A DNA stretch of 64,000 nt, taken from Candidatus Bathyarchaeia archaeon (GTDB lineage Archaea > Thermoproteota > Bathyarchaeia > Bathyarchaeales > Bathycorpusculaceae). A program made the position numbers and the translations under genes. The DNA is taken from positions 13,063 through 77,062 of the forward strand of contig JBGPBS010000001.1 of the NCBI GenBank assembly GCA_041481365.1. The letters are read 5' to 3'. Under the pieces are notes generated by a model, which saw nothing but the letters and a program-made list of their open reading frames with translations, did no database searches and was not told the DNA's origin. How positions within the stretch are numbered: the first letter of the stretch is position 1; every line of letters starts with the position of its first letter. This document shows positions 1 to 64,000 of this stretch, piece after piece.

Positions 1-46
1 TCTACTCGCCTGGCAGAAGCATAAGCCATACTGGTGATCTTATAAG

Positions 47-57
47 ATTTTTATATT
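47..57 (+). promoter_or_regulatory. TATA-box-like element ATTTTTATATT, 31-41 nt upstream of the GMP synthase subunit B start
   Basis: AT-rich 11-mer, with a second CTTATAAG at 39-46, at a distance from the ATG at 88 that fits an archaeal promoter with a short leader. Confidence 0.35.
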
Positions 58-87
58 CCCATTTGTTTCTCTAGGTTGTGAAAGTTC

Positions 88-1041
88 ATGTTCGACGCCC
101 AAAAGTTCATAACCGAATCCATCAGCACGCTAAAAGAAAAGATAAAGGGCAGAGCCATCATCGGGGTTTCTGGCGGCGTCGACTCCACCACCGCTGCAAT
201 CTTGACAAACAAGGCAGTAGGCGAGAACCTCGTATGCGTTTTGGTCGACACTGGTTACATGAGAAAGAATGAAATAGCGGAAAACGAGAAAATTCTCACC
301 AGACTCGGCTTGAACGTTCTTGTCATTGACGCACAGGAAAGATTCTATCAGAAACTCAGCGGAGTAGTTGATCCCGAGCAGAAGCGCAAAATCATAGGCG
401 AATTGTTCATAAGAGTTTTCGAGGAAGTTGCCAGAAAAGAGAATGTGAAATGCTTCGTACAGGGAACCATCGCCCCCGATTGGATAGAGAGCGGAGGCGG
501 TCTGAGAGACAGGATCAAATCCCATCATAATGTCGGAGGCCTGCCTGAAAAAATCGAAATCGCAGTCATCGAGCCCCTCCGAGATCTTTACAAGGACGAA
601 GTCCGAATTGTCGGGTGCGCTTTAGGCTTGCCAGCAGAGCTTTATGAACGGCAGCCGTTCCCCGGCCCAGGCCTGGCCGTAAGAATCATCGGCGAAGCCA
701 CTCCCGAGAGTGCAGGCATAGTCCGGGAAGCATGCGCTATAGTGGAAGAAGAAATTGAAAAGGCCTCAACAGAAGGACTGATGAACCTTCCGTGGCAGTA
801 TTTTGCTGTTTTGCTCCCCTGCAAAGCAGTCGGTGTTCACGGTGATGTGAGGGCTTATGGGAAGGTTGTTGTTGTTCGAGCCGTCGAAAGCCTGGACGGG
901 ATGAGCGCTTCTTACTCGAAGATCCCGCATGGAGTATTGGAAACGATCTCTGTCAGGATTACGAACACTTTGAAGGACGACGTGAGCAGAGTGGTGTTCG
1001 ACATAACTAACAAGCCGCCTGGGACGATTGAGTATGAGTAG
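88..1041 (+). CDS. guaAB: GMP synthase subunit B (ATP pyrophosphatase / PP-loop subunit)
   Basis: 317-aa ORF. PP-loop motif VSGGVDSTTAA. The C-terminal dimerisation region ends KPPGTIEYE. A stand-alone subunit is the archaeal arrangement. Confidence 0.93.
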   Translation: MFDAQKFITESISTLKEKIKGRAIIGVSGGVDSTTAAILTNKAVGENLVCVLVDTGYMRKNEIAENEKILTRLGLNVLVIDAQERFYQKLSGVVDPEQKRKIIGELFIRVFEEVARKENVKCFVQGTIAPDWIESGGGLRDRIKSHHNVGGLPEKIEIAVIEPLRDLYKDEVRIVGCALGLPAELYERQPFPGPGLAVRIIGEATPESAGIVREACAIVEEEIEKASTEGLMNLPWQYFAVLLPCKAVGVHGDVRAYGKVVVVRAVESLDGMSASYSKIPHGVLETISVRITNTLKDDVSRVVFDITNKPPGTIEYE

Positions 1042-1615
1042 ACAGACGAAGGTTTATGTCGTTGACAACGGCGGTCAGTGGACTCACAGGATCTGGCGAG
1101 TGTTAAGAGAGCTTGGTTGTGAGTCAAAGATTATCGCAAACGTTACGCCCGTTGATCAGATAGATGCTGACGCGTTGGTATTGAGCGGCGGAGCCCCCCG
1201 AGTGGCTTGGGAGTCTCCGAGACTGGGCAACTGCGGAGAGTATTTTGAGCGTTTCAGCGGACCCATTCTCAGTGAGTGTGTTGGCATGCAACTGATGGCG
1301 ATTCATTTCGGCGGGAAAGCAGGTCCGGCTGAAATTCCAGAATACGGTTTGTCAAGACTGAAAGTCATCGTGGAGGACGATTTGTTCAAAGGATTACCGA
1401 GAGAGTTTATGGTTTGGGAGTCGCATAACGACGAAGTGAAAGACGTGCCGAACTTTGCGATTCTTGCCATGTCTCAGAATTGCAAAATTCAGGCGGTGAA
1501 GCACGTGAAGAAACCGCTTTACGGCGTCCAGTTTCATCCTGAAGTGAACGACACTGAATACGGAAACCGAATTCTGAACAACTTCGTTAGCGTGGTACAG
1601 CCAAGACAAGAATAA
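1034..1615 (+). CDS. guaAA: GMP synthase subunit A (class I glutamine amidotransferase)
   Basis: Catalytic Cys context ILSECVGMQLM and His-Glu context VQFHPEV. The ATG at 1034 overlaps the guaAB stop by 8 nt; the ORF track starts at a TTG at 1028. Confidence 0.9.
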   Translation: MSRQTKVYVVDNGGQWTHRIWRVLRELGCESKIIANVTPVDQIDADALVLSGGAPRVAWESPRLGNCGEYFERFSGPILSECVGMQLMAIHFGGKAGPAEIPEYGLSRLKVIVEDDLFKGLPREFMVWESHNDEVKDVPNFAILAMSQNCKIQAVKHVKKPLYGVQFHPEVNDTEYGNRILNNFVSVVQPRQE

Positions 1616-1616
1616 G

Positions 1617-1955
1617 CTAAGACTTTACCATCGTGAGAAGCATCTTGAATCTCGTCCTTGCCTTCAAGCTGTGCGATTCGTTGGCTGGCAACATAATCAT
1701 TTCTCCAGTTTCCAATCGATGCGCTTTGCCTGAAATTGTTACTTCTGCCTTGCCATCGACGATCAGAACCATAGCATCGTACGGTGCAGTGTGCTCGCTC
1801 AGCCCCTGGCCCTCGTCAAACGCGAACAACGTTACGGTTCCTGCTTCCTTATCGATCAGAGTTCGGCTAACCACTGATGCTTCCTGATAGTCCATCAGAT
1901 TGATCAGCCTCGCCACCTTCGATTGAGGCTTCCTGTTCTTCTCCAAGTTAACCAT
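1617..1955 (-). CDS. Cupin domain protein
   Basis: 112 aa; cupin-like GLSEHTAPYDAMVLIVDGKAEVTISGKAHRLETGEMIMLPANESHSL. Confidence 0.7.
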   Translation of the reverse strand: MVNLEKNRKPQSKVARLINLMDYQEASVVSRTLIDKEAGTVTLFAFDEGQGLSEHTAPYDAMVLIVDGKAEVTISGKAHRLETGEMIMLPANESHSLKARTRFKMLLTMVKS

Positions 1956-2206
1956 AACCCTGACTAGTCTATACTGAGCGATCAGCTTTTCTTCTTTTCT
2001 TTCGCGAAAATACGTTGCTTATTCGGCGTGGGCAGTTCATGGCCGGATGGTACAGGCAGTTTTTCCTCTTCAACATTCCCTTGCGTTGCATGTCTGATTC
2101 CGACACTAATCAAGGGCAAAGGAATATGAAGCAATAGAGCAGCTGTGCTTGGAAACTCTTTTATGGCGATCTTACGAAGCCAGTAGGTATCCAAGCAAAG
2201 GAGAAA

Positions 2207-2614
2207 GTGCAAGTGTTTGTTCGAATTGATCACGTAGGTATCGCCGTAAAGAACTTGGATGATGCGGTTCATGTTTATCGTGACATTCTAGGCTTTAAGG
2301 TTGAGGGCATTCACGTCCTAGCCGAAAGGAAAGTTAGGGTGGCCCTGGTCTCTGCAGGCGGTGATGCGCGGATTGAGCTTTTGGAGCCACTTGGCAACGA
2401 CAGTACGATTGCCAAGTTTCTGGAAAGCCACGGTGAGGGCATTCATCATTTTGCAGTGGAAGTCAAAGATATCGAAAGTGTCCTTGCTGAGCTTAAGCGA
2501 AAGGGCGTAACGTTGATTGATGATAAACCTAGGAACGGTGCTGAGGGAAAAAAAATCGCATTCGTCCATCCGAAAAGTACGAACGGGGTGCTCTTGGAAC
2601 TCGTGATGCAGTAG
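2207..2614 (+). CDS. mce: Methylmalonyl-CoA epimerase (VOC/glyoxalase superfamily)
   Basis: 135 aa. [15 protein letters not shown]...GIHHFAVEV...[15 protein letters not shown] matches the epimerase pattern. GTG start. Confidence 0.8.
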
Positions 2615-2734
2615 CTCGCTGCTCAAGAAAGATGAATCGGTCGTTCTCGCAGTCAGCCTCAACGGTATGTTTTTCTGCGGAGAGACGTTTTAAACCCTGT
2701 AAAAGTGAGCCGTCGCTGGCTTACGGTGTTTGCA

Positions 2735-3520
2735 ATGATAAACGTGAACAGGCTTCAGGAGCTGTTGCGGACCCGGCGCATTGGGAGAAGCATCGTTTTC
2801 AGCGACACGGTCGCTTCGACGAATGATTTGGCCAAGGAATTGGCAGCTCTGGGCGCAATGGATGGAACCGTAGTCCTTGCCGAAACTCAAACACGTGGTC
2901 GTGGAAGACTCTGCAGGGAGTGGATTTCGCCCGCTGGCGGTTTGTGGCTCTCGACGATTCTTAAACCCAAGCTTGAACCTTCACATGCGTGCAAACTCGT
3001 GTTCGTAGCGGGGTTGGCCGTGGCAAACACGTTGCGTGAACTGTATGACTTGGCTGTGGCTACGAAGTGGCCTAATGACGTTTTGGCGAATGGGAAGAAA
3101 ATGTGTGGAATACTGGCGGAAATGAACACGATGGGACGAAGACTCAACTATGTTGTGCTAGGAATCGGAATTAATGCAAATTTCGAGGTGAAAGTCTTCC
3201 CAGAAGCCCTGAGGGAAAGTGCGACGACGCTGCAGAAAGAGCTTGGAGGAAAGGTCAATCTCGAACGACTGCTCAGAGTTCTTCTTGAGAAGCTGGAAAG
3301 CACGTACGATCTGTTCACGAGTCAAGGATTTCCTGCCGTCATGGATGAGTGGAAAAGCTTTGCTTGCTTTCTGGGAAGACACGTTGAAGTGATGAATACC
3401 AACGAGGAATTCGATGGTTTAGCGTTAGACGTAGACGGTGACGGATCTTTGATTTTGAGACTTGAGGACGGATCCATGAGGCGCGTTCTTGTAGGAGACG
3501 TTTCAGTCCGGGTTGGATGA
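2735..3520 (+). CDS. birA: Biotin--[acetyl-CoA-carboxylase] ligase
   Basis: GRGRLCREWISPAGGLWLS biotin-binding loop and KWPNDV motif. The ATG at 2735 is preferred over the GTG at 2705 used by the ORF track. Confidence 0.85.
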   Translation: MINVNRLQELLRTRRIGRSIVFSDTVASTNDLAKELAALGAMDGTVVLAETQTRGRGRLCREWISPAGGLWLSTILKPKLEPSHACKLVFVAGLAVANTLRELYDLAVATKWPNDVLANGKKMCGILAEMNTMGRRLNYVVLGIGINANFEVKVFPEALRESATTLQKELGGKVNLERLLRVLLEKLESTYDLFTSQGFPAVMDEWKSFACFLGRHVEVMNTNEEFDGLALDVDGDGSLILRLEDGSMRRVLVGDVSVRVG

Positions 3521-3782
3521 GACTTCGCAGATGCAGGCGTTTTTTCAGGTTCATGCCCCCCTCCCAGGTTTCAACGCATCATGAATATTCGGATCCAAAT
3601 ATGCCGACCCGACGCTTCCTCAGACAAATCTGCTCTTGTATAGGGAGCTTCTCAGTGACGCCACGTCCCATTCGGGTGAAATTGGGCTTGCAGCCTGATT
3701 CTTTGTCTCAGATACGGGCCAAACGTTTTTATAAGAGAATCGTAGTTTGATGGTGTTGTCACATTAACTCATGTAATCAACG

Positions 3783-3801
3783 AAGCTTTTGAAAGCTTTT
3801 G
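3783..3801 (+). repeat. Tandem direct repeat AAGCTTTTG (2 copies, 10-bp period) in the leader of the DEAD-box helicase gene
   Basis: cgAAGCTTTTGaAAGCTTTTGgc, 42-60 nt upstream of the ATG at 3843. A TATA-like TTTTTATAAG lies at about 3725-3734. Confidence 0.5.
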
Positions 3802-3842
3802 GCAAATGCATGAAGGATTCTGTGGCAGGAGAAATGATATAG

Positions 3843-4952
3843 ATGCAAATAGAATGCTTTAAGGACCTGCCATTAAGTGCGCAGGTTATTAGGGGAATTG
3901 AGGAGCTTGGATTCAGGAATCTTTTTCCGATTCAGGCACAGGCGATACCTCCTTTGCTTGAAGGCAAGGACGTTATTGGACAAGCTCAAACCGGGACAGG
4001 TAAAACTGCCGCCTTCGGAATTCCAATGATTGAACACATTGACCCACGAGCCAGAAGTGTTCAGGGTTTGGTTTTGGCGCCGACTCGTGAGCTTGCTATC
4101 CAAGTTGCTGAGCACATCAGTAGATTGGGCAAGTATGCAGGGTTGAGGGTTCTGCCGGTCTACGGTGGGGAACCCATTGGCAAACAGATACGTGCGTTGC
4201 ATGAAGGCGTTCAGGTTGTCGTAGGAACGCCGGGCCGCATGATTGACCTGCTTGAAAGACGCGTTTTGAATCTGTCTTCGGTCAAAGTCGTCATTCTTGA
4301 CGAAGCAGACAGAATGCTCGACATGGGATTCATAGAGGACATCGAATACATACTTTCTATGACGCCTAGGAACAGGCAAACTGGCCTTTTTTCGGCCACG
4401 ATAGACCAGCAGGTGATGAATATCTGCAAGAGATACATGAAGAACCCTGAGAAGATACTCGTGAGCAAGGATGAGATAGCGCTCACGCAAATGGATCAGT
4501 ATTACATGGTCGTGAACCCTCACGGCAAGTTTGAGGCACTCTGCAGTATTCTGAGCGAGAACCACATAGGCCGAGCCATAGTATTCTGCAGGACACGCAT
4601 GAATACGGATATCCTCGCAGACAAGTTGAAAGGACTCGGATACGATGCAAAAGCGTTGCATGCTGGCTTCACTCAGGCACAGAGGGATTTCGTCATGGAC
4701 TCTTTCAGAAAAGGAAGACTGAAGCTGCTCGTGGCGACGGACGTGGCCGCAAGAGGTTTGGATATTCAGGGAGTCACTCACATAATAAACTACGACGTTC
4801 CGCTCGATGCCCTAGTTTATTTCCATAGAATCGGCAGAACGGCCAGAATGGGAGGCGAAGGCACAGCCATAACCCTCGTAGGTTACGGTGAGCTGACAGA
4901 GTTCGAAAACATAAAAGCCCTCACCAAGACTACAATTGAAGAAATTGGTTGA
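3843..4952 (+). CDS. DEAD-box ATP-dependent RNA helicase (minimal two-RecA core, no C-terminal extension)
   Basis: Q-motif region FPIQ, motif I AQTGTGKTAAF, motif II DEADRM, motif III SAT, motif VI HRIGRTAR. Confidence 0.93.
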   Translation: MQIECFKDLPLSAQVIRGIEELGFRNLFPIQAQAIPPLLEGKDVIGQAQTGTGKTAAFGIPMIEHIDPRARSVQGLVLAPTRELAIQVAEHISRLGKYAGLRVLPVYGGEPIGKQIRALHEGVQVVVGTPGRMIDLLERRVLNLSSVKVVILDEADRMLDMGFIEDIEYILSMTPRNRQTGLFSATIDQQVMNICKRYMKNPEKILVSKDEIALTQMDQYYMVVNPHGKFEALCSILSENHIGRAIVFCRTRMNTDILADKLKGLGYDAKALHAGFTQAQRDFVMDSFRKGRLKLLVATDVAARGLDIQGVTHIINYDVPLDALVYFHRIGRTARMGGEGTAITLVGYGELTEFENIKALTKTTIEEIG

Positions 4953-5070
4953 TTCTCCTTCTCGACATCCCGGTCTAAAAGCCGGGACCCATATTTTCAC
5001 GGAAAAGACCTTGCAGAATGATCTTTCCAAAGGATAGGTTTAAAATAGTGTTATTGACTAAGAAACATGT

Positions 5071-5090
5071 GCAAAAACGCGGTTTTTTGC
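5071..5090 (+). other. Hairpin GCAAAAA-CGCGGT-TTTTTGC in the intergenic/leader region
   Basis: 7-bp perfect stem read directly. Lies between the helicase stop (4952) and the small zinc-ribbon gene (5135). Could be a terminator or a leader structure. Confidence 0.35.
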
Positions 5091-5134
5091 GCTAAATAGC
5101 ATAGGAGTTGAGAAATTTGACGTATAAGAAAGAG

Positions 5135-5257
5135 ATGTACAAGGCAACCTGCGGCGACTGCGGAAAGGAATGCGAAGTTCCCTTCAAGCCTGATGGAAGC
5201 AGGCCAGTGTACTGCCGAGAATGTTATTCTAAACGAAGACCACCAAGAAGATACTAA
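5135..5257 (+). CDS. CxxC-x17-CxxC zinc-ribbon mini-protein (40 aa, below the ORF-track cutoff)
   Basis: My translation: MYKATCGDCGKECEVPFKPDGSRPVYCRECYSKRRPPRRY. Paralogous to the N-terminus of the 20961 CDS, sharing C..CG....VPFKP....PVYC..C.SK. Confidence 0.75.
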   Translation: MYKATCGDCGKECEVPFKPDGSRPVYCRECYSKRRPPRRY

Positions 5258-5362
5258 GCTCATTAGCTGACATCTTCGTCCCGTTTCACACATCTTTCTT
5301 TTTTTCACCACTAATCATAATAAGCAGAATGCACAATCTTGCTTGAGGTTAAGAGTAGGATA

Positions 5363-5506
5363 ATGCCTAAGGATCCTGTTTGTGGTGCCATTCTGGACGA
5401 GAAGATTGCAAAGTTCAAGATTACCTATGATGGTGAGACCTATCATTTTTGCAGTGTTACCTGCAAGAAAAGGTTCAAGAGACACCCGGCGAAGTTCGTG
5501 AAGTAG
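5363..5506 (+). CDS. YHS/TRASH-domain mini-protein (47 aa, below the ORF-track cutoff)
   Basis: My translation: MPKDPVCGAILDEKIAKFKITYDGETYHFCSVTCKKRFKRHPAKFVK. Shows the DPVCG...FCS..C...F pattern of YHS domains. Confidence 0.75.
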   Translation: MPKDPVCGAILDEKIAKFKITYDGETYHFCSVTCKKRFKRHPAKFVK

Positions 5507-5624
5507 ACTGATCTGTGAAGAGCGGAGCGTTGTAGAACAGCAGAATGCCCATGGAGAAGGCTGAAGCATGAACGAAGTAAATCGCGCAGGGGAGATAGTT
5601 TAGTTATGGAGGGGAGAGAGAATA

Positions 5625-6245
5625 ATGCGAGATAAAGCGTCGCCCAGCGAATACCTTGCGTTTCTCTCTGTGAAGTATGAGGTCGATGCTGACGAGTTCT
5701 TCGAAGCATTAGTGTCAGCTGGCAAGAATCACAGATCTACATGCGGGACTCTTTCGATCGAATGCAGGCACAAGCAGGCGGAGAGTGTCATGCTTCTGAT
5801 AACGGTGGGGTCGAAGGTTGTGGCGCAGTTTCCGATCTCAACGGAGTTTTTGTTGAACGAAGATAACCCAATCAAGAATATGATCAGGGCGAGTTTTCTC
5901 TGCAGACGTCTTGTCAAGAAGGATGGCGATCGACGCTTGTTTCAGATCAAAGACCTGCATATCGGCATGAAATGTGTCAGCTTGAAGGCTGAGGTCGTTG
6001 AAGTGTCGGACACCTCGTTCGTCACGACAAGGTTTGGGAATTATGCCAGCGTCGCCAACGCGTTAATATCCGATGAGACTGGGAAGATCAAATTATGCCT
6101 GTGGAACGAGCAGATAAAGTCCGTGTCCGTGGGTGACACCGTTCAGGTTGAGAACGCCAGAATATCTGCGTTCAGAGGGGAGAAGCAGCTGAGAGTCGGC
6201 AGAAACGGGAATCTCCGCACCCTCCGAAACGTCGTTGCCACCTAA
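5625..6245 (+). CDS. OB-fold single-stranded DNA-binding protein (crenarchaeal SSB-like) with a novel N-terminal ~100-aa domain
   Basis: The C-terminal half ISDETGKIKLCLWNEQIKSVSVGDTVQVENARISAFRGEKQLRVGRNGNL closely resembles my recollection of the Sulfolobus SSB core ([50 protein letters not shown]). Confidence 0.7.
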   Translation: MRDKASPSEYLAFLSVKYEVDADEFFEALVSAGKNHRSTCGTLSIECRHKQAESVMLLITVGSKVVAQFPISTEFLLNEDNPIKNMIRASFLCRRLVKKDGDRRLFQIKDLHIGMKCVSLKAEVVEVSDTSFVTTRFGNYASVANALISDETGKIKLCLWNEQIKSVSVGDTVQVENARISAFRGEKQLRVGRNGNLRTLRNVVAT

Positions 6246-6537
6246 TGATTGAGTATTGAGTGCCTTTTTCCCCAGCTTGCGGTCCGGTTGAACAGAACGA
6301 GTTTTGAACGTTGAAGCATGATTTTCAACACTGCTGGAACGCGGAGATTCTGATAATCTAGCTGTGGTTTAGCAGGTTGGAGACCGCCTAAAAATACATC
6401 CCCCATCGGTTTTTTCGGCCTCTAGCATGTTTTCATGCGGCCACGCATTGCGTCAGTGCATTGTCACCGTTTTGTTATTGCCCGTGGAGTGTGGTAGTGA
6501 CGAGTCCTAAGATTGTGGTTCTAGTGGTGAGTTGGTT

Positions 6538-9003
6538 TCATGCTTTCGTATTTGGCCTATATAGTATGAGTTTTGCGATTTCTCGCCAGATGATGGTCAG
6601 GAGAGCGAAGCCGAAGATTACGACGAGCTGGCTTGCCGTGAGTGTTGAGAGTCTGAGCTGATTGCCCACTGGAGGCACGGCGACCGCGATGAGTAGGAAG
6701 GAGAATGCAAGGACTGCCCACAGATCCATTACCTTGTTCGACAGGGGGCCAAGGATGTAGAGCGGTTCTCTTTCTGAACGTGTGACGAAAGCGAGGATTA
6801 TGTGTCCCATTATCCAAGCCGAGAACGCGTAAGTTTGTATCTCAATTGGCGAAAGGCCTTGCCACCACGCGTAGAAGTATGCGAGCATAACGGCCGCAAA
6901 GAGGCTTGCCGCCGATATTGCGAGGTCTGTTATCATCTTCGAATCGGGGAACTTTGCTTTGGGGTCTCTTGGCTTTCGACCATAGATCGTCTTTTCTGCG
7001 GGTTCAGTGACGAATCCGGCGGAAGCGGCGAGATCCATGAATAGTTCCAGGACGATTATCTGTATCGGGGCAAAGGGTAGAGGCATTGCAGGGTAAAGAT
7101 ATTGCAGACCCAGGGAGAAGACGAATAGTGAGATCAGAGCAGCTTTTATGCCCAAGTAATATTTGAGCCCTTTTCTGAGATTATCAAAGAACGTGCGGCC
7201 TTCAAAGACCGCGCGTCCAATGGTCACAAAATTATCATCAGTCAACACGACGTCTGCCGCTTCCTTAGCCGCGTCGGTGCCCTTTGTGCCCATCGCGATG
7301 CCGACATCTGCCCCTTTGAGGGCCAGCGTATCGTTGACACCGTCTCCGGTGACAGCGACGATTTCGTTGTTTGCATGCAGCGCCTTCACCAATCGATACT
7401 TGTCCTCAGGCGCAGTCCTTGCAAAGACGGAGACCTCCTTCACTACTTTCTTCAGTTCCTCGTCAGAGAACCTCTGAAGCTCCTCACCGGTCAGCACCTT
7501 CTCCGAGGCGATGCCGACGCTCTTTGCGATGTAGGCGGCCGTCTGGGGATGATCACCCGTGACCATGATCGTCCTAATCCCCGCCTTGTTGATTGCCTCT
7601 ATGGTTTCCTTGACGCCTTTCCGCGGAGGATCTTCAATCGAGACCAGTCCGACGAACTCCCAGTCTTCCTCCAAGTCTGCAAAGGGCAGATCTGTTTCTT
7701 CAGCAGCGACCGCTCTCTCCGCAACGCCAATTACTCTTCTTCCTTTCGCTGTTTCCTCTTTGAGCTCTTCGTCAAAAAGCCCACCGCTGCCCAATGAGCT
7801 TAGAATCTCCTCGGGCGCTCCGATGGTCGAAAGCCTGAAACCGTCGTTGTTCACGCGTAGGACCGCCTTGGTCCGTTTGTTAGTCTCAAAACCGCGTTCG
7901 CGAACGATGCTTCCGAAACTCGTTTTGACTCCGAGTTCCTGGGCTTTGGCCAGAATTGCCTTGTCAGTTGGTGACAGTGACATTTCAGTCAAGGCAGCAG
8001 CAGCCGCACCAAGCGCTCTGGCCTCTTCCTTTCTTGGATAAACTTGAACAACTTGCATCTTGTTCTCAGTGATCGTTCCTGTCTTGTCAGTAACGATGAC
8101 GGTTGTGTCACCCAGAACTTCTGCAGCCTTGAGTTTCTTTACCAAAAAACCTTTCTTCGAGAGCCTATAGGAGCCCAATCCCAATATCATCGTGATTATG
8201 ATTGGCAATTCCTCAGGAATTGCAGCAAAGGCAAGTGCTAGTCCTATCAGAATCAGTTCTTTATCTCGGCTCAGATCTTGGTACCCAAAGTGTAGGATGC
8301 CAATAGCCGGTATGATTACGCTGAAGAATATGGCGACATAAGCAAGCGTTTTCGAGAGTTTCTTCATTGACAATTGCAGAGGTGTCTTCGGGGGTTTGAT
8401 CATTTGAGCCATCGCGGAAATCTTGCCGAATCTGGTGTTCTTGCCAGTGGCGTACGCTTCCCCTTTTCCCTCGCCAAAAACCACCAAGGTCCCAGCATAG
8501 ACGCCATTTCCAACGGTCTTTTCTTTGGGAAGAGATTCGCCTGTCAAAACAGACTCATCAACTTGAATGTCGTAGGCCACGCCAAGTTGGCAGTCGGCGG
8601 CGATTCTTGTGCCCTCAGTGAAAACGAGGAGGTCCCCAGGAACCACTTTCTCAGTTTCAACCTCAACTATTACACCGTCCCGCACAACTCGGGTCTTGGG
8701 GGCTGCCAGCACAGAAAGCGCAGATATGGCTTTCTTGGCGCGATATTCGTTCCAAATCTCGACAAAAACCAGCACGAAAATAATGCTGAAAATGGTCAAG
8801 GCATCTTGCAGACTCCCGAAAACCGTGTAAAACACACCTACGACAAGGAGAAGCAGGATCATGGGTTCAACAACTTCTTCCTTCGCGATACCGAGAAAAC
8901 TAACCGTGTAAGGCTTGGAAAGCTGGTTCGGTCCAACCTCTAACAACCTCTTTTCAGCCTCGATTTCAGAAAGCCCTTTTGGCTCCTTGCCCGAACCCTG
9001 CAT
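6538..9003 (-). CDS. Cation-transporting P-type ATPase (type II-like; substrate not assignable)
   Basis: 821 aa. Phosphorylation site VTDKTGTITENKM, hinge VTGDGVNDTLALK, M4 motif IPEELPIIIT, TGES actuator motif. Confidence 0.88.
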   Translation of the reverse strand: MQGSGKEPKGLSEIEAEKRLLEVGPNQLSKPYTVSFLGIAKEEVVEPMILLLLVVGVFYTVFGSLQDALTIFSIIFVLVFVEIWNEYRAKKAISALSVLAAPKTRVVRDGVIVEVETEKVVPGDLLVFTEGTRIAADCQLGVAYDIQVDESVLTGESLPKEKTVGNGVYAGTLVVFGEGKGEAYATGKNTRFGKISAMAQMIKPPKTPLQLSMKKLSKTLAYVAIFFSVIIPAIGILHFGYQDLSRDKELILIGLALAFAAIPEELPIIITMILGLGSYRLSKKGFLVKKLKAAEVLGDTTVIVTDKTGTITENKMQVVQVYPRKEEARALGAAAAALTEMSLSPTDKAILAKAQELGVKTSFGSIVRERGFETNKRTKAVLRVNNDGFRLSTIGAPEEILSSLGSGGLFDEELKEETAKGRRVIGVAERAVAAEETDLPFADLEEDWEFVGLVSIEDPPRKGVKETIEAINKAGIRTIMVTGDHPQTAAYIAKSVGIASEKVLTGEELQRFSDEELKKVVKEVSVFARTAPEDKYRLVKALHANNEIVAVTGDGVNDTLALKGADVGIAMGTKGTDAAKEAADVVLTDDNFVTIGRAVFEGRTFFDNLRKGLKYYLGIKAALISLFVFSLGLQYLYPAMPLPFAPIQIIVLELFMDLAASAGFVTEPAEKTIYGRKPRDPKAKFPDSKMITDLAISAASLFAAVMLAYFYAWWQGLSPIEIQTYAFSAWIMGHIILAFVTRSEREPLYILGPLSNKVMDLWAVLAFSFLLIAVAVPPVGNQLRLSTLTASQLVVIFGFALLTIIWREIAKLILYRPNTKA

Positions 9004-9176
9004 ACTTCACCTCAGTTAGCCAGATGTTTTAAAAGCTTGTGTCTGAAAAACGCCTCGGAAAACAGAATGCAGTCACAGTTACTGGAGGGGCAGCGTGCAA
9101 CTGTGAGCCCTCAGTATTTGAGAAGCTGAGTGCATATGAAAACGCGCTGATAACTAATAGTATTTGCTCAACAGGT

Positions 9177-9837
9177 TTAGGGATCCGTTGCCAGTCTGAC
9201 CCTTCGAGGAACTAATATGACAGTCCAATTTGCTTTACTTGCCATTCTTCCCAGGCCATCAAGACTGAAGCCGTGCAGGTGAAGGGCATAAGCCATGGGA
9301 CGGTCTTGCTGGCCTAGCCGAAGCATCTGGCTCAGACCCAAATGCTCGGACACCTGTCTAATCGGACGTAGCGAGTTCCAAGGGTAGGAGATGGCTACGT
9401 TTCGAGGCTTGTGGCGCAACCATTCTTCAAGCTGAGCCAGAGACAGCAAAGTTCGATTTTCAACCATTTTCAGGCTGTCTCCTCCGGCGGGGGAAAATCA
9501 TAGCCATGGTGAACCTTTGCAAACCATTCAGGTCTTTCGTCAGCAACCTTCTTCTCGCATTTTCCTTGGAGCATCCCATAACAGCGCTCGATGAGACGGT
9601 CGTCCGCAAAAACTGGAATGCCATGATGGAATTCAAGGACGATATCAAGCGTTTTTCGAGCTTGTCTTAGGTGCGAAGTGAATGCGTAGTAAATCACTTC
9701 TTGCTTGAGTTGTTCCGCAATCTCATGCGTCTGGAAAAGGCCTTTCGGAGTGAGTCCGGGGTCACGGCACCTGAGAATAACCCGCGGACGTTGTCAGTCG
9801 TTTCAGCATGCCTGAAGACGAATAGCTTGCAAATCAT
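9177..9837 (-). pseudogene. Histidine phosphatase (phosphoglycerate mutase family) pseudogene with at least two frameshifts
   Basis: The N-terminal FVFRHAETTDN (RHG motif) sits in one frame. DPGLTPKGLFQTHEIAEQLKQEVIYYAFTSHLRQARKT continues in a second frame (shift near 9775-9780). PPP/GGDSLKMVENR...NVAISYPWNSLRPI continues in a third frame (shift near 9478-9490). The expected SHGNSLR is degraded to SYPWNSLR. Confidence 0.75.
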
Positions 9838-10095
9838 CAACCACCTGCTCCAGACCTGCTTCACAGCAAATACGGTTGTCAGAGAACCCTTTTTCTCTTT
9901 TTGCACGATGGCCTTCGGCATCACGTGTTCATTTCCAATTGTCTTGCCTGCTTCAAGCAGAATTCGTGTGGAATCCATTACAACTAACGAAGAATTGGTT
10001 TGGACAGACAAGAATATGACTAATCAGGATCTCTGTCTGAGAAAAGGTAATAAGCCGTGTGATGAGGGTTCGTTTCAAGGAAGGAGAACTGAATA

Positions 10096-10611
10096 ATGGA
10101 TGTCTTTGAAGCTATAAAAACTCGAAGAAGCATTAGGAAATACAAGCCAGAATCCATTCCTGATGAAAAATTGGAAATCATTCTTGAGGCTGCTCGCCTG
10201 GCACCTTCTGCCGGTAATCGACAGCCTTGGCGTTTTATAATGGTTCAAGACGCGGATCGAAAGAACGCTCTTGCAGAAGCAGCGAATAAACAGGCTTTCC
10301 TGAAAGACGCAGCTGCAATTGCTGTAGCAGTTGGTGATCCTGACGCGTCGACGAGGTGGCACGAAAAAGACCCCATGACAGCATTGGAGCACATGGTTTT
10401 GGCGGCCACGGCTCTGGGATATGGCACTTGCTGGATAGGTGCCTTCGATGAAGACGCGTTGAAGTGTCTGCTCAGGATCCCCGCAAAGATGAAAGTAGTC
10501 GCGCTACTTTCGATCGGTGTACCAGCTGAGAAACCAGCGGCCAAGCCTAGGAAGGAGATATCGGAGATTTTCTTCAAAGAAGAATGGCAAACTCCTTGGA
10601 CGACGCACTGA
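10096..10611 (+). CDS. Nitroreductase family protein
   Basis: RRSIRKYKPESIPDEKLEIILEAARLAPSAGNRQPWRF signature. Confidence 0.88.
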   Translation: MDVFEAIKTRRSIRKYKPESIPDEKLEIILEAARLAPSAGNRQPWRFIMVQDADRKNALAEAANKQAFLKDAAAIAVAVGDPDASTRWHEKDPMTALEHMVLAATALGYGTCWIGAFDEDALKCLLRIPAKMKVVALLSIGVPAEKPAAKPRKEISEIFFKEEWQTPWTTH

Positions 10612-10739
10612 GTTCAATGATGTGCGAGTGGGGAAATTCAGAAAAAGCTCTGAACTAAACGTTGGACAAATCCATCTAAGATGCAAGCAGCATATTGGTT
10701 CCGGGTTTTATACGTTAAGAGAGCAGGATGGTCTGGTGC

Positions 10740-11354
10740 TTAGTATCCTTTTATGGTGCAGTGTCTTTTGACGTACTCTTCCAATTTGTCTTTCAATGTT
10801 TGCTTGAGCAAGCTGTCCCGTGTGTTTAGGTATTCATCCCTGAGAATGTCGAAATGGTAGCCATCCCATCTTCTGCCATTTACATAGACGGCTTGCCTCA
10901 TGGCTCCACCGTTTTTCAACCCGCAATCTTCCAAAACCTTGTGAGCGCGACGGTTATATTCCACGCTCCAAGCCTCACAGCGATCCATGTTCAATTGATT
11001 AAAGCATATTTCCAAAAGAGCCACCGTTATCTGGCGGCCCAAGCCCTTCTCCCACAGTTCCTTCTTGCCAATGTAGGTCCCTATCGTAGCTGCCCTGATA
11101 CTACCCCAGTCAGACTTTTCTATACGAGCAATTCCGATCGGCTCTTTTGAGTCTGCAAGCTCAACCATGAAATGGATTTCTTTTTCGTTTTTCAACCAGT
11201 CTTCATACTGCTTCTCCAGCTGTGCCATATTCACGAAGTTTATCGGCCTCTGCCTGGAATACATTATGACTTCGAAATCGTTCTCCCAATCATGAAGCAC
11301 TTTCAGATCTTCCCTTTCTACGGGTCTAAACCTCACGCTTCCGAATTCGAACAT
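10740..11354 (-). CDS. GNAT family N-acetyltransferase (RimJ/RimL-like)
   Basis: 204 aa; acetyl-CoA-binding loop WEKGLGRQITVALLE; N-terminal FRPVEREDL typical of the RimL group. Confidence 0.8.
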   Translation of the reverse strand: MFEFGSVRFRPVEREDLKVLHDWENDFEVIMYSRQRPINFVNMAQLEKQYEDWLKNEKEIHFMVELADSKEPIGIARIEKSDWGSIRAATIGTYIGKKELWEKGLGRQITVALLEICFNQLNMDRCEAWSVEYNRRAHKVLEDCGLKNGGAMRQAVYVNGRRWDGYHFDILRDEYLNTRDSLLKQTLKDKLEEYVKRHCTIKGY

Positions 11355-11464
11355 ACATATTCACCACGCAAGACTAGAATTCAATAAGCAAGTCTCTAAT
11401 AATTTTGATTCTTATTGTCAGGCATGCACAAGAATTCAAGTCAATCATCCAATGCTCTTGAACG

Positions 11465-13882
11465 TTAATCTTCGCTTCTCTTTCCGCCTTCCAAGAGGAA
11501 TTGTGGGAATGCTTTGAGTTTTTCCGCCATTTCCTTGAGGCGTTCGTCCACTTTGAAGTTCACGGTTCCTTCTTCGAAGGTTCCATCTTTTCGTCGTTCG
11601 CCCGCTTTGATTCCAGTTAAGACTTCTATTCCTTCGTCGATGGTCTTGACGGAGTAGATGTGGAATTTCCCCTTTTTGACAGCGTCTACTATTTCCTCCT
11701 TCAGCATCAGGTTCTGCACGTTGCTTTCAGGTATCATTGCTCCTTGTTTACCAGTGAATCCCTTGGCTTTGCAGACTTCAAAGAATCCTTCGATTTTTTC
11801 GTTCACGCCGCCTATGGCTTGAACTTCGCCTTTCTGATTTACGGAACCTGTCACGGCAAGGCTTTGTTTTATCGGAAGGCCAGAGAGTATAGATAGGATA
11901 GCGTAGAGTTCGGTGCTTGAGGCACTGTCGCCCTCTACTCCCTCGTAGTTCTGTTCAAAAACAAGTCGGGCTGAGAGGCTAAGAGGCCTGTCCTGTGCGT
12001 ACTTCTCGTTCAGGTATCCGCTTAGAATCAGAACCCCTTTGGTGTGTATCGGCCCGCCCATTTGAGCTTCCCTTTCAATATCAATAACTCCCTCTCGACC
12101 CAAGCCAACGCTGACTGTTACGCGTGAAGGAGTGCCAAACTCAAAGTCGCCCAGGCTGATAACTGAAAGGCCGTTCACCTGCCCGACGTTCTCAGCGTCT
12201 GTGTCGATAAGGAGAATTCCTCTTTGGATCATTTCTTGAATCTTATCTTGTATGAGTTTTGAGCGGTAAATCTTCTCTTCCAAAGCTTTTTTCACGTGAT
12301 CTCCCGTTACGAATTCTGAGTTCTCTTCGGTAGCATAGAAGCTAGCCTCGCGGACAACGTCAGCGACTTCGGCGAACCTGGTCGAGAGTTTCTGCTGGTC
12401 CTCAGCCAGTCTTGAACTGTGTTCGATCAACTTGGCCAAGCCCGACCCATCAAGGTGTTTAAGGTTCTCCTTCTGGCAGAGTGAGCAAACGAAGGCCGCA
12501 TATTGTTGCATGTTTTCTTCCGTCCGATCCATGGTCGTGTCGAAGTCCGCCTTCACTTTGAAGAGTTCGTTAAATTCCATGTCCAAGACGTAAAGTTGCT
12601 GATAGAGATACGGGTCCCCGATGATGATCACCTTGACGCTCAGTGGGATAGGCTGGGGTTTCAAGCTCTTGGTCGTAATGAAGCCTAAACGTTCTTCCAC
12701 TTCTTCGATGCTGATCTGCTCGTTTCTGAGAGCTCTTTTCAAACCGTCGTAGGAGAATGGATTGCGAAGCAATTCTTCGATTGGAAGAATCAGATATCCA
12801 CCGTTGGCCTTGTGCAATGATCCTCCGCGGATCATGGTGAAGTCGGTGACAAGGGCGCCAAACTGTGCTTCCTTCTCGACTCTGCCAAAAAGGTTCTGAT
12901 AGGTGGGGTTAAATTCCGTTGTTACTGGGGCTCCCTTAATGTCCGAGTTATCGGCAACAACGTTTACCTCATATTTCTTGAAGGGAATCTCTCTGCTCCA
13001 AGGAATTTGAAAGGGGGCTTGCGGTTCAGCTTCAGCTCCTTTTATGAAATGAGAGAGGTTATCCAGAATGTCGCTTTGCACGCTTTTCAGGTAGTCAGCG
13101 ACGTCTGGAATGTCCTTGTATTTCTCAGCGAGATCTGCGACCAAGTGGCCGATAGAGTAAAGGGCAACGTCACGGTTTAGTTTTTCAAGTTCCTGATGGA
13201 TCTTCCTCTCCATGTCTGAGAATTGTCTCATGGCATTTCGCAGGTCTGATTCCAATAGTTCCCTTTTTTGTTGAATCTCCGCCTTGGTTTTCGGAGGTAA
13301 GTTCATGAACTCTGCATCGTTGATGGGTTTACCCTTTATCACCGGGATGATGAGAAATCCAACAGGCGTGCTTTGGATGATGAAACCTTGACTTTGGGCT
13401 TTAACGTTGATCTGATCGATGAGCTGCTTTCTTTGATTTTCCAGCTCTTCTAATGTTGTTTCTTTCTTCTTGGCGTAGTCTTCACTTTCAAACGCTTTCG
13501 GAAGGGTTCTTCTGGTTTCCTCGACAAATTTTTTCATGTCTGTTTTGAATTCTTTGCCTCTGCCTGGAGGTAGCCTAATTGCCTTCGGTTCATACTGGTT
13601 AGAGAAGTTGTTCACGTAGCACCAGTCAAAGGGGACCGGTTTCTCTCTTGCCATTTCTTCGAGGAAACCCTTGACGGCTGTTGTTCTGCCAGTTCCTGGA
13701 TAGCCCGCGACGTAAATGTTGAACCCGCGTTCTTTGATGCCTAGGCCGAACTTGAGCGCTCTAACGGCCCTTTTCTGACCGACTATCTCTCGGAGAGGCG
13801 ATATTCCTTGTGTGGTTTCACATTGTATGAGATTAGAGGAACATTCCTTCCTCAGCTTTTCTGCGGGCAACTCGGTTACCAT
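11465..13882 (-). CDS. Lon-related protease, soluble, with a degenerate AAA module (LonC-like)
   Basis: C-terminal Lon protease domain with catalytic Ser context EGDSASSTELYAILS and Lys context GVNEKIEGF. N-terminal P-loop reads GYPGTGRTT (Arg where the Walker A Lys is expected). I saw no TM helices. A long helical insertion lies between them. The ATG at 13882 is preferred; the ORF track starts at a TTG at 13891. Confidence 0.82.
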   Translation of the reverse strand: MVTELPAEKLRKECSSNLIQCETTQGISPLREIVGQKRAVRALKFGLGIKERGFNIYVAGYPGTGRTTAVKGFLEEMAREKPVPFDWCYVNNFSNQYEPKAIRLPPGRGKEFKTDMKKFVEETRRTLPKAFESEDYAKKKETTLEELENQRKQLIDQINVKAQSQGFIIQSTPVGFLIIPVIKGKPINDAEFMNLPPKTKAEIQQKRELLESDLRNAMRQFSDMERKIHQELEKLNRDVALYSIGHLVADLAEKYKDIPDVADYLKSVQSDILDNLSHFIKGAEAEPQAPFQIPWSREIPFKKYEVNVVADNSDIKGAPVTTEFNPTYQNLFGRVEKEAQFGALVTDFTMIRGGSLHKANGGYLILPIEELLRNPFSYDGLKRALRNEQISIEEVEERLGFITTKSLKPQPIPLSVKVIIIGDPYLYQQLYVLDMEFNELFKVKADFDTTMDRTEENMQQYAAFVCSLCQKENLKHLDGSGLAKLIEHSSRLAEDQQKLSTRFAEVADVVREASFYATEENSEFVTGDHVKKALEEKIYRSKLIQDKIQEMIQRGILLIDTDAENVGQVNGLSVISLGDFEFGTPSRVTVSVGLGREGVIDIEREAQMGGPIHTKGVLILSGYLNEKYAQDRPLSLSARLVFEQNYEGVEGDSASSTELYAILSILSGLPIKQSLAVTGSVNQKGEVQAIGGVNEKIEGFFEVCKAKGFTGKQGAMIPESNVQNLMLKEEIVDAVKKGKFHIYSVKTIDEGIEVLTGIKAGERRKDGTFEEGTVNFKVDERLKEMAEKLKAFPQFLLEGGKRSED

Positions 13883-14293
13883 TTTATTCAATACTCCTAT
13901 GACCGAAACATCTGAAGATTATCCATGCGATTCTAATACGGCAAGATGCTGGGCACGGGCTAATACAGCAAGCACAGGAAGAAAAATCTTTCTCTGCACC
14001 TGTGCATTGGGACTCGCACCCAAATGATGTTAATGCGTGAGATTGGGCAAAGATGCCAGATCAGTCTCGGCCATTCATCCTGCTTGAGGCGATCCGCCGC
14101 CTTCATTCGGCTTCCCTCGCTCTCGGTTCATTCTGGCAGGTTGAGGATTGAATTTCTGAAGGCTAAAGCGCGCGCCAAGCATTCAACAAGGCAGCAAATG
14201 CTTGGACTGGTTTCTCCAAGAGGACAAGCTTTAAACTCAACCTTTTTTTCTTAGTCAAAAAGCTTAAACGGCATTTGAGGCGTTGAAAAGTCT

Positions 14294-15445
14294 TTGAGAT
14301 ACAGAAGCTTTGGAAGAAAGCTTGACTGGCAAGTTTCTGTCTTGGGTTTCGGGGCAATGCGGCTTCCAATAATCGGCAATGATGCCTCCAAGATAGATGA
14401 ACTGGAAGCGACGGAGATGATCAGATATGCCATTGACCATGGCGTGAATTACGTGGACACGGCATATGTTTACCACAGAGGCAACAGCGAAATCTTTCTC
14501 AGCAAAGCGTTACGCGACGAATATCGAAAGAAGATAAAACTGGCAACGAAGATGCCGACGTGGCAAGTGAAGTCTGAGCATGACATGGATGTTTTCCTTG
14601 ACGAGCAACTCAGCAGGCTCAATGTGGATCACGTGGACTTCTATTTGCTTCACGGCCTGACTGGCGAGCGATTCAAGAAACTCAAAGAGCTCAACGTTCT
14701 AGAATGGGCCGAGAGGAAGATGGACGAAGGAAAATTCATGCATCTAGGCTTCAGTTTCCATGATGAATATGAGGCCTTCAAGAAAATCATTGATAGCTAC
14801 GAAGGATGGGCCATGTGTCAAATACAGTACAACTATCTTGATGCCAATTACCAAGCTGGAACAAAGGGTTTGAAGTACGCTGCTTCCAAAGGGCTTGCAG
14901 TGGTCGTCATGGAGCCGATAGCAGGTGGAAGGCTGGCGTTTAACCCACCATTGCAGGTCCAGAAGACCTGGGACAGCGCTGAAGTGAAGAGATCTCCAGC
15001 AGAGTGGGCTCTTATGTGGGTTTGGAATCATCCTGAGGTATCGGTCGTCCTCAGCGGCATGAGCACCATGCAGCAGGTGATGGAAAACGTTGAAAGCGCG
15101 GACCGTTCGGGTCTTGGCGTACTCAGCAAGAAGGAGCTGCAGCTAATAACGAGGGTTGTTCAGAAATACAGGAAACTGGGATTCGTAGGATGCTCAGGTT
15201 GCAGGTACTGTTTGCCATGTCCAGAAGGCGTCAAGATACCTGACATAATCTCGTTGTACAATGAGTATTACGTGCACAGTGACAAAGACGAGATTAAGAA
15301 GAAGTATTGGGAACACATAACACCTGAGAGCCAAGCGAAGAGATGCAAGAGATGCGGAAGCTGCGAGAAGCTTTGTCCTCAACAGTTGCCAATCAAGGAT
15401 GTTATGAGCAGGGCTGCAATGATCTTCGAACTGGAAATCAGCTGA
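14294..15445 (+). CDS. Aldo/keto reductase with a C-terminal 4Fe-4S ferredoxin-type domain
   Basis: N-terminus MRYRSFGRKLDWQVSVLGFGAMRLP, DTAYVYHRGNSE. C-terminal Cys clusters CSGCRYCLPCP and CKRCGSCEKLCP. TTG start. Confidence 0.85.
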   Translation: MRYRSFGRKLDWQVSVLGFGAMRLPIIGNDASKIDELEATEMIRYAIDHGVNYVDTAYVYHRGNSEIFLSKALRDEYRKKIKLATKMPTWQVKSEHDMDVFLDEQLSRLNVDHVDFYLLHGLTGERFKKLKELNVLEWAERKMDEGKFMHLGFSFHDEYEAFKKIIDSYEGWAMCQIQYNYLDANYQAGTKGLKYAASKGLAVVVMEPIAGGRLAFNPPLQVQKTWDSAEVKRSPAEWALMWVWNHPEVSVVLSGMSTMQQVMENVESADRSGLGVLSKKELQLITRVVQKYRKLGFVGCSGCRYCLPCPEGVKIPDIISLYNEYYVHSDKDEIKKKYWEHITPESQAKRCKRCGSCEKLCPQQLPIKDVMSRAAMIFELEIS

Positions 15446-15467
15446 GATTTCGGATTGCAGTCGGCTA

Positions 15468-15602
15468 ATGATAAGAGCTGTAATTTTCGACTTGGACAGA
15501 GTGATTGTCAACAGCGAAGATGCTCACATCAAAGCTGAAAGACTGGCGTTTCTCGAATATGGCGTCAAAGTTTCCGCTCATGAATTGCACAGGTACGCTT
15601 GA
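15468..15602 (+). pseudogene. Remnant of a HAD-superfamily hydrolase (N-terminal 44 codons only)
   Basis: My translation: MIRAVIFDLDRVIVNSEDAHIKAERLAFLEYGVKVSAHELHRYA, then a stop. Motif I is degraded from DxDGV to FDLDRV, and the rest of the fold is absent. Confidence 0.55.
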
Positions 15603-15606
15603 TGAA

Positions 15607-15685
15607 AGAACCGCGAAAAGCGCCGATGGCTAACAAACCCCTCAATGAGACACTTAAGCGCCGAAGAGTTAACAGAACCGCGAAA
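15607..15685 (+). repeat. 12-nt direct repeat AGAACCGCGAAA (15607-15618 and 15674-15685) upstream of metK
   Basis: Two perfect copies 67 nt apart in the 129-nt gap before the ATG at 15732. Confidence 0.5.
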
Positions 15686-15731
15686 CGAAATCAATAAAAG
15701 CGGGTGTTACAAATCCAACTGAAGGGTTCTT

Positions 15732-16901
15732 ATGATAAGCAATGGAAGATACCTGTTCACTTCGGAATCGGTGGCGGAGGGTCATCCGGATAAGGTGGCA
15801 GACCAGATATCGGACGCTGTGTTGGATGATATCTTGTGCAAAGACCCTAAGGCACGGGTTGACTGTGAAACGTTAATTATGCAGGGAAATGTGGTGGTCA
15901 CTGGTCAAATAACAACCAACTGCTACGTGGACATACCTCACGTTGTTAGGAAAACACTGAGGGAAATAGGATTGGACAATGCCAAAGACGGAATGGATTG
16001 GGAGACCTGCGGTGTTATGGTTTCGATAACGGAACAGTCCCCAGATATTGCGATTGGAGTTAATCAGACCGAGACTCATGAGCAGGGAGCTGGAGACCAG
16101 GGAATGGTATTCGGGTATGCAACAAACGAGACAAAGGAATTGATGCCTCTGCCGATAATGCTTGCACATGGTCTTGTGAGGAGGCTTTCCGAATGCAGGA
16201 GGAACAAGATTCTGCCCTATCTGAGGCCAGATGGCAAGTCGCAGGCCACTGTCGAATACGTTAATGGAAAACCGAAAAGAGTTGACGCCGTTGTCATAGC
16301 TGCTCAACACGTTGAAAGCGTCGACAGGGAAAGGATGAAGCAGGAAATAATAAATCAGGTCATAAGAAAGGTCATACCTTCGAATATGCTGGACGAAAGG
16401 ACAAAATACTACGTCAATGAGACGGGGAGGTTCGTGCTCGGTGGAACATTGGCAGATTCAGGGTTGACAGGAAGAAAAATCATAGTCGACACTTATGGGG
16501 GCGTTGGAAGTCACGGTGGAGGATGTTTTTCTGGGAAAGACCCGTCAAAAGTTGATAGATCGGGCTGTTACATGGCCAGGTACATCGCGAAAAACGCTGT
16601 TGCCGCTGGCTTGGCAGATCAATGCGAAGTCCAAATATCATATGCGATCGGCGTGGCACAGCCAATATCCGTGATGGTTAATACTTTTGGCACGGGAAAG
16701 ATACCCGACGAGAAGATTCTAGAATTGGTGAAAAAGCATTTTGACATGAGACCTAGAGCAATTATAGGCCATTTGAATCTGCTCAGGCCAATATACAGAA
16801 AGACGGCCGTTTTCGGGCATTTTGGAAGAGACGATCCAGATTTCACTTGGGAGAGAACCGACAAAGCGGAAATTCTCAGAAGAGAGCTCGAATCCCGATA
16901 G
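15732..16901 (+). CDS. metK: S-adenosylmethionine synthetase, bacterial/eukaryotic type
   Basis: [53 protein letters not shown]: canonical MetK motifs, not the divergent archaeal MAT. Confidence 0.93.
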
Positions 16902-16970
16902 CTTTGACCTTGTCGGTGCAATCACAGAATCGCTTCATCGATGCTCAGATCACGAGTAGTTTTCGTCAGC

Positions 16971-18410
16971 TTAGCGTGACTTTCGGCCTCGGTTTCTTTT
17001 GCGTCTTGTTGGCTTATGGGTGTTTGCTCTTTTCCCGAGGATGGACTCGTTGCTGAAGATTCGCTGTGCCTGTTCGGGATCTAGAATTCTCTTTTCGAGC
17101 GCTATTTCTCTTACCGACTTTTTTTCTTTGATCGATTGACTTGCGATTTTGCTCGCAGCCAGATACCCAATGGTCGGTGAGAGGAAGACTGCCAATGAAG
17201 GATTCTTTTCAAGGTTTGCTTCACATTTCTTCTCATCGGCAGTGATTCCCTGAACGCATTTCTTGGTGAAGACAGGTAAGAAACTGGCCAGAATTTGGAT
17301 CGACTGCAGAATGTTATGCATAATCACGGGCGTCATGACGTTCAATTCGAGTTGTCCAGCTTGGACTGCTAGAGAAAGCGCCAAGTCGTTGCCGACGATC
17401 TGGAAGGCAATCATGTTAAGACACTCAGCCATCACAGGATTGGTCTTTCCTGGCATGATGGAAGAGCCCGGTTGCACCGAGGGCAGTTCGATTTCGGCCA
17501 GACCGGTCGTCGGACCAGACGAGAGCATCCTCAAATCGTTGGCTATTCTGATTAACTCCAGTGCTAACTCTTTGATGCCTCCTGAGACTGCGGCGATGCC
17601 GTTTCGGCTTTGGAGCGCTTCAAAAGGGTTACGGGCCGCCCACAGTGGAAAGCCGGTCATTTTGCTCAGCACCTTGATGGCGATGTCCTTGAATTTCGGG
17701 TCAGTGTTGACACCTGTTCCAACCGCGCTTCCCCCGAGGGCCACTTCTCTGAGGCGAAGGCTTCTTTCTTCGATTTGGTCCCTCGTGTTCATCACGGAGA
17801 CCGCATATGCACCGAACTCTTGACCCAGGGTTACTGGCAAAGCATCTCTCAGATGGGTTCGCCCAGATTTCATGACGCCGGAGAACTTTTTTCCAAGATC
17901 CTCGAAGGCCTTGGCCAGTCTGTCAAGTTCAGTCAATAACGGTGCCAAGGCCATCAGAGCAGCGACATGAAGAGCGGTTGGAAAAGTGTCATTCGATGAT
18001 TGCGCCATGTTGACATGATCATTTGGGCTAACGCATGCGTAGTCTCCTTTGGCTCGACCCAAGATTTCGAGAGCCCGGTTTGCAAGCACCTCATTCACGT
18101 TCATGTTGAAAGACGTACCAGCTCCAGCTTGAAAAACGTCAACGACAAATTGTTCCACCAGCCTGCCCTTCATAACCTCGTTACAAGCTTCAACGATCGC
18201 TCTGCCCACTTTCGCATCCAATCGCCCAACTCGCATGTTCGCGATGGCTGCCGCCTTCTTCACCAAAACATAAGCCTTGATGAAGACAGCAGGCGCCTTC
18301 TCGCCGCTGACTGGAAAGTTGCCAACAGCTCGCACCGTCTGAACACCAAAGTAAGCATCTTTAGGAACAAGTTTCCGACCAAGAGAATCAAATTCTGTCC
18401 GCATTTCCAT
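16971..18410 (-). CDS. Aspartate ammonia-lyase / class II fumarase family lyase
   Basis: Signature GSSIMPGKTNP. The N-terminus DAYFGVQTVRAVGNFPVSG is closer to AspA than FumC. Unusual basic C-terminal tail KPTRRKRNRGRKSR. Confidence 0.85.
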   Translation of the reverse strand: MEMRTEFDSLGRKLVPKDAYFGVQTVRAVGNFPVSGEKAPAVFIKAYVLVKKAAAIANMRVGRLDAKVGRAIVEACNEVMKGRLVEQFVVDVFQAGAGTSFNMNVNEVLANRALEILGRAKGDYACVSPNDHVNMAQSSNDTFPTALHVAALMALAPLLTELDRLAKAFEDLGKKFSGVMKSGRTHLRDALPVTLGQEFGAYAVSVMNTRDQIEERSLRLREVALGGSAVGTGVNTDPKFKDIAIKVLSKMTGFPLWAARNPFEALQSRNGIAAVSGGIKELALELIRIANDLRMLSSGPTTGLAEIELPSVQPGSSIMPGKTNPVMAECLNMIAFQIVGNDLALSLAVQAGQLELNVMTPVIMHNILQSIQILASFLPVFTKKCVQGITADEKKCEANLEKNPSLAVFLSPTIGYLAASKIASQSIKEKKSVREIALEKRILDPEQAQRIFSNESILGKRANTHKPTRRKRNRGRKSR

Positions 18411-18639
18411 GGAAAATCCTCACCCTGTATCGTAAATTGCAGTTCACGCCAATATAACTTACCATAACACCTCAGCAAGGATCACCCAGATTTCAGATAG
18501 CCCGTTTCCCGCGAAGATCAATAAGACGTAGGTTCATATGATTCTGTGGCCCTGTGAGAACCAGTACCTGAAAGAAATGGTGACAGGAAATGCGAAGTGA
18601 AGAAGAGAAGCTACAGCAAATGCGCTTGTAACATAGGGC

Positions 18640-19776
18640 CTATCTCTTGATCTCGTTTTGGTATATTTCGATGACGAGTTCGCCTATTGCTGGGGCGCTG
18701 GTTAGGCCTGGTGATTCTATGCCTATCAGGTTTATGAACCCTGGGAAACCCTTGTCCGCTTCATTTCTTATCACAAAGTCTCTGAATCCATCGCCTGGTC
18801 CCTGAAGTTTAGGTCTTATTCCGGCGAAATCAGCAATCAGCTGGTGGTTCTTGATGCTGGGCATGTATCTTTCCACGCCTTGTCTAAACTCCTTCTCGTC
18901 CGTTCCTACCACGTAATCAATGTTGTTCACGTAGTAGGCGTTCGGTCCCAGTCTCACTGCGCCGGCCAAGTCCGGAGTCAAGTGAATGCCCAATCCGGGG
19001 CCCTCAGGTACTGGGTATACCAGCATTTTGACGGGAGGCTTTCCGACTGTTCGGAAGTAGTCTCCCTTGCATGGATGCTGCCTGTACTTATGCTTGTCCA
19101 AGTCTATTCCGAGCATTTGGGCGATCTTGTCTGCGTAGAGACCTGCACAGTTTATCACTGTTTTCGCTTTGATGGTGAATTTCTCGGCTTGACTCGTTCC
19201 CCCTATTTCATAAACGTCTTTTGTTTTTCTCAGCGAAGTGACCTCAGTGTTTGTGGATAGGACGGCGCCGTTTCTTGAAGTTTTGGCGTGGTAATGCGCC
19301 ATTAGCTCATCAGGCTCGATTATGCCAGTCGAAGGCGAATAGAGACCGCGGTCAACTTCTACCCTTGGTTCAAGCTTCTTGACGGCTTCTCTGCTTAGGA
19401 ATTTCAACCCTTCGACCCCATTGTCTTGTCCCTGTTTCATCAGTTTTTCCAGCTCGACTACTTCCTCATCCGTGATGGCCACCGTCAATTTTCCGAGCCT
19501 CTTGTATGGAAGCTTGTACTTCTCGCATGTCTCATAGATCATGGGATTGGCTTTCACGCATAGCTTAGCTTTGATGGAGCCTCCCGGATAATGAATGCCA
19601 GAATGCACGACACTGCTGTTGTGGGTGCTAGTTTCCTGGCCATACTTTGCATTCTTCTCAAGAATCAGAACTCCTTCAGCTTTTTCCGAGATCTTGGCCG
19701 CCACTGCCAAACCAACGATGCCTGCCCCGATCACGACAACGTTTGTCTCTTCCAAAGACAGCCCCTCCGCCTGCAC
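18640..19776 (-). CDS. FAD-dependent oxidoreductase (L-2-hydroxyglutarate oxidase/DAO family)
   Basis: Dinucleotide fold VVVIGAGIVGLAVA; 378 aa; DAO-family layout. Confidence 0.75.
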   Translation of the reverse strand: MQAEGLSLEETNVVVIGAGIVGLAVAAKISEKAEGVLILEKNAKYGQETSTHNSSVVHSGIHYPGGSIKAKLCVKANPMIYETCEKYKLPYKRLGKLTVAITDEEVVELEKLMKQGQDNGVEGLKFLSREAVKKLEPRVEVDRGLYSPSTGIIEPDELMAHYHAKTSRNGAVLSTNTEVTSLRKTKDVYEIGGTSQAEKFTIKAKTVINCAGLYADKIAQMLGIDLDKHKYRQHPCKGDYFRTVGKPPVKMLVYPVPEGPGLGIHLTPDLAGAVRLGPNAYYVNNIDYVVGTDEKEFRQGVERYMPSIKNHQLIADFAGIRPKLQGPGDGFRDFVIRNEADKGFPGFINLIGIESPGLTSAPAIGELVIEIYQNEIKR

Positions 19777-19864
19777 GTTAATTCTTGATCAAAGATTTGA
19801 CCTTTGCTATCGGAGATTAGCGCGTGAAAAGGGCTTATCCCAATATTCCCACAAAAAGGTGATT

Positions 19865-20059
19865 TTAATGTAATCCATTCCCTGTTTCTTGATCTTGGTC
19901 TTCTGCTTCCAACTCCTTGATCTTTTCAAACATTAGATCGTAGATTTTCTGCCAAGTCTCGACCTCTTCGAGAGCTTCATACTGCTTGCGTAGGCGTTCC
20001 CAGTATTTTATCTCTTGTTCATAGAACTTCAGCCTCTTCTCTCTATGGCTATATTTCAT
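19865..20059 (-). CDS. Hypothetical small charged coiled-coil protein
   Basis: 64-aa ORF, K/E-rich heptad-like sequence; no recognisable domain. Confidence 0.35.
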   Translation of the reverse strand: MKYSHREKRLKFYEQEIKYWERLRKQYEALEEVETWQKIYDLMFEKIKELEAEDQDQETGNGLH

Positions 20060-20202
20060 CTCTTCAACATCTCACAACATCAGCAGAAACTGGCGCACCT
20101 CATGCTCAGAACAACGCAGCATGACGGGATGACTATCTGGTTCATTAAAATTCTAACCTAATTGGTCAAACCGAATACTGATTCTCTGGTTGAGAAACGC
20201 AT

Positions 20203-20283
20203 TCATTCTTTCCATCTGCCCTTTCTCTTCATTCTTTTCAAGTATCTTTGCTTTCTTCCGAGTTTTTTCCTAGCTCTTTTCAT
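20203..20283 (-). CDS. Possible 26-aa extremely basic mini-ORF (eL41-like composition)
   Basis: My translation: MKRARKKLGRKQRYLKRMKRKGRWKE. GAGG lies 13 nt upstream and a TATTATAT element about 70 nt upstream. The ORF sits in a ~170-nt strongly purine-rich (minus-strand) tract. Confidence 0.25.
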   Translation of the reverse strand: MKRARKKLGRKQRYLKRMKRKGRWKE

Positions 20284-20455
20284 TGCGCTTCAATTCCTCT
20301 TTTCTACAAACATTCTGGAACCTTGTATTCTCACCTTACTATGTCTTGTCTTTCTCCCATATAATACCGAGTCTGCCCCATAAAGGGATTCATGAGAGTT
20401 GCCCCAAACCCTAAAAAGCGAACATGACATAGACTGTGCCAGAGAGGTGATTTGG

Positions 20456-20683
20456 ATGCCTTTGGCGTTCATTTTGATTAGCACTGAGGAATTCGACTTG
20501 CAGTTGATGAATGCACTGAAGAAGATCAAGGGAGTTGAGGAAGCTTATCCGCTCTACGGAGTCTACGACGTGATTGTGAGGACAAGAGCAGAAACGATGG
20601 ATGGAATCAAGGAAATACACAACAAGATACGGAAGCTGGAGAAGATCAGGCAAACGCTAACGATGATCGCGCATGAAGAGTAG
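20456..20683 (+). CDS. Stand-alone Lrp/AsnC-type ligand-binding (RAM) domain protein
   Basis: MPLAFILISTE...IKGVEEAYPLYGVYDVIVRTRAETMDGI...L.KIRQTLTMI matches the AsnC C-terminal domain. No HTH is present. Confidence 0.75.
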   Translation: MPLAFILISTEEFDLQLMNALKKIKGVEEAYPLYGVYDVIVRTRAETMDGIKEIHNKIRKLEKIRQTLTMIAHEE

Positions 20684-20960
20684 ACAGCGCGCGTTCAAAT
20701 TGGGGGGCAGGGTCACTAGAACACCAATGCAGGTTTAGGTGCACTGACGCCGTTGCTTGAGCTTTGCAATTAACATCTTCGACTAGAATGCTTGGATATT
20801 TGAAGCCAAGATGTAGAACTTGATTGAGGAAGGGTTAATAGGGACGAAAACTTTTTATATGCGGTGTATAACGAAGCGAAATTGTTAATTGGATTCCTCA
20901 GATTGCATCTGGGTAAGATTACGTTTTCAATTTCGGCCTAGCTAATAGAGGTGATTCTAT

Positions 20961-21206
20961 ATGTCTGAAAGAAGAATGTTCGAAATCAAATGTACTGAAT
21001 GTGGCAATACCGCGATGGTGCCTTTCAAGCCTTCAGCGAACAAGCCAGTTTACTGTAGCACTTGCTTCTCTAAACACGTGCTCAAGCAAAGGGAGACTGT
21101 CAGCACAGACTTGAGTTTTAACCCGAAACAAGCATGGGCAAGGCGAGGAGACAGTTGGCACGGAAGAAAGGAAGCAAGACCCGCTAACATTTTCCAAGAG
21201 TATTAA
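20961..21206 (+). CDS. CxxC-x17-CxxC zinc-ribbon protein
   Basis: KCTECGNTAMVPFKPSANKPVYCSTCFSK. GAGGTGAT Shine-Dalgarno-like element 8 nt upstream. TATA-like CTTTTTATAT about 100 nt upstream. Confidence 0.8.
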   Translation: MSERRMFEIKCTECGNTAMVPFKPSANKPVYCSTCFSKHVLKQRETVSTDLSFNPKQAWARRGDSWHGRKEARPANIFQEY

Positions 21207-21281
21207 CAGCGTCTCCAGAAGCTTCTCGGATCACAGAATGCTACAGCGAGAACGCTGACAAGAATATAAGGGAAAGCAAGA

Positions 21282-21713
21282 GTGGAATCCGCTATGCATT
21301 GCACGCATTGCGGAATATGTTGTGAGAAAACTGAAATGATGCTTTGCAGTGGGGACGTTGAACGTTTGGAAAGAGTAGGTTATGACAGACAGAGATTTGT
21401 ACGTTATGACAGGCATGGTTTCGCCAGACTAAAGAACGCCCAAGGGACATGCATTTTCTATGATAATGAAAAATGCCGCTGCAAGGCCTATGCACACCGA
21501 CCATCAGGATGCAGAGTTTATCCAGTGATCTTCAGCAAAAAAGAAGGAATAATAGTGGATGATCTCTGCCCGATGAAAAACACGATCTCAAGAATAGAAC
21601 TTGAAAAAAAAGGCAAAAAAGTGATAAAGCTTCTCCAAAGAATAGACAAAGAAGCATCCTCTTATCGAAATCACACCAGGCAAATGCTCAGCACCGGTCT
21701 GAGTCCAGGATAA
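21282..21713 (+). CDS. YkgJ-family cysteine-cluster protein (CxxCxxCC)
   Basis: HCTHCGICCEKT motif plus downstream Cys residues. GTG at 21282 or ATG at 21294. Confidence 0.75.
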   Translation: MESAMHCTHCGICCEKTEMMLCSGDVERLERVGYDRQRFVRYDRHGFARLKNAQGTCIFYDNEKCRCKAYAHRPSGCRVYPVIFSKKEGIIVDDLCPMKNTISRIELEKKGKKVIKLLQRIDKEASSYRNHTRQMLSTGLSPG

Positions 21714-22198
21714 AACCTTGCCAAGTATGGATCAGTCGAGCCTCAATCAGAAAAAATCGCATGAGATGGCGGAATCTATTTTGTCGCCATTTTGTCATAT
21801 CAAATTCAACACGAACACTTGCTGCATGGTTTGTGTTGTTGATGGCGGTCGTGTCGATTGTGGCGACGTTTCTGGCGTTGCTCTCGCGGCCATCGAGTAG
21901 TGAAAGAGCGTTATTCCTGCGGTAGAATAGGCTGTATGAACGCTGTTAACATGTTGCTTGCGAGAGTGCCGACTGGGTCGAATGGAGCACTAATCCATCC
22001 AGTTATACGTCTACTACCCCGATTATTACGTAGAAGAGAAGCAGCAGTCCAGTCGTGGACCAACATACAATAGCTCTTGAAGCGCGCTAATCCAAAAGAC
22101 GACGTTAACGATTGAAAAAACGATAGACAGACTCCATGAAAAAACAAGTCTTGCGTAAGCTTTTATTTGACCCAATGCTATTGCAAATTGTGAGAAAC

Positions 22199-22711
22199 AT
22201 GAACGCGAAATCGTTTTTGGTCATATCGCTGGCCGTTTTCCTGCTTCCAATTGCGACCACGCAGATCTATAGCGTGAAAGCAACAACTGTCCGCAGCTTC
22301 ACTCTATATGGAGCGCGCGAATTAGGGTGGGGTTTCACAGCATCGAATATTACGAGTCCGGGCCCAACAATCGTAGTCGAGCAAGGCGACACCGTCAACA
22401 TGACTCTGACAAGTCATGATGGTTCTCCCCACCAGTTTTGGGTCATCTACACCAACGGTTCATCGACTCCCCAATCAGGCGACCCACTGTCCCTTCAGTT
22501 CTCTGGTACGGTGAACTATTCATTCGCGGCCACCAACACAATTGGAACGTACGAGTACCGATGTTCCATTCACGGTCACCCGATGTACGGATACATGAAA
22601 GTGGTTCCAACGGGCACGATCCCAGAATTTCAGCCACTGATAATGCTGTCACTGCTCGTTGCAGGCACAATAGTCGCCGCCCTAGCTTACAAGAGAAAAA
22701 AGAAAGTCTAG
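22199..22711 (+). CDS. Type 1 (blue) copper protein with signal peptide and a PEF-CTERM-like sorting tail
   Basis: Cu ligand pattern SPHQFWV ... YRCSIHGHPMYGYM. N-terminal signal MNAKSFLVISLAVFLLPIATT. C-terminus IPEF-QPLIMLSLLVAGTIVAALAY-KRKKKV. Confidence 0.8.
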   Translation: MNAKSFLVISLAVFLLPIATTQIYSVKATTVRSFTLYGARELGWGFTASNITSPGPTIVVEQGDTVNMTLTSHDGSPHQFWVIYTNGSSTPQSGDPLSLQFSGTVNYSFAATNTIGTYEYRCSIHGHPMYGYMKVVPTGTIPEFQPLIMLSLLVAGTIVAALAYKRKKKV

Positions 22712-23224
22712 TTTGCCATTTCCCCTCTTTCTGTTTCTATCCCATGGTTTCCAAACTGCCCAGAACAGTAGCCACTAGGACAGAAGACGTTGGCTCTTTC
22801 GTGCGAGTCTACGGCTTAAACGTGTATTCCAGATCGCCCAGCAGTTGTAGCGTAGTTGAGGAATTCAACGCGCAACCTTTCGTCTTATGGCAGCTGTTTC
22901 CAGCTGAGTGGCCCGGTCTAGCGTCGGAAACAGGCGGTTGTCTTGGATATCGACCGGAAATGTTATACAGCCTTGTCTACTTTTTTCTGGCGTAGCTCTT
23001 TACATGTACTGTCTTGTTTTTTCTGCCTGGTTTAGATCGTATATATGCATGTACTTTCATTTTCTCACTGACACCATAACAGGAGGCTAAGACTAGAAAA
23101 GAATTATGAATCGATAATCAATAGCTGAACTAACGTATTCCCGACGCTTGTCGTGCACTTCTCGCGCAGTAAATCGCGGCAGTTGTTTGGTCCTATCGTC
23201 TTTAGCTATTTCAGTGTGTTCTGC

Positions 23225-23749
23225 TCACATTTCGAAGTCTAAGCTTGCCTGCCTTCTGGGCAATACTTTAAGCAGGTCATGGATAATTTTCCTCACCGCT
23301 ACGCCAACCTCGCGTGAGAGTCCTTCTCCAAAATCAGTCTCCTTAGGCTCAACTAGGACTAGGCCTATCTTGGCTTTCCCCATTTTCATAATGTACTCGC
23401 AGAATATTCTCATCGGAAGTGTATGCGTTGAGAACGCGGGAGAATCCTGCAGCTGTGTGGAATCAAGGAGTCTTGGTTCTCCAGGTTTCAACCCCAAGAT
23501 TGCAGCGTCTATCAGTAGAACGTGAGTAGGATCAAAATCCAGTATTTGTTGGGTGAAGCTTTCCGGAACAGTCTCACACTCAATTAGCAATACGTTCTCG
23601 GAGACTTTCCCATGCAGGCCCTGGATTACTTTGACCCCAAGAAAGTCATCTGATCGGATGGGGTTTCCGATCCCGGCGACTACGACCTTCTCGGCGTCTG
23701 AAAGCCACTCTTTCAGATCTTCATAAATGCCATGTTTCATGACAGCCAC
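23225..23749 (-). CDS. [NiFe] hydrogenase maturation endopeptidase
   Basis: VVVAGIGNPIRSDDFLGVKV (GxGNxxxxDDxxG). Lies directly downstream of the large-subunit gene. Confidence 0.85.
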   Translation of the reverse strand: MAVMKHGIYEDLKEWLSDAEKVVVAGIGNPIRSDDFLGVKVIQGLHGKVSENVLLIECETVPESFTQQILDFDPTHVLLIDAAILGLKPGEPRLLDSTQLQDSPAFSTHTLPMRIFCEYIMKMGKAKIGLVLVEPKETDFGEGLSREVGVAVRKIIHDLLKVLPRRQASLDFEM

Positions 23750-23799
23750 CTAGCGCCGCATCAGAAAAAGCAAAAATAGGGAGAGTGGTGAGAGGAAGT

Positions 23800-25254
23800 T
23801 TACCGTTGGATTGTTTTGATCAGCTGCCTCTTGCTGTCGAATATGTTTACTGTGAGGGGCATCTGTCCGACTGCATAGTGTGTGGCACATCCGAAGCAAG
23901 GGTCGTAGGCTCTGAAGGCCATTTCAACCATGTTGAGCACGCCTTGGTCCACTCTGCCACCGTGGATCACGCCTTTGGCCGCATCGCGGATTGACATGCA
24001 GATCGCGGGATAATTGTTAGTCGTTGCCACTATCAGGTTGACGTCTTTCACGAGCGCGTCCTTGTCTAGCACGTAGTGGTGGAACAATGTTCCTCTAGCA
24101 GCTTCGACGACTCCTACGCCTTCGCTGGGGTCGCCTGGCTTGTTCCTCACGTTTGTGCTCGTTATCTCTGGGTCCCTGCTGAGCTCAAGCCCCTTTTCCG
24201 CAGCGTACAGCAGCTCGATCAGTCGTGCCCAGTGGAAAGCCAACGTGCCATGCACAGGTTTGCCGCCAAGGGTCTTGTACATCTGTTCATACTCTGCTTG
24301 GGCAAGCGGCGTGGTCATGCCGTCTGAAGCGTTGAGCCTTGCAAGTGGGCCAACGCGATAGACTCCGCTGTCCATCCCGTAGACTTGGCCTTTCCATCCG
24401 ACCTTCTTCAGGTACGGGAACTTTGCATAGGTCCATTCTTCCACGTGTTCGCCGACGTAGTTCAGATAGTCCTTGGGTTCAAACTTCAGGAACTCCTTGC
24501 CGTTAGGGTCGACGACTCTGATTTGGCCATCGTAGAAGTTTACCTTGTTGTTCTCGTCAACCAAGCCCATGTAATACGTCTTCATCGTATAGGCTTCGCT
24601 CTTGATCATGTCCACATATTTGCTATTGCCCAAAACGATGCTGTGGAACAGCTTCAACGTGAGCTTCGCAAACTCCACCGAAGAGGCGGTCATCCTCTCG
24701 ATTTCCTTCCTATTATCTTCGCTCAGCGCCTTGGATATTCCCCCAGGCAGCCCACATACTGGATGCGTTGCTTTTCCGCCCAGAATCTCCGTTATCTTCT
24801 GCCCATATGCCCTGTGCTTGATGACTTCTTTGGCGACGTCCATGCCTGCTTTTTCGATGACACCGAGGATGTTTCTTTTCTGAGGCGGCGCATCTGGCCC
24901 GACTATGAAGTCTGGACCGCCGAGAAAGTAGAAGTGCAGAATGTGATCGTAGATGATGTATCCTGCATACATGAGTTCTCTGAGCTTCTTTGCAGCTGAT
25001 GGCGGTTCAACGCTGAAGGCCGCGTCCAACGCTTTTACTGCTGCGAAATGGTGTGCCACTGGGCAGACGCCGCATATTCTCGTGGTCAGTATGGGCATCA
25101 GTTCAGCTCTGCGTCCAATGCAGAACTTTTCGAAGCCCCTGAGTTCCGGAATCTTCAGATACGCATTTTCAACTTCGCCCGCGTCGTTCAAGAATATTGA
25201 AATGTTCCCGTGGCCTTCAAGCCTGCTAATCGGGTCTATGATTACTTCTTTCAT
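23800..25254 (-). CDS. mvhA: F420-non-reducing (Mvh-type) [NiFe] hydrogenase large subunit
   Basis: N-terminal RLEGHG and RICGVCPVAH. C-terminal DPCFGCATH, followed by a 25-aa extension of the kind removed by the maturation protease. Confidence 0.9.
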   Translation of the reverse strand: MKEVIIDPISRLEGHGNISIFLNDAGEVENAYLKIPELRGFEKFCIGRRAELMPILTTRICGVCPVAHHFAAVKALDAAFSVEPPSAAKKLRELMYAGYIIYDHILHFYFLGGPDFIVGPDAPPQKRNILGVIEKAGMDVAKEVIKHRAYGQKITEILGGKATHPVCGLPGGISKALSEDNRKEIERMTASSVEFAKLTLKLFHSIVLGNSKYVDMIKSEAYTMKTYYMGLVDENNKVNFYDGQIRVVDPNGKEFLKFEPKDYLNYVGEHVEEWTYAKFPYLKKVGWKGQVYGMDSGVYRVGPLARLNASDGMTTPLAQAEYEQMYKTLGGKPVHGTLAFHWARLIELLYAAEKGLELSRDPEITSTNVRNKPGDPSEGVGVVEAARGTLFHHYVLDKDALVKDVNLIVATTNNYPAICMSIRDAAKGVIHGGRVDQGVLNMVEMAFRAYDPCFGCATHYAVGQMPLTVNIFDSKRQLIKTIQR

Positions 25255-26252
25255 TCCTTCATCACCTTTCTTCTAAGAAGCGACGATGGCAAAGAGTACA
25301 TGTAGAACGTGCCCACAGGGTCTTTAATCTGGCTCATGAGCTTCTCAACATCCTCTTCAGTGTAATGATCCTGCTCAGTCTCCAAGCCTAATATCGAAGC
25401 TATAGCGCTCATCATTGCTGCACCTTGCTCCGGCGAGTTTGGGCATGGACCGCCGCATCCCGTGCATGGCATGTCAACGGTCAAGCATTGGGCGCCGCAT
25501 CCGCTTCGAGTGGCTGGCCCCATGCAGATGATTCCCTGTTCGAGCAGGCATCTTTCGGGTTCAGGAACTTTCTCGTGAACGCGGTATATCTTCGAGATTT
25601 TTTTGTTTTCCTTCTTCCTTGGACACTCGTCGCAGACGGATTTTAGGGGTGCAAGAACTGAGCCTTTTGCTGGAAGCTCGTTCTTTCTTATGGCGTCAAT
25701 GGTGTTCAATATCAGCTTGACTGGCGGTGGACAGCCTGGCAGGTAATAGTCAACTTTGACGGTTTGATCCAAAGTCTTGACCGTGTCGTAAAATTCTGGG
25801 AGCTTCAGGACTCCCTCTTTTACTACAGTCTTGGTCTGCGGGATGACTCCTTCAGCGTTTGAAACGGACTTGCTCTCAAGATAAACCTTGCTGAAGATCT
25901 CTTTGCGGTCATGAAGATTCGCTAGGCCGGGTATGCATCCTTCTTGCGCGCATGACCCGAAGGCCACGAGTGTCTTTGCCTTCTTCCTCAGAAGCTTGGC
26001 CATATGTTCTTGTTCTTCGCTCCTCACGGACCCGTTGAAAAAACATACGTCGATGTAGTTGTCAGGCATGTTTTCCACGTCCTTGTATTTGACGTCCATC
26101 GCCACGGGCCAGAACACTATGTCCGCAATGTTCACTACATCCAAGATCTTCTCGTTGATATCCAACACTGCGATCTCGCATCCACCGCAGCTTGCAGCCC
26201 AATAGAAGGCTAACTTCAGCTTCTCTTTCGGCATCTTACTTCTCTCCATCAC
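25251..26252 (-). CDS. mvhG: Mvh-type [NiFe] hydrogenase small subunit
   Basis: AASCGGCEIAVLD, GSCAQEGCIPG and C-terminal Cys clusters. ATGA-type overlap with mvhA. Start ambiguous (GTG 26252, ATG 26249 or ATG 26234). Confidence 0.88.
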   Translation of the reverse strand: MMERSKMPKEKLKLAFYWAASCGGCEIAVLDINEKILDVVNIADIVFWPVAMDVKYKDVENMPDNYIDVCFFNGSVRSEEQEHMAKLLRKKAKTLVAFGSCAQEGCIPGLANLHDRKEIFSKVYLESKSVSNAEGVIPQTKTVVKEGVLKLPEFYDTVKTLDQTVKVDYYLPGCPPPVKLILNTIDAIRKNELPAKGSVLAPLKSVCDECPRKKENKKISKIYRVHEKVPEPERCLLEQGIICMGPATRSGCGAQCLTVDMPCTGCGGPCPNSPEQGAAMMSAIASILGLETEQDHYTEEDVEKLMSQIKDPVGTFYMYSLPSSLLRRKVMKE

Positions 26253-27150
26253 AAACTTTGCCCAGCATTTTTGAAACGTCCACCCTGAGCTCGTTAAACG
26301 CCAACTCTCCAGGCTTCATGCCCATTGCCAAACCGAGTAGCTGTGGATAATGCAATATTGGAATGCCGTAAACCTCGTTAAACATCTTCTCAATTCGCAG
26401 CTCATTCGTGTCATACATTATGTGACAGAACGGGCAAATCGTAATCATGGCCTCTGCATCAACCGTTTTGAGGTGACTAAGCTTGTCCCTGGCAAGCTGC
26501 AGGGCAACCTTGTCGCTCACACCTACGCTCGGGGCGCCACAGCATTCAGTCTCATCCATGTAGTCTAAGCATGTCGCACCAGTGGCTTCAATCAGCGTCT
26601 TAAGTGTCTTAGGATCCTCAGGATCGTCAAATCCGATGAATTCTTTGGGCCTCAGAATGTGGCATCCATTGTGTTCAGCAACTTTGAGCATAGTAAGCGG
26701 CTTGGACACCGAGTTCTTGATCCTCTTCAACCCGACATCCTCGATCAACACTTGCATAAAATGCTTCGCATCAGAAGTTCCCTTAAACTCCAAACCGGCA
26801 TCCTTCAAGTGGCCGTTTATGTCATCACGCAAATCCTTGTCTTCCTTGAGCATCTTGTTGACTTTCTTCAAAGTTCCCGCGCAACCAGGACACAAGGTGA
26901 CAATCTTTAGGCCTTCACGTTCGGCCAAGGCCAAGTTTCTAGCAGCAAGTATGAGCATCATTTCATGACTAACCGGATCCAACGGCAGACCGCAGCAGTT
27001 GAATTCGCGCATCTCCTGCAGCTCCACGCCTAACCTGCCCAAGACCTTACGTGCCGAAATCTCAAAGGCGCTAACACGGTAAGGAATCGCACAGCCTAGA
27101 AAGATGAGATACTTTGAATCCGCCAATTCACTCACCCTTCTTTCCCACAT
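26236..27150 (-). CDS. hdrB: Heterodisulfide reductase subunit B (two CCG domains)
   Basis: FNCCGLPLD and TECCGAPS CCG motifs; 304 aa. Confidence 0.9.
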   Translation of the reverse strand: MWERRVSELADSKYLIFLGCAIPYRVSAFEISARKVLGRLGVELQEMREFNCCGLPLDPVSHEMMLILAARNLALAEREGLKIVTLCPGCAGTLKKVNKMLKEDKDLRDDINGHLKDAGLEFKGTSDAKHFMQVLIEDVGLKRIKNSVSKPLTMLKVAEHNGCHILRPKEFIGFDDPEDPKTLKTLIEATGATCLDYMDETECCGAPSVGVSDKVALQLARDKLSHLKTVDAEAMITICPFCHIMYDTNELRIEKMFNEVYGIPILHYPQLLGLAMGMKPGELAFNELRVDVSKMLGKVCDGEK

Positions 27151-27652
27151 ATTTCATAAAGTGCACGTTCAGAAGCGTCTTGCCTATGCTGTCTGGGTTT
27201 CCCTTCGGCAGCGGAGGCAACCCTAACTGTTCCCTCTTTCTCATTCTCAACTCTGGAATCTTGTACGCGTATCCTGACTCAAGAATGCTTGACGCCTGCT
27301 CCTTGAAGACCTGTGGCACGCAGCCCTGCTCTGCAGCCAAGTTTCTCAAGACACGTATGACACTTGCTACCTCAACGTCTTGTGGGCAGCGATCCGTACA
27401 TGTGAAACATGCCGCGCAGAGCCACAGTGTGTCGCTCTTCAACACTCTGTCTTTGAGGCCGAGCTGAGCCATGCGAATAATCTGTCTGGGCCTGTAGGTG
27501 TCGCTGAACCTTGCAACAGGACAGTCAGACGTGCAAGTCCCACACTGGAAGCAGCGCATCAGCTTCTCGCCGCCGCGCATCTTTGAAATATCATATTTGA
27601 ACTTCGGATCCATCTCCGAAGCCTTGATCATTTTCTTCTCCGACTGTTCCAT
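27128..27652 (-). CDS. hdrC: Heterodisulfide reductase subunit C (2x[4Fe-4S])
   Basis: CFQCGTCTSDCP and CAACFTCTDRCP. Confidence 0.9.
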   Translation of the reverse strand: MEQSEKKMIKASEMDPKFKYDISKMRGGEKLMRCFQCGTCTSDCPVARFSDTYRPRQIIRMAQLGLKDRVLKSDTLWLCAACFTCTDRCPQDVEVASVIRVLRNLAAEQGCVPQVFKEQASSILESGYAYKIPELRMRKREQLGLPPLPKGNPDSIGKTLLNVHFMKYVGKKGE

Positions 27653-28089
27653 TAGGCTTCAACCTCCTTGCCTCCAAGCGGGTTCGGCCCGAGCTTCTTT
27701 ATGTCATCAACCATGTCGCGCACCACCGCGGCAAACTTGTCCCCTTCACTCGCCGAAATCCACTCCAACCGCAAACGTTCAGGCTCTATCCCGAAATCCT
27801 TCAAAACTTCCCTCAACAACGTAATCCTCCGCAACGCCTTGAAGTTCCCACTAATGTAATGGCAGTCCGAAGGCAAGTGACAACCAGCAACAAGCACGCC
27901 GTCCGCGCCATCCTTGAAAGCCTCAAGGATAAAGGCCGGATCGATTCTGCCGCTGCACATGACACGGATGATCCTAATGTTCGGAGGATATTGTATTCTG
28001 CTGACGCCGGCCAAGTCTGCACCAGCATAGCTACACCAGTTACATAAGAAACCGATGATCTTCGGCTCAAACCCATTCTTTTCACTCAT
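27652..28089 (-). CDS. mvhD: Methyl-viologen-reducing hydrogenase delta subunit
   Basis: IGFLCNWCSYAGADLAGVSRIQYPPNIRIIRVMCSGRIDP. TAATG overlap with hdrC and ATGA overlap with hdrA. Confidence 0.9.
   Translation of the reverse strand: MSEKNGFEPKIIGFLCNWCSYAGADLAGVSRIQYPPNIRIIRVMCSGRIDPAFILEAFKDGADGVLVAGCHLPSDCHYISGNFKALRRITLLREVLKDFGIEPERLRLEWISASEGDKFAAVVRDMVDDIKKLGPNPLGGKEVEA
27986..28072. repeat. 87-nt segment perfectly identical to 31792-31878 (5-prime coding region of mvhD copy 1)
   Basis: Base-by-base comparison of both loci. Identity begins at GGATATTGTATTCTG and ends at CGGCTCAAAC. The flanks diverge immediately. Confidence 0.9.
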
Positions 28090-31000
28090 GCTGTAGCCTC
28101 CGTTAATGCGGCTTCAACCTGGGCAAGTATCTCCTGCGTCGTAAAGTGTCCCATCGTGATAGCCTTCGTCGGGCATGCTGTGCCACAGGCGCCGCAGCCC
28201 TTGCACAAGGCCTCAATCACGTGTGCGATCGGCTTACCCTCTTTCTCTTTCAATTCGACTGCACCGTAAGGACACAGATATTCACAGATTCTGCAACCGC
28301 TACATAAATCTTCAGATACGTTTGCTACGATTCCTTCCATCTCGAGCTTGTCTTTCGAGAGAATCGTCGTCGCCCTTGCAGCGGCCGCACAAGCCTGCGA
28401 TATGCTCTCGTCAATGTACTTTGGCGAATGCGCCATTCCGCAGAGAAAAACGCCTTCTGTCGCAAAGTCCACGGGCCTAAGCTTCATGTGTGCCTCCAAG
28501 AAGGAACCTTCTTTGGTCAAAGGCACTTTGAGCATTCCAGCCAAGTGCTTGTTGTCAGGGTTTGGAATAGTTGCCGCACTCAAGACGACGGTGTCCGGCT
28601 CAACCTCAACCTCTTGACCTAGAACAGGCTCCCAGAAGATCACCGCCAGCCTTCCTTCCTCGTTCAAGACTTGCGGTTTCCTCTCATCATCATAGTTTAT
28701 GAACAGGACCCCTTTCATGGCGGCTTCTCGGTAATAATCCTCCTTGAAACCATAGGCACGCATATCCTTGTACAAGACGTAGACTTCAGTCTCTGGGCTT
28801 ACTTCTTTGATCTTCAACGCGTTCTTTATCGCTTGGCCACAGCAGATTCTCGCGCAGTTCGGTCTTTCCTCGTTCCTCGCGCCGACGCATTGTATCATGA
28901 GAACACTTTTGGCCTTGAAAGCGCCTTTCGAGAGTTTCTCTTCAAGCTCATGCTGAGTCACTATTCTCTGATCTGTGCCATAGAGGTATTCCTTAGGCGT
29001 GTACTCGGTAGCGCCTGTAGCTACTATGACTATGCCATGCTCGATTTCCTTCTCTTTGCCGTCGTGCTGCTTGATCTTCGTCTTGAAGTTGCCTACAAAA
29101 CCGTAGATATCGGTGACCTCTGCACTAGTGTAGACGTGTATCTTGCTGTTGCCCATAACTTCCTCAGCTAGAGCATCAAGCTTCTCCTTCGGGTTTGTGT
29201 TCTCCCCCAGCAGATAGTGAATCGTGCGGAGATGCCCGCCTAGCTCCTTTTCTCTTTCGACCAGATGAACCTCGAATCCCTGCCTCGCAAGCTCCAAAGC
29301 GGAGGTCATGCCGGACACTCCTCCGCCGATGACGAGGCCGATTGGCGTGACGTTTATCAAGGGCTTCTCCAACGGCTTCAAGAGCTTGGCCTTCGCAACT
29401 ATTGAGCGCACTAGGTCTTTGGCTTTCTTAGTGGCTGATTTCGGGTCATGCATGTGAACCCAGCTGCACTGATCTCGAATGTTCGTCATCTCGAACAGGT
29501 ACGGGTTCAACCCTGCTTCCTGCACCGTCTCCTTAAACAGGGGCTCATGCGTACGAGGAGTGCACGAAGCTACGATCACGCGGTTAAGGTTGTTCTGCTT
29601 TATCTTCTCCGCTATGAGTTTTTGAGTGTCCTGAGAACAGGTGTAAACGTTCGCCTCAGCATAGGCCACGTTGGGCAGGGTCCGGGCATACCGCACTACT
29701 TCCGGAACGTTGACCACGCCGCCGATGTTTATGCCGCAGTGACAGACGAACACGCCTATGCGCGGCTCTTCCTTGCTGACATCCCGTACGGGCGGGTACT
29801 CCTTCTTCTTAACCAGTTTTCCTCTTTCGCTCGCAACGATGCCCATGGCCTTTGACGCTGCCCCGCTTGCCTGAGCAACGCTCTCAGGGATATCCTTCGG
29901 CGCGGAGAAGGCCCCGCAGACGAATATGCCAAGCTTCGAAGTCTCAACCGGCGAGAACGTCTCCGTGTCACAGAACCTGTACTTGTTAAGTTTTATGCCC
30001 AAGTTCTTGGCAAGCTTCTCAGCGTCCTTTGGAGCCGTCATTCCAATCGACAGGACAACCATGTCGAACTCTTCTTCTTTGGGCGTCTCGTTCTCAACGT
30101 AATGAACGAACAGGTTCCCCGTTTTCGGATCTTCGGTCACTCCTGCGACTCTCGATCTCACAAAACGGATGCCCCACTCTCCTTGGGCACGCTCATAGTA
30201 TGAGTCAAATTCCTTCCCGTAAGAACGCATGTCCATGTAGAAAATGGTGGGGTCTAACTTCGAAGGCGTGTGCTCCTTAGCTATCACTGCCTCTTTCATG
30301 CCGTACATGCAGCATGCAGCTGAGCAATAATTGTTCCCAAGCTGATAGTCACGTGAACCAACACAGAAGACAAAAGCGATCTTCTTGGGAATCTCACCGT
30401 CCGACGGCCTTAGAACAAGTCCGCCATACGGTCCAGAAGCGCTCAGGATACGTTCAAACTCGATACTCGTCACAACGTTCGGATATCGACCGTAACCGTA
30501 CTCGCTCTTTAACCGCGCGTCGAAAGTTTCGAAGCCGAGAGCAAGAATGATCGAGCCAACTTTCAGCTTCCCTTCAGTCTCCTCTTGCTCATACTGAACG
30601 GCGTTTGCTTTGCAGATTTCAGCACATGTTCCACAACCGATGCATCTTTCACGGTCGATCATATACTTCAGCGGCACGGCTTGCGGGTACTCAACATAGA
30701 TCGCACCCCTATTGCCGAGACCCATATTGAACGTGTCGACCGCTTCGATCGGACATTTCTGTGCGCAAAGGCCGCAGCCGTTGCATTTGTCTTCGATTAT
30801 GTAACGAGGCTTCCTTCGAAGTTTTACTTCGAAGTTTCCAGCTTCACCGTTCAAGCCCGTGATTTCCGCGTTCGTCAAAATCGTGATGTTCGGATGCCTT
30901 CCCGTCGCCACGAGCTTGGGCGAAAGAATGCACATTGAACAATCGTTTGTTGGGAACGTCTTATCCAGCTGCGCCATCACGCCGCCTATGCATGGGCCCT

Positions 31001-31109
31001 GTTCGACCAGGTAGACCTTGAACCCAGAATCAGCTAAGTCAAGAGACGCCTGTATCCCTGCTACTCCTCCGCCCACTACCATGACTGCTCCAACTTTGGC
31101 ATCCGCCAT
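28086..31109 (-). CDS. hdrA: Double-length fused HdrA-like flavoprotein (two tandem HdrA-type FAD modules)
   Basis: 1007 aa. Module 1: GGGVAGIQASLDLA, MAQLDKTFPTNDCSMCIL, inserted ferredoxin CNGCGLCAQKCP/CIGCGTCAEIC, CVGSRD. Module 2: VFVCHCGINIGG N-domain, GGGVSGMTSALELA, IQCVGARNE..CARICC, C-terminal CSGCRICEYLCP/CKGCGACGTACP. Confidence 0.9.
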   Translation of the reverse strand: MADAKVGAVMVVGGGVAGIQASLDLADSGFKVYLVEQGPCIGGVMAQLDKTFPTNDCSMCILSPKLVATGRHPNITILTNAEITGLNGEAGNFEVKLRRKPRYIIEDKCNGCGLCAQKCPIEAVDTFNMGLGNRGAIYVEYPQAVPLKYMIDRERCIGCGTCAEICKANAVQYEQEETEGKLKVGSIILALGFETFDARLKSEYGYGRYPNVVTSIEFERILSASGPYGGLVLRPSDGEIPKKIAFVFCVGSRDYQLGNNYCSAACCMYGMKEAVIAKEHTPSKLDPTIFYMDMRSYGKEFDSYYERAQGEWGIRFVRSRVAGVTEDPKTGNLFVHYVENETPKEEEFDMVVLSIGMTAPKDAEKLAKNLGIKLNKYRFCDTETFSPVETSKLGIFVCGAFSAPKDIPESVAQASGAASKAMGIVASERGKLVKKKEYPPVRDVSKEEPRIGVFVCHCGINIGGVVNVPEVVRYARTLPNVAYAEANVYTCSQDTQKLIAEKIKQNNLNRVIVASCTPRTHEPLFKETVQEAGLNPYLFEMTNIRDQCSWVHMHDPKSATKKAKDLVRSIVAKAKLLKPLEKPLINVTPIGLVIGGGVSGMTSALELARQGFEVHLVEREKELGGHLRTIHYLLGENTNPKEKLDALAEEVMGNSKIHVYTSAEVTDIYGFVGNFKTKIKQHDGKEKEIEHGIVIVATGATEYTPKEYLYGTDQRIVTQHELEEKLSKGAFKAKSVLMIQCVGARNEERPNCARICCGQAIKNALKIKEVSPETEVYVLYKDMRAYGFKEDYYREAAMKGVLFINYDDERKPQVLNEEGRLAVIFWEPVLGQEVEVEPDTVVLSAATIPNPDNKHLAGMLKVPLTKEGSFLEAHMKLRPVDFATEGVFLCGMAHSPKYIDESISQACAAAARATTILSKDKLEMEGIVANVSEDLCSGCRICEYLCPYGAVELKEKEGKPIAHVIEALCKGCGACGTACPTKAITMGHFTTQEILAQVEAALTEATA

Positions 31110-31895
31110 CTAGGCCACCTCCAAAGCTCTATAGAGCGGGGTCGTACCCTCAATATGGTCCACTGTTATCATGTTCCTTCTCCGCATGTTCACGATCTGC
31201 TTGAGAACGGCCGCTGGCTCCAAGCAAGTTGCCTCGGACAAGGCCTTGATTGAAAGAGGCTCAGTTTGTGTCAATAGATGAATCTTCTGCCGAAAGAACT
31301 CGGCTTCAACAACCTCGTCGAGCAACGAATCAAACTCTTCTTGCGAGACTTTCTCATCGTACACGTTGTTTTTCTCTGTCAACTCTCTTTCCCTTCCGAC
31401 CAGAACTCTCAGCCTGAAATCTGAAGCAGCATTCCTTGCTGCTTCAAGGTTTTCAAGAACCTTCTGATCAGGCACTTTACCTGATGCGGGTGAGGGACCA
31501 AGCTTCTTTATCTGATCTGTGAATTCGGTCACTATTTGAGCAAACCTTTGACCCTCAGACGCTGAAACCCAGTCGAGTCTCAAGCGGTCTGGTCCTAAGC
31601 CCGTTAACGCTAGCAGCTTCTTCAGCATCTTGATCTTCCTTTCCTCGTACAGGTTTCCCTCGACATAGTGGCAATCAGCAGGGTGACATCCCAGGACAAT
31701 CACGCCATCTGCTCCGCGCATGAAAACCTCTAGGGGAATAATCGGGTCGATTCTTCCACTGCACATAACCCGGACAACCCTGATGTTTGAGGGATATTGT
31801 ATTCTGCTGACGCCGGCCAAGTCTGCACCAGCATAGCTACACCAGTTACATAAGAAACCGATGATCTTCGGCTCAAACGATTTCTTCTCACTCAT
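31110..31895 (-). CDS. mvhD: MvhD-domain protein with a ~120-aa C-terminal extension
   Basis: The N-terminal 140 aa are paralogous to 27652-28089 (IIGFLCNWCSYAGADLAGVSRIQYPSNIRVVRVMCSGRIDP). The extension ends in a helix-turn-helix-like LSIKALSEATCLEPAAVLKQIVNMRRRNMITVDHIEG. Confidence 0.88.
   Translation of the reverse strand: MSEKKSFEPKIIGFLCNWCSYAGADLAGVSRIQYPSNIRVVRVMCSGRIDPIIPLEVFMRGADGVIVLGCHPADCHYVEGNLYEERKIKMLKKLLALTGLGPDRLRLDWVSASEGQRFAQIVTEFTDQIKKLGPSPASGKVPDQKVLENLEAARNAASDFRLRVLVGRERELTEKNNVYDEKVSQEEFDSLLDEVVEAEFFRQKIHLLTQTEPLSIKALSEATCLEPAAVLKQIVNMRRRNMITVDHIEGTTPLYRALEVA
31792..31878. repeat. 87-nt segment perfectly identical to 27986-28072 (5-prime coding region of mvhD copy 2)
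   Basis: See the partner repeat at 27986-28072. Confidence 0.9.
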
Positions 31896-31896
31896 T

Positions 31897-33597
31897 TCAG
31901 TCGCCTCCCAAGGCTGCAGTAGCCTCTGCTAAGACCTGCTTGTCGCTGAAATGCCTCATCGTTATGGCCTTTTCTGGACAACTTGCAGCGCAGACGCCGC
32001 ATCCTTTGCAGAGAACGTCGTTGACTCTTGCTACTCCACGCTCATCCTTTTGGATAGCATTATAAGGGCAAAGTTTGACGCAGGTTCCGCAGCCCGTGCA
32101 CAGGACTTCATCGACTACGGAGGTTATGGCTTCCGTCCGCACTCGTTTCAGAGCCATGGGGATGCCTGCCCTTGAGGCAGCAGCATATGCCTGCGCGATG
32201 CTTTCAGGAATGGTCTTCGGGCTGTGAGCCGTTCCGCAGACGAATATTCCGTCCGTCGCGAAATCAACTGGCCTAAGTTTGACGTGAGCCTCAAAGAAGA
32301 AGCCGTCAGCTCCGATTGGAACCTTAAGCACCTTTGAAAGCTCTTTTGCGTCTCCAGTTTGAACCAGCGGAGTTGACAGAACGACGAGGTCAGCGTCAAG
32401 TTCAAGATTGTCATTAACTAGAATATCGCGCACTCTTACGGTGCATTTTCCATTCGACTCAACGGCAACTTCTGGAGGATCCTCCGCATCAAACCTTATG
32501 AATTGAACAAAGCTCTCTCTGGCCTTTTGATAGCAATCTTCGAAATCCTTGCCGTACGTCTGCATGTCCCTGTAGAGTATCGACACCTCAGCGTCTGGAT
32601 ACAGCTTTTTGATTTCCAGGGCATTCTTGACCGCGGTGGCACAGCATATTCTTGAACAATAGTTACGGCCGCCTTCTTTCCCTTCTCTTGCACCGACGCA
32701 TTGGATCATGACGACGTTCTTTGGATTCTTCAGCTTGCCCTCCTTCATGAGCCGCTCAAGCTCAAACTGAGTGACAACGTTCTTGCACTCGCCGTAACAG
32801 TACATTCCGCTGGGCTCGAAGACTTCCGCCCCCGTGGCCACGATTATCGTTCCAACGTCAAGCGCCTCATCCTTCCCTTCCTGATCCAGCGTAACCTTGA
32901 AGTTTCCTATGAAACCCTCAACGTTCTTAACCGTCGATAGAATGTGCAAGGTGATGCTCGGATTTGACTTCACGGCTTGAACAAACTCCTCCACTATTTC
33001 CGATGACTGCATGTCAGTCGGATAGAGCTTACAAAGCTCATTCAGCTTGCCTCCAAGCGCTTCTTTCTTTTCAACAAGGTGAACCGAAAAACCCTGATGC
33101 GCAAGGCTGACCGCCGCACTCATTCCTGAGATGCCACCGCCTATAACAAGGGCTGATGGTTGAACTTCGATCTCCGGCTCTGTCTGAGGCTCAAGCAGAG
33201 CAGCCTTGGCGACCGCCATTCTAACAATCTCTTTGGCTTTCTCTGTTGCCTCAGCCGGCTCCTTCGCGTGGACCCAGCTGCAGTGCTCTCGGATGTTGGC
33301 CATATGGAACAGATACTTGTTCAAACCTGCCTCTTCACAGGCACCTCTGAAAAGCGGCTCGTGAGTCCTGGGTGTACAAGAGGCCACGACCACTTGAGTA
33401 AGACCGTATTTCTTAATGGCCTCTTTGATCTTGCTTAATCCTTCTGACGAACAAGTGTAAAGGTTACCTTCAGCATACGCAACGTTGGGCAACGACTTCG
33501 CGTATTTAACAACTTCTGGAACGTTAACCACAGAGCCTATGTTGACCCCACAGTGGCAGACGAAAACGCCCACCTTAGGCTGTTTGTTCTCGCTCAT
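31897..33597 (-). CDS. hdrA: HdrA-like flavoprotein, C-terminal half of a split double HdrA
   Basis: Starts MSENKQPKVGVFVCHCGVNIG at an ATG that overlaps the upstream stop (ATGA). Collinear with residues ~445-1007 of the fused HdrA. GGGISGMSAAVSLA, IQCVGAREG..YCSRICC, CTGCGTCVKLCP/CKGCGVCAASCP. The ORF track extends it to 33708. Confidence 0.88.
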   Translation of the reverse strand: MSENKQPKVGVFVCHCGVNIGSVVNVPEVVKYAKSLPNVAYAEGNLYTCSSEGLSKIKEAIKKYGLTQVVVASCTPRTHEPLFRGACEEAGLNKYLFHMANIREHCSWVHAKEPAEATEKAKEIVRMAVAKAALLEPQTEPEIEVQPSALVIGGGISGMSAAVSLAHQGFSVHLVEKKEALGGKLNELCKLYPTDMQSSEIVEEFVQAVKSNPSITLHILSTVKNVEGFIGNFKVTLDQEGKDEALDVGTIIVATGAEVFEPSGMYCYGECKNVVTQFELERLMKEGKLKNPKNVVMIQCVGAREGKEGGRNYCSRICCATAVKNALEIKKLYPDAEVSILYRDMQTYGKDFEDCYQKARESFVQFIRFDAEDPPEVAVESNGKCTVRVRDILVNDNLELDADLVVLSTPLVQTGDAKELSKVLKVPIGADGFFFEAHVKLRPVDFATDGIFVCGTAHSPKTIPESIAQAYAAASRAGIPMALKRVRTEAITSVVDEVLCTGCGTCVKLCPYNAIQKDERGVARVNDVLCKGCGVCAASCPEKAITMRHFSDKQVLAEATAALGGD

Positions 33598-34913
33598 CTC
33601 TTGGCCTCCTTTGAAAGGCAGGCTATGGTCTCCGCTGCTCTTGCGGCCGCCCCGCTTGCCTGAGCAACGCTTTCTGGAATGTCCTTTGGGCTTTGGCAGT
33701 AACCGCAAATGTATATTCCAGCGACGTTTGTGTCAACTGGAGCTGTGAGCTGATTCTTGGACTTGAAGAATCCATACTCGTCAAGCTCTACGCCGGTCGC
33801 CTCGGCGATTTTCTTGTTGTCTACTTTTGGAATCAACGCTGGGCACAACACAACCATGTCAGCATCAAGCTTCTTCATGTTACAGCCTGCCTTGATGTCC
33901 TCATAATAGATTTGAAGACTCCTCGTTTTTGGATCTTCAGCGATTCCCCCGGGATGTGCCTTAATGTAATTCACGCTGTACTGGCTTTTTGCCCTGTCGA
34001 CGAATTCTTGAAAGCCTTTACCGACTGCTCTCATGTCCATGTACATGATGTAGACTTCAGTGTCGGGCATATGGTCTTTTGCCAAGATTGACTCCTTAGT
34101 CGCGTAGACACAGCACACGCTTGAGCAGTAGGGCAGTTCGCCCCGTTGGCTCCTCGAACCCACGCATTGAACGAAAACCAGGCTTTTGGGCTCTTTCCCG
34201 TCAGAAGGTCTAAGAAGGTGACCATCCGTGGGTCCAGACGCGCATATCAGCCTCTCAAATTCCATCGAAGTAATCACGTTCTTGAACCGTCCATAGCCGT
34301 ACTCCTTCATCGCTGAAGTATCGAAAGCGTCGAAGCCCGTCGCAAGAATTATCGAGGAGACGTTCAACACCTTTTCCTTCGGCTTTTGTTCATAATCTAT
34401 AGCAGCTGAGGGGCAGATTTTCTGGCATACTTTGCAGACGCCCTTCGTGAAGTATAGGCAGGTGTTTGGATCAATGGTGGCCACAAGGGGCACTGCCTGC
34501 TTGAAGGGCATGTATATGGCTTTTCTGTTTCCCAACCCCATGTCGAACTCATTTGGTGCCTTGACGGGACATTTCTCCATGCAGGTGCCACAGCCAGTGC
34601 ATTTGTCAGCGGTCACGTACCTTGGTTTCTGTAAGACTTTGACCTTGAAGTCACCCTTATCACCGCGAACCTCCTTTACCTCTGAGTAAGTCAACATCGT
34701 AATGTTCGGATGTCTGAAGCATTCAATCATCTTCGGCGCCAGTATGCAGATTGAACAGTCAAGCGTTGGGAAAGTCTTGTCGAGCTGTGCCATCCGACCG
34801 CCTATGCTGGGTGTCTTTTCGACGAGGTAGACTTTGGTTCCGCGGTTAGCCAAGTCGAGGGACGCTTGTATTCCAGCTATGCCTCCGCCGATTATCAGAA
34901 CCGAGTTTGACAT
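33594..34913 (-). CDS. hdrA: HdrA-like flavoprotein, N-terminal half of a split double HdrA
   Basis: 439 aa, collinear with residues 1-~440 of the fused HdrA. GGGIAGIQASLDLA, MAQLDKTFPTLDCSICIL, inserted ferredoxin CTGCGTCMEKCP, CVGSRSQ..YCSSVCC, PKDIPESVAQASGAA. Confidence 0.88.
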   Translation of the reverse strand: MSNSVLIIGGGIAGIQASLDLANRGTKVYLVEKTPSIGGRMAQLDKTFPTLDCSICILAPKMIECFRHPNITMLTYSEVKEVRGDKGDFKVKVLQKPRYVTADKCTGCGTCMEKCPVKAPNEFDMGLGNRKAIYMPFKQAVPLVATIDPNTCLYFTKGVCKVCQKICPSAAIDYEQKPKEKVLNVSSIILATGFDAFDTSAMKEYGYGRFKNVITSMEFERLICASGPTDGHLLRPSDGKEPKSLVFVQCVGSRSQRGELPYCSSVCCVYATKESILAKDHMPDTEVYIMYMDMRAVGKGFQEFVDRAKSQYSVNYIKAHPGGIAEDPKTRSLQIYYEDIKAGCNMKKLDADMVVLCPALIPKVDNKKIAEATGVELDEYGFFKSKNQLTAPVDTNVAGIYICGYCQSPKDIPESVAQASGAAARAAETIACLSKEAKR

Positions 34914-35051
34914 AGGTTGCGCTCCCTTCCGGTTTCTGGAGTGAATGAGTGAATTGATGAAGGTAAATAATCTTTACGTCTGAGGGAACTGTTTTTGATG
35001 ATGTGTGGGCTGATCATTCGATCTTTGAGCATGAATAGGATTATCCCCCAG

Positions 35052-35067
35052 TATGACACGTGTCATA
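35052..35067. promoter_or_regulatory. Perfect 16-bp palindrome TATGACACGTGTCATA upstream of the hdr/mvh operon
   Basis: Self-complementary as read. About 140 nt upstream of the hdrA start at 34913. Half-sites and spacing match the tandem sites at 54275-54310. Confidence 0.6.
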
Positions 35068-35140
35068 TTGAGCCAAACACTCACTATACCTAATAAGGTT
35101 TCCCATGTGCAAGCAGAAATATCGACGAGCTAATCCGCTA

Positions 35141-37942
35141 CTAGCCCACGAGCGCTTCAGTCTTCTTCGATTCAACGACTTGCTCTTTAGGAGGTTCTGC
35201 TTGAACCTGAGGCCCTTCAATTTTCCTTGGTTCGGGACATTTCAACATTTCCTCCTCTTTCAGGTTGAGACCTCCTTTGGCCGTACCATCTTCCATGTAC
35301 GTAACGGTGAAACCCATCTTTTTCATGAGGTTTATTGCCCTGTAATTATCCGGCAACATGATAGCAAAGAGGCCTTCAATTTTCATGTCCTTGCAGATTT
35401 CAATCGCATAGTCCACCAGTTTCGTTCCCAAGCCTAGGCCTTGCCATGGATCTGCGACGATGAAGGCAATTTCGCCAGTTTTGCCATCAGGTTCAAGACT
35501 CACCCTGACAACGCCCAGTATTCTTCGCCGTTCGTTTTCGGTCATTTCGGCAACGATGGCAATTTCCCGGTCATAATCGATATTGCAGTATCGAACTCTC
35601 GTCTCATGCGGCGTATCCTTGATTATCTGGAAAAACCTGTAGCGAATCGATTCTTCCGAGAAACTCTGGAACATTTCCAGCCAAAGATGTTCATCCTCAG
35701 GCTTGATAGGCCTCAACATCACGTGGCGTCCATCCCTGAGCTTCCACGCGGTTTCATACTTCTTCGGATAAGGAGTAATGACCAGATGCTGATGAGGCCC
35801 AAGCTTCTCAAACACTTTGTTCTTGTCCACGACGATGCGTGCGTCGAAAGCAAATGCCTCAGTGTCATTTATGAAAAGAGGGTTGATGTCAACCTCTTTC
35901 AGCTGTGGAAAATCGATAAGCATCTGGCTAAAATGCACCATAATCTCCTCAAGCAGCTTAATGTTTGCAGCTGGAACGTTTCTGTACCCCTTTAGGAGCT
36001 GATAGACCTTCGTTTCCTCCATGATTCTTCTAACTAGGGTCTGATTCAACGGAGGCAACCCAAGCGAAAAATCTTTGAACAGCTCGACGCCTATGCCTCC
36101 CATGCCGAAAAGAATGACTGGCCCAAACAGCGGATCCGTTTTTGCTCCGATTATCACCTCATAGCCATGCTTCTTGATCATCCGCTGCATGGTTACGCCT
36201 AGGATTTCAGCGTCAGGTCTATACTGCTTGGCGCGCTGAATGATCCTCTCATAAGCCTCGCGGAGTTCAGTTTCATTGTTTATGTCAAGTACTACTCCGC
36301 CCGCATCAGTCTTGTGAACTATCTGAGGAGAGAGAATCTTCATGACAACGGGATAACCCATATCTTTTGCGAAGGCAATAGCTTGCTCCACATTCTGAGC
36401 GACTTTTGTCTTCACCACAGGAAAATTGTAGAACTCGAGGAAAGTCTTTGCCTCAGCCTCATTGAGTATTTCACGATTCTCCTTCGCCATATCCCTCATC
36501 ATGACCATCAGCGGCCGCTTCGGAGGAGCCACATCCACAGGGAGCTCTTCAGGCGTCTCATACAGCAGTTCAAGGTTGCTCTTGTACTGGTACATGTACA
36601 TGTACGTTTTAACGGCCTGCTCAGGCGTCGAATAAGTTGGAATGTTGTTCTGATTGAAAACACGATTAGCCTCTTCTACGGTTCCGTAGCCCATAAAACT
36701 AGTCAGAATAGTCTTGTTCTGATAGGTCCGACTCTTGCAAAGCTCAGCGATGGTTCGGGCAATTTCAACGGGTTCGCCCACGGCCTGAGCCGTATAGATG
36801 ATGAGGATACCGTCAATGTTCTCGTCGTTCAAACAAGCTTCAACAGTCGCCTTGTACCTGTCTGCTTTTGCATCTCCTAGAATGTCAATAGGGTTGCCTC
36901 TGCTCCAGTAGTGAGGCAGAAAGCTGTTTAGCGTTTCCATGGTTTTGGGACTCAGCCTAGCCATTTTCCCTCCCCTGCCTATGATTGCATCTGTGGCCAT
37001 CACACCAGGTCCGCCGGCATTCGTGATTATGGCTAAGTTTGGCCCTCGCGGAAGCGGCTGCGTGCCCAGAACCTCCGCACAGTTGAAGAGATCCGCGATT
37101 TCATCCACACGTACGATGCCAGCACGTCTGAACGCTTTGTCGTAGATTATATCTTCGCCAGTAAGCGAACCAGTGTGTGAAGCAGCAGCTTTGGCGCTTT
37201 CGCCGAACTTGCCAGCTTTTACGACGATTATAGGCTTGGATCTAGCGAAATGTCTCGCGGCGCTCATGAACTTGCGGGCATCCGTTAACCCTTCAACGTA
37301 CATTAAGATGCTCTTGGTCTTCGGGTCTGTTCCAAAATAATCAATCAGGTCTCCGAAATCAACGTCTATCATCGAGCCTATCGAGACGAAATTGCTGAAA
37401 CCAATGTTCTCATGCATCGCCCAGTCCAGTATAGCAGAACCGAGTGCACCGCTTTGGCTGATAAAAGCTACGTTGCCGGATTTGGGCATTCGGTTTATGA
37501 ACGTTGCGTTCAAACCAATGCTGGGACGAACGATGCCTAGGCAGTTCGGTCCTATTATTCGCAGGCCATATTTGCTCTTCACCTCAAGAATTCGCTCTTC
37601 GAGGATCTTGCCTTCAGGACCTATCTCCTTGAAACCCGCGCTTATTATGATCAAGCCCATTATTCCAGCTTTTCCACACTGTTCCACTATGTCTGGAACG
37701 GTTCTTGCAGGCGTGGCAATCACCGCCAAGTCGACAGGTTCACGAATCTGCTCCACCGAAGAATAGGCTTTGTAACCCATGATTTCGGTCTTACGAATGT
37801 TGACCGGATAGACGTCCCCTTGAAACTTGAGCTCGATGAGGTTCTTCATCAAAGCATAGCCGACTGTTCCATCTTCATCGCTTGCGCCGACCACTGCTAT
37901 GCTCTTGGGGTTGAAAATCTTGTTCAGATTCAGAGTAACCAA
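35141..37942 (-). CDS. ADP-forming acetyl-CoA synthetase (alpha+beta fused) with a C-terminal GNAT acetyltransferase domain (Pat-like architecture)
   Basis: 933 aa. CoA-binding N-terminus IAVVGASDEDGTVGY, phosphohistidine loop AAASHTGSLTG, ATP-grasp region. GNAT loop DPWQGLGLGTKLVDYAIE near the C-terminus. Confidence 0.88.
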   Translation of the reverse strand: MVTLNLNKIFNPKSIAVVGASDEDGTVGYALMKNLIELKFQGDVYPVNIRKTEIMGYKAYSSVEQIREPVDLAVIATPARTVPDIVEQCGKAGIMGLIIISAGFKEIGPEGKILEERILEVKSKYGLRIIGPNCLGIVRPSIGLNATFINRMPKSGNVAFISQSGALGSAILDWAMHENIGFSNFVSIGSMIDVDFGDLIDYFGTDPKTKSILMYVEGLTDARKFMSAARHFARSKPIIVVKAGKFGESAKAAASHTGSLTGEDIIYDKAFRRAGIVRVDEIADLFNCAEVLGTQPLPRGPNLAIITNAGGPGVMATDAIIGRGGKMARLSPKTMETLNSFLPHYWSRGNPIDILGDAKADRYKATVEACLNDENIDGILIIYTAQAVGEPVEIARTIAELCKSRTYQNKTILTSFMGYGTVEEANRVFNQNNIPTYSTPEQAVKTYMYMYQYKSNLELLYETPEELPVDVAPPKRPLMVMMRDMAKENREILNEAEAKTFLEFYNFPVVKTKVAQNVEQAIAFAKDMGYPVVMKILSPQIVHKTDAGGVVLDINNETELREAYERIIQRAKQYRPDAEILGVTMQRMIKKHGYEVIIGAKTDPLFGPVILFGMGGIGVELFKDFSLGLPPLNQTLVRRIMEETKVYQLLKGYRNVPAANIKLLEEIMVHFSQMLIDFPQLKEVDINPLFINDTEAFAFDARIVVDKNKVFEKLGPHQHLVITPYPKKYETAWKLRDGRHVMLRPIKPEDEHLWLEMFQSFSEESIRYRFFQIIKDTPHETRVRYCNIDYDREIAIVAEMTENERRRILGVVRVSLEPDGKTGEIAFIVADPWQGLGLGTKLVDYAIEICKDMKIEGLFAIMLPDNYRAINLMKKMGFTVTYMEDGTAKGGLNLKEEEMLKCPEPRKIEGPQVQAEPPKEQVVESKKTEALVG

Positions 37943-38133
37943 GACTGTAACCTTCCTATTCTAGAGTCGTCTTGTCTTGAGGCGAAAATTAAGCTTTACG
38001 ACTTAGAAATACAATTTCAGCCCCGCGAGGATGCCAAGCCTTTGAAAGATCCGGCAGGCTTCGTATTCAGGATTTAAAGCGGCCAAGTGGAAAGAAGAAA
38101 CGTTATAAATTGAAGAGGGCATATTTTCAGTTC

Positions 38134-38409
38134 ATGCCGGACAAAGTTCACTGCGCACACATTCTAGTCAAGACAGAAACAGAAGCTAAAACAATTCTCG
38201 AACGCCTTAGCAAAGGTGAAAAATTCTCGAACATAGCAAAGGAAGTTTCATCGTGCCCGTCCAAGAAGAACGGGGGGGATCTCGGAACCTTCGGTCGAGG
38301 AAAAATGGTGAAGGAATTCGAAACCGCAGCTTTCGCTATCAACAAAGGACAAATCTCAGGCATAGTGAAGACAAAATTCGGTTACCATATTATCAAAAGA
38401 CTGGAATGA
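38134..38409 (+). CDS. Parvulin-type peptidyl-prolyl cis-trans isomerase (single domain)
   Basis: HCAHILVKTE..., GGDLGTFGRGKMVKEFETAAF, KTKFGYHIIKRLE. The ATG at 38134 is preferred over the TTG at 38110. Confidence 0.88.
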   Translation: MPDKVHCAHILVKTETEAKTILERLSKGEKFSNIAKEVSSCPSKKNGGDLGTFGRGKMVKEFETAAFAINKGQISGIVKTKFGYHIIKRLE

Positions 38410-38597
38410 CTATCAAGATCAAATACGGATAAACACCCAATTGGACCGCGGAAACCAAGGTGCTCGTTATCATCTTCTACATTCAGGGCAACTAGTGCAA
38501 CAAACGCGCTAAACTTGACGTGAGCAAAGAGGTAAAGAGCCTGTTAAGGTTCATGACAGTTGAACCAATTCAGAAGTGTTGGAGGTGAGAATAGATT

Positions 38598-38747
38598 ATG
38601 GCTAGGGATCCCATTTGTGGAATGAATGTGGACGAAAAGACGGCTAAATTCAAGTCTGAACACAGGGGCAAAACCTTCTACTTCTGCGCCCAATCGTGCA
38701 AGGCCACGTTCGACAAGAACCCTGCAAAATATTCCAGCGGAAGCTAG
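38598..38747 (+). CDS. YHS-domain mini-protein (49 aa, below the ORF-track cutoff)
   Basis: My translation: MARDPICGMNVDEKTAKFKSEHRGKTFYFCAQSCKATFDKNPAKYSSGS. Paralogous to 5363-5506. Confidence 0.78.
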   Translation: MARDPICGMNVDEKTAKFKSEHRGKTFYFCAQSCKATFDKNPAKYSSGS

Positions 38748-38778
38748 GGAAAAAGATCCGATCCCCACCGATCGCACC

Positions 38779-39423
38779 CTAGGCAGAAGCAAGTATCACG
38801 TGTTCCAGAAACAGATCTTCCGGCAGAGCGCCCACAAACTCCACTTTCTCATTTATGACAACTTTTGGAACGCCCACTACCCCGTACCTGAGAGCCAAAT
38901 GCGGAAACTCGCCCGCATCAACAACGTCCGCCCTTATCAAGTCATTTTCTATCGCAAACTTATGGGCCGTAGCTGCCGCCACTGGGCAATGTGGACAAGT
39001 CAGAGTCACAAAAACCTGAATGTGAACCTTAGTCTTGACCTCTTTGAGAAGCTCTCTGGTCTTATCTGAAATGTCGGTTCTTTCTCTCGAAACGTTCACC
39101 AAGGCTTCCGTTAGGGTTTGGAACTCGTAGCCAAAGGGAAACCCGAAATATCTAACTTGATGATCCTTTTCACCAATGATAGCGATCGCAGGAACTTTGT
39201 CTATCCCATACTCCTTAGCCTTGTCAGCGTCCGCGACAAAATCATAAATTTCAACTTTGATCTTTTCATTCAGTTCTGCCACTTCTTGAACTAGTTGTCT
39301 TGTCTCCGCGCAATATTTGCATTCAAGCTCCTGAGTAAACATGAGTATTCTCACTGGTTTTTCCAGTTTTTTGGCAAGTTCATTCTTCAGGTGTTCCTTG
39401 TGCTCAGCGGGTATCAAACTCAT
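38779..39423 (-). CDS. Protein disulfide oxidoreductase with two thioredoxin folds (archaeal PDO type)
   Basis: 214 aa with two CxxC sites: ECKYCAET and TCPHCPVAA. Confidence 0.85.
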   Translation of the reverse strand: MSLIPAEHKEHLKNELAKKLEKPVRILMFTQELECKYCAETRQLVQEVAELNEKIKVEIYDFVADADKAKEYGIDKVPAIAIIGEKDHQVRYFGFPFGYEFQTLTEALVNVSRERTDISDKTRELLKEVKTKVHIQVFVTLTCPHCPVAAATAHKFAIENDLIRADVVDAGEFPHLALRYGVVGVPKVVINEKVEFVGALPEDLFLEHVILASA

Positions 39424-39905
39424 TCATATCAGTCCACCTAACTTTCTCTAATCTTGCTAATGGTTCCTCAGTCACTGTGGTACAAATGCTTTTTGACTCT
39501 TCCCATCTTCCATTTGGGCTGAGTTGGTTCTAGTGGACTCCGACGCGTCTGCAAAGGCTAACTCCGGAAGCCCACTAAGAAAGAGTACTGACGCATTGAC
39601 CACGTCTGCGAGGTGATGAGTGCGAAGACGAAGCTTTTGGCAGATGCAAAACAGAATACAACTTAAGACTTGGGAACCATAGGTCGGAACACATTTCGAG
39701 TGGTCGGCTGGCGCATGACTAGACATTATTGCTTGTTGTTTTCTCATGCGCAAAAGACCGAGGCTTTGATAAGGGTTTTCATCTTCTTTTGGACGAACGG
39801 ACGCCGAAGTGTTATGGGAGAAAGGAGAGGATATCCATAACAGAAACTACTGTGATTGGCATCCGTTCATTGTCCAGAGGATGAAACAAATGCCTCGGTT
39901 CTCTA

Positions 39906-40106
39906 TTAAATCACTCCTGTTCCTCCACCACCGCTGCCCGGATCATTTGGACGAACCATACCCGCCTCAATGAGGCGTGAACCGGGACTTAGGTCAACCC
40001 CAACATGCTGACCGAGGCTAATTCTGGGAAATGCTACGGTGATCGGTGAAATAAGCATCAGGCAACTAAACGCTAAAAGAACGATAATCACCATCAGTAC
40101 CCTCAT
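39906..40106 (-). CDS. Hypothetical small secreted/membrane protein
   Basis: 66 aa. Hydrophobic N-terminus MRVLMVIIVLLAFSCLMLISPITVA and Gly-rich C-terminus. A promoter-like element sits 42-49 nt upstream. Confidence 0.45.
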   Translation of the reverse strand: MRVLMVIIVLLAFSCLMLISPITVAFPRISLGQHVGVDLSPGSRLIEAGMVRPNDPGSGGGGTGVI

Positions 40107-40133
40107 GGTCCCCTTCCTCCGACGATTGACTCA

Positions 40134-40166
40134 ATGACCAATCTTTCTTATAAATTTATTGGTCAT
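40134..40166. promoter_or_regulatory. 9-bp perfect inverted repeat ATGACCAAT-N15-ATTGGTCAT bracketing a TATA-like TTATAAAT
   Basis: Read directly. Lies in the divergent intergenic region between 39906-40106 (-) and 40257-41426 (+). Confidence 0.6.
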
Positions 40167-40256
40167 AGTGGCATTGAGAACACAAAAACGCTTTTATTCT
40201 CGTGCGATTTAGTAGTTTGATGTGCAAGCTTCGGATATGGTTGCCGGTGTCTCTGC

Positions 40257-41426
40257 ATGAGCTATGTACGTCTAGTTCCTTCGTTGAACGAGTATGCACA
40301 GAAGTTCAGGTTGCTCGACCCGGTGGACTTCGAAATCATAAAAGTCATGCTTGAGCAAGGCTTTTCGAACCTAAGCAAATTATCTAGTTCCACTGGAATT
40401 CCGAAACAGACTCTGAGCTATCACTCCAGAAAGCTTGACAAGCAAGACATTGTTCGTTTCAGAGCTCTTATTGATGAACCCAAATTGGGTTTGAAGAGCT
40501 TCGTAGTCATAGCCTCTGCCCCTTTGGGAAAAGAAGATAGCTCAAGCAGAGCAATGACTTGCTTCCCTCTCTGGAGATACCTTGCAATCGTGGACGGATG
40601 GAAACGTGGCAATTTTGTGCGCTACGTTATTCCTCCAGACAAAGAAAGAGATCTGAACACTTTTCTGAACGACATCAGGGAAAGGAACATCGTTTCAGAT
40701 TTTCAGATTTTCCCAACAACAAGCCCCAACTATCCGCTATTGGACTTGGACTTCTACGGCAAGAAAGAAGGCTTTCCACTTTTTGATTGGGACAAATGGA
40801 TCAAAGACTTCGACACTTTCCCAGAGAGGGATCTAGTCGAGCCTGCCAACTATGAAAAGGCCAAGGTGGACTTGTACGATCTAATAATCTTGAGATGTCT
40901 TGAAATCAACGCCAGGACAAACCAGAGAAAAATCGTTAAAGAAATAGCGAGAATCCTAAAAGAAAAAGAAGATGCAAGGCTGGTCTCCCTGGTCTCGCGG
41001 CGAACAAGAGACTTGGTCGCGCACAGACGTCTCATTAGAGGATACCGTGCTTACCTTTTCCCGAACCCAATTCCTTCAACACTGCTTCTCATGTACCAAC
41101 TAACGTTTGCAAACAGCGTCAGCCTAAGAAGATTCCTCGCAGGGCTGAACCATCTACCCTATAACACAGGCTACGAGAAAATTCTGAAACGCGACGAGAT
41201 ATTCGTTAGGTTCATAGTACCTGCTTACGAAAGCACAAATTTGTGGAAATCGATGACCGAACTAGCCAAAAGAGGCTATCTCAAAGAAGCACATCTGCTC
41301 CTTGGAGATTTGGAGCGCAAGACCTGGGACAACGTGGAAATCTACCAGATGTTCAAAGGCGAAACATGGAACTTCAGTTACGGAATAGCGGTAGACGCAC
41401 TAGAAAAAACTGTCCTGCAAAAATGA
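40257..41426 (+). CDS. Putative transcriptional regulator with two winged-helix (Lrp/AsnC-like HTH) modules
   Basis: FEIIKVMLEQGFSNLSKLSSSTGIPKQTLSYHSRKLDKQDIV and a second DLIILRCLEINARTNQRKIVKEIARIL. The remaining 389 aa show no recognisable domain. Confidence 0.6.
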   Translation: MSYVRLVPSLNEYAQKFRLLDPVDFEIIKVMLEQGFSNLSKLSSSTGIPKQTLSYHSRKLDKQDIVRFRALIDEPKLGLKSFVVIASAPLGKEDSSSRAMTCFPLWRYLAIVDGWKRGNFVRYVIPPDKERDLNTFLNDIRERNIVSDFQIFPTTSPNYPLLDLDFYGKKEGFPLFDWDKWIKDFDTFPERDLVEPANYEKAKVDLYDLIILRCLEINARTNQRKIVKEIARILKEKEDARLVSLVSRRTRDLVAHRRLIRGYRAYLFPNPIPSTLLLMYQLTFANSVSLRRFLAGLNHLPYNTGYEKILKRDEIFVRFIVPAYESTNLWKSMTELAKRGYLKEAHLLLGDLERKTWDNVEIYQMFKGETWNFSYGIAVDALEKTVLQK

Positions 41427-41514
41427 CACCGTGGCAGCTATTCTAGAGTTCCTCTTCAGGAGATGGAGCCTCAAAGGCCGCAGAAACTGCTGATTCGGTT
41501 ACGATCCAATGTTA

Positions 41515-43602
41515 TCATGGGAAGGGACAAGTCTGCGATGGGCAACCCCCAGCGTATTCTGACTCAGCAGTGACAAATTTGCCTTTTTCCGTCTTTACTT
41601 CCCCTATGTACAAAACCTGCTCAGGTTTGCTCCCGTACCTGAAAACCGTCACTCCTTTGCATTTCAACTTCCAAGCAAGCTCATACACTTTTCTAACGTC
41701 CTCAACTGTCGCTTCCTGAGGCAGGTTAACGGTTTTTGAAACAGCGTTGTCCGTATACTTCTGAAAAACGGCTTGCATTCTGACGTGCCACTCTGGTTCA
41801 ATATCTAGGGCAGTAACAAAAAGCTTCTTGACATCATCTGGAACACCGTCAATGCTCTGCACTGACCCAGTCGCAGCAATTTTCTCCAGAAGCTCGGCAC
41901 TGTAGAACCCTCTCGCTTTGGCCACCGCTTCAAACAGCGGGTTAGTTTCAAAGAGCCTTGTTCCACTCAACACGTTCCTCATGAAGGATATTGCGAACAT
42001 CGGCTCGATTCCAGAAGAGCAGCCTGCGATTATACTTATGCTCCCAGTCGGCGCTATGGTAGTAATCGTCGAATTTCTCATGGCGCCGTACTTGTCCTTC
42101 CAGATGCTCCCGCCAAAGTTCGGGAATGATCCCCTTTCGCTACCAAGCTCAACGGACTCCTTGTGAGACTGCGTTTGCAAAAATCTCATCAGTTCCTCAC
42201 CTATTGCCAAAGCCTTTTCGGAATTGTAAGGGGCACCCAATTTTATCAGCAGGTCAGCGAAGCCCATTATTCCCAAACCTATTTTTCTGTTGGCCCTCGT
42301 TAACACCCGAGTTTCTTTCAAAGGATACCTATTAGCATCTATTACGCTGTCAAGAAAACGAACACAGTTTCGAGCAGTCTTCCCAAGTTTTTCCCAGTTT
42401 ATTTTTCTATCTTCGACCATTCTTGAAACATTTATTGAGCCTAGATTGCAGGATTCAAAGGGCAGCAGAGGCTGTTCTCCGCATGGGTTGGTAGCCTCTA
42501 TTCTTCCAACTTGGGGAGTCGGATTGTGCCTATTGATCTCGTCGATGAAGACCACTCCGGGGTCGCCACTCTGCCATGCAGATTTTGCCATCAGGTTCCA
42601 CACGTTCTTGGCTGGAAGGCTGCTTACTTTTTCTTTGGTTCTAGGGTTAATGAGCCAGTATTCCGCGTTTTCTTCAACTGCTTTCATGAAGTCATCTGAT
42701 GCCGCTACTGAGATGTTGAAGTTTGAGAGAAACCCTGCCTGGTGCTTGGAGGTTATGAATTCAACGATATCTGGATGGTCAACCCTCAAGATCGCCATCA
42801 TGGCGCCGCGTCTTTTTCCGCCAGCCTTTATGATTTCTGTTGAAACATCAAAGACGCGCATGAAACTCACCGGACCTGAGGCCACGCCCTTCGTCGACTT
42901 GACCATGTCTCCTTTGGGTCGGAGTCTTGAAAAATCGAAGCCAACTCCTCCCCCTGTCTGTTCGATCAAAGCCATATTTTTGACCGTTGTGAATATGCTC
43001 TCAAGAGAATCACCAACGGGCAGAACAAAACAGGCAGAAAGCTGTCCAAGTCTGGTTCCTGCATTAAATAGAGTCGGAGAATTGGGAATAAACTCCAGCC
43101 TGGACATCATCCCGTAGAATGTTTTTTCGCCCTCCTTAGGATCCTCGCCGTATTTGCTTTCAACTTTTGCTATCGACTTTGCAATTCTAATGAACATCTG
43201 AGCGGGGGTTTCAACGATCTTCTCGTTCAAGTCTTTCAAAAGGTATCTTTTTCTCAACACTTCCATGGCGTTGACCGTTAGTTTCGGCTCAATCCCAAGT
43301 TTTTCTCGAAGACTCCGAATCTCAGCCTTCTTCTTTCTGTAAGATTCATACTCAGAGGCAACCTTCTCGTAGCCTTCTCTTCTTAAAACACTTATTACAA
43401 GATCCTGAGCGTCTTCGACAGAGGGGATTCTTTCTATGAATTTCTCTTCTAGAAGGTGGACTATCTGTTTTGTAAGACTCTCAGCCTTCTGCCCGTCGCC
43501 TAGTTCAACAGCAAGAAGGGCCTTGTGAATCGCATCTTTGATTCGGGCAGAGTCAAAGGCGACGATTCTTCCGTCTCTCTTCTTTATTTTGGTAAAAGGC
43601 AT
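41515..43602 (-). CDS. nrdJ: Adenosylcobalamin-dependent (class II) ribonucleotide reductase with an N-terminal ATP-cone
   Basis: ATP-cone KIKKRDGRIVAFDSARIKDAIHKAL. Active-site TNPCGEQPLLPFESCNLGSIN. C-terminal redox Cys pair GGCPSQTCPFP. Confidence 0.9.
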   Translation of the reverse strand: MPFTKIKKRDGRIVAFDSARIKDAIHKALLAVELGDGQKAESLTKQIVHLLEEKFIERIPSVEDAQDLVISVLRREGYEKVASEYESYRKKKAEIRSLREKLGIEPKLTVNAMEVLRKRYLLKDLNEKIVETPAQMFIRIAKSIAKVESKYGEDPKEGEKTFYGMMSRLEFIPNSPTLFNAGTRLGQLSACFVLPVGDSLESIFTTVKNMALIEQTGGGVGFDFSRLRPKGDMVKSTKGVASGPVSFMRVFDVSTEIIKAGGKRRGAMMAILRVDHPDIVEFITSKHQAGFLSNFNISVAASDDFMKAVEENAEYWLINPRTKEKVSSLPAKNVWNLMAKSAWQSGDPGVVFIDEINRHNPTPQVGRIEATNPCGEQPLLPFESCNLGSINVSRMVEDRKINWEKLGKTARNCVRFLDSVIDANRYPLKETRVLTRANRKIGLGIMGFADLLIKLGAPYNSEKALAIGEELMRFLQTQSHKESVELGSERGSFPNFGGSIWKDKYGAMRNSTITTIAPTGSISIIAGCSSGIEPMFAISFMRNVLSGTRLFETNPLFEAVAKARGFYSAELLEKIAATGSVQSIDGVPDDVKKLFVTALDIEPEWHVRMQAVFQKYTDNAVSKTVNLPQEATVEDVRKVYELAWKLKCKGVTVFRYGSKPEQVLYIGEVKTEKGKFVTAESEYAGGCPSQTCPFP

Positions 43603-43672
43603 AAAGTGGTCAATTCAGATCTGGTTTGTTCAGGTATTAAAGTTTCGAAGAAGATATTCTCGAGTTGCTTCA

Positions 43673-43831
43673 TCATTTCTTGACAAACTGATCTTTTGGA
43701 GCCCCGCACAAAGGGCATGTCCAATCTTCAGGCACGTTCTCAAAAGGTGTTCCAGGCTTTATCCCGTGCTCTGGGTCGCCTACATCTGGATCATAGATGT
43801 AACCACAAATTGTGCATTCCCATTTATCCAA
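43673..43831 (-). CDS. Rubredoxin (52 aa, TTG start, below the ORF-track cutoff)
   Basis: My translation: (M)[51 protein letters not shown]. Both CxxCG knuckles are canonical. There is no in-frame ATG. Confidence 0.85.
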
Positions 43832-44370
43832 CGCAATCGACCGCCTTTCACCATTGTTGACTTCAGAAATCTATTCAACTTTGTCTATTTAAACCGTGCC
43901 ACAAAAAACAAAGAAAAACATACACTCAAATTCTCTGATTCTGATTTGACTTTCGAGGTAGAAAAACATTGCTCGAAAGTTGAAACGATTACTGAGAAGA
44001 TCAAGGCATCCAGAAAGTAGCCCGCCCTCGTCAAAACTGATAGAAAGAAAAAGAACTTGTGAAGCCAGCTTCTCGCGAGGAAGCAGTGTAGATCAGGTTT
44101 TTGAGTTTCGCGATTAGTTCCTCCTTCATCTTTGGATCTGTTCGATTTCCTTCTTGACCTTTCTCCAGTCTGCGAAGCATCAGCCACAGCTCGATTGCTC
44201 GCCTATGCACCTGTGGATTATCTCATCAACCTTCTTTTCATTCTTCACCGAGATTTCTACTTCCGCTTCGTTCAAAATGTCGTTGAACCATTTCCAACAG
44301 GTCATTCCACCGCCATCTCATGTTTCTGCGATCGTGCAAGCAGCACATTTAAGATATACGGTTTATCGAC

Positions 44371-44535
44371 CTATTTCGTCTTCTTTTTCTTTCTCTCTCT
44401 GTATCGTTCTGCGCATTGCTCGCAGCAGAACAAGTACTGCTTTCCATCGACTACTGTGCTGTAGGCCGCAAGTCTGCATGTTTCTGAAGGAATCTCAGAC
44501 TTGCAGAATTCGCATCGGACAAATTCGGGCATCAT
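44371..44535 (-). CDS. TRASH/zinc-finger-like mini-protein translationally coupled to iscU (54 aa)
   Basis: My translation: MMPEFVRCEFCKSEIPSETCRLAAYSTVVDGKQYLFCCEQCAERYRERKKKKTK. The ATG overlaps the iscU stop (ATGA). Confidence 0.65.
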   Translation of the reverse strand: MMPEFVRCEFCKSEIPSETCRLAAYSTVVDGKQYLFCCEQCAERYRERKKKKTK

Positions 44536-44915
44536 TTCTTCACCTCTCTCTGCCTCTTGTGATAGTCTTCAATTGCTGCGTGCAACGCATCTGCAGCAAG
44601 GTTTGAGCAGTGCATTTTAATCGGCGGCAAACCGCCTAGAGAATCAGCCACGCTTGCGCGCGTGATCTTCATCGCCTCTTCCAACGTTTTTCCCTTAGCA
44701 ATCTCCGTCACCATGCTGCTGGTTGCAACGGCCGCGCCGCACCCGAAAGTCTTGAACTTGATGTCATCGATACGATTATCCTTGACTTTGATATAGATCG
44801 TCATCATGTCTCCACAAACAGGGTTTCCAACGGTGCCTATGCCATCTGCATCTGGGATTTCTCCCATGTTTCGGGGGTTTCTGAAGTGATCCATAACCTT
44901 TTCGGTATACATCAT
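44532..44915 (-). CDS. iscU: Fe-S cluster assembly scaffold IscU/NifU-like
   Basis: GNPVCGDMM, FKTFGCGAAVA, HCSNLAADAL: the three conserved Cys contexts. Confidence 0.92.
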   Translation of the reverse strand: MMYTEKVMDHFRNPRNMGEIPDADGIGTVGNPVCGDMMTIYIKVKDNRIDDIKFKTFGCGAAVATSSMVTEIAKGKTLEEAMKITRASVADSLGGLPPIKMHCSNLAADALHAAIEDYHKRQREVKK

Positions 44916-46126
44916 CCATTCAGCTCCTTCGGCGTCAACGGGGACATTGCCCTCAGCCTCTTAACGATTCCAGGCATTAAGCCTATTACGTAGTCAACTT
45001 CTTCTTCAGTGTTGTCCTTACCTAAAGAAAACATGAGTGACCCGTGAGCCTCTTCATGTTTGAGACCCATTGCCAGAAGCACATGGGATGGTTCCAACGT
45101 TTTCGCAGTGCATGCTGAACCTGATGAGGCGGCAACTCCCATCATGTCTAGACTGAGCAGCATCGATTCTCCTTCGATGAAGTTGTACCGCACAGAAACA
45201 TTGTTTGGCAACCGTTTGGTCGAGTGTCCATTCAGGAACGAACAGGGTATTGGCTCAAGCAGACCTTTGATCATTCTGTCTCTAAGCCTTAGGAGCCGCG
45301 CACTTTCGACTTGCATTTCTTTGCTTGCGATTTCAGCTGCCTTTCCGAACCCAACTATGCTTGGCAAGTTTTCGGTTCCTGATCTGACGCCTCGTTCTTG
45401 TCCGCCGCCGTGTAGTATTGGCTCAACGCGTATCCCCTCCTTGATGTAAAGCGCTCCCACTCCTTTCGGTCCATACATGTCGTTGGAGGAGAGCGAAAGC
45501 AGATCGATGCCGTCGTTCTTCACATCTATTGGAATTTGTCCGTTTGCCACGGTTGCATCAACATGTAGGTAAGCGTTCTTGCTGTGCACAATCTTGCTGA
45601 TTTCTTTTATTGGTTCAACTGTTCCGATTTCGCCGTTTGCGTACACTATTGTGACTAACGTAGTCTTGTCGGTGAGCTCCCCTTCCAACGTTTCGAGGCT
45701 GACGATGCCACAGTCGTCTACTGGAATAAAGATGACTTCGAAGCCCCTCGTAGTCAGGAATTTGCAAGGGTTAACGACTGACATGTGCTCGACACTCGAG
45801 GTCACAATGCGTGTTCCATGATCCCTATAACGAAGGCAAACGCCTTTGATCGCTAGGTTGTTGCTTTCAGTTGCGCCTGAAGTGAAAATGACGGATTCTC
45901 TCTTTTCCGCGCCGATTAGCCGTGCAACTTTCGCTCTGGCATCTTCGAGGGCTTTCAGGGCTTCTTGACCGAAAGTGTGCAGTGATGATGGGTTGCCATA
46001 AAATGATTGCATAACAGGCAACATCTCTTCCACGACTCGGGCGTCGACCGGTTTCCCCGCTGAATAATCCATGTAAACGCGTTTCTGAGTCGGCATCGTT
46101 ACCCACTCTCGCAGTTTCTTTATCAT
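44912..46126 (-). CDS. iscS: IscS/NifS-family cysteine desulfurase homologue lacking the PLP-binding lysine
   Basis: Collinear with IscS, and the catalytic loop SSGSACTAKTLEPSHVL is present. The PLP site SGHKIYGPKG instead reads SSNDMYGPKG (Asp codon GAC at 45479-45481). Confidence 0.88.
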   Translation of the reverse strand: MIKKLREWVTMPTQKRVYMDYSAGKPVDARVVEEMLPVMQSFYGNPSSLHTFGQEALKALEDARAKVARLIGAEKRESVIFTSGATESNNLAIKGVCLRYRDHGTRIVTSSVEHMSVVNPCKFLTTRGFEVIFIPVDDCGIVSLETLEGELTDKTTLVTIVYANGEIGTVEPIKEISKIVHSKNAYLHVDATVANGQIPIDVKNDGIDLLSLSSNDMYGPKGVGALYIKEGIRVEPILHGGGQERGVRSGTENLPSIVGFGKAAEIASKEMQVESARLLRLRDRMIKGLLEPIPCSFLNGHSTKRLPNNVSVRYNFIEGESMLLSLDMMGVAASSGSACTAKTLEPSHVLLAMGLKHEEAHGSLMFSLGKDNTEEEVDYVIGLMPGIVKRLRAMSPLTPKELNG

Positions 46127-46359
46127 TTCACCTTTCTAATCAATATGCGAACTGCATTCCCGTCTTTGCTTATGCTCACTATTTCTTGCTCCAGGTTTTT
46201 TACGAGGCTCTTTATGTCTTCTTCTGCAGCCGGATCATCGGCCAAAACTTCAAGGATTTCGCCTTTCTTCAATTCATCCAGCTCCATTCTGGTTTTGAAC
46301 ACGGGCTCTGGGCAGTACAAACCGAGGCAGTCTAATTTTCTGTTAGGTTTGGCTGCCAC
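46123..46359 (-). CDS. tusA: TusA/SirA-family sulfur carrier protein
   Basis: LDCLGLYCPEPVFKTR (CPxP motif); 78 aa; ATGA overlap with iscS. Confidence 0.85.
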   Translation of the reverse strand: MAAKPNRKLDCLGLYCPEPVFKTRMELDELKKGEILEVLADDPAAEEDIKSLVKNLEQEIVSISKDGNAVRILIRKVK

Positions 46360-46488
46360 GATCGTTCCTCTCTAGAGACTGCAAAAGGTTAGGATAAAAA
46401 GGTTTTCCGTCAGGATTCCGTTGCAAGAAATCAACTTTCAAGTCAAAAAAGAGGGGGTTAACGTTACAATTCGCGTACAATAAGTGCT

Positions 46489-46800
46489 TCAAGTTTTGAT
46501 TTTTATTGCCTGAGTTGGACACTGTGTTTCGCAAGCCAAGCACTGAATGCAGTCTTTTTCCCTTGCTGGATCAGACTTCTTTTGGGAAGTCGGGTGTCCT
46601 GGCGAATCGGCCCAGTCAAACAATGTAACCGGGCAAACTTCGATGCAAATGCCGTCTCCAGTGCAGACCTCCCAGTCAACTGCCACGTTTGTTCCATGAA
46701 TTCCCAGTTTTTTGGGAGGTTCAACAGGTCCCCACACGTCGTGCCCATTGTGCTGGCCAACCACTTTTCGACTCTTTTGGAAATCAGGATCGATCGGCAA
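46489..46800 (-). CDS. zfx: Zinc-containing dicluster ferredoxin (Sulfolobus/Thermoplasma type)
   Basis: 103 aa. The N-terminal extension VVGQHNGHDVWGPVEPPKKLGIHGT carries the three His zinc ligands. Clusters CTGDGICIEVCP and CIQCLACETQCP. Confidence 0.88.
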   Translation of the reverse strand: MPIDPDFQKSRKVVGQHNGHDVWGPVEPPKKLGIHGTNVAVDWEVCTGDGICIEVCPVTLFDWADSPGHPTSQKKSDPAREKDCIQCLACETQCPTQAIKIKT

Positions 46801-46998
46801 AGCTGTTCACCTGTCCATAACTGAGTAGAGGTCAAGATATTAGACTTTCTGCGAAGGATTTACAGTCTGGCAATGCTAAGAACTGCTCCTCGAAAGCATG
46901 AATGATCATTTACTTCAGTCTTCCAAGGATATGCCTAAGCCTCAAAGACGAAAAAGCATAAGAGTGGTCTACTGACACAATGGCTAAGTGGTGTAAAT

Positions 46999-47610
46999 AT
47001 GGAACAAAGCAAGCTCTACGTTTTGCCTCAACTGCCGTACGGATACAAAGATCTCGAACCCCACATTTCTGAGCAGCAGTTGCAGATACATCATCAAAAA
47101 CACCATCAGGCATATGTCAACGGAGCAAACAACATATTTCAGAAACTCGACAAGGCTCGGAAAGAGAATTCAGATCTTGATATTAAGTCAATCTTGAAGG
47201 AATTGTCATTCAACATAGGCGGTCATCTGCTCCACACACTGTTCTGGACAAACATGGCCTTGGCAAGCAAGAGTGGAAAGCCCGGAGGCGTTTTGGCTGA
47301 TGCTTTGACTAAGGAATTTGGAAGCTTTGACAGGTTCAAGAAGGAATTCACTCAAGCTGCGGTGAGTGCTGAAGGCTCTGGATGGGCGGCTTTGACTTGG
47401 GACAAGCAGTCGAACAGGCCGATCATAATGCAGATAGAGAAACACAACACTAACGTTTACCCCACCTTCAGAATTCTGATGATCCTCGACGTATTCGAGC
47501 ATGCGTACTACATTGACTATAAGAATGACAGGGCCAAGTTCGTGGAAGCATTCTGGAACATCGTTAACTGGAACGAAGTAGGTAAGAGACTCCAAGAAGC
47601 ACAGAAGTAG
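46999..47610 (+). CDS. sod: Fe/Mn superoxide dismutase
   Basis: [40 protein letters not shown]. Confidence 0.93.
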
Positions 47611-47624
47611 CTTCTCCTTTTCCT

Positions 47625-47675
47625 CGTTTTTTGTTTTCTAACACGCGTCGAGCCAATTGCGAAAAAACAAAAACG
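47625..47675. terminator. Bidirectional terminator: imperfect inverted repeat of T/A tracts between convergent genes
   Basis: CGTTTTTTGTTTTC (47625-47638) and GAAAAAACAAAAACG (47661-47675). Gives oligo-T on both strands, the archaeal termination signal. Confidence 0.55.
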
Positions 47676-47725
47676 TAAAGCAATATTAAAAAAACAAGAG
47701 TGGATGGCAAAGCTTTCTCTCAGGG

Positions 47726-47911
47726 TTAGAGGGGTTCAGGATCGCAGAGATTCGAAGAGCTTGCTGCTGCTCGCCCACATTGTCTGCATACCCATTTGGC
47801 GTCTCTGACAAGCTTTTTATACTCGTCCAGCGCCATCCCAGTCTCCACTTTCACACACAAGTGCTTCGAATGATCTGAGTGTGGTCTCTCAAAGAGGGGG
47901 ATATTCTTCAC
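47726..47911 (-). CDS. Hypothetical small Cys-motif protein
   Basis: 61 aa; C-terminal WVCRQCGRAAASSSNLCDPEPL (CxxC...C) suggests metal binding; no assignable family. Confidence 0.5.
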   Translation of the reverse strand: MKNIPLFERPHSDHSKHLCVKVETGMALDEYKKLVRDAKWVCRQCGRAAASSSNLCDPEPL

Positions 47912-48083
47912 CTCCTAATTCGCTGCCCATAGATCTTCTGTCAGCTCCATTCTACATTTACCTTTATCGCGGTCGCCTAAATATCCGTTGGTTTGCGTAT
48001 ATGGGATTAAGGAAGTCGTTTCTTAAATCTGCCTAAGCTTCATTTAAAGTTGCAGCACTCATATCCGAGGTTGAGAGGGTCTA

Positions 48084-48233
48084 ATGGTGGAACTTGACGT
48101 TTTTGTGGTCAGGTCGGGTTCAGGAATGATTGTGGCCGCTCAGGCCGTTGCAAATGCTATGAAAACGGCTTTGCTCAAGTCAGGTTCGATGGGTAAGACA
48201 TGCATAAACCGCGGAGCGCGCGCTTCATCCTGA
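48084..48233 (+). pseudogene. Remnant of a pyridine nucleotide-disulfide oxidoreductase (N-terminal 49 codons)
   Basis: My translation: MVELDVFVVRSGSGMIVAAQAVANAMKTALLKSGSMGKTCINRGARASS, then a stop. Degraded GxGxxG (RSGSGM) and a degraded redox-active GGTC.N.GC.PSK site (GKTCINRGARAS). Confidence 0.5.
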
Positions 48234-48242
48234 CATGTCAGG
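48229..48242. promoter_or_regulatory. Perfect 14-bp palindrome CCTGACATGTCAGG
   Basis: Self-complementary as read. About 110 nt upstream of the Grx-like/FTR gene pair. Confidence 0.4.
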
Positions 48243-48354
48243 GGTTGTCCAAAACGCGTTCGTCAACCTACTAGAAGCCTAGGGCAAACTTTTATTGCCG
48301 GGGTCTCACATTGCACACCAATCGGACAACCACTGAGAAGTGAAGGTGATCAGG

Positions 48355-48639
48355 ATGAAAATAGAAAAAGTGCCTGGAAAAAACAGGAAAAATAAAGTTT
48401 TCCTCTATGCGTTGAGCACATGTGCATGGTGCAAGATGACGAAACAGTTCTTGAAGGACAGTGAAGTTGAGTTCGAATACGTTGACGTTGACCAATGCAG
48501 CGACGAAGAACTGGACACGATCAAGAAGGACGTTCTCGGCAAGGGAGGAAGCCTGAGCTATCCGATAATAGTAGTCAACAATCAGACCCTGATAAACGGC
48601 TTCCGTAAGGACAAGATCAAGGAGACCCTTGGACTTTGA
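48355..48639 (+). CDS. Glutaredoxin-like protein (CxxC thioredoxin fold)
   Basis: VFLYALSTCAWCKMTKQFLKDSEVEFEYVDVD. GGTGAT lies 7 nt upstream of the ATG at 48355. The stop overlaps the next gene's start. Confidence 0.85.
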   Translation: MKIEKVPGKNRKNKVFLYALSTCAWCKMTKQFLKDSEVEFEYVDVDQCSDEELDTIKKDVLGKGGSLSYPIIVVNNQTLINGFRKDKIKETLGL

Positions 48640-49184
48640 TAACGTTGGATAAGGTGAGGCAGAGGGCAGAATCAGACGCCAAGACCTACGGTTATCACTT
48701 AAATCCAGACCAGAAATTTCTCCAAGACCTCTTGGAAGGACTCAAACAGAACGAAGAAAGATTCGGCTATCCATCCTGTCCATGCAGACTCGCATCGGGA
48801 AATCTTGAAATCGACAGAGACGTAATCTGCCCCTGCGACTACCGAGATCCAGACGTTGCGGAATTCGGAGCTTGCTACTGCGCGCTTTACGTTAGAACAG
48901 ACGTATCTGATGGAAAAACACCGGTGCAACCTGTCCCAGAACGTCGACCGTTGGAAAAGCAAACAAGATCATACGCGATCCCTTCAACAACTACTGCTGA
49001 GAAGAAAGCTGAGCTTGGCGCGGCGGCTGCAAAGGAAACTTCAAGAATAGGAAAGAAACTCTGGTACTGCAGGCAATGCGGCTACGTGGTATTCCGCGAA
49101 GACCCGCCATATGTTTGCCCGATCTGCAAAGCAAAAAGGGAAATGTTCGCTGAGATAACCATAGGCATAGAAGAAAGAGGATAG
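48636..49184 (+). CDS. Ferredoxin:thioredoxin reductase catalytic-subunit-like domain fused to a C-terminal rubredoxin-type zinc ribbon
   Basis: FTRc pattern CPCR-x15-CPC-x12-CYC (GYPSCPCRLASGNLEIDRDVICPCDYRDPDVAEFGACYCALY). C-terminal WYCRQCGYVVFREDPPYVCPICKAKREMF. Confidence 0.85.
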   Translation: MITLDKVRQRAESDAKTYGYHLNPDQKFLQDLLEGLKQNEERFGYPSCPCRLASGNLEIDRDVICPCDYRDPDVAEFGACYCALYVRTDVSDGKTPVQPVPERRPLEKQTRSYAIPSTTTAEKKAELGAAAAKETSRIGKKLWYCRQCGYVVFREDPPYVCPICKAKREMFAEITIGIEERG

Positions 49185-49202
49185 CGACTCGCTGTCGGCC
49201 TC

Positions 49203-49352
49203 TTATTTCGTCACTTCTATTTCGATTCGCTTCCAGCCTTTTTTTATTCCTCTGAGCGAAGTCACCGCGCCGGCAATGGTTCCGTTCAGGACCTTCGAAA
49301 CAAACTCGTTTAGCTCTATTTCTTCTCCATCAACCAGGAGTTTGACACCCAA
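49203..49352 (-). CDS. Possible 49-aa ORF (TTG start), hypothetical
   Basis: My translation: (M)GVKLLVDGEEIELNEFVSKVLNGTIAGAVTSLRGIKKGWKRIEIEVTK. Non-random beta-strand-like periodicity. A stop codon lies immediately upstream of the TTG. Confidence 0.3.
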   Translation of the reverse strand: MGVKLLVDGEEIELNEFVSKVLNGTIAGAVTSLRGIKKGWKRIEIEVTK

Positions 49353-49446
49353 TCAAATCACCGCTGGATCATGATTGCCTCATTGAGGGTAAAAGCTTTC
49401 TGTAATACGAGGGCTAGTATCGTACCAGAAGTCAGGTGAAGAGAAG

Positions 49447-50112
49447 GTGAGCAGAAGACCTGGGTTGCTCAATTTGGATGACAAAACTCGAGTGGTCAAG
49501 ATAATCGCGTTGCTTGAGAAAGAGCATCCGGACGCCAAAATAGTGCTCGTCCACAGCAATCCCCTGGAACTTCTGGTTGCAACCATTCTCTCAGCTCAAA
49601 CTACTGATGAGAGAGTGAACATGGTTACGAAGCTGCTTTTCAAGAAGTACAATCGAGCAGAAGACTATGCAGAAGCCGACTTGAAAGAGCTTGAGCAGGA
49701 CGTAAAATCCACAGGTTTCTACAGGAACAAGGCCAAGAACATAAAGGCTAGCGGCAAGATGCTTGTCGAGAAGTTCGATTCGAAGGTTCCGAGGACAATG
49801 GAGGAAATTCTCGAACTCCCAGGGGTTGCCAGAAAAACAGCCAACATCGTCCTATCAAACGCTTACGAGGTAGTTGAAGGAATTGCGGTCGACACGCATG
49901 TCCGCAGGCTCGCTCAGAGGCTAGGCCTAACAAAGAATGACAACCCTGTCAAGATAGAACAGGATTTGATGAGCATAGTTCCGAGGGGTAAATGGATGAG
50001 ATTCACGGATCTTCTGATAGCTCACGGCAGAAGAATATGTACTGCGAAGAAGCCCAATTGCGAAGCTTGTGTGGTGAATGTACTGTGTCCTTCAGCGTTC
50101 AATTTCGGATAG
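49447..50112 (+). CDS. nth: Endonuclease III (HhH-GPD DNA glycosylase with [4Fe-4S])
   Basis: LPGVARKTANIVL helix-hairpin-helix, VDTHV. Cluster CTAKKPNCEACVVNVLC (C-x6-C-x2-C-x5-C). GTG start. Confidence 0.92.
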   Translation: MSRRPGLLNLDDKTRVVKIIALLEKEHPDAKIVLVHSNPLELLVATILSAQTTDERVNMVTKLLFKKYNRAEDYAEADLKELEQDVKSTGFYRNKAKNIKASGKMLVEKFDSKVPRTMEEILELPGVARKTANIVLSNAYEVVEGIAVDTHVRRLAQRLGLTKNDNPVKIEQDLMSIVPRGKWMRFTDLLIAHGRRICTAKKPNCEACVVNVLCPSAFNFG

Positions 50113-50152
50113 GTCAGTACGAGAAAACGATTTTAAGCTAGGTCAATGATAC

Positions 50153-50719
50153 GTGAAGAACGTGAAAAGCTCAATCCGGGTTCTCGGTTTCGCTGGAAGT
50201 CTGAGAAAGGACTCCTATAACAAGTCAATATTGCGCGCAGCCGTCGAGTTGGCCCCAGAGAACATGAAGCTTGAAACCTTTGACCTCGAAGGCATTCCAC
50301 CTTTCAACCAGGATTCCGAAACAGAGCCACCGGCAAGAGTCAGAGAGTTCAAAGCAATGATAAGGGCCGCTGACGCCATTCTAGTTGCCACGCCAGAGTA
50401 CAACTACTCCATTCCAGGTGTTCTCAAGAATGCAATCGACTGGGCTTCAAGACCGTACAAAGGCAATGTTTTTGAAGACAAACCCGTGGCAATCATGAGC
50501 GCCTCTAGCGGCATGCTCGGGGGCGCAAGGGCGCAGTATCATCTGCGCCAAGTATTCGTTTTCCTCAATGCCCACCCGCTTAACAAGCCTGAATTCATGA
50601 TGCCTCTTGCAGATAAGAGAATTGATGAAGGCGGTAGAGTGACGGATGAAGCGGCACAGGAGAAAATTAGAGAATTGCTTAAGGCATTGGTCGCTTGGAC
50701 CGAAAGATTACAGAAGTAG
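50153..50719 (+). CDS. NADPH-dependent FMN reductase family protein
   Basis: VLGFAGSLRKDSYNK, VATPEYNYSIPGVLKNAIDWASRP. Confidence 0.88.
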   Translation: MKNVKSSIRVLGFAGSLRKDSYNKSILRAAVELAPENMKLETFDLEGIPPFNQDSETEPPARVREFKAMIRAADAILVATPEYNYSIPGVLKNAIDWASRPYKGNVFEDKPVAIMSASSGMLGGARAQYHLRQVFVFLNAHPLNKPEFMMPLADKRIDEGGRVTDEAAQEKIRELLKALVAWTERLQK

Positions 50720-50759
50720 AGCGGGAAGAATGAACTGCTTCACAGCTTGATGGGCAAGG

Positions 50760-51140
50760 CTACGATGGAAGGAGATCTATTAGCGCGAAATATGATGCGA
50801 AGTATATTCCAACGATCATGAATATGATTCCGAGAATTACTATTGTGATTCCGAGGTTTCCTTGTTCCTTTCTCCATGCGTATGCTCCGAGAATTATCGC
50901 CACTGAACCGGATATTTCGGGCACAATGAATAAACTCAGAAAAGCACTGACGAACCCGAAGAGGGCATATGTTCTCGTCGAATCCTTTACTGGTGTATAT
51001 GACTTGGGCGATTGGGATGGCGTCGATTGAGGCGGTTGAGTTGCGGCGAGTCGTTGCAGTAGTGGAATGCTGCCATGCTTGCTGCAGAAGGTGGCGTCCT
51101 CATTGATTGATGTGTTGCTTTTTGAACGACTGGACATGTT
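50760..51140 (-). CDS. Small membrane protein (two C-terminal TM helices, disordered N-terminus)
   Basis: ALFGFVSAFLSLFIVPEISGSVAIILGAYAW...ITIVILGIIFMIVGIYFASYFALI. The start is uncertain: the ORF extends to 51251, and the internal ATG at 51140 is used here. Confidence 0.5.
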   Translation of the reverse strand, partial: NMSSRSKSNTSINEDATFCSKHGSIPLLQRLAATQPPQSTPSQSPKSYTPVKDSTRTYALFGFVSAFLSLFIVPEISGSVAIILGAYAWRKEQGNLGITIVILGIIFMIVGIYFASYFALIDLLPS

Positions 51141-51228
51141 TTCACTTGGTTCTCCCGAAGTGATTCTTGTCTCGCGCGCGCACAAGGAAACAAGCAGGTC
51201 AAACGTTACTGTGGCAACAATCTGTGGC

Positions 51229-51456
51229 TCAACTACTTTTGTGGCCGGCATAATCCCAACGCTGACCTATTTGCTGTTGCCTAAGTCTTTCAACAGTGTT
51301 ATGTCTTTGGTCATAGTTGCGGCAGTCGTAGGTGTATCCCTGGTTCGATGCAGATTAAGAAGAGCGAAGGTTCACTGGAAGGTAACGCTGTTCCAAACAG
51401 TTGCGATAGTGATAATTGCAACTGTCGCTTCACTAATAGTCGGGAGTATCACGTAG
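51229..51456 (+). pseudogene. C-terminal fragment of a VIT1/CCC1-family iron/manganese transporter
   Basis: TTFVAGIIPTLTYLLLPKSFNSVMSLVIVAAVVGVSLVRCRLRRAKVHWKVTLFQTVAIVIIATVASLIVGSIT resembles the last two TM helices of VIT1 proteins. I found no N-terminal part in any frame upstream. Confidence 0.4.
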
Positions 51457-51512
51457 ACCCGAATGCCCGCCAGCACACGACCGCTAGTCCAACGTCCTCA
51501 TGGCTTGACCTT

Positions 51513-51956
51513 TCAGAACAGGCGCTGATGCTCCAGTCTCATGCATCGGCCCATGATGACTATCAAGCCTGCTTTTCGAGCCAATTCTGCTGCTTGTTCG
51601 TTGATTATTCCAAGCTGCATCCAGACAACCCGCAACACGCCGTATAGCTTTTTCATCTGAACAGCCTGTTCAACTATTGGAGGAACATCTTCAGACCGCC
51701 TGAAAATGTCAACGATCTCGACAGTTTTCTGCATTTCCATAGGCATATCCAAAAGACTCTTGTAGCTCTTTTCGCCCAGGACCTCGGGGACGAAAGGGTT
51801 TACTGGAAAAATGTGAAAACCATGGTTCTTCAAATACTCTGCCACAACGTGGCTCGGTCTCGTCGAATCGTTCGATAAGCCCACGATTGCGATATTCCTG
51901 TATTCTGAGAGAATCGTCCTCAGGATATCTTCGCTCGGGTTTTCACTAGACTGCAT
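51513..51956 (-). CDS. CoA-binding domain protein (YccU/YneT-like)
   Basis: NIAIVGLSNDSTRPSHVVAEYLKNHGFHIFPVNP. Confidence 0.8.
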   Translation of the reverse strand: MQSSENPSEDILRTILSEYRNIAIVGLSNDSTRPSHVVAEYLKNHGFHIFPVNPFVPEVLGEKSYKSLLDMPMEMQKTVEIVDIFRRSEDVPPIVEQAVQMKKLYGVLRVVWMQLGIINEQAAELARKAGLIVIMGRCMRLEHQRLF

Positions 51957-52062
51957 GCAAGCAACTTCCTTTAATCAGACAGTTGAACGATAGTCTCTTA
52001 AATTGGCTTTGTAGAAGAAGGCTCTCGCATCCCTTCGAGCTAAGTGTCAAGAACGTCCTCGG

Positions 52063-52665
52063 CTAACGTTTTTTCCTAAGGAGCTGAACAAAGTAGCTGG
52101 CGATGATGAAAAAGGATATTATCGCTAGCGTGCCCGAGACAGTGATTACTATCATGTCGCTCGTTCGCAGTAATATTGCAATGGAGACGACTGCCAGAAG
52201 GATGCCGAAATAGATGCTTGCTCTGCTGCGTGTTAATCCAGCAAACTCGGTGGTCATCACCTTTGAATACCTGAAGAAAAACGCTAGTAGTAAGACGATG
52301 GTCAAGAATATGATTATGAGAGTGTAAGTGATTCCCGTCCAATAATCCGTGTGGTTCGTGAGATTAAGCCCGACTTCGTCTCCGAAGATTCCGCCACCTG
52401 CGCCAAAGAGAATTGCAGCCAACCGATCTATTCGCTCGCTCTTGTAGCTGATGCCCAGCCAACCTCCGATGGCGAGCAGGGCTATACCGTACCAGAAATG
52501 GTGAATATGATACCCCGCGATTTCCAACGTTGCATGGGGGTTCAGAATCGTGAATGTTCGGCTGACCAAGAAGGAAGCTATGAAAGAGATTATGGCAAGT
52601 ATCGAAAGACTAGGTCTGCCCTTTACCTTTTCCTCGGCACTTGTACTCATTGAAAGCACTCGCAC
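52063..52665 (-). CDS. Hypothetical integral membrane protein
   Basis: 200 aa with about 6 hydrophobic segments; no family assignable. Confidence 0.55.
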   Translation of the reverse strand: MRVLSMSTSAEEKVKGRPSLSILAIISFIASFLVSRTFTILNPHATLEIAGYHIHHFWYGIALLAIGGWLGISYKSERIDRLAAILFGAGGGIFGDEVGLNLTNHTDYWTGITYTLIIIFLTIVLLLAFFFRYSKVMTTEFAGLTRSRASIYFGILLAVVSIAILLRTSDMIVITVSGTLAIISFFIIASYFVQLLRKKR

Positions 52666-52889
52666 TAAGTCTGGTAAGAAGACAACTTAAGTCTTGGTTT
52701 ATGTCAGGTCGCGAAAGTTATTCTTAGAGCATAATTCCAAGATATTGAAGTAGTAGTGGCATATTCATAACATGTGTTTAATGAGATTGGAAGCTCAGTG
52801 CCACGTAATGCTCTCTGAAAAGGCAATTTACTGAAGGCGCCTTTTTGCATGGGAACCGTTCAAGTCAACCCCATACGTGAAGCGTGTTG

Positions 52890-53834
52890 CTATGGGATCT
52901 TGCTTAGTGTTGCATCGATTGATTGCTCTCGTCCTCTGCGGAAGAGGGTAAGCCGGATTTTGTCGCCTATTTTTCTATTGTGAATCTCGCTTGCGAGGTC
53001 TTCGACACTGTTTATCGGCGCGTTATCCAGTCTGAGTATTACGTCTCCTGCGACTGCTCCGGCACGTTGCGCTGGGCTCCCAGCCACAACTTTGGTGACG
53101 AGAACGCCACTTCCTATGGGGAGGTTGTAGTAACGAGAAATCTCTTCGGTCAGGCTCAAACCTATTATGCCTAGCCAAGGTCTAATAGGTTGTCCACCTT
53201 TAATGGCGTCAGCCATGCATTCTCTTACGGCGTTTATTGGAATGGCAAAGCCTATTCCCTGTGCAAAAGGGATTATCGCCGTGTTTATCGCGATGACCTT
53301 TCCTTCGAGGTCCACGAGGGGGCCTCCACTGTTGCCTGGGTTTATTGCCGCATCGGTCTGAACGAGATTCTCCAACATGCCTCTTTGAGATTCTATAGTT
53401 CTGCTCACGGCGCTAATGACTCCGGAAGTCACAGTTGGACCGCCTGCGAGTCCGAAGGGATTTCCAATTGCGTAGACTCTTTGACCCACTCTCAGCTTAT
53501 CTGAGTTCCCGAGCTCTGCGACCTGCAACTCTGTCCTATCCACTTTAACGACTGCGGTGTCATGAACGGCACAGGAGTTCACCAGTTTTCCTTGTAGCAC
53601 ATCGCCGTTCCACAGCACGACGTCTATCTTCTCTGCGCCGCCGACCACATGATTGTTGGTTAGTATGTAGCCGTTTGGGTCAACTATCGTCCCGGAACCC
53701 ATTCCTTCTACGGGGATTGTTTGGTAGAACATTCTATGGACGAGCTTGACCGTGCTTATGTTGACAACGCCTTTGGTTGCTTTTTCGACGATGTCAAGAA
53801 CGATCTTCTCATCGAAAGAGGACAAGTTTTTCAC
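52890..53834 (-). CDS. htrA: HtrA/DegP-family trypsin-like serine protease with one PDZ domain
   Basis: Triad contexts TNNHVVGG, HDTAVVKV, PGNSGGPLVD. C-terminal PDZ GVLVTKVVAGSPAQRAG. 4-nt overlap with the upstream regulator gene. Confidence 0.9.
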   Translation of the reverse strand: MKNLSSFDEKIVLDIVEKATKGVVNISTVKLVHRMFYQTIPVEGMGSGTIVDPNGYILTNNHVVGGAEKIDVVLWNGDVLQGKLVNSCAVHDTAVVKVDRTELQVAELGNSDKLRVGQRVYAIGNPFGLAGGPTVTSGVISAVSRTIESQRGMLENLVQTDAAINPGNSGGPLVDLEGKVIAINTAIIPFAQGIGFAIPINAVRECMADAIKGGQPIRPWLGIIGLSLTEEISRYYNLPIGSGVLVTKVVAGSPAQRAGAVAGDVILRLDNAPINSVEDLASEIHNRKIGDKIRLTLFRRGREQSIDATLSKIP

Positions 53835-54232
53835 CTTTTGCCAGCGGGTAAATCGTGATCCAGGCAGAATCTACACTGTTGTATTTCAACCTTAGGATCC
53901 ATCTTTCGGCAGAACGGACACATCAGGCTACTTTTCCGCACTAACGCGCAAGTTTGACAGAAATAGGTCAAGAATTCCTGCCCTTGATATTCTCCATCTA
54001 GAAGAAGCGCCGTCATCTTGATTATCAGCGGTCTTATCCCGTCGACGTCGCTGACCTTGATGGCGTGCCCTCTGCTTTTTCTTGTGTATCTGCTGACGGC
54101 TGATTGAGATATGCCTAGGATTTGGGCCACTTCATCCTGTTTCAAACCGTTTTTCTCAACAAGCTGTGTTGCCACTAATGCCTTCACAGCCGGCACCACC
54201 GACTTTACCGCCACCTCGCAGGGTAATATCAA
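53831..54232 (-). CDS. COG2522-type archaeal HTH transcriptional regulator with a Cys-rich C-terminal domain
   Basis: PCEVAVKSVVPAVKALVATQLVEKNGLKQDEVAQILGISQSAVSRYTRKSRG. C-terminal CQTC...CPFC...CRFC. TTG start. Confidence 0.75.
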   Translation of the reverse strand: MILPCEVAVKSVVPAVKALVATQLVEKNGLKQDEVAQILGISQSAVSRYTRKSRGHAIKVSDVDGIRPLIIKMTALLLDGEYQGQEFLTYFCQTCALVRKSSLMCPFCRKMDPKVEIQQCRFCLDHDLPAGKR

Positions 54233-54274
54233 AAGCTCCCACCGTGCATTAGTTGTGGGTTGAAAAGTATATAA

Positions 54275-54310
54275 ATATGACGCATGTCATAAGCATATGA
54301 CGCATGTCAT
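54275..54310. promoter_or_regulatory. Two tandem copies (20-bp period) of ATATGACGCATGTCAT, each an ATGAC-N4-GTCAT inverted repeat, abutting a TATA box
   Basis: Copies at 54275-54290 and 54295-54310. TATATAAA at 54268-54275 lies 36-44 nt upstream of the regulator start at 54232. Confidence 0.65.
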
Positions 54311-54447
54311 GATGAGGACTCAAACAAGTAATTTTGCTGCAATCACATTCCCTTCCCTTTCCCCATTATGACGCGCGCTATGGATGATCACACGTGCAAA
54401 CACAAGGCTACACAAGTCCACTCAATGGGACGATGCAACAGACAAAC

Positions 54448-57400
54448 CTAGCTGACGAGCCTTTGATATTCTGGGTTGATTTTTCCGTATCTTGTCTGAA
54501 CTAGAGAATTGGCTTCCCGCCAGTCGTGCTTAGTTTTTGTCCACAGTTCCGTTTTTGTAAGCTTGTCAACGTAGTTCTTGATTGCTGGTTGCCGCTTGAT
54601 GGTTCCCTTTTGCCAATCAATGGTTATGAGTCCTGCGTGTCGGAGACTGTGCAGACCATGTGCCATTTGATCTGAATCTATTGGGTAGGTTGCGATTCCC
54701 TTGAGGTCGTTGCGCAGCGAATCCATTGAAATCTCGTTCTCCAGCCTCAGACATATAAGAGCTATCGTGGTCTGAAGCGATCTCGCCGTTGGAGTGATGT
54801 ATGCCATCGCCCGCCGCGGAATTGGAATCTGCTCAAGTTTCTGCGCATGGCGCTTGTAGAACAAGCCCTTAACTATCTCGACAAGGACCAGGTAGATGCC
54901 AACAAATGCCACCAAGATGATCATGAAAGTCAATAGGGCAGACTCATGAAAAGGCTGGGCAAACGCGAACAGGCGGCCGATAAACGTGAATGGTAATATC
55001 AGTGCGAACGCAACGACACCTAGACTGCTAATGATCAGGGGCAGGCTTGGCCTGCTCTTGAAGAAAGGTCTCATTCTCGTTCTTATGACGAATATCACTA
55101 AAGTCTGCGTGCTTAATGATTCGATGAACCATGCAGTCTGGAATACTGCCGCTGTGGCGTGAAAAACATACAGCATCACGAAGAATGTCAAGAAGTCAAA
55201 TATCGAGCTTATCGGGCCAAAGTACAGCATGAAGCTTCTCACGAAAGACATGTCCAACCTTTTGGGTCTTTCAATATACTCTTCATCAACGTTGTCCGTC
55301 GGAATCGTCAGTTCAGACAAGTCATACAGAAGGTTGTTCAGAAGTATCTGTGTGGCAGTCATGGGGAAGAAATCTTTCAAAAATACAGATGCTCCCGCGG
55401 CACTGAACATGTTCCCAAAGTTGGAACTCACGCCCATCATGATGTATTTCATGGTGTTGCCGAAAGTTTTTCTGCCTTCAAGAACCCCTTCTTCAAGCAC
55501 TCTCAAATCCTTATGCAAGAGTATGATGTCCGCTGATTCTTTGGCAACATCCACGGCGTTCTCCACTGATATGCTAACGTCAGCCACTCTCATCGAAGGC
55601 GCATCGTTGATGCCGTCGCCGAGGAAACCGACAACGTGACCATTTCCTTTCAACGCGGTAATTATCCGGTCCTTCTGGGCAGGGTTGACTCTTGCAAATA
55701 TGTTAGATTGTTCAACAACCCTTGCCAGTGCATCGTCGCCCATCCTGGCGATGTCGCTTCCAAGAACTACGCCTTTTATTTCGAAGCCCAGTTCGTCGCA
55801 GACCTTTCGCGTCACGAACTCATTGTCTCCCGTGAGAATTTTCAGTTCGATTCGATTCTTCTTGAACAGCTGCAGAGATTCTTTTGCACTTTCCTTGGGC
55901 GGGTCCATGAAGGCAACGAATCCCAAGAACACCATGTCACTTTCGTCGTTGACAGAGTACACCGTCTTGTCTTCTTTGACTTTCTTGTATGCTATGCCAA
56001 GAACTCGGAATCCCTCAGAGCTCAAGTCGTAATATTTCTGCTCGATTTTTCCCTGCGTTTCACTTGACAGGTCAAATACTCTTCCAGAAAGTTCATAGTA
56101 CGAACAGGCTCTGGCAATCTCTTCTGGGGCTCCCTTGGTGATAAAGAATCTTTCACCAAGATGCTGAGTCACAACAGAAACTCGCCGTCTGACAAAGTCG
56201 AATGGAACTTCGTCTATTTTCTCGTAATCGGTAACATCAATTTTCCTGTATGAGAGTATGGCCTCATCAAGCGGACTGCTCAGGCCTGTCTGGAAATGGC
56301 TATTTAAGAAGGAGTGCAACAGGACTTTGTCATCGTCTTTCCCTTCCATATCTACGTGCAGCATAAGCGTGACTTTGTTCTCTGTCAACGTACCAGTCTT
56401 ATCGGTGCACAGAACATCCATGTTGCCGAAATTCTGAATCGACGCCAACTGCTTGACTATGACACCTTTCTTCGACATTGCGAGGGCGCCCTTTGAAAGA
56501 TTCACGGTCAGGATCATCGGCAAAAGCTCAGGCGTCAGACCCACAGCCAATGAAACAGAGAAAAGCAGAGAATCGACTACTGCACGACCCTTCAGAGCAT
56601 TTATGAAAAAGACGGAAATTACGAGGAGGAAGGTCACCTGCATGATCATGTAGCCGAATCGTCTTAGTCCCCTTTCAAATTCGGTTTCAGGTCTCCTCTC
56701 AACAATCCTCTTAACGATCTTACCATACTCAGTGTTGCCGCCGGTCTTCACAACTGCCGCCGTGGCTGAACCGCTCACCACCGACGTGCCCATGAAAAGA
56801 TAGTTGTGCCATTCAGTGATCGTGGGAACGCATTCAGGCGTCACGGCCAATGCTGTTTTCTCAACTGGAAATGATTCTCCCGTCAGGGCTGATTGATCCA
56901 CGAAGAAATCTTTGTTGCCTATCAGCCTAGAATCGGCGGGCACTATGTCCCCTGCTGAAAGACTCACTATATCACCTGGGACAATTTCTGAGAGTTTGAT
57001 CTCGGTTTTTCTCCCTTCTCGGATCACTGTCACCTTGGTTGCAACTCTTTCTCTCAGTTCTTCAGCTGCCCTTTCAGCCTTGGATTCTTGGAAGAAAGTG
57101 AGGATCACACTTAGCAGGACTATCACAAAAATGATCGTTGAATCTGGCAGGTCTCCAGTCACGCCAGCTATCAGTCCGGCGAAAAGAAGTATTATTACGA
57201 GCGGGTTCCTGAAATTGAAGAGAAACTTGACTATGGCTGTCCTTTTCTTCTGTTTCGCCACTTCGTTAGGACCGTATACTTCAAGCAACTTTGCAGGCTG
57301 TTCCAATGAAAGCCCCGACTGAGAGCTGCCGAGCCTGGCAAGAACTTCATCTATTGGCGTGCACAGGATCTCTTCATTCTCCAGAAAATGTGCCCCATCC

Positions 57401-57462
57401 AAGGTTTTTTCTGCTTCGTCCTTCGAAACGGTTTCTCCGCGGTCTATTTTTTCACTGGCCAT
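54448..57462 (-). CDS. mgtA: Mg2+-importing-type (MgtA-like) P-type ATPase with a 135-aa C-terminal extension
   Basis: CTDKTGTLTENKV, LGDGINDAPSMRVADV, M4 GLTPELLPMILT, N-terminus VYGPNEVAKQKKRT. The ATG at 57462 is preferred over the TTG at 57474. Confidence 0.85.
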   Translation of the reverse strand: MASEKIDRGETVSKDEAEKTLDGAHFLENEEILCTPIDEVLARLGSSQSGLSLEQPAKLLEVYGPNEVAKQKKRTAIVKFLFNFRNPLVIILLFAGLIAGVTGDLPDSTIIFVIVLLSVILTFFQESKAERAAEELRERVATKVTVIREGRKTEIKLSEIVPGDIVSLSAGDIVPADSRLIGNKDFFVDQSALTGESFPVEKTALAVTPECVPTITEWHNYLFMGTSVVSGSATAAVVKTGGNTEYGKIVKRIVERRPETEFERGLRRFGYMIMQVTFLLVISVFFINALKGRAVVDSLLFSVSLAVGLTPELLPMILTVNLSKGALAMSKKGVIVKQLASIQNFGNMDVLCTDKTGTLTENKVTLMLHVDMEGKDDDKVLLHSFLNSHFQTGLSSPLDEAILSYRKIDVTDYEKIDEVPFDFVRRRVSVVTQHLGERFFITKGAPEEIARACSYYELSGRVFDLSSETQGKIEQKYYDLSSEGFRVLGIAYKKVKEDKTVYSVNDESDMVFLGFVAFMDPPKESAKESLQLFKKNRIELKILTGDNEFVTRKVCDELGFEIKGVVLGSDIARMGDDALARVVEQSNIFARVNPAQKDRIITALKGNGHVVGFLGDGINDAPSMRVADVSISVENAVDVAKESADIILLHKDLRVLEEGVLEGRKTFGNTMKYIMMGVSSNFGNMFSAAGASVFLKDFFPMTATQILLNNLLYDLSELTIPTDNVDEEYIERPKRLDMSFVRSFMLYFGPISSIFDFLTFFVMLYVFHATAAVFQTAWFIESLSTQTLVIFVIRTRMRPFFKSRPSLPLIISSLGVVAFALILPFTFIGRLFAFAQPFHESALLTFMIILVAFVGIYLVLVEIVKGLFYKRHAQKLEQIPIPRRAMAYITPTARSLQTTIALICLRLENEISMDSLRNDLKGIATYPIDSDQMAHGLHSLRHAGLITIDWQKGTIKRQPAIKNYVDKLTKTELWTKTKHDWREANSLVQTRYGKINPEYQRLVS

Positions 57463-57603
57463 AATCAAGCGCAACCGGAGCGTTGCTTCACTGCGGATTT
57501 TTCAGATGTTGAATGCACAGCGAAGCCTTATAATGGTTTCTGGGAAGTCGATAGTACCCAATTCAATCATAATGTGTAGCGTTTTTCTTCTGTTTACTTC
57601 AGT

Positions 57604-58089
57604 CTAGCCCCCGGGAGAGCCGTGAAACGGAACGTTTTTCCACAGAACGTCCCACCAGTCATCTTCAGTGATGGTTTCCCCGCGGACGATGATTTCTAGC
57701 ACCATCTTCAGAAGCTCATGATGCCTCTTCTCATCGGCCAATATTGCCTCCAAGAGCAGTCTGACCTTGCTGCTTTCGATAGTAGGCACGACTTTACTCA
57801 GTTTTTCAATAAGTTCAGCTTCCAGTTCTATGTGCTTTTCCACGAGTCGCCTCTGTTCGTCCAGATGCTCCTGCTGCAAGGCTTGCGACGTGCTCGTTAA
57901 CAGCCTGATTGCTGAACCATAAAGCTCCGCATGCTTCACAGAATCCAAAGATATGCCCTTCAAAACCCCTTTTACAGACGGATTATGAATGTGGACCAAT
58001 GCACTGTTTAACGAATCGACAATCTGGTTTTCGATCCCGATTTGCCTCTTCATGAATGAGACCAATTTGTCGTCTGAACTCAAGATCAT
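57604..58089 (-). CDS. Ferritin-like (diiron four-helix-bundle) superfamily protein
   Basis: Paired E..H-type motifs LDSVKHAELY and LADEKRHHELL. The ATG at 58089 is preferred so as not to overlap the flavodoxin gene. Confidence 0.55.
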   Translation of the reverse strand: MILSSDDKLVSFMKRQIGIENQIVDSLNSALVHIHNPSVKGVLKGISLDSVKHAELYGSAIRLLTSTSQALQQEHLDEQRRLVEKHIELEAELIEKLSKVVPTIESSKVRLLLEAILADEKRHHELLKMVLEIIVRGETITEDDWWDVLWKNVPFHGSPGG

Positions 58090-58112
58090 TACCCTCCGCC
58101 GTCTAGACCATG

Positions 58113-58553
58113 TTAGACATTGTGCATAAGTCTTTCGGCAACGTTTTTTCCCAACTCTCGACACTTCTCTAATGCGGCTGCGTCTGGCGCATACTTCACA
58201 AGAAGGGGAAGCTCAATCACGCTCATTTCAAACTTCTTCAACATCTCAAGAACCATCGTAGGCGCTTCGCCACTCCAGCCGTAGGAGCCAAAGGCAGCAC
58301 CCAGTTTATCTTTCAACATGACATTCTTAACCGCTGCTTCCTCGAAAAGCCTCTTTATGTCAAGCGTCATGTCATGATGATAGGTCGGCGCTCCAACAGC
58401 CAGAGCAGCATATTGGCTTAACACTTCAGCATCCACGTGATAACTCAGCTCCACGTCCAATTCCTGTCGAGTTTTAATGCCTTCCGCCACGATCCTAGCC
58501 ATCTTCTCGGTGTTGCCAGTCTGACTATAATATAAAACAAGAACTTTCAACAC
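58113..58553 (-). CDS. Flavodoxin-like protein
   Basis: MLKVLVLYYSQTGNTEKMARIVAEG FMN-binding loop; 146 aa. Confidence 0.85.
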   Translation of the reverse strand: MLKVLVLYYSQTGNTEKMARIVAEGIKTRQELDVELSYHVDAEVLSQYAALAVGAPTYHHDMTLDIKRLFEEAAVKNVMLKDKLGAAFGSYGWSGEAPTMVLEMLKKFEMSVIELPLLVKYAPDAAALEKCRELGKNVAERLMHNV

Positions 58554-58710
58554 CGCTCGTCGCCTCTTCTGTTTATGGTTCCAAGGATTTGCAGTCAGAG
58601 CCTAATCTAACTTGCCCTAAGCCGTCTCCAAATTCTAGAATACGGGAGTTGTTGATATCTGACTTGGTATGCGCCAAGTGTCGCATTCAAAATGAAGATC
58701 AGTTGACTGG

Positions 58711-59322
58711 CTAGGGCTGACTCATGAATTCAATGAAGTCTTTGAGTGAGCGCGTCTTCAGAGTGTAATTAGTCCGTCTCTCGTCGCCGATCGTCGAGTG
58801 AGCCTTCAGTCCGTAGTCATGCCCCGGATAGACTTCTATGTCGTCATCAAGTTTCATTAACCTGTGGAAAAGACTATCATACATGGTTTCAGGGTTGCCC
58901 CCGGGTAGATCTGTTCTGCCGCACTCGCCTACGAAGAGAGTATCACCAGTCAAGAGCTTGCCGTCGATCAACAAGCAGACGCTGTCTGAAGTGTGTCCTG
59001 GCGTGTGAAGGACCCTGATCGTGACTTTTCCAAGGCTTATCACGTCACCGTCGACTACGCCTACATCCTTGTGCACTGGTGACAGCTGATGCGCGACCAA
59101 CTTCGCATGGAAAGCTGACATGATCTCCTCGTTGCCTGCGGTGTGGTCAGAATGATGATGAGTGTTGATAACGTATTTCACCTTGAAACCATGGTCTTTC
59201 ACCAACGCGATTAACGTGTCTGCGTTAAAGCTCGGATCAACGACGGCAGCTTCTTTGCTGGCTTCGTCGGCTACCACGTAGGATAAGTTGTCCCCATGCT
59301 TCTTGACTTGTCTGAAGAGCAT
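58711..59322 (-). CDS. Metallo-beta-lactamase fold hydrolase (glyoxalase II / persulfide dioxygenase-like)
   Basis: THHHSDHTAGN (HxHxDH), LHTPGHTSDS, GRTDLPGGN, YPGHDYG. The ATG at 59322 is preferred over 59400. Confidence 0.85.
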   Translation of the reverse strand: MLFRQVKKHGDNLSYVVADEASKEAAVVDPSFNADTLIALVKDHGFKVKYVINTHHHSDHTAGNEEIMSAFHAKLVAHQLSPVHKDVGVVDGDVISLGKVTIRVLHTPGHTSDSVCLLIDGKLLTGDTLFVGECGRTDLPGGNPETMYDSLFHRLMKLDDDIEVYPGHDYGLKAHSTIGDERRTNYTLKTRSLKDFIEFMSQP

Positions 59323-59416
59323 AAGAATCAGCTTATGAAATCTTGAGGTCTCCTTTAAAGGATTCTGCCCCAAGAGAGGATGAAGCCTTTCCCTGTGCAC
59401 AGAATGCAGGTTGTTC

Positions 59417-60790
59417 TCATTTGCGAATATACTGCTCAGTCGACAAGTGTTCCATTCTCATGCCAAGATCAGCCAAACTCTTCAGGTTCTCGACACAGCC
59501 TATGCTCGCGTCTATGTTATGATGCACTGGATGACCCCACATGTATTTCGGGTCAAGGTTGAACTGCAACGGAACTTTCGTGGCCGAACCATATTTTTCG
59601 TTCAAACCTTTGACCACCAAATCCTTGGCGCATGCCATCCGAGTTGTCGTGTAACTCTTAAGCAATTCTGACGCTCCGAAGGCTCCGATGCCATGCCACA
59701 AGACAGCGTCTTCCGGCGATGCCAGAGAATAGAGAAAGAACTGAGGCGAAGAAGGAGTCTCCGCAAAGCTGTAGGCACCAAGCTTATCTCCTTCAACCGT
59801 AAAGCTGTCATCAGCCTGCACGACGCTGACGTCGCTCGGGTCAATCGCATTCGGATAAAGCAGAGCCGTCCGATAGTCCACTTTGACGCTTTTCAACTTC
59901 GGCCCTTCAAAGTAAATTCTTCCTCGAACGGCACGTTTAGAACCATAACCTTTCGTGGAATGTGGCACCGTCAAGAGCGTCGTCAGGTTCTTCATGCTCC
60001 TACCCATGCACCTGTAGACGCACTCGATTGACTCGTAGTCCGCGTGAGCTTGTCTTATGACGTAATGCAGCAACCCATCTGTTTTCTCTTGGGCCAACAT
60101 GGTCAGCGGCAACCGCATCGAATAGAGGCAGAGGTCTATCCCGAAAGATTCCGAGAGATTCTGAAGACTCTCGTATTTCACTGCGTCTACCAAATCCATG
60201 TAGCTGTTGCCGCAGCTTTGAAGGTGTCGAGCTATCTGCTCGACTTCACGCTTGGAAATGAGGGTGCCCTCATACTTCTTCACGAACTTCTCATCTATCT
60301 GCAGTTTCTCAGTCTTGACGTTTGCAGTCGGGAATGCGCTCTGGCCGCTGTTCACTATGGACTCTTTAAGGGGGTTCATCGAATACCTGTCTGGCTCTAT
60401 ATCATCGGTGTTCAAAAGAAACGAGACCACAAGCCCTTCTGAAGGCTTCTTCAAGATTTCACATAAAGAGCCAAGTTCCTTTTCGTCAGGCTTGTGCAGC
60501 CCATATTGGTGAAAGTAGTTGCTGCACACCTCCAAGAGGCGGGCAGCTATTATTCCTTGAACCTCCTCCACCGTTAGTTGAGGATTTGAGTATTCAACAG
60601 AGGATCTTAAGAAGAAGTGGCGGCCGCTCATCTTGGCGTCCACTCTCCGTCCATCCCTAGAGTAGAACAGAGGAGCATCTGCACGCTTTTCTTCTTTGAA
60701 ACTTGCAAGGTCTCCCACGACAGCTTCGACGCAGGGCCAGGACTTTTCGAGGAAGTCGCCGACTATTATTCTCGACAAGTCAGAAGACAT
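59417..60790 (-). CDS. Conserved-looking hypothetical protein (457 aa), no recognisable domain
   Basis: Long ORF. The start at ATG 60790 lies 7 nt after the upstream GNAT stop. I could identify no motif. Confidence 0.6.
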   Translation of the reverse strand: MSSDLSRIIVGDFLEKSWPCVEAVVGDLASFKEEKRADAPLFYSRDGRRVDAKMSGRHFFLRSSVEYSNPQLTVEEVQGIIAARLLEVCSNYFHQYGLHKPDEKELGSLCEILKKPSEGLVVSFLLNTDDIEPDRYSMNPLKESIVNSGQSAFPTANVKTEKLQIDEKFVKKYEGTLISKREVEQIARHLQSCGNSYMDLVDAVKYESLQNLSESFGIDLCLYSMRLPLTMLAQEKTDGLLHYVIRQAHADYESIECVYRCMGRSMKNLTTLLTVPHSTKGYGSKRAVRGRIYFEGPKLKSVKVDYRTALLYPNAIDPSDVSVVQADDSFTVEGDKLGAYSFAETPSSPQFFLYSLASPEDAVLWHGIGAFGASELLKSYTTTRMACAKDLVVKGLNEKYGSATKVPLQFNLDPKYMWGHPVHHNIDASIGCVENLKSLADLGMRMEHLSTEQYIRK

Positions 60791-60797
60791 TTGAAGA

Positions 60798-61637
60798 TCA
60801 GCCTCGCTCCAGGGATTCAGCCACGTACACGCAGTCATTGACGGTGCCTGGATTGAGAAACATGCTTGCCACAGGGAAACTCTCGACAAAACCGTTCTCC
60901 ATTAGCCTACTGATGACTGATTTTTCCTTCTTCGGCAGGCACAATGAGACCTCAGCATCTGTCAGTCTGTGAAGGACAGCCTCCAGAAGGCTGATTGCCA
61001 AGTCACTGCGCCCTCTCGGGCACACGAGCGGGCCCAAGTCAGCTATGCCATCGTACACTTTTGCCAATGCGTAGCCCCGCATCCTGTTCTCCTCCATATA
61101 CACGTAACCAACGTTGCCTGAATCGCTGAGTATAGGTTCGAGCACCTTGCTTCGAGAAGCGCCGAAACAGAGGCCGTCATAATCGATGATCTGCCTCATG
61201 TCCTCTTTTCTTGCTTCTACGACGCCTTCCCGCTTTGCTGAAGAAAAACCTTTACCCTTCAAAACCGTGAACTCCAAGTCATATTCGAAGCCAAGTCTTC
61301 GGTAGAAATTGACCTTGTTGACGTATGCGTACAAGCCCACCGTCTCCACGCCCCTGCCTCTCAAATAATCGACGGAATGCCTGACGAGCGATGAACCTGC
61401 TCCTTTTTTTCTGTGGCTTTCTGCGATTATCAGGTTTCCGAACCAACCTTTTTTGCCGAAGCTCACTGTCGTGGCGATCCCAACCCTTTCCCGGTCGTCG
61501 AGCAGCACAAAGCATCCTTCTGGTTCAAGCTTCATCATGAACTCGAAGTCTTCTTCCACCATGCCCCAGTTCATCTGATCGGTGATCTGAACTGCGAACG
61601 GAAAGTCTTGCCTCGTCATGGTCTTTATGCTAAACAT
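60798..61637 (-). CDS. GNAT family N-acetyltransferase with a C-terminal accessory domain
   Basis: ESHRKKGAGSSLVRHSVDYL acetyl-CoA loop; 279 aa, about 120 aa beyond the GNAT core. Confidence 0.8.
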   Translation of the reverse strand: MFSIKTMTRQDFPFAVQITDQMNWGMVEEDFEFMMKLEPEGCFVLLDDRERVGIATTVSFGKKGWFGNLIIAESHRKKGAGSSLVRHSVDYLRGRGVETVGLYAYVNKVNFYRRLGFEYDLEFTVLKGKGFSSAKREGVVEARKEDMRQIIDYDGLCFGASRSKVLEPILSDSGNVGYVYMEENRMRGYALAKVYDGIADLGPLVCPRGRSDLAISLLEAVLHRLTDAEVSLCLPKKEKSVISRLMENGFVESFPVASMFLNPGTVNDCVYVAESLERG

Positions 61638-61730
61638 ATGTGCAAACTCGTTTTTGCAAGAGGATAAAGTTTACTAATGCATTGATTGAAATAAAGGCTG
61701 AAATGGGAGCTGAAAACCATCGACCTGCAA

Positions 61731-62210
61731 TTGAAGATCAAGATAACGCGTGACGTGCCTGTTTCGACGCATCCATTCATGCACTACTTTAAAGGCTTCG
61801 AAAAAGTTGAGGCGGTCAGGCAGATATTCGGTGAAAAAACAGAACAAGTCCTAGACAATCTCAAAGTGGAGTTTGCTGGAACAAGAGGCTACATGGGAGT
61901 CAACAACAACGATGGCCACCTGCTCATCGGAGCAAACTACTTGAAGGAAGGAGACATCGTGGACATTTACCTGGACATAATCCATGAGCTTGTTCACGTC
62001 AGACAATTCATGGAGGGAAAGGAGCTCTTCGACGACAACTTCAGCTACACTGATAGACCGACCGAGATAGAAGCCTATCGCCATACCATAAACGAAGCCC
62101 GCAAACTGGGATTGAACGACGATAGAATTCTTCTATACTTGAAGACAGAATGGATGACCGACAAGGACGTCAGACGGTTAGCGAAAACCCTCGGAGTCAA
62201 ATTCCGTTGA
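61731..62210 (+). CDS. Hypothetical HExxH zinc-metallopeptidase-like protein
   Basis: IIHELVHVRQFMEG followed by TEIEAYRH; 159 aa; TTG start. Confidence 0.55.
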   Translation: MKIKITRDVPVSTHPFMHYFKGFEKVEAVRQIFGEKTEQVLDNLKVEFAGTRGYMGVNNNDGHLLIGANYLKEGDIVDIYLDIIHELVHVRQFMEGKELFDDNFSYTDRPTEIEAYRHTINEARKLGLNDDRILLYLKTEWMTDKDVRRLAKTLGVKFR

Positions 62211-62330
62211 CTGAAGAGCTGTGAATGCTGCTAGAATGGCTTCTTAAATCCCGGGGCTGGCCGAAATCTTGCTCATCATGATCCGACAAGAGAACGATCG
62301 TGTTTCTAGCTGAAAGGAGCGCTTTTTCAG

Positions 62331-63344
62331 TCATGCTTTGTTCCTGTCCAACTTAGACGGGGACCCTTTCCTTTTCACGTTGATCAGATATACTCCCCCT
62401 AGAGTCAGTGCTGAACCGAGCAGTGCCTCTTTGCTGATACTTTCGCCCAGGAGTCGCCATCCGAAGAATAAGGCGATGGCCGGAACTATTAGGCTTGAAC
62501 CTGAGACTGTCGTGGCTTCTTCTTCCTTGAGAAGGAGAAACCAGATAACGTTCCCTATCGCTAGTGCTCCTATCGCTGAGAAAGATAATAGCTCAATGTA
62601 CATTGAGCCGCTTGGAAAGCTGAAGCCGCTCGTGCCCAAACTTAAAAGAACTAGAGGAATAATGCCTACTGACAATTGCGTAAAATGAGTAATCAACGGG
62701 TCAACATGGTTTAGGAATTTCTTGTAGTAGACTGCCACCACAGCCCATAAGAATGCGCCCAGCAGCATGATGAAGGCAGAGTCGAGCGTAAAGGAGCCAG
62801 TGCTGTTCACGAAAAGCATGAGAACCCCAATGATGCCTATTGTGACTCCCAAGAGTTTTGTTCTGGTCACTTTTTCCCTGAGAAGAGGCATGGCCAGGAG
62901 GAAGACAAAGAGTGGTTGCGTGTACGTGAGCACTGCACCTACGCCTGAACTCTCTCGGGACAATCCGAAGGCTTGGACGAGTATGACAGACACGAAGATC
63001 AGGCAGAGGATTATGAGTTTGCCCAGCGTGCCCTTGTCCCTTGGCATTCTGCCTCTCAGGACCAGAGAGAAAGGAAGCAGGAAAGCTGCTGAGACCGCGA
63101 ATCGTTGCAGGACAAATGTTGTAGGCTCGACGTAGTCCAGACCCATTTTCATCACTGACCAGTTCAGGCCCCAGAGGAAAACCATGCATGAGAAAAGCAG
63201 CCAATTTCTAAGCTTCAAGTCGCCAGTCCCACGTGATCTGTTTAAGGTTTTGAAGCATAGGAAAGACCCGGTATTTATTCTTCTTTTTGGACATTCAAGC
63301 GGCGCAATGGTCTCTTGCGCGCATGTTAATGCTTGACTTTTCAA
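62331..63344 (-). CDS. EamA-family (DMT superfamily) transporter
   Basis: About 10 TM segments in two EamA repeats (FLWGLNWSVMK...; LFFGWRLLGESISKEALLGSALTLGGVYLIN). The true start is probably internal to the ORF. Confidence 0.8.
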   Translation of the reverse strand: MKSQALTCAQETIAPLECPKRRINTGSFLCFKTLNRSRGTGDLKLRNWLLFSCMVFLWGLNWSVMKMGLDYVEPTTFVLQRFAVSAAFLLPFSLVLRGRMPRDKGTLGKLIILCLIFVSVILVQAFGLSRESSGVGAVLTYTQPLFVFLLAMPLLREKVTRTKLLGVTIGIIGVLMLFVNSTGSFTLDSAFIMLLGAFLWAVVAVYYKKFLNHVDPLITHFTQLSVGIIPLVLLSLGTSGFSFPSGSMYIELLSFSAIGALAIGNVIWFLLLKEEEATTVSGSSLIVPAIALFFGWRLLGESISKEALLGSALTLGGVYLINVKRKGSPSKLDRNKA

Positions 63345-63499
63345 AGCTGAATGCAGTCGCTAGAGTGCCCCGTGAAAACTCTTCAGGCTTTCAGTCAGTT
63401 TTTTAGCGGACGAAGCTCGCGCTAGAGACAATGACCCCAAATCCTTAAACGGATTGACTGAGGAGTATCTGGTTCACGGTAAGAGTAAGAAGTGGTTTT

Positions 63500-64000
63500 A
63501 TGAATCTTCGGGATAGGGTAGTTATTGTTACTGGTGCTTCTTCTGGGATCGGCCTTGCGACCGCAAAACTTCTGGCTAAACAGGGCGCGAAACTTGCTCT
63601 CGTCTCCCGTTCGAGAGAGAAATTGGAGCAATTGTCAGCTGAGCTTCCCACATCGTTGGCAGTTCCTGCAGACATGACGAGAGTTTATGAAATCGAAAGG
63701 ATGGTTAGGCAAACTGTAGAACATTTCGGGAGAATTGAAGTTCTAATTAATTGTGCCGGTCAAGGGTATGATGCTCCGGTTGAGAAGACTAATGTTGACA
63801 CGTTTCGTTATATTTTCGATTTGGACGTGGTCGGCCCACTTGTGACCATGCAGCAAGTGATTCCCATCATGAGGAAGCAGGGTGGAGGAGCGATTATCAA
63901 CGTTAGCTCTGGCACTGCGCTGATGTATTTGCCATACAACGGTGCATATTCGGCCTTGAAACGCGCGCTGGCCAATATCAGCTTGACTGCACGGGAAGAA
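63500..64000 (+). CDS. Short-chain dehydrogenase/reductase (partial, runs off the window end)
   Basis: My translation from ATG 63500: MNLRDRVVIVTGASSGIGLATAKLL..., NCAG, SSGTALMYLPYNGAYSALK (YxxxK). No stop before 64000. Confidence 0.88.
   Translation, partial: MNLRDRVVIVTGASSGIGLATAKLLAKQGAKLALVSRSREKLEQLSAELPTSLAVPADMTRVYEIERMVRQTVEHFGRIEVLINCAGQGYDAPVEKTNVDTFRYIFDLDVVGPLVTMQQVIPIMRKQGGGAIINVSSGTALMYLPYNGAYSALKRALANISLTAREE

Follow-up and report, generated by a model that had tools for sequence, protein, structure and literature searches.

Ten co-directional and translationally coupled genes occupy positions 23225-34913 on the minus strand of the window, i.e. the 64-kb stretch of DNA analysed here (Table 1). 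The first-pass annotation had counted eleven; ten are found, as in its own gene list, while minus strand, ORFs, coordinates and junctions (ATGA overlaps, gaps of 0-1 nt, overlaps of 17 and 23 nt and a single 50-nt gap before the protease gene) hold as described. According to Pfam and NCBIfam, the products are HdrA-like flavoproteins, two FlpD/MvhD proteins, HdrC, HdrB, MvhG, MvhA and a HycI-type protease. Their order stands as listed, yet the labels hdrA-N and hdrA-C have to be replaced, since the products do not make up one HdrA between them as its halves: they are different HdrA-like units that complement each other, and an FAD domain is present in both. The spacer upstream of the first gene contains what reads as an A/T-rich 'aaagattatttacc' box and, ahead of the ATG, a GGAAGGGAG ribosome-binding-like motif. 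The window belongs to the Bathyarchaeia, with up to 94% identity to a MAG from peat, and the host is an uncultured soil archaeon of this group. The best explanation of the cluster is an operon conserved within this Bathyarchaeial lineage, which encodes a soluble Mvh-type [NiFe] hydrogenase, an HdrBC module of the disulfide-reductase kind and a pair of flavin modules of HdrA type, in agreement with the earlier description of an Mvh-type [NiFe] hydrogenase/HdrBC operon with two paralogous double-HdrA plus MvhD modules.

Table 1. Features of the operon (window positions, strand in brackets).
Feature	Position	Basis
Likely promoter region, 227-nt spacer 5' of the first gene	34914..35140 (-)	read from sequence
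alpha1, HdrA-like alpha unit, 439 aa	33594..34913 (-)	Pfam; alignment to HdrA 5ODC
beta1, HdrA-like beta unit, 566 aa	31897..33597 (-)	Pfam; alignment to HdrA 5ODC
MvhD-long gene, 261 aa, whole ORF	31110-31895 (-)	
MvhD-long N-terminal MvhD/FlpD domain, residues 1-135, [2Fe-2S] adaptor fold	31491..31895 (-)	Pfam FlpD 9.6e-52
MvhD-long C-terminal extension, residues 136-261	31113..31490 (-)	AF2 secondary structure, Foldseek
Fused HdrA gene, 1007 aa, whole ORF	28086-31109 (-)	
alpha2, residues 1-440 of fused HdrA	29790..31109 (-)	phmmer to 5odc_A
beta2, residues 441-1007 + stop of fused HdrA	28086..29789 (-)	phmmer to 5odc_A
MvhD, 145 aa	27652..28089 (-)	Pfam FlpD 2.4e-56; NCBIfam VhuD 148 bits
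HdrC, 174 aa, 2x[4Fe-4S], soluble	27128..27652 (-)	Pfam; TIGR03290
HdrB, 304 aa	26236..27150 (-)	Pfam CCG x2, 6e-30; TIGR03288
MvhG-type [NiFe] hydrogenase small subunit, 333 aa	25251..26252 (-)	Pfam Oxidored_q6; NCBIfam VhuG best match, 214 bits
MvhA-type [NiFe] hydrogenase large subunit, 484 aa, group 3c-like	23800..25254 (-)	Pfam NiFeSe_Hases; NCBIfam VhuA best match, 448 bits
HycI-type hydrogenase maturation protease, 174 aa	23225..23749 (-)	Pfam HycI; TIGR00072 95.5 bits, above cut-off

Module 1 is split into alpha1 and beta1, and module 2 is fused (alpha2-beta2). The alpha1 protein consists of an FAD/TrxR domain with the DCSxC motif (Cys194/Cys197), an inserted 2x[4Fe-4S] ferredoxin domain, the cluster cysteines of the TrxR domain and Lys409; the alpha unit lacks the N- and C-terminal domains of HdrA. 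Beta1, whose start ATG overlaps the alpha1 stop (ATGA) and whose length is counted from this ATG (the mechanical ORF comprises 603 aa from a TTG), combines an N-terminal FeS domain, an FAD/TrxR domain devoid of Cys194/197 and of the inserted ferredoxin domain, and a C-terminal 2x[4Fe-4S] ferredoxin domain. In the fused HdrA, phmmer matches residues 9-375 to HdrA 146-513 of 5odc_A (436 bits), residues 447-598 to HdrA 2-153 and residues 865-1002 to HdrA 513-650, beta2 having an N-terminal FeS domain, a second FAD domain and a C-terminal ferredoxin domain. Cys194/Cys197 and all eight cysteines of the inserted ferredoxin domain are present in 111/111 alpha units; in 103/103 beta units Cys194/Cys197 are absent, while the N-domain cysteines and all eight cysteines of the C-terminal ferredoxin domain are present. 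Lys409 and the TrxR-cluster cysteines occur in every unit of either kind. Judged by these residues, alpha and beta are strictly complementary units throughout the set, and each double HdrA is a complementary pair of the known type II/tandem HdrA design. The contrast to a single HdrA of ~650 aa drawn earlier was correct, but the double-HdrA design had already been described (PMC9012536, PMC12054007, bioRxiv 10.64898/2026.04.10.717634). Pairwise alignment of the two modules, as proposed in the first-pass annotation, shows them to be collinear, with 49% identity between alpha1 and fused HdrA residues 19-426, 50% between beta1 and residues 447-1002 and 67% between the MvhD domain of MvhD-long and the plain MvhD. 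Because identity is this low, the modules are, as read from their sequences, old paralogues, far from a recent or artefactual duplication.

The AF2 model of MvhD-long (pLDDT 89.6, pTM 0.88) comprises an N-terminal domain close to MvhD 5odh_D (Foldseek TM 0.89, 53% identity, rmsd 1.5 Å), which keeps the MvhD fold and the Cys ligands required for hydrogenase docking, and an extension predicted to form a helical linker and an ArsR/SmtB-like winged helix without cluster ligands. Foldseek matches of the extension to the winged helices of SmtB, HlyU and NolR are weak (E about 0.01, TM 0.5-0.6, 15-20% identity). As modelled, the winged helix has an ArsR-like fold and could bind DNA. Among 1.84e9 proteins the extension accounts for no more than 165 representative clusters, and in nearly all of them it comes immediately behind an FlpD domain. 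A syntax rule emerges: an MvhD bearing the extension is followed by an alpha-type HdrA unit in 61/61 cases, a plain MvhD in 0/87. Most of the 61 are non-independent, as they are orthologous loci that a search with the fused HdrA returned. The number of independent contexts is about 10, and the rule holds in the 10 contexts retrieved independently with the extension alone as query. In loci with a GltD partner, identity of the MvhD domain falls to 46%, whereas 65% is kept in the winged helix and 82-83% in the fused HdrA; because of this difference, the extension is read as tracking the core and not the upstream partner. The extension domain is also found fused within enzymes of 800-1700 aa, between MvhD and HdrA units. 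A natural beta-MvhD-ext-alpha fusion occurs in P0235, and L076 encodes an alpha-beta-MvhD-ext fusion followed by alpha-beta, MvhD-ext and alpha-beta; three-module arrays thus occur in nature. We propose the extension as a candidate domain for docking onto the following HdrA, at its alpha half.

Among the remaining genes, HdrC reaches 133.8 bits with TIGR03290 (cut-off 160) and 85.9 bits with the qmoC model (cut-off 300), HdrB 283.9 bits with TIGR03288 (cut-off 345). The Cys motifs for the noncubane clusters, read in the translation, are intact in both CCG domains of HdrB. MvhA carries the motifs RICGVCPVAH and DPCFGCATH and a C-terminal tail for proteolytic maturation. The protease gene likely starts at an ATG at 23740, and the 50-nt spacer ahead of it holds two T5 runs. 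As noted before, no mcr or other methanogenesis genes are found among the ORFs of the window. HdrA, HdrB and HdrC all stay below the NCBIfam CoB-CoM equivalog cut-offs, in line with the first-pass annotation, which left the physiological disulfide or acceptor unassigned.

The core of MvhD-long, fused HdrA, MvhD and HdrC-HdrB-MvhG-MvhA-protease is found in about 50 species representatives, the genes from HdrC to the protease wherever the contig reaches that far. The gene upstream of MvhD-long (position 1) is a split HdrA in 14 loci and the window, a fused HdrA in 11-14 and a GltD-like gene in about 26; the latter, a GltD/NfnB-like NAD(P)H flavoprotein by Pfam, belongs to sister Bathyarchaeia. 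All position-1 genes terminate in an HdrA-type C-terminal ferredoxin domain. The synteny survey suggested earlier finds the tandem order in about 25 genomes at species level, among them a closed 2.17-Mb chromosome and contigs of 1.4-2.0 Mb. In NJ trees without bootstrap, the split module of the window is the orthologue of a split module that other genomes encode separately, with its own hdrCB and short mvhD, and not of their position-1 fused HdrA. Position 1 therefore appears to have been filled independently; to judge from these loci, module 1 is not a fixed partner and position 1 is exchangeable between lineages. The window operon has only one hdrCB and one mvhGA set, and in one relative, L036, a second hdrCB-mvhGA set adjoins module 1. 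In Thermoplasmata the four-gene unit (module, MvhD-long, fused HdrA, MvhD) is retained without adjacent hdrBC/mvhAG, and a GltD domain is inserted in the alpha unit.

From gene arrangement and by analogy we consider it somewhat probable that the adaptor chains the two modules into one coupled assembly; comparative evidence favours this alternative of the first-pass annotation over its other one, two independent heads. Each module would form a pseudo-heterodimer in place of the methanogen HdrA homodimer. The alpha unit would provide FAD, Cys197 and the inserted ferredoxin domain as low-potential exit, the beta unit FAD and a mobile input arm, to which its N-terminal FeS domain, its C-terminal ferredoxin domain and the bound MvhD belong. 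As in methanogens, the plain MvhD, of canonical length and without extension, presumably is the adaptor between MvhAG and the arm of beta2. The [2Fe-2S] domain of MvhD-long would be seated on the C-terminal ferredoxin domain of beta1 and its winged helix would dock onto alpha2, chaining module 1 to module 2 much as modules of class II benzoyl-CoA reductase are coupled by BamF. Electrons from H2 would be bifurcated at module 2, with the high-potential branch leading to HdrBC and a disulfide and the low-potential branch running through alpha2's inserted ferredoxin domain, from which module 1 would receive or exchange it. With module 1, the assembly would gain one more flavin, another ferredoxin exit and additional sites at which HdrBC could dock; in sister lineages the same socket would be occupied by a GltD/NfnB-like module that binds NAD(P)H. 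The operon may act as one multi-stage electron-splitting machine, unlike the single-module enzyme of methanogens. Against chaining it can be held that gene order and fusions indicate association, not which surface the extension binds, that the alpha unit of the beta-MvhD-ext-alpha fusions could partner the same beta, favouring stabilisation of a split pair over bridging of modules, and that the second hdrCB-mvhGA set in L036 also fits two parallel complexes.

It is possible, albeit rather unlikely, that module 1 with MvhD-long and module 2 with MvhD are physically separate alternative heads, each assembling independently with copies of the same HdrBC/MvhAG, i.e. two isoenzymes differing in kinetics, partners or acceptors. 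In line with this, neither module lacks any of the cofactors or an MvhD of its own, the module 1 clade can have an operon of its own with hdrCB and a short mvhD, L036 carries the additional set beside module 1, and MvhD-long retains what hydrogenase docking requires. Left unexplained, however, are the position of the extension exactly where an alpha unit comes next, the short MvhD of the same clade when encoded away from the fused HdrA, the retention of the extension when a GltD-like protein replaces the upstream partner, and the fusions and three-module arrays; the persistence of the four-gene unit in Thermoplasmata also speaks against separate heads. It is quite improbable that MvhD-long instead acts as a transcription factor responsive to redox state, or as a moonlighting subunit, with the [2Fe-2S] domain as sensor and the winged helix binding DNA to regulate the operon. 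ArsR/SmtB/MarR-type repressors are the best non-MvhD Foldseek matches of MvhD-long, family members give weak Pfam HTH_5/HTH_20 matches and some bear the JGI label 'predicted transcriptional regulator'; yet these structural matches are weak, translational coupling ties the gene into the operon (1-nt and 0-nt junctions), the domain is fused inside large enzymes, and in the solved BCRII complex the wHTH of the MvhD homologue BamF serves as an interface between proteins (bioRxiv 10.64898/2026.04.10.717634).

Even less probable is a Qmo- or Flx-type module 1, co-located by chance or co-regulation and serving sulfate/APS reduction or NADH oxidation and not the hydrogenase. The resemblance to QmoA/QmoB pointed out in the first-pass annotation is a real architectural parallel (small flavoprotein, larger flavo-FeS protein, MvhD), and 'Type II QmoAB', nearer to HdrA, is reported from organisms with and without Dsr/Apr (PMC10504309). 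Membership does not follow: QmoC is lacking and HdrC is soluble, MvhD is unfused to the beta unit, no apr, sat, dsr or flx genes occur among the ORFs of the window, the best family matches are HdrA/HdrA2 and the junctions to the downstream genes measure 0-1 nt. We thus reject a Qmo/Flx identity of the cluster. Misassembly is a classic risk where paralogues lie in tandem, but no evidence was found for an assembly or binning artefact in which a single HdrA-MvhD module would have given a collapsed or chimeric duplication. Such an artefact is practically out of the question and refuted by the low identity between the modules and the recurrence of the order in about 25 species-level genomes; the modules also differ in architecture (split versus fused, long versus short MvhD).

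The MvhAGD-HdrABC complex of hydrogenotrophic methanogens (PDB 5ODC; Vhu/Hdr, PMC13518236) has the same group 3c-type MvhA/MvhG, [2Fe-2S] adaptor MvhD, HdrC and HdrB, the last bearing two CCG motifs, and the same HdrA-type FAD/TrxR domains, in which Lys409, Glu356 and every cluster ligand are kept; the MvhDs are 52-53% identical to solved ones, and the alpha half matches HdrA as given above. In methanogens, input modules bind via the N- and C-terminal regions of HdrA and VhuD (PMC13518236). Methanogen HdrA is, however, a single four-domain protein of ~650 aa that forms a homodimer, whereas the window encodes a complementary alpha/beta pair twice, two MvhDs, one with a 126-aa winged-helix extension, sub-cut-off HdrA/HdrB/HdrC and no methanogenesis genes. 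QmoA of sulfate reducers resembles alpha, and QmoB resembles beta plus MvhD; in contrast, the window has no membrane QmoC and no apr/sat neighbours, MvhD is a separate gene, and HdrB, HdrC and a hydrogenase are encoded instead. In FlxABCD-HdrABC and type III (GltD-inserted) HdrA, an MvhD-like adaptor joins a non-hydrogenase donor module to HdrA, which the position-1 GltD-like gene of sister Bathyarchaeia and the GltD domain in Thermoplasmata recall; the window operon lacks an NAD(P)H-binding module and FlxA-C homologues.

Tandem or fused heterodimeric HdrA is known from ANME and Moorella MetFV-HdrABC-MvhD (PMC9012536), and 'type II HdrA' is an A6 + A12 fusion (PMC12054007). The window shares with them the complementary loss of the N-terminal domain versus Cys197 and two TrxR domains that both keep Lys409/Glu356; alpha1 corresponds to class A6, without N-terminal FeS and C-terminal Fd domains, and the fused HdrA to type II (PMC12054007). 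Those systems are single modules, mostly with FdhB/molybdopterin-like partners, in methane-/alkane-metabolising archaea, and the two studies describe no serial two- or three-module layout, no MvhD-wHTH adaptor or its syntax rule, no exchangeable upstream module and no MvhAG link in non-methanogenic Bathyarchaeia. The closest precedent for the proposed chaining is, by analogy, class II benzoyl-CoA reductase with its solved BamE/BamF module, in which the MvhD-homologous adaptor BamF exceeds the usual length by more than 100 aa and docks a second electron module on the fused-HdrA BamE through a wHTH (bioRxiv 10.64898/2026.04.10.717634); by this description it resembles MvhD-long. Differences are that both coupled modules of the window are HdrA-type, that both FAD sites keep the bifurcation-type Lys (Gln at the second FAD of BamE), that MvhD-long has Cys instead of Sec and, as modelled, one Rossmann-like domain with helical linker and wHTH instead of two Rossmann domains, and that a [NiFe] hydrogenase provides the input, without the BamB/C tungsten enzyme or BamGHI. 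Both BamDEF(GHI) and the window have a fused HdrA dimer with two TrxR/FAD domains, and they would share the principle that a single soluble supercomplex couples two flavin-based modules.

The first-pass annotation had described an eleven-gene Hdr/Mvh operon with two HdrA-MvhD modules. Its coordinates and junctions stand, while the gene count does not, since the operon comprises ten ORFs on the minus strand, encoding, in operon order, proteins of 439, 566, 261, 1007, 145, 174, 304, 333, 484 and 174 aa. The genes are joined by 4-nt overlaps, 0-1-nt gaps and overlaps of 23 and 17 nt, with a 50-nt gap ahead of the last gene; the 566-aa ORF starts with an ATG at 33597 that overlaps the preceding stop as ATGA. 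According to Pfam and NCBIfam, the products are three HdrA-like flavoproteins, two FlpD/MvhD proteins, HdrC, HdrB, MvhG, MvhA and a HycI-type protease. The spacers were read directly, and a sigma-70 promoter/terminator scan was set aside, the host being archaeal. Two T5 runs lie ahead of the protease gene; they are a candidate oligo-T signal of the archaeal kind for termination or attenuation, in which case this gene may be partly uncoupled from those before it. On its upstream side, the operon is set off by a 227-nt spacer from an acyl-CoA synthetase-GNAT fusion gene. Scans of the window for tRNAs and Rfam families gave no matches.

The large and small subunits of a group 3c [NiFe] hydrogenase are present together with the maturation protease (Pfam NiFeSe_Hases, Oxidored_q6 and HycI; top NCBIfam matches VhuA, VhuG and HycI), and the NiFe-binding CxxC motifs of MvhA are intact in the translation (RICGVCPVAH, DPCFGCATH). 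HdrB shows two CCG noncubane-cluster motifs (Pfam CCG x2) and HdrC a 2x[4Fe-4S] domain (Fer4_8/17), with the motifs intact in both. Both score below the NCBIfam CoB-CoM equivalog cut-offs (283.9 vs 345 bits for HdrB, 133.8 vs 160 bits for HdrC). The scanned window ORFs include no mcr, mtr or CoM/CoB genes. Thiol and redox-stress genes form a loose group near the operon; HdrBC could conceivably act on a thioredoxin-type protein disulfide, although nothing ties these genes to HdrBC.

To dissect the HdrA-like proteins, we aligned the 1007-aa fused HdrA to the solved HdrA (5odc_A) by phmmer against the PDB, which returned three pieces. Residues 9-375 correspond to HdrA 146-513 (FAD/thioredoxin-reductase domain, TrxR, with the inserted ferredoxin domain), residues 447-598 to HdrA 2-153 (N-terminal FeS domain) and residues 865-1002 to HdrA 513-650 (end of the TrxR domain and C-terminal ferredoxin domain, C-Fd); a second, more divergent FAD domain lies at 598-865. 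Alignment of the four units of the window with the HdrA sequence rebuilt from the phmmer output yields two unit types. The alpha units, i.e. the 439-aa protein and residues 1-440 of the fused HdrA, start at the FAD GxGxxG motif and retain DCSxC (Cys194/Cys197), the eight cysteines of the inserted ferredoxin, the TrxR-domain cluster cysteines, Glu356 and Lys409, while the beta units lack Cys194/197 and the inserted ferredoxin domain. This complementarity is absolute across all loci gathered: Cys194/Cys197 without an N-domain is found in 111/111 alpha units, and N-domain cysteines without Cys194/Cys197 in 103/103 beta units. Lys409 is present in every unit of both types (111/111 and 103/103), Glu356 in 104/111 alpha and 95/103 beta units. 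Each module is a pseudo-heterodimer with two FAD sites and two TrxR-domain clusters, in which beta forms the input arm (N-domain and C-Fd, the MvhD docking region) and alpha, with its inserted ferredoxin, the low-potential exit. Pairwise alignment corroborates that the split module (439 and 566 aa) and the fused one are paralogous, being collinear with 49-50% identity in the HdrA parts and 67% in MvhD. Sequence and fold searches of the PDB returned no solved double HdrA.

In a scan of one genome per species, relatives of the fused HdrA turned up at 65 loci. Nearly all are Bathyarchaeia, the best (94% identity) being a peat MAG with a 1.37-Mb contig, and one lies on a closed 2.17-Mb chromosome; a few belong to Thermoplasmata/Methanomassiliicoccales (53-63% identity), and the canonical 658-aa HdrAs of Thermodesulfobacteriota reach 47%. 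Mapping the window proteins onto these loci reveals a conserved core of the 261-aa MvhD (MvhD-long), fused HdrA, 145-aa MvhD, HdrC, HdrB, MvhG, MvhA and protease. Directly upstream of MvhD-long, at what we call position 1, three forms occur. In form I (14 species and the window) it holds split alpha and beta genes. In form II (11 Bathyarchaeia, plus GltD-containing versions in Thermoplasmata) it holds another fused HdrA that shares 68-73% identity with the downstream copy, and in form III (about 26 species) a 570-600-aa GltD/NfnB-like NAD(P)H flavoprotein (Pfam Fer4_20 and Pyr_redox_2). In all three forms the position-1 gene ends in an HdrA-type C-terminal 2x[4Fe-4S] domain, and module 1 would thus occupy a socket in which other units can take its place. 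What resembles a remnant ferredoxin upstream of MvhD-long in many loci is really the C-terminal domain of the form-III flavoprotein. Duplication as an assembly artefact is ruled out by the recurrence of the tandem layout across species and by the divergence between the modules.

Several loci deserve mention in their own right (see table). The acyl-CoA synthetase-GNAT gene keeps its position directly upstream of the operon in many form I and III relatives (e.g. L001, L005, L014, L022). Three contigs 75-93% identical to the Bathyarchaeial operon (L002, L033, L059) are labelled as bacterial MAGs (Candidatus Acidoferrum, Krumholzibacteriaceae, Acidiferrales), probably owing to binning errors rather than lateral transfer. 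The fragmentation of L064 more likely reflects uncorrected long-read indel errors than a degraded pseudogene array, and the mechanical ORF of L054 (2598 aa) probably overstates the true start.

Coordinates of the operon, its neighbours in the window and related features in loci of relatives (L numbers)
Sequence	Position	Strand	Feature
Window	23225-34913	minus	Hdr/Mvh operon
Window	23763-23778	minus	Two T5 runs inside the 50-nt mvhA-protease spacer
Window	35141-37942	minus	933-aa ADP-forming acyl-CoA synthetase (CoA-binding, Succ_CoA_lig, ATP-grasp_5) with C-terminal GNAT acetyltransferase; Pat-like architecture
Window	38779-39423; 46999-47610; 48636-49184; 50153-50719	minus; plus; plus; plus	Double thioredoxin/glutaredoxin-like protein; Fe/Mn superoxide dismutase; ferredoxin:thioredoxin reductase catalytic subunit with rubredoxin-like domain; FMN reductase
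L003, L009, L010, L045	~1000-6000	minus	Form II, upstream of main operon: divergent hdrC, hdrB, alpha (434-436 aa), beta (596-599 aa), short mvhD
L018, L020, L030, L038, L057, L061, L062	~100-5500		Second, more canonical cluster 5 kb upstream (many form-III genomes): mvhA, HdrA-MvhD fusion (803-806 aa, 'type Ia'), hdrC, hdrB; ~40-45% identical to window proteins
L036	1278-5188	minus	Second hdrC-hdrB-mvhG-mvhA set, 73-84% identical to the window's; divergent, right upstream of split module
L053	3202-9185		Thermoplasmata/Methanomassiliicoccales; position-1 gene seemingly interrupted, 290-303-aa N-terminal piece (range with L058) 1.8 kb from remainder
L054	1208-9004		Thermoplasmata/Methanomassiliicoccales; position-1 fused HdrA with ~490-aa GltD/NfnB-like domain
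L058	7551-13675		Thermoplasmata/Methanomassiliicoccales; as L053
L064	1-13575		Operon split into many short ORFs, frameshifts throughout
L076 (GCA_044240385.1)	459-12889		hdrC, hdrB, alpha-beta-MvhD-extension (1355 aa), alpha-beta (1003 aa), MvhD-extension (296 aa), alpha-beta (998 aa)

To trace the origin of module 1, we built neighbour-joining trees of the alpha and beta units, rooted with the solved HdrA and without bootstrap, in which the split module of the window clusters with the split module of a separate, divergently transcribed operon of form-II genomes, and the form-II position-1 fused HdrA appears as a duplicate of the downstream one. This separate operon includes hdrCB genes of its own and encodes a short MvhD of 152 aa. 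This grouping suggests that the split-module clade pairs with a short MvhD when standing alone and with a long MvhD when placed ahead of a fused HdrA. The form-II genomes thereby hold a third module, orthologous to the split module of the window, and three double-HdrA modules within 17 kb.

The AF2 model of MvhD-long (31-sequence alignment; pLDDT 89.6, pTM 0.88) superposes at residues 1-135 on solved MvhDs (TM 0.89-0.93, 52-53% identity, rmsd 1.5 A), and predicts three to four helices ahead of a winged helix for residues 136-261. Fold matches of this extension are limited to weak ones with ArsR/SmtB/MarR-type domains (E about 0.01), and sequence and fold searches of the PDB yielded no chain containing it. 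Searched alone with HMMER, it is found in only 165 clusters among 1.84 billion representatives, and it always directly follows an FlpD/MvhD domain in the full-length members and larger fusions scanned or aligned. Where the fused HdrAs have diverged equally (82-85%), the MvhD domain within MvhD-long shares 86-88% identity with that of the window if an HdrA lies upstream but only 46% if the partner is GltD-like, while the winged helix is 65-70% identical with either partner. Hence, the MvhD domain co-varies with the upstream partner and the extension with the conserved core.

Gene order points in the same direction. Over 77 sequences, i.e. the window and loci L001-L076, an extension-bearing MvhD ORF is followed by a gene starting with an alpha unit in 61/61 cases, most of them orthologous loci, as opposed to 0/87 for plain MvhDs, 64 of which precede hdrC and 20 another gene or nothing. 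Ten contexts retrieved independently by searching with the extension only (26-41% extension identity) obey the same rule. Moreover, natural fusions of the type beta-MvhD-extension-alpha exist (P0235, 1737 aa, and P0263), L070 encodes, in this order, an HdrA unit-C-Fd-MvhD-extension protein, a fused HdrA of 1007 aa and another MvhD-extension, and L076 has three consecutive double-HdrA modules, the longest array seen. From gene syntax and fusions we infer a docking role for the extension. Hereby, the short MvhD would join MvhAG to the beta arm of the fused HdrA, while MvhD-long would rest on the C-Fd domain of the upstream-encoded protein and dock with its winged helix to the alpha half of the fused HdrA, thereby plugging the upstream module into the core. 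GltD domains occur either inside the inserted ferredoxin domain of an alpha unit (type III HdrA; L054, P0235) or delivered via C-Fd-MvhD-extension, and these two placements suggest a socket position at the low-potential exit of that alpha half. In the window, the plugged-in unit would be a second complete HdrA module, and H2-derived electrons might cross two flavin stages, or the modules might exchange electrons.

Taken further, MvhD-winged-helix adaptors could string two (window) or three (L076) pseudo-dimers together, so that flavin-based electron bifurcation would run as a cascade in which each module passes its low-potential output to the input arm of the following one, a tentative reading that we consider rather unlikely as it stands. 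Two independent heads that share HdrBC and MvhAG, the alternative to the docked assembly, are rather unlikely too; in their favour, L036 has a second hdrCB-mvhGA set and thus one HdrBC/MvhAG set per HdrA module. That the winged helix of MvhD-long binds DNA is highly improbable, given that the extension is fused inside large enzymes and that the wHTH of BamF sets a precedent as a docking interface. If serial coupling does take place, reductions below the ferredoxin potential, or of several acceptors simultaneously, could be driven by H2 or, in sister lineages, by NAD(P)H. After the coupled modules recently described in class II benzoyl-CoA reductase, this would be a second form of such coupling, between HdrA and HdrA, and one that is common among Bathyarchaeia and Thermoplasmata that are abundant, uncultured and non-methanogenic.

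In conclusion, the observation of the first-pass annotation was essentially right, and the components are of known kinds. What appears to be new is the arrangement, which beyond its anatomy is read from comparison: chained HdrA modules, an MvhD-wHTH connector, a socket with exchangeable occupants and the link to Mvh in Bathyarchaeia that are not methanogens. We found no description of the Bathyarchaeial two-module operon, the MvhD-wHTH family or its syntax rule in the searchable literature. The role and the high-potential acceptor of soluble Hdr/Mvh in non-methanogenic archaea are a long-standing question, which bears on whether Bathyarchaeia can use H2 to produce low-potential ferredoxin for CO2 fixation or acetogenesis. 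The locus offers a concrete object for it, with a conserved core of MvhD-wHTH, fused HdrA, MvhD, HdrCB and MvhGA and a putative socket that takes either an NAD(P)H module or another module of the HdrA type, and from the rule that an alpha unit follows the extension it can be predicted which modules form a chain. Should such chains exist physically, the newly discovered principle of coupled bifurcation modules would extend from one bacterial enzyme to the broad archaeal and bacterial Hdr family.

Bathyarchaeial genomes with MvhADG and HdrABC have been reported, the disulfide being unknown (PMC7886697). The MvhAGD-HdrABC of methanogens uses one four-domain HdrA of ~650 aa as homodimer (N-domain, TrxR domain with Cys197, inserted and C-terminal ferredoxin), whereas in the window these domains are spread over alpha and beta units; HdrA equivalog scores are 423-1041 bits against NCBIfam cut-offs of 1100-1400. 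In methanogen super-assemblies, input modules attach via the N- and C-terminal regions of HdrA and VhuD, and two different ones can bind simultaneously (PMC13518236). Membership in the Qmo or Flx complexes, raised by the first-pass annotation, fails on their defining features, as compared by family searches and gene content. QmoABC has a membrane QmoC (HdrC-like with a haem b domain), unlike the HdrC of only 174 aa in the window, which matches NF038018 qmoC at model positions 4-108 of 360 only (85.9 bits, cut-off 300); apart from this weak match, the NCBIfam search gave none to QmoA or QmoB. QmoB carries its MvhD-like domain fused at the C-terminus, whereas here MvhD is its own gene, and no Apr or Sat domains, expected from the QmoABC linkage to aprAB/sat, were found in the scanned window ORFs. 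FlxABCD-HdrABC combines the NAD(P)H dehydrogenase subunits FlxA-C and the MvhD-like FlxD with hdrABC, whereas the operon lacks an NAD(P)H-binding subunit and Flx-analogous GltD-like modules occur in sister lineages only.

The HdrA units themselves resemble the heterodimeric HdrAs. In ANME and in Moorella MetFV-HdrABC-MvhD, tandem or fused HdrAs with complementary loss of N-domain and Cys197 were proposed to form heterodimers (PMC9012536), and a 2025 survey, which pointed to a lack of biochemical work, named the fusion 'type II HdrA' (A6 + A12) and noted Lys409/Glu356 at both flavin sites (PMC12054007), as in the window family, which has the same two TrxR/FAD domains, fused or tandem, with complementary N-terminal FeS domain and Cys197. 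Of greatest relevance is a 2026 cryo-EM preprint on class II benzoyl-CoA reductase, put forward as the first case of two coupled bifurcation modules in one complex, in which BamE is a fused HdrA dimer and BamF an MvhD adaptor that exceeds the usual length by more than 100 residues and docks BamGHI through its wHTH (bioRxiv 10.64898/2026.04.10.717634). The window likewise has a fused HdrA and an MvhD with wHTH, BamF being compared by description, but differs from this enzyme in lacking a second Rossmann domain, Sec and BamB/C/GHI.

Follow-up and report, generated by a model that had tools for sequence, protein, structure and literature searches.

Split and fused asymmetric HdrA proteins, probable pseudo-dimers, encoded in one hydrogenase-Hdr operon of a Bathyarchaeia archaeon

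We describe an operon of a Candidatus Bathyarchaeia archaeon (assembly GCA_041481365.1, contig JBGPBS010000001.1) that encodes HdrA in two forms, once as a pair of adjacent genes, A1 and A2, and once as a single fused gene, F. In our judgement A1+A2 and F are probably two paralogous versions of one device, an HdrA pseudo-dimer reduced to one complete bifurcation unit. HdrA lies at the core of energy metabolism in methanogens and many other anaerobes, where it carries out flavin-based electron bifurcation. The operon amounts to a clean natural experiment, in which neighbouring genes of an abundant, uncultured lineage, the Bathyarchaeia, encode the same asymmetric HdrA both as a pair of polypeptides and as a single one. 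This asymmetric kind of HdrA is already described and widespread, and since the pseudo-dimer concept has itself been published (PMC9012536; 10.64898/2026.04.10.717634), the current picture is unchanged. What the present family census adds is comparative weight for a model of one bifurcation unit that was proposed for ANME and has been seen in BamE.

Results

The operon lies on the minus strand of the window, which is the whole 64,000-nucleotide stretch of DNA that was analysed, and its ORFs and Pfam matches give the order A1-A2-MvhD(261)-F-MvhD(145)-HdrC-HdrB-MvhG-MvhA. A1 (33594..34913, 439 aa) is an HdrA 'catalytic' half with a TrxR-type FAD fold, an inserted 2x[4Fe-4S] ferredoxin and a TrxR [4Fe-4S] cluster; A2 (31897..33597, 566 aa) is an 'arm/scaffold' half, in which an N-terminal cluster domain precedes a second TrxR-type FAD fold, again with a [4Fe-4S] cluster, and a C-terminal 2x[4Fe-4S] ferredoxin. 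F (28086..31109, 1007 aa) has the A1 domain set in residues 1-430 and the A2 domain set in residues 450-1007. Each form has its own MvhD gene. MvhD-long (31110..31895, 261 aa; Pfam FlpD, E 1e-51) consists of an MvhD/FlpD [2Fe-2S] adaptor domain (residues 1-136) and a 125-aa extension, and the short MvhD (27652..28089, 145 aa; Pfam FlpD, E 2e-56) overlaps the F stop by 4 nt. HdrBC and MvhAG are encoded once each, by genes for an HdrC-like 2x[4Fe-4S] subunit (27128..27652, 174 aa; Pfam Fer4 dicluster), an HdrB-like subunit (26236..27150, 304 aa; two Pfam CCG domains), an MvhG-like [NiFe]-hydrogenase small subunit (25251..26252, 333 aa; Pfam Oxidored_q6) and an MvhA-like [NiFe]-hydrogenase large subunit (23800..25254, 484 aa; Pfam NiFeSe_Hases). 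A HycI-type hydrogenase maturation protease (23225..23749, same strand) follows 50 nt downstream of mvhA. The cluster holds an MvhAGD-HdrABC-type gene set, with both subunits of a group 3c [NiFe] hydrogenase, MvhD, HdrB and HdrC, and its genes from A1 to mvhA are closely spaced, neighbouring coding regions lying -23 to +1 nt apart. Genes for MvhD-type adaptors and HdrBC-type subunits thus accompany the HdrA genes, the association looked for in asymmetric HdrA, and the same nine-gene order is kept in about 20 Bathyarchaeia MAGs. Look-ups by exact sequence, with A2 and with a cluster representative 100% identical to F, matched no contig. Two pseudo-dimers and two MvhD proteins are set against one HdrBC and one MvhAG, a ratio that a simple picture of one unit per complex leaves unexplained. 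A search of the 64-kb window against Rfam found no RNA families.

The two forms are collinear. By BLASTP, A1 corresponds to residues 19-426 of F (49.3% identity, E 5e-141) and A2 to residues 447-1002 (49.6% identity, E 0), as an earlier note on this DNA had proposed for the split (439 + 566 aa) and fused copies.

Domain content was judged by alignment to solved chains of canonical HdrA. [quoted passage not shown] It carries GGGIAG (residues 9-14), CVGSR...CSSVCC (250-268) and GIYICG (399-404), and Cys53/Cys56 in its DKTFPTLDCSIC motif (34746..34781, minus strand) correspond to Cys194/Cys197 of the solved HdrA 5ODC. Its inserted ferredoxin (34386..34619, minus strand) shows the motifs CTGCGTCMEKCP and C-x7-C-x2-C-x3-CP, the latter with a 5-residue insertion relative to canonical HdrA. 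A2 aligns to canonical residues 10-245 and 316-654; the alignment skips the inserted ferredoxin, and Cys194/197 and a 12-residue loop are missing as well. The N-terminal, MvhD-like cluster domain of A2 (33193..33597, minus strand) has CHCGVNIG (14-21), YTCS (47-50) and ASCTPR (72-77), and the C-terminal 2x[4Fe-4S] ferredoxin (31900..32142, minus strand) has CTGCGTCVKLCP and CKGCGVCAASCP. F repeats this division. Cys57/Cys60 of its N-half match the Cys194/Cys197 pair, which is missing from A2 and from the C-half of F, and CHCG..NIG, YTCS and ASCTPR lie at residues 456-519, these motifs occurring within A1, A2 and F only in A2 and the F C-half. The earlier note had given A1 the FAD fold, Cys motif, inserted ferredoxin and CVGSR cluster without N-domain or C-terminal ferredoxin, and A2 the N-domain, second FAD fold and C-terminal ferredoxin without inserted ferredoxin or DKTFPT.DCS; the alignments agree with both domain sets, as do the motifs of A2, and neither half holds the full canonical set, so that the proposed asymmetry stands. 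To that description we add that A2 keeps a CVGAR...C..CC cluster and its FAD dinucleotide motifs.

The same division runs through the family. In a census of cysteine columns covering 99 N-halves and 102 C-halves, the Cys194/Cys197 pair was present in 99/99 N-halves and 0/102 C-halves, and the N-domain cysteines in 0/99 and 102/102, respectively. All eight cysteines of the inserted ferredoxin were found in 99/99 N-halves and in 0% of C-halves, and those of the C-terminal ferredoxin in 0% of N-halves and 95-100% of C-halves. The TrxR-cluster cysteines and GxGxxG are shared by N-halves and C-halves, at 100% in the latter. Cysteine complementarity between the halves is thus absolute in this sample. 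Counting cluster motifs predicts one inserted and one C-terminal ferredoxin, and 7 [4Fe-4S] clusters and 2 FAD in total. The earlier suggestion of an obligate asymmetric pseudo-dimer is supported by this complementarity across about 100 homologues per half and by published work (PMC9012536; 10.64898/2026.04.10.717634), from which we infer that A1 and A2 are in contact.

In the arrangement that we favour, the first half (A1 or the F N-half) would hold the bifurcating FAD, with the Cys194/Cys197 pair beside it. Its TrxR [4Fe-4S] cluster would pass electrons to HdrC and HdrB along the high-potential branch, and its inserted ferredoxin would reduce ferredoxin with low-potential electrons. The second half (A2 or the F C-half) would provide the [4Fe-4S] cluster of the N-terminal domain in trans, completed by Cys197 of the first half, and its C-terminal ferredoxin together with MvhD would form a mobile electron-input arm. 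The FAD and TrxR cluster of the second half, though kept, would lie off the branching point and so probably serve mainly as scaffold. Each pseudo-dimer is predicted to bind 2 FAD and 7 [4Fe-4S] clusters; electrons would enter from H2 and leave to ferredoxin and a disulfide. The Hdr substrate in non-methanogenic Bathyarchaeia is regarded as unknown (PMC7886697).

The second flavin is where this arrangement meets its strongest competitor, in which both flavins are catalytic and the second half is a second redox site, bifurcating or not, whose electrons would go to its own TrxR cluster and to either a further HdrBC or a different partner. A literature search for a list of flavin-contacting residues found none, and the sites were compared by fold-family motifs and by a lysine column whose equivalence to Lys409/Lys280 is presumed. 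All four units, A1, A2 and the two F halves, carry GxGxxG, an acidic residue at the end of beta2, the GG motif and the C-terminal G-[IV]-[FY]-x-C-G. That A2 and the F C-half keep the N5-lysine column, the FAD motifs and all four TrxR-cluster cysteines, and that the dinucleotide motifs and these cysteines are 100% conserved in C-halves, speaks for a working second site; so does the lysine column itself, equated with the flavin-N5 lysine, which is K in 75/99 C-halves. Against it, that share falls short of the 96/96 N-halves with K at this column; the C-halves have lost the segment with DKTFPT (92-100% conserved in N-halves, degenerate in C-halves) and Cys194-197, the inserted ferredoxin and the 12-residue loop; they are further from canonical HdrA (39-44% identity, versus 50-52% for N-halves); the second FAD of BamE is off the branching point and was judged structural (10.64898/2026.04.10.717634); and the operon has a single hdrBC. 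We consider two catalytic flavins unlikely, and read the census as indicating relaxed constraint on the second flavin site.

A pseudo-dimer also presupposes that A1 and A2 pair with each other. Bathyarchaeia genomes encode several HdrA paralogues (locus L001 has three pairs), and each half might instead homodimerise or pair with F or with HdrA paralogues encoded elsewhere, but in an A2 homodimer the N-domain cluster would lack Cys197, and in an A1 homodimer Cys197 would find no cluster to ligate. Separate A1-like and A2-like ORFs are found at 43 independent loci, always adjacent and always in the same order, and the covalently fused form joins exactly these two halves, with the Cys197 half first in 44/44 fused homologues examined. 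Neighbour-joining trees of N-halves and of C-halves, which carry no support values and draw on loci sampled with A2 as seed, are congruent and show the same single deep branch between a 'split' and a 'fused' family. Sharing this bipartition, the halves therefore co-evolve as pairs, and we regard partners other than each other as very improbable. An AF2 model of F (pLDDT 71.9, pTM 0.76) has a pTM that fits with the two halves being packed in a defined way. The model's best structural matches in a single-chain Foldseek comparison are canonical HdrA chains (E 3.5e-54), and no chain with a double HdrA turned up in the PDB copy searched.

Because both half-trees show the one deep branch between split and fused families, A1+A2 and F are, on their sequences, old paralogues from two families rather than products of a recent fission. 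We also rejected a recent duplication of the two HdrA copies, which are only ~50% identical and belong to different deep clades. The earlier note had spoken of both gene-fusion states captured in one operon; split and fused copies are indeed both present, but they belong to two old families and are no snapshot of a recent fusion or fission event.

The junction itself is orderly. A1 and A2 meet in an ATGA stop/start overlap (33594..33597, minus strand) that suggests translational coupling; GGAGG precedes the ATG by 8 nt. The gene break maps into the F linker (about 20-25 residues), between ...AQASGAASKAMGIVASERGK and ...PRIGVFVCHCG, and F residues 431-449 (29763..29819, minus strand) match the A1/A2 boundary; the earlier placing of the split point in the linker is thus borne out by the ORFs and by the junction sequence. 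Nearly all of the closest relatives listed (A1 identity 74-90%) have the identical 4-nt RTGA overlap, which recurs at loci L002-L008, L011, L012, L014-L017, L036, L054 and L055, and more distant relatives have other junctions, spacers and frames between the two ORFs. A 603-aa ORF with a TTG start (31897-33708) was rejected as the true A2, because in the 566-aa protein the homology to HdrA starts at residue 5, and relatives conserve the RTGA/GGAGG junction. That the split results from a frameshift in sequencing or assembly, or from a recent mutation turning one 1005-aa ORF into a pseudogene, has almost no probability left, for although at the equivalent place in L001 a single 1002-aa gene precedes an MvhD-long that is 87% identical, and frameshifted Hdr genes exist in some long-read MAGs (F is broken in L010, L015 and L017), the 43 split loci come from many independent assemblies, close relatives share the overlap and the upstream GGAGG, distant ones differ in spacers and frames, A1 and A2 are both full length with conserved termini, and the 1002-aa protein is not an orthologue. 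We rejected the latter as a fused orthologue of A1A2 since it is 51-57% identical to A1/A2, compared with 69% to F, and falls in the fused clade. Only its last ~60 residues are A2-like.

Discussion

Canonical HdrA chains (PDB 5ODC, 8RVU, 7BKB) are the best structural-database matches of A1 (E 1e-145) and A2 (E 9e-155), and share with A1, A2 and F the FAD fold, TrxR cluster, ferredoxin domains and MvhD, HdrBC and MvhAG neighbours. Canonical HdrA, however, combines four domains (N-terminal, TrxR, inserted ferredoxin and C-terminal ferredoxin) in a chain of ~650 aa, and its symmetric dimer contains two complete bifurcation units, whereas we propose one unit per pseudo-dimer. We rejected a canonical identity for A1 and A2, as neither chain has all four domains and scores fall below the cut-offs of the canonical models, both NF041778 (A1 423, A2 444, F 756; cut-off 1400) and NF041891 (A1 386, A2 389, F 706; cut-off 1300). 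Among NCBIfam models, NF040770, which describes Methanosarcina HdrA2, an HdrA-MvhD fusion, ranks first for each of A1, A2, F and the two MvhD proteins. An HdrA2 identity was rejected too: scores are F 1041, A2 572 and A1 539 against a cut-off of 1100, and where HdrA2 has MvhD fused at its C-terminus, the MvhD genes here are separate and the domain set of each half is incomplete.

The closest parallel is BamE of the class II benzoyl-CoA reductase of Geobacter metallireducens, 'a fused HdrA dimer' by cryo-EM (preprint 10.64898/2026.04.10.717634), in which the N-terminal TrxR1 carries the bifurcating B-FAD (Lys280, Cys59-Cys62) and the inserted ferredoxin, while the NB-FAD of TrxR2 is structural and the [4Fe-4S] clusters number seven (E1-E7). 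F, with Cys57/Cys60 in its N-half, seven predicted clusters and two FAD motifs, follows the same plan, cofactor count and order, the residue equivalences being taken from the text of the preprint rather than from a sequence alignment. The second flavin of BamE is contacted by Gln768, whereas A2 and the F C-half have Lys at the column that, by description, we equate with Gln768. The partners of BamE are the BamBC tungsten enzyme, BamD (an HdrBC fusion) and BamGHI, those here HdrC, HdrB and the MvhAG hydrogenase; BamE is known only as a fusion, whereas in the Bathyarchaeia operon a split form accompanies the fused one.

Chadwick et al. (2022, PMC9012536) noted that Cys197 of HdrA ligates the cluster of its partner's N-terminal domain, and proposed that the tandem or fused HdrA paralogues of ANME (HdrA5/6, 12/13, 3, 4) and the HdrA of the Moorella MetFV-HdrABC-MvhD complex are heterodimers or self-pairing fusions. 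The likeness to A1, A2 and F is that the N-terminal domain and Cys197 occur in a complementary pattern (PMC9012536). In the ANME fusions HdrA3 and HdrA4 the N-domain half comes first (PMC9012536), unlike F and the 44 fusions above, and the ANME partners are often FdhAB-like proteins rather than MvhAG (PMC9012536). A survey that reports numerous double-HdrA proteins in TACK phyla, frequently joined to MvhD (mSystems 2024, PMC11237513), agrees with the abundance of the fused architecture here, which comprises more than 150 clusters at 50% identity; that survey is without analysis of domain complementarity or of split and fused forms co-occurring in one operon.

How the two pseudo-dimers relate to each other may hinge on MvhD-long. 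It is 67% identical to the short MvhD, and among the 120 clusters listed it is conserved at 78% identity or more over its full length. Its conserved, helical 125-aa extension (31113-31487, minus strand) had no significant hit among Pfam families or PDB sequences (MarR E 0.12; FrmR E 0.055). The extension may be winged-helix-like, a reading that stays tentative because the AF2 model of MvhD-long matched only MvhD chains in the PDB, with no match for the extension. BamF, the MvhD-type adaptor of BamE, is likewise extended: it exceeds the usual length by >100 aa and uses a winged-helix motif to dock a further module (10.64898/2026.04.10.717634). By analogy with the docking of BamI by BamF, the tandem could encode one super-complex rather than two isoenzymes, the extension tethering A1A2 to F-HdrBC-MvhAG or to an input module encoded elsewhere. 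We offer this as a doubtful, if conceivable, reading; if true, two non-equivalent bifurcating flavins would be coupled in one assembly in a non-methanogenic archaeon.

Elsewhere either form can stand alone. The split pair is the only HdrA beside MvhD-HdrCB-MvhGA at L021, and the fused form is the only one beside these genes at the Methanomassiliicoccales loci L064, L068, L070, L073-L077 and L080. The HdrA beside the Mvh hydrogenase genes of these methanogens belongs to the fused family and therefore offers a cultivable route to testing the pseudo-dimer model. At the ANME-1 loci L038-L040, an A1-like gene is followed by an A2-MvhD gene, both of the split family.

Results

The split and the fused HdrA lie in one operon, as the earlier note had claimed. 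All genes of the cluster are on the minus strand: the 439-aa first half of the split HdrA (A1, 33594-34913), the 566-aa second half (A2, 31897-33597), a long MvhD of 261 aa (MvhD-long, 31110-31895), the fused HdrA of 1007 aa (F, 28086-31109), a short MvhD of 145 aa (27652-28089), HdrC (27128-27652), HdrB (26236-27150), MvhG (25251-26252), MvhA (23800-25254) and a HycI-type maturation protease (23225-23749). The genes from A1 to mvhA are tightly packed, with coding regions spaced by -23 to +1 nt, and the A1 stop and A2 start share an ATGA at 33594-33597 with a GGAGG 8 nt 5' of it. The closest database relatives are labelled Candidatus Bathyarchaeota or Bathyarchaeia. If A1 with A2 and F with itself each form a pseudo-dimer, that is, an asymmetric HdrA pair with one complete bifurcation unit, the operon has genes for two pseudo-dimers and two MvhD, yet for only one HdrBC and one MvhAG. 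Directly 5' of the operon on the same strand is a gene for a 933-aa ADP-forming acetyl-CoA synthetase-like protein with a C-terminal GNAT acetyltransferase domain (35141-37942), a neighbourhood kept in L002-L008, L014 and L054 (loci from other genomes). A 214-aa protein with two thioredoxin/glutaredoxin-like domains is encoded 4 kb from the operon (38779-39423, minus strand) and is of note with regard to the disulfide substrate of Bathyarchaeia Hdr.

A1 and A2 are collinear with F by BLASTP, A1 aligning with F residues 19-426 (49.3% identity, E 5e-141) and A2 with residues 447-1002 (49.6% identity, E 0), and the A1/A2 gene boundary maps to the short linker of F, just where the earlier note had put it. 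The complementary domain sets proposed for the two halves are also upheld. Compared with solved canonical HdrA chains (5ODC, 8RVU, 7BKB and 9SFI), A1 matches only residues ~141-570, comprising the TrxR-type FAD fold and the inserted ferredoxin, and A2 matches residues 10-245 and 316-654, comprising the N-terminal domain, the FAD fold without the inserted ferredoxin, and the C-terminal ferredoxin. In a five-way alignment, A1 (Cys53/Cys56) and the N-half of F (Cys57/Cys60) share the DKTFPT-x-DCS-x-C motif, with unrelated residues in its place in A2 and the C-half of F, in line with the absence of the motif from the second half noted before. This alignment and a motif scan add further points to those of the earlier note. 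The four TrxR-domain cluster cysteines (CVGSR/CVGAR ... C-x2-CC) are retained in both halves, as are the FAD dinucleotide motifs. C-halves lack a 12-residue loop, SGPTDG-x2-L-x-PSDG (residues 372-385, 8RVU numbering), that is present in canonical HdrA and in N-halves; the loop is missing from A2 in the 32500-32560 region and likewise from the equivalent part of F. The inserted ferredoxin of A1 carries a 5-residue insertion in its second cluster motif.

The same complementarity extends across the family. Every HdrA-like ORF of the homologous loci was cut into A1-like and A2-like units and aligned to one canonical HdrA, giving 99 N-halves and 102 C-halves. The N-terminal-domain cysteines are found in 0% of N-halves and 100% of C-halves, and the eight C-terminal-ferredoxin cysteines in 0% and 95-100%, respectively; conversely, Cys194 and Cys197, as well as the eight inserted-ferredoxin cysteines, are found in 100% of N-halves and 0% of C-halves. 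Both halves retain the four TrxR-cluster cysteines (100% each) and the GxGxxG + GG motif (97-98% of N-halves, 100% of C-halves), and the DKTFPT residues are kept in 92-100% of N-halves and degenerate in C-halves. Five residues past the CC pair, a lysine occupies the column in 96/96 N-halves versus 75/99 C-halves, and is still present in A2 and the C-half of F. We equate this column with the flavin-N5 lysine, presumably Lys409 in 5ODC numbering. The FAD fold is 50-52% identical to canonical HdrA in N-halves versus 39-44% in C-halves. Since the first half keeps the lysine column throughout and is closer in identity to canonical HdrA, it looks like the conserved catalytic unit, and the second half looks like a unit with relaxed constraint around its own flavin. 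Many relatives of F (protein cluster representatives P0122-P0139; L069 4876-9828; L075 4293-8768) measure 1300-1650 aa and contain a large insertion beyond residue ~150 of F, within the inserted ferredoxin region; this insertion may correspond to the NfnB-like one reported by Chadwick et al. in ANME-1 HdrA9-11.

That a sequencing frameshift produced the A1/A2 split, a test named by the earlier note, is ruled out by ORF mapping in 79 loci from a scan of one genome per species, since 43 of them have an A1-like ORF with a separate A2-like ORF immediately after it, the nearest relatives share the 4-nt ATGA/GTGA/TTGA overlap and a GGAGG-like motif 5' of it, and more distant loci have different spacers and reading frames at the junction. 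The split is thus genuine. As far as contigs extend, the order A1(~438)-A2(~566)-MvhD(~258)-F(~1007)-MvhD(~145)-HdrC-HdrB-MvhG-MvhA recurs in ~20 Bathyarchaeia MAGs from several independent studies, with A2 identities from 90% down to ~63% (L002-L007, L011-L014, L016, L019, L020, L031, L036, L054, L056 and others). F is broken at irregular positions in the long-read MAGs L010 (11280-14305), L015 (10475-13498) and L017 (11311-14336), the last with several neighbouring genes also broken; these breaks are probably indel errors, and the A1/A2 junction is unaffected.

A recent fission caught in the act is likewise rejected, as the two copies are only ~50% identical and fall in separate deep groups. 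Neighbour-joining trees of C-halves and N-halves, built separately, without support values and from sampling seeded with A2, both contain two deep groups that match gene state: a "split" family (Bathyarchaeia A1/A2, ANME-1, Thermoplasmatota and others) and a "fused" family (Bathyarchaeia F, Methanomassiliicoccales, Desulfobacterota, Clostridia and others). A single branch correctly sorts 100/102 C-halves and 96/99 N-halves, the exceptions being genes truncated where a contig or locus stops (L060, L042, L043), one gene in fragments (L072) and a single true fusion of independent origin in L061 (Altiarchaeota), which also includes MvhD. Because both trees give the same deep grouping, the N- and C-halves have co-evolved as pairs, and A1A2 and F are, judging from their ~50% identity, old paralogues.

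The fused architecture is very common. The best 120 clusters (90% identity) matching F are all 1002-1022 aa long and at least 83% identical to it, and among the best 150 representatives in a 50%-identity library nearly all are 800-1500 aa and most span the whole query. A Bathyarchaeota locus (L021, 233-7576) has the order A1-A2-MvhD(short)-HdrC-HdrB-MvhG-MvhA with neither F nor a long MvhD; therefore, the split form can serve as the sole HdrA of an Mvh-Hdr cluster. Methanomassiliicoccales loci carry F-MvhD-MvhG-MvhA without a split pair, and the hydrogenase can be accompanied by either form alone. In locus L001, where F and MvhD-long are 90% and 87% identical to those of the window, a fused 1002-aa HdrA (6214-9222, plus strand) that is 69% identical to F occupies the A1/A2 place. 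As its last ~60 residues are A2-like (81% identical to A2 versus 56% to F) and the rest is nearer F, the sequence suggests that a cassette was swapped by recombination, with the breakpoint in the C-terminal ferredoxin domain. A third HdrA of this genome, a split pair, lies in a divergent cluster, HdrC-HdrB-436aa-599aa-MvhD153.

Discussion

Canonical HdrA is a homodimer in which the N-terminal-domain cluster of each protomer is completed by Cys197 of its partner; from FAD, the low-potential electron passes through this cluster and the inserted ferredoxin, the high-potential electron goes to HdrC/HdrB by way of the TrxR-domain cluster, and hydrogenase electrons are delivered by MvhD and the mobile HdrA arm (PMC9012536, PMC6019823, PMC13518236). 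[quoted passage not shown]

A cryo-EM preprint (2026, 10.64898/2026.04.10.717634) describes BamE of the Geobacter class II benzoyl-CoA reductase (models PDB 29QY, 29RC and 29RN) as "a fused HdrA dimer" with seven clusters, E1-E7. Its bifurcating FAD is in the N-terminal TrxR1, with Lys280 as the flavin-N5 lysine and the Cys59-Cys62 pair beside cluster E3, and the FAD of TrxR2, off the branching point, is judged structural. Going by the text of the preprint, the cysteine pair is at 59/62 in BamE and 57/60 in F, in both cases in the N-terminal unit, Lys280 of BamE would correspond to Lys272 of F, and the seven clusters of BamE equal the number predicted for F from its sequence. Because of this cysteine pair and equal cluster count, the best-supported model is that F would be wired like BamE, and A1 and A2 would together form a two-chain version of this machine. 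The AF2 model of F (mean pLDDT 71.9, pTM 0.76) is compatible with fixed packing of its two halves, and Foldseek with this model returned only canonical HdrA chains, and no double-HdrA chain, from the PDB.

The asymmetric HdrA concept is already published: tandem or fused HdrA paralogues that have lost the N-domain and Cys197 in complementary fashion are proposed to form heterodimers or self-pairing fusions in ANME archaea and in the MetFV-Hdr complex of Moorella (PMC9012536), double HdrA fusions have been catalogued and are numerous in TACK archaea (PMC11237513), and BamE now adds structure. A1, A2 and F fall under the curated cut-offs for canonical HdrA and HdrA2, and show all features of the asymmetric class that can be tested in sequence. 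The earlier note thus read the pair correctly, and the finding, which fits this known class, is of modest interest. Three points go beyond what could be found in the searchable literature: the conserved co-occurrence of a split and a fused copy in one operon, the long MvhD between them, and the order of the halves, the Cys197 unit coming first in 44/44 fusions examined, opposite to the order that Chadwick et al. report for ANME HdrA3/4.

MvhD-long owes its length to a strongly conserved C-terminal extension of 125 aa (residues 137-261, window 31113-31487, minus strand), for which a helical structure with a helix-turn-helix-like end is predicted; searches of Pfam, PDB sequences and Foldseek structures gave no significant match to it. 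The protein has at least 78% full-length identity among the 120 clusters listed, with many invariant residues, and is named "delta subunit/predicted transcriptional regulator" in some JGI annotations. The Geobacter complex has an MvhD homologue, BamF, that exceeds the usual length by more than 100 residues and docks another module, BamI, through a winged-helix motif (10.64898/2026.04.10.717634). By analogy with BamF, to which it is likened by description as an extended MvhD adaptor, MvhD-long may link the A1A2 module to a partner, for which the F module or an input module from another locus would be candidates. In L058, L063 and L065 (Thermoplasmata/Methanomassiliicoccales-related), an MvhD of 258 aa occupies a similar place, between a split pair and a fused HdrA. 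In the Thermoplasmatota loci L046-L053 (e.g., L046 10428-13430), the split pair is followed by a protein of ~1000-1037 aa with an N-terminal MvhD domain, the remainder of which may be a fused electron-input module.

Follow-up and report, generated by a model that had tools for sequence, protein, structure and literature searches.

A predicted operator shared by the promoter of a small cysteine-rich HTH protein and the hdr/mvh operon in Bathyarchaeia

The window (the whole 64,000-nt stretch of DNA that was analysed) belongs, according to its homologues, to a member of the Bathyarchaeia. It contains an hdr/mvh operon and a gene for a 133-aa HTH protein, hereafter the regulator, which is followed by htrA. 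The genes and the promoter element concerned are:

23800-34913, minus strand: hdr/mvh operon, predicted target, annotated with Pfam; hdrA-N, hdrA-like, mvhD, hdrA (1007 aa), mvhD, hdrC, hdrB, mvhG, mvhA
35141-37942: gene preceding the hdr/mvh operon, an ADP-forming acetyl-CoA synthetase fused to a GNAT domain (ACS-GNAT)
52890-53834, minus strand: htrA, a trypsin-like protease with a PDZ domain (Pfam)
53831-54232, minus strand: gene of the 133-aa regulator, with HTH_3 (Pfam) and three CxxC pairs
54268-54275, minus strand: TATA box of regulator and htrA, TTTATATA, read from the sequence; a TATA octamer is present here in 80 of 80 orthologues

The first two genes of the operon, hdrA-N and hdrA-like, are two HdrA-like ORFs by Pfam, and the order of the hdr/mvh genes is identical in orthologous loci. 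The gap upstream of hdrA-N extends from 34914 to 35140, the 227 nt given for it in the initial annotation. A terminator-like hairpin of the gene upstream of hdr lies at 35125-35149, separate from the dyad described below. The regulator gene starts with TTG and has a GGTG-type Shine-Dalgarno sequence, both at the usual distances 3′ of the TATA box. It overlaps htrA by 4 nt, and the two genes are probably co-transcribed; htrA adjoins the regulator, following it, in 38-39 of the 80 Bathyarchaeia loci that we compared.

Three copies of a dyad were found in the window, one upstream of the hdr/mvh operon and two 5′ of the 133-aa HTH gene (scores are from a weight matrix built from related sites):

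35052-35067, strand not assigned: O-hdr, TATGACACGTGTCATA (TATGAC-ACGT-GTCATA), a perfect 16-bp palindrome upstream of the hdr/mvh operon; 22.4 bits
54276-54291, minus strand: O1, TATGACGCATGTCATA, predicted proximal autoregulatory operator, ATGACATGCGTCAT when read on the sense strand; 25.0 bits
54296-54311, minus strand: O2, TATGACGCATGTCATG, predicted distal autoregulatory operator; 23.8 bits

The half-sites and their spacing do recur twice upstream of the regulator, as was first annotated; the T/A flanks that were said to accompany them do not extend to the second copy, which is flanked by T/G. O1 ends 1 nt ahead of the regulator TATA box and thus occupies the BRE position. The distance from O2 to O1, start to start, is 20 bp upstream, i.e. 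two helical turns. In the 64 kb there are exactly three matches to ATGAC-N4-GTCAT versus 0.03 expected from 100 dinucleotide-preserving shuffles, and in none of the 100 did the count reach three or more, which agrees with the earlier judgement that three such dyads are unlikely by chance. The weight matrix separates the three sites (22-25 bits) from the next best site of the window, which at 10.8 bits falls inside the range of shuffled sequences. A relaxed search of the window, allowing up to two mismatches, gave no excess (34 found versus 28 expected), and sites with one mismatch at 17323, 51301 and 58357 were dropped, as they score at or below chance level. The real sites in the window are three, with none besides.

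The regulator has an Xre-like HTH: HTH_3 (PF01381) matches residues 24-52 with 27.4 bits versus a cut-off of 23, and in sequence searches of Pfam, NCBIfam and the PDB the HTH alone was recognisable. The AlphaFold2 model built from 104 diverse sequences is all-alpha with eight helices (pLDDT 91.6, pTM 0.85); it supersedes a first model from 32 close sequences, for which pLDDT was 67.5 and Foldseek was uninformative. Among the 50 best Foldseek matches listed there was no significant relative of the model (none at E < 0.001; best query TM-score 0.33), and the superposition comprised 37 HTH residues only, on domains of the DeoR/SorC type, at 1.2-1.3 Å rmsd. Residues G40, S42, Q43, S44, A45, V46, S47 and Y49 of the recognition helix do not vary among 32 aligned Bathyarchaeia orthologues, which fits the invariance of the half-sites.

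The cysteines of the regulator are spaced as CxxC-x9-CxxC-x11-CxxC plus an N-terminal Cys, giving C5, C92, C95, C105, C108, C120 and C123 as the ligand positions in the window protein. Their conservation, computed over 104 family members, is as follows:

C5: Cys in 83%
C92: Cys in 84%
C95: Cys in 89%
C105: Cys in 96%
Position 108: His in 63%, Cys in 32%
C120: Cys in 99%
C123: Cys in 98%

Because position 108 alternates between His and Cys, the Cys tail would more likely supply metal ligands than a disulfide switch; such an interchange appears typical of the former and not of the latter. Conserved ligands with Cys/His interchange, as expected of a metal or Fe-S sensor, are found across the 104 members. 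A CxxC tail sensing redox state or metal had been proposed in the initial annotation: the three CxxC pairs are indeed present, and metal ligands now seem likelier than a disulfide redox switch. The best conserved positions, 105, 108, 120 and 123, would make up a zinc-knuckle-like site, and C5, C92 and C95 may, as a matter of speculation, form a second, possibly sensory site.

The profile search returned 1711 cluster representatives of the family, 499 of them at E < 1e-10, with members beyond Bathyarchaeia in Hydrothermarchaeota and Aenigmarchaeota. Cluster look-ups for a family name gave generic names only. No characterised member was found in the structure, family or literature resources searched, and literature searches with the motif strings, COG2522 and identifiers of the MJ1545 type returned nothing relevant. 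For COG2522, the putative assignment of the regulator in the initial annotation, a single paper came up, which by title and abstract deals with small proteins from ocean metagenomes and not with this family.

We compared the regulator's own promoter across Bathyarchaeia, taking one genome per species, which gave 80 orthologous loci of 38-82% identity. A dyad with at most one mismatch is present in the promoter at all 80 loci (exact in 76), 55-85 nt ahead of the regulator start codon, and the gap between its proximal copy and the TATA octamer is exactly 1 nt in 80/80. A second copy lies 19-22 bp upstream of the first in 62 of the 80 loci, at a spacing of 20 bp in 29, 21 bp in 26, 22 bp in 4 and 19 bp in 3. 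The centre of the dyad is asymmetric, mostly ATAC, and its orientation relative to the regulator gene is constant. A dyad-symmetric site in the regulator's own promoter, a property expected of the autoregulated repressor class, is thus found throughout the sample. Several database proteins carry false N-terminal extensions, MTYVI...FIYFS, which are the translated operator and TATA box.

Related dyads were also found just upstream of their own genes in four of five distant family members examined: ATGAC-N3-GTCAT in one (L169), ATAAC-N3-GTTAT in two (L166 and L167) and TTAAC-N3-GTTAA in another (L168), where by a rough estimate the chance of such a dyad is ~0.02 per 160-nt upstream region. The upstream region of the Hydrothermarchaeota homologue (L163) had no clear related dyad. 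The members with related dyads have altered recognition helices. Related dyads in front of the genes of diverged relatives are expected of self-recognition and not of an unrelated factor, and together with the site and the fixed TATA gap at all 80 loci they strengthen the link between regulator and dyad that had been suggested from the window.

For the hdr/mvh operon, a metagenome scan with HdrA-N gave 80 loci, 32 of which are orthologues with the conserved leader and with upstream sequence of sufficient length. The dyad is kept in 28 of these 32 leaders, exactly in 24 and with one mismatch in four, at −141 to −162 and despite diverged flanks; it is missing from the other four. More distant HdrA-N homologues (62-67% identity), which occur in other gene contexts, have no dyad. 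In an alignment of 24 leaders the site stands out as an island of invariant columns (TATG.C....GTC; columns T79, A80, T81, G82, C84, G89, T90 and C91) amid diverged flanks. The dyad persists in six loci where the ACS-GNAT gene is absent or displaced, which indicates that the site belongs to hdr and not to the preceding gene. In a second genome, contig Ga0315279_10000112 carries both the hdr site (L081) and the regulator gene with its sites (L162), ~20 kb from each other as in the window. The initial proposal that the regulator controls the hdr/mvh operon, itself and htrA gains comparative support from the hdr dyad (28/32) and the own-promoter dyad (80/80).

Two promoter-like elements flank the dyad in the hdr leader:

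35089-35104, minus strand: P1, predicted distal promoter (BRE/TATA), GGGAAACCTTATTAGG; a conserved alignment block
34963-34979, minus strand: invariant 17-nt element ACGTAAAGATTATTTAC, ~50-66 nt ahead of the hdrA-N ATG

The P1 block is a purine-rich stretch followed by a TATA-like box, with GAGAAGATTTATTAGG as the leader consensus. From the start of this TATA to the A of ATGAC there are 31 nt in the window and 27-33 nt (mode 31) in 24 of the 26 measurable leaders, out of 27 non-redundant leaders examined. In archaeal promoters the TATA box is centred near −26/−27. By this standard geometry, transcription from P1 is predicted to start at the first bases of O-hdr, and a dyad on a predicted transcription start is in the classical position of a repressor. 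The second element, ACGTAAAGATTATTTAC, is invariant across the 24 aligned leaders, occurs once in the window and is located 73-86 nt downstream of the hdr dyad. Either a proximal promoter, P2 (BRE/TATA), or the site of a further factor may be present here, and this element is the main uncertainty over the action of the dyad on hdr: if it were the true hdr promoter, the dyad could either have an activator-like upstream position or control the leader transcript only.

Exact sites are concentrated at these promoters. In the related loci together with the window we counted 163 exact sites in 1.955 Mb, versus 1.6-2.1 expected, and 155 of them are at the anchor promoter positions of regulator and hdr; this sampling reached 6-10 kb to each side of the two anchor genes, and the regulon that it outlines is thus incomplete and biased. 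Six of the other eight sites are intergenic, and a seventh partly coincides with the start called for a divergent gene beside the regulator promoter. Only one of the 163, with an atypical centre, is inside coding sequence, so that density in promoters and in coding regions is far from similar. Further recurring targets were identified with the weight matrix. Four loci have such a site at a gene for a single-cluster ferredoxin of 71-86 aa, and one locus (L039) has it at a NifU-like gene; in both promoters the dyad is 3′ of the TATA box and ahead of the start codon. The ferredoxin intergenic region often borders, in addition, on a gene for a membrane transporter or for a YHS-containing CopB-like P1B ATPase. 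At the predicted target promoters (regulator, hdr, ferredoxin and NifU-like) the operator was found to overlap the predicted BRE/TATA or the predicted transcription start.

We propose that TATGAC-N4-GTCATA is the predicted operator of the 133-aa Xre-like protein, and that this protein would act as a repressor, also of its own gene, with metal, Fe-S or redox status as its signal, a reading that we consider probable as judged from sequence comparison. Its parts carry different weight. The predicted link between operator and regulator is very likely, the argument from autoregulation being the one by which the operator is assigned to this protein. For repression as the sign of regulation our confidence is moderate, and metal, Fe-S or redox status is put forward as the sensed signal only tentatively. 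Binding by the 133-aa protein, repression and the signal are the three points that we infer, and they would combine as follows. Each dyad probably accommodates one dimer. Occupation of the two dyads in front of the regulator gene, which are separated by two helical turns, would be cooperative, and the proximal dyad, by covering the BRE position next to the TATA box, would allow the protein to control its own synthesis together with that of HtrA. At hdr/mvh, a dimer on the single dyad at the P1 start would prevent RNA polymerase from being recruited or be a roadblock to it. The operator would also govern, in related genomes, the ferredoxin and NifU-like genes, as well as divergent genes of a TrmB-like regulator. 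The C-terminal domain most likely holds a structural zinc site and a second metal or Fe-S site, and the latter would sense metal, Fe-S or redox status and switch DNA binding.

It is possible, though we regard it as doubtful, that the protein is more than this: the founding example of a widespread archaeal transcription factor family whose fold has no solved relative, a master switch, in Bathyarchaeia, of the electron-bifurcating Hdr/Mvh hydrogenase, of ferredoxins and of Fe-S assembly proteins, in which the Cys/His metal or Fe-S site senses the iron-sulfur or redox state of the cell.

Bathyarchaeia are among the most abundant archaea of anoxic sediments and peat, and hardly any have been cultivated. 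The Hdr/Mvh complex is central to proposals for their energy conservation, either by hydrogen-dependent electron bifurcation or by an acetogenesis-like metabolism. In the literature searched we found no characterised Bathyarchaeia transcription factor described. With the operator-regulator pair, a control circuit would be predicted for the first time for energy-metabolism genes of these uncultivated archaea, and the pair offers a testable handle on the timing of hdr/mvh expression. The dyad motif can be used for regulon prediction in hundreds of MAGs, and the small size of the regulator makes it amenable to recombinant binding, metal-content and structural work. Attention is drawn as well to a sizeable family of archaeal proteins whose fold is unsolved and which probably have a metal-sensing site.

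The sign of regulation could be the opposite at some or all of these promoters. An activator or dual-function protein would recruit TFB/TBP in place of a BRE at its own promoter and activate hdr/mvh from upstream. This is unlikely, even though the operator is at the BRE position with an unvarying distance to the TATA box, and the 3′ half of O1 (CGTCAT) is not purine-rich, unlike the BRE of P1. In the hdr leader, too, ACGTAAAGATTATTTAC is BRE/TATA-like and at the usual distance from the start codon, with the dyad ~85 nt upstream of it, about −110 from the start that it would specify. However, the TATA box of the regulator promoter, TTTATATA, is a consensus box that should need no activator, and two arrangements are typical of repressors: the conserved BRE/TATA 27-33 nt upstream of the hdr dyad, and the ferredoxin and NifU-like dyads placed between TATA box and start codon.

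The two tandem promoter-like blocks of the hdr leader also permit a reading in which the dyad and its TATA box serve a short transcript of their own, be it leader RNA, sRNA or a small ORF, and hdr/mvh is transcribed from ACGTAAAGATTATTTAC. In most orthologues one frame is open through the leader and includes a conserved (K/R)RKDYL stretch. Yet neither the start nor the stop of this frame is conserved, it is fused with hdrA in two loci (L102 and L103), and third codon positions of the (K/R)RKDYL stretch are likewise unvarying, which implies a constraint at the level of DNA or RNA; a small conserved ORF in the leader was on these grounds rejected as a gene. No terminator was found in the leader, nor any Rfam family (a scan of the hdr leader, L049 and L064 gave nothing significant), and an RNA begun at the dyad would run into hdrA-N anyway. 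We consider a separate transcript distinctly improbable, and retain control of hdr/mvh by the dyad as the preferred reading.

A different factor could act at the dyad, either a TrmB-like or an unlinked protein, with the 133-aa HTH gene merely another of its targets. A divergent gene for a TrmB/HTH_45-like regulator of 320-350 aa adjoins the sites in 17 loci, which have an inverted third site, YTGACGTATGTCATG, beside it at about −150 to −190; the gene is intact in seven loci of our set, and the window has no intact copy. Two features of the window correspond to this arrangement:

54368-54381, plus strand: degenerate third operator, ATGACGCGCGCTAT, with two mismatches and 8.5 bits, in the place where other lineages have the inverted site
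54394-54456, plus strand: putative relic of a TrmB/HTH_45-like gene, its first ~20 codons; tblastn, 52% identity over 21 residues, E = 0.008

The tblastn match has the expected position and orientation and, weak as it is, probably represents the remnant of a TrmB/HTH_45-like gene lost from the window genome. The TrmB-like gene is the sole recurrent neighbour, yet the window, where it is a relic only, has kept the sites perfectly, and the third site was not detected in most of the 80 loci. The dyad instead tracks the 133-aa gene in 80/80 genomes, and the related but shifted dyads of distant members suit self-recognition. A different factor at the dyad is therefore very unlikely, and the 133-aa protein is preferred.

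The remaining readings, namely chance, a terminator or RNA hairpin that belongs to the gene upstream, and a site for restriction-modification, are effectively refuted: the sequence is able to form a 6-bp hairpin and its core, GACN4GTC, is the recognition sequence of PshAI-type enzymes, but the site count far exceeds the 0.03 expected in the window, the hairpin is unremarkable (−10.2 kcal/mol, z = −1.44) with invariant arms and no covariation, the dyad persists without the upstream gene, GACN4GTC is as frequent as expected (12 found versus 14.7), and none of them explains the conserved placement beside TATA boxes across the whole class.

When compared with known regulators, the regulator family and its operator are new, and the mechanism is of a known kind. 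SurR of Pyrococcus and Thermococcus is redox-switched and controls hydrogenase and electron-transfer genes as well as its own gene through the dyad GTTn3AAC. It resembles the regulator as proposed here in being an archaeal DNA-binding protein with a CxxC, a short dyad, hydrogenase targets and its own gene among them. SurR, however, is built on a winged HTH of the ArsR type and its CxxC disulfide switch is N-terminal, whereas the regulator is Xre-like with a C-terminal all-alpha ligand domain, and the operator sequences are unrelated. MsvR of methanogens is redox-sensitive and autoregulated, the promoter of its gene has operators that overlap the BRE/TATA, and cysteines modulate its DNA binding. 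Autoregulation and operators at the BRE/TATA of the own promoter, both predicted for the regulator, and conserved cysteines are shared with it; MsvR differs in its ArsR-like wHTH and V4R domain, in its motif, and in having oxidative-stress targets and not hdr/mvh.

In the PDB sequence search, which gave matches at the level of the HTH only, EnfR (TON_1525) was the sole archaeal regulator matched (E = 0.047). EnfR is a Thermococcus repressor of a CODH-hydrogenase cluster that acts at a promoter pseudo-palindrome; the operator measures 36 bp, its 'eighth-note' fold (PDB 8HNP) includes, C-terminally, an alpha+beta domain named the 'note-head', and neither cysteine nor zinc is mentioned in the paper (PMC10570040). 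Both proteins are archaeal HTH proteins at a hydrogen-metabolism gene cluster with a pseudo-palindromic promoter site, but the alpha+beta head contrasts with the all-alpha model here, and the 36-bp operator with the 16-bp dyad. Membership in the Tfx or EnfR families was ruled out by NCBIfam scores far below the cut-offs (tfx TIGR00721, 12.5 versus 60.25 bits; EnfR NF053597, 13.5 versus 260), by the all-alpha model, and by the absence of 8hnp and 8hno from the 50 best Foldseek matches.

MqsA likewise combines an Xre-like HTH with CxxC pairs and is autoregulated via a palindrome. Its zinc domain is N-terminal and precedes the HTH, the reverse of the order in the regulator, which has no toxin partner and an archaeal context; the MqsA family (TIGR03830) was rejected on this domain order and on a score of 18.7 versus 61.8 bits.

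CopR is an archaeal metalloregulator with an Lrp/AsnC-type HTH and a TRASH domain. The regulator has in common with it an N-terminal HTH and a C-terminal Cys-rich putative metal sensor, but is Xre-like, with another Cys spacing. A TRASH/YHS domain was excluded, as no such Pfam match at E ≤ 0.01 was obtained in the regulator or in five distant family members. A gene for a CopB-like P1B ATPase is found next to the operator in two related loci.

Alignment of the orthologous hdr leaders (in the window, the 227-nt gap upstream of hdrA-N, the first gene of the hdr/mvh operon) brought out an invariant element within an open reading frame. The features in and around the leader are:

34963-34979, minus strand: invariant 17-nt element, ACGTAAAGATTATTTAC
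~35032-34898, minus strand: reading frame across the leader, open in most orthologues
35125-35149, minus strand: terminator-like hairpin and, after it, a T-rich tract
33594-33708: overlap (115 nt) of the first two HdrA-like ORFs in the ORF list

The ACGTAAAGATTATTTAC element, which occurs once in the window, showed no variation across 24 orthologous leaders, even at the would-be third codon positions. Its conservation exceeds that of the nearby TATA box, which suggests a possible second promoter that overlaps the site of another factor. We noted a further conserved block, (A/T)CATTAAAAYC, about 20 nt upstream of it.

The frame itself includes a conserved (K/R)RKDYL stretch and, in two orthologues (L102 and L103), continues in frame into hdrA-N. 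Neither its start nor its stop is conserved among orthologues, and it is probably not a gene. The hairpin lies directly past the stop of the ADP-forming acetyl-CoA synthetase/GNAT fusion gene and upstream of the predicted hdr promoter P1. The two overlapping HdrA-like ORFs are 439 and 603 aa long as listed; in orthologous loci the HdrA-like region is likewise split in two genes.

In related loci from other genomes and metagenomes, the following features were found:

L049 2540-2620 and L064 80-160: promoter-like module CTTAA(G/A)T-ATGACATGTGTCAT-AGTYTATCYCTCG
L011 7677, L017 2907, L013 1309, L034 5074 and L026 4751: operator in a divergent intergenic region
L161/L162 12755-20384: regulator neighbourhood of a close relative, rich in redox and Fe-S genes
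L163 2249-6279: Hydrothermarchaeota family member upstream of two genes, an hdrA-mvhD fusion and a polyferredoxin-like one

The promoter-like module is common to two distant loci, downstream of which we found no conserved ORF and no Rfam RNA. The five intergenic operators (dyad TATGAC-N4-GTCATA, the predicted binding site of the 133-aa HTH regulator) are flanked on one side by a gene for a 71-aa ferredoxin and on the other by a gene for a CopB-like P1B ATPase or a Mem_trans-family transporter. Here, too, operator and TATA box form the module with the 1-nt gap, in reversed orientation relative to the ferredoxin gene. The CopB-like ATPase has a His-rich N-terminus and a C-terminal YHS domain. 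The neighbourhood in the close relative encodes a VIT1-like transporter, a flavodoxin-like protein, a ferredoxin-thioredoxin reductase/rubredoxin, glutaredoxin, a disulfide oxidoreductase, TusA, cysteine desulfurase and NifU_N; no operator was found at any of these genes within the stretch.

Distant members of the regulator family (L166-L169, 25-40% identity) have dyads of a related kind upstream of their own genes (at 3001), with a spacer of 3 nt: ATGAC-N3-GTCAT once, ATAAC-N3-GTTAT twice and TTAAC-N3-GTTAA once. These dyads suggest family-wide autoregulation with drifting specificity. At the Hydrothermarchaeota family member in L163 no related dyad was seen; the hdrA-mvhD fusion and polyferredoxin-like genes lie 1.3 kb downstream of it, and the association of the family with Hdr may thus extend beyond Bathyarchaeia.

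Beside the regulator promoter, the window holds two further features:

54368-54381: degenerate third operator
54394-54456: weak, probable relic of a divergent TrmB/HTH_45-like regulator gene, from its 5' end

The divergent gene is intact in L001, L012, L016, L039, L058, L161 and L162, and appears to have been deleted here, from the interval that separates the regulator promoter from the end of the P-type ATPase gene.

Starting from the ATG within the operator, gene callers lengthened the regulator or called spurious ORFs (proteins P0060, P0074, P0082, P0093 and P0117; ORFs in L016, L032 and L039). The false N-termini, MTYVI...FIYFS, are a translation of the operator and TATA box, an annotation artefact in public databases.
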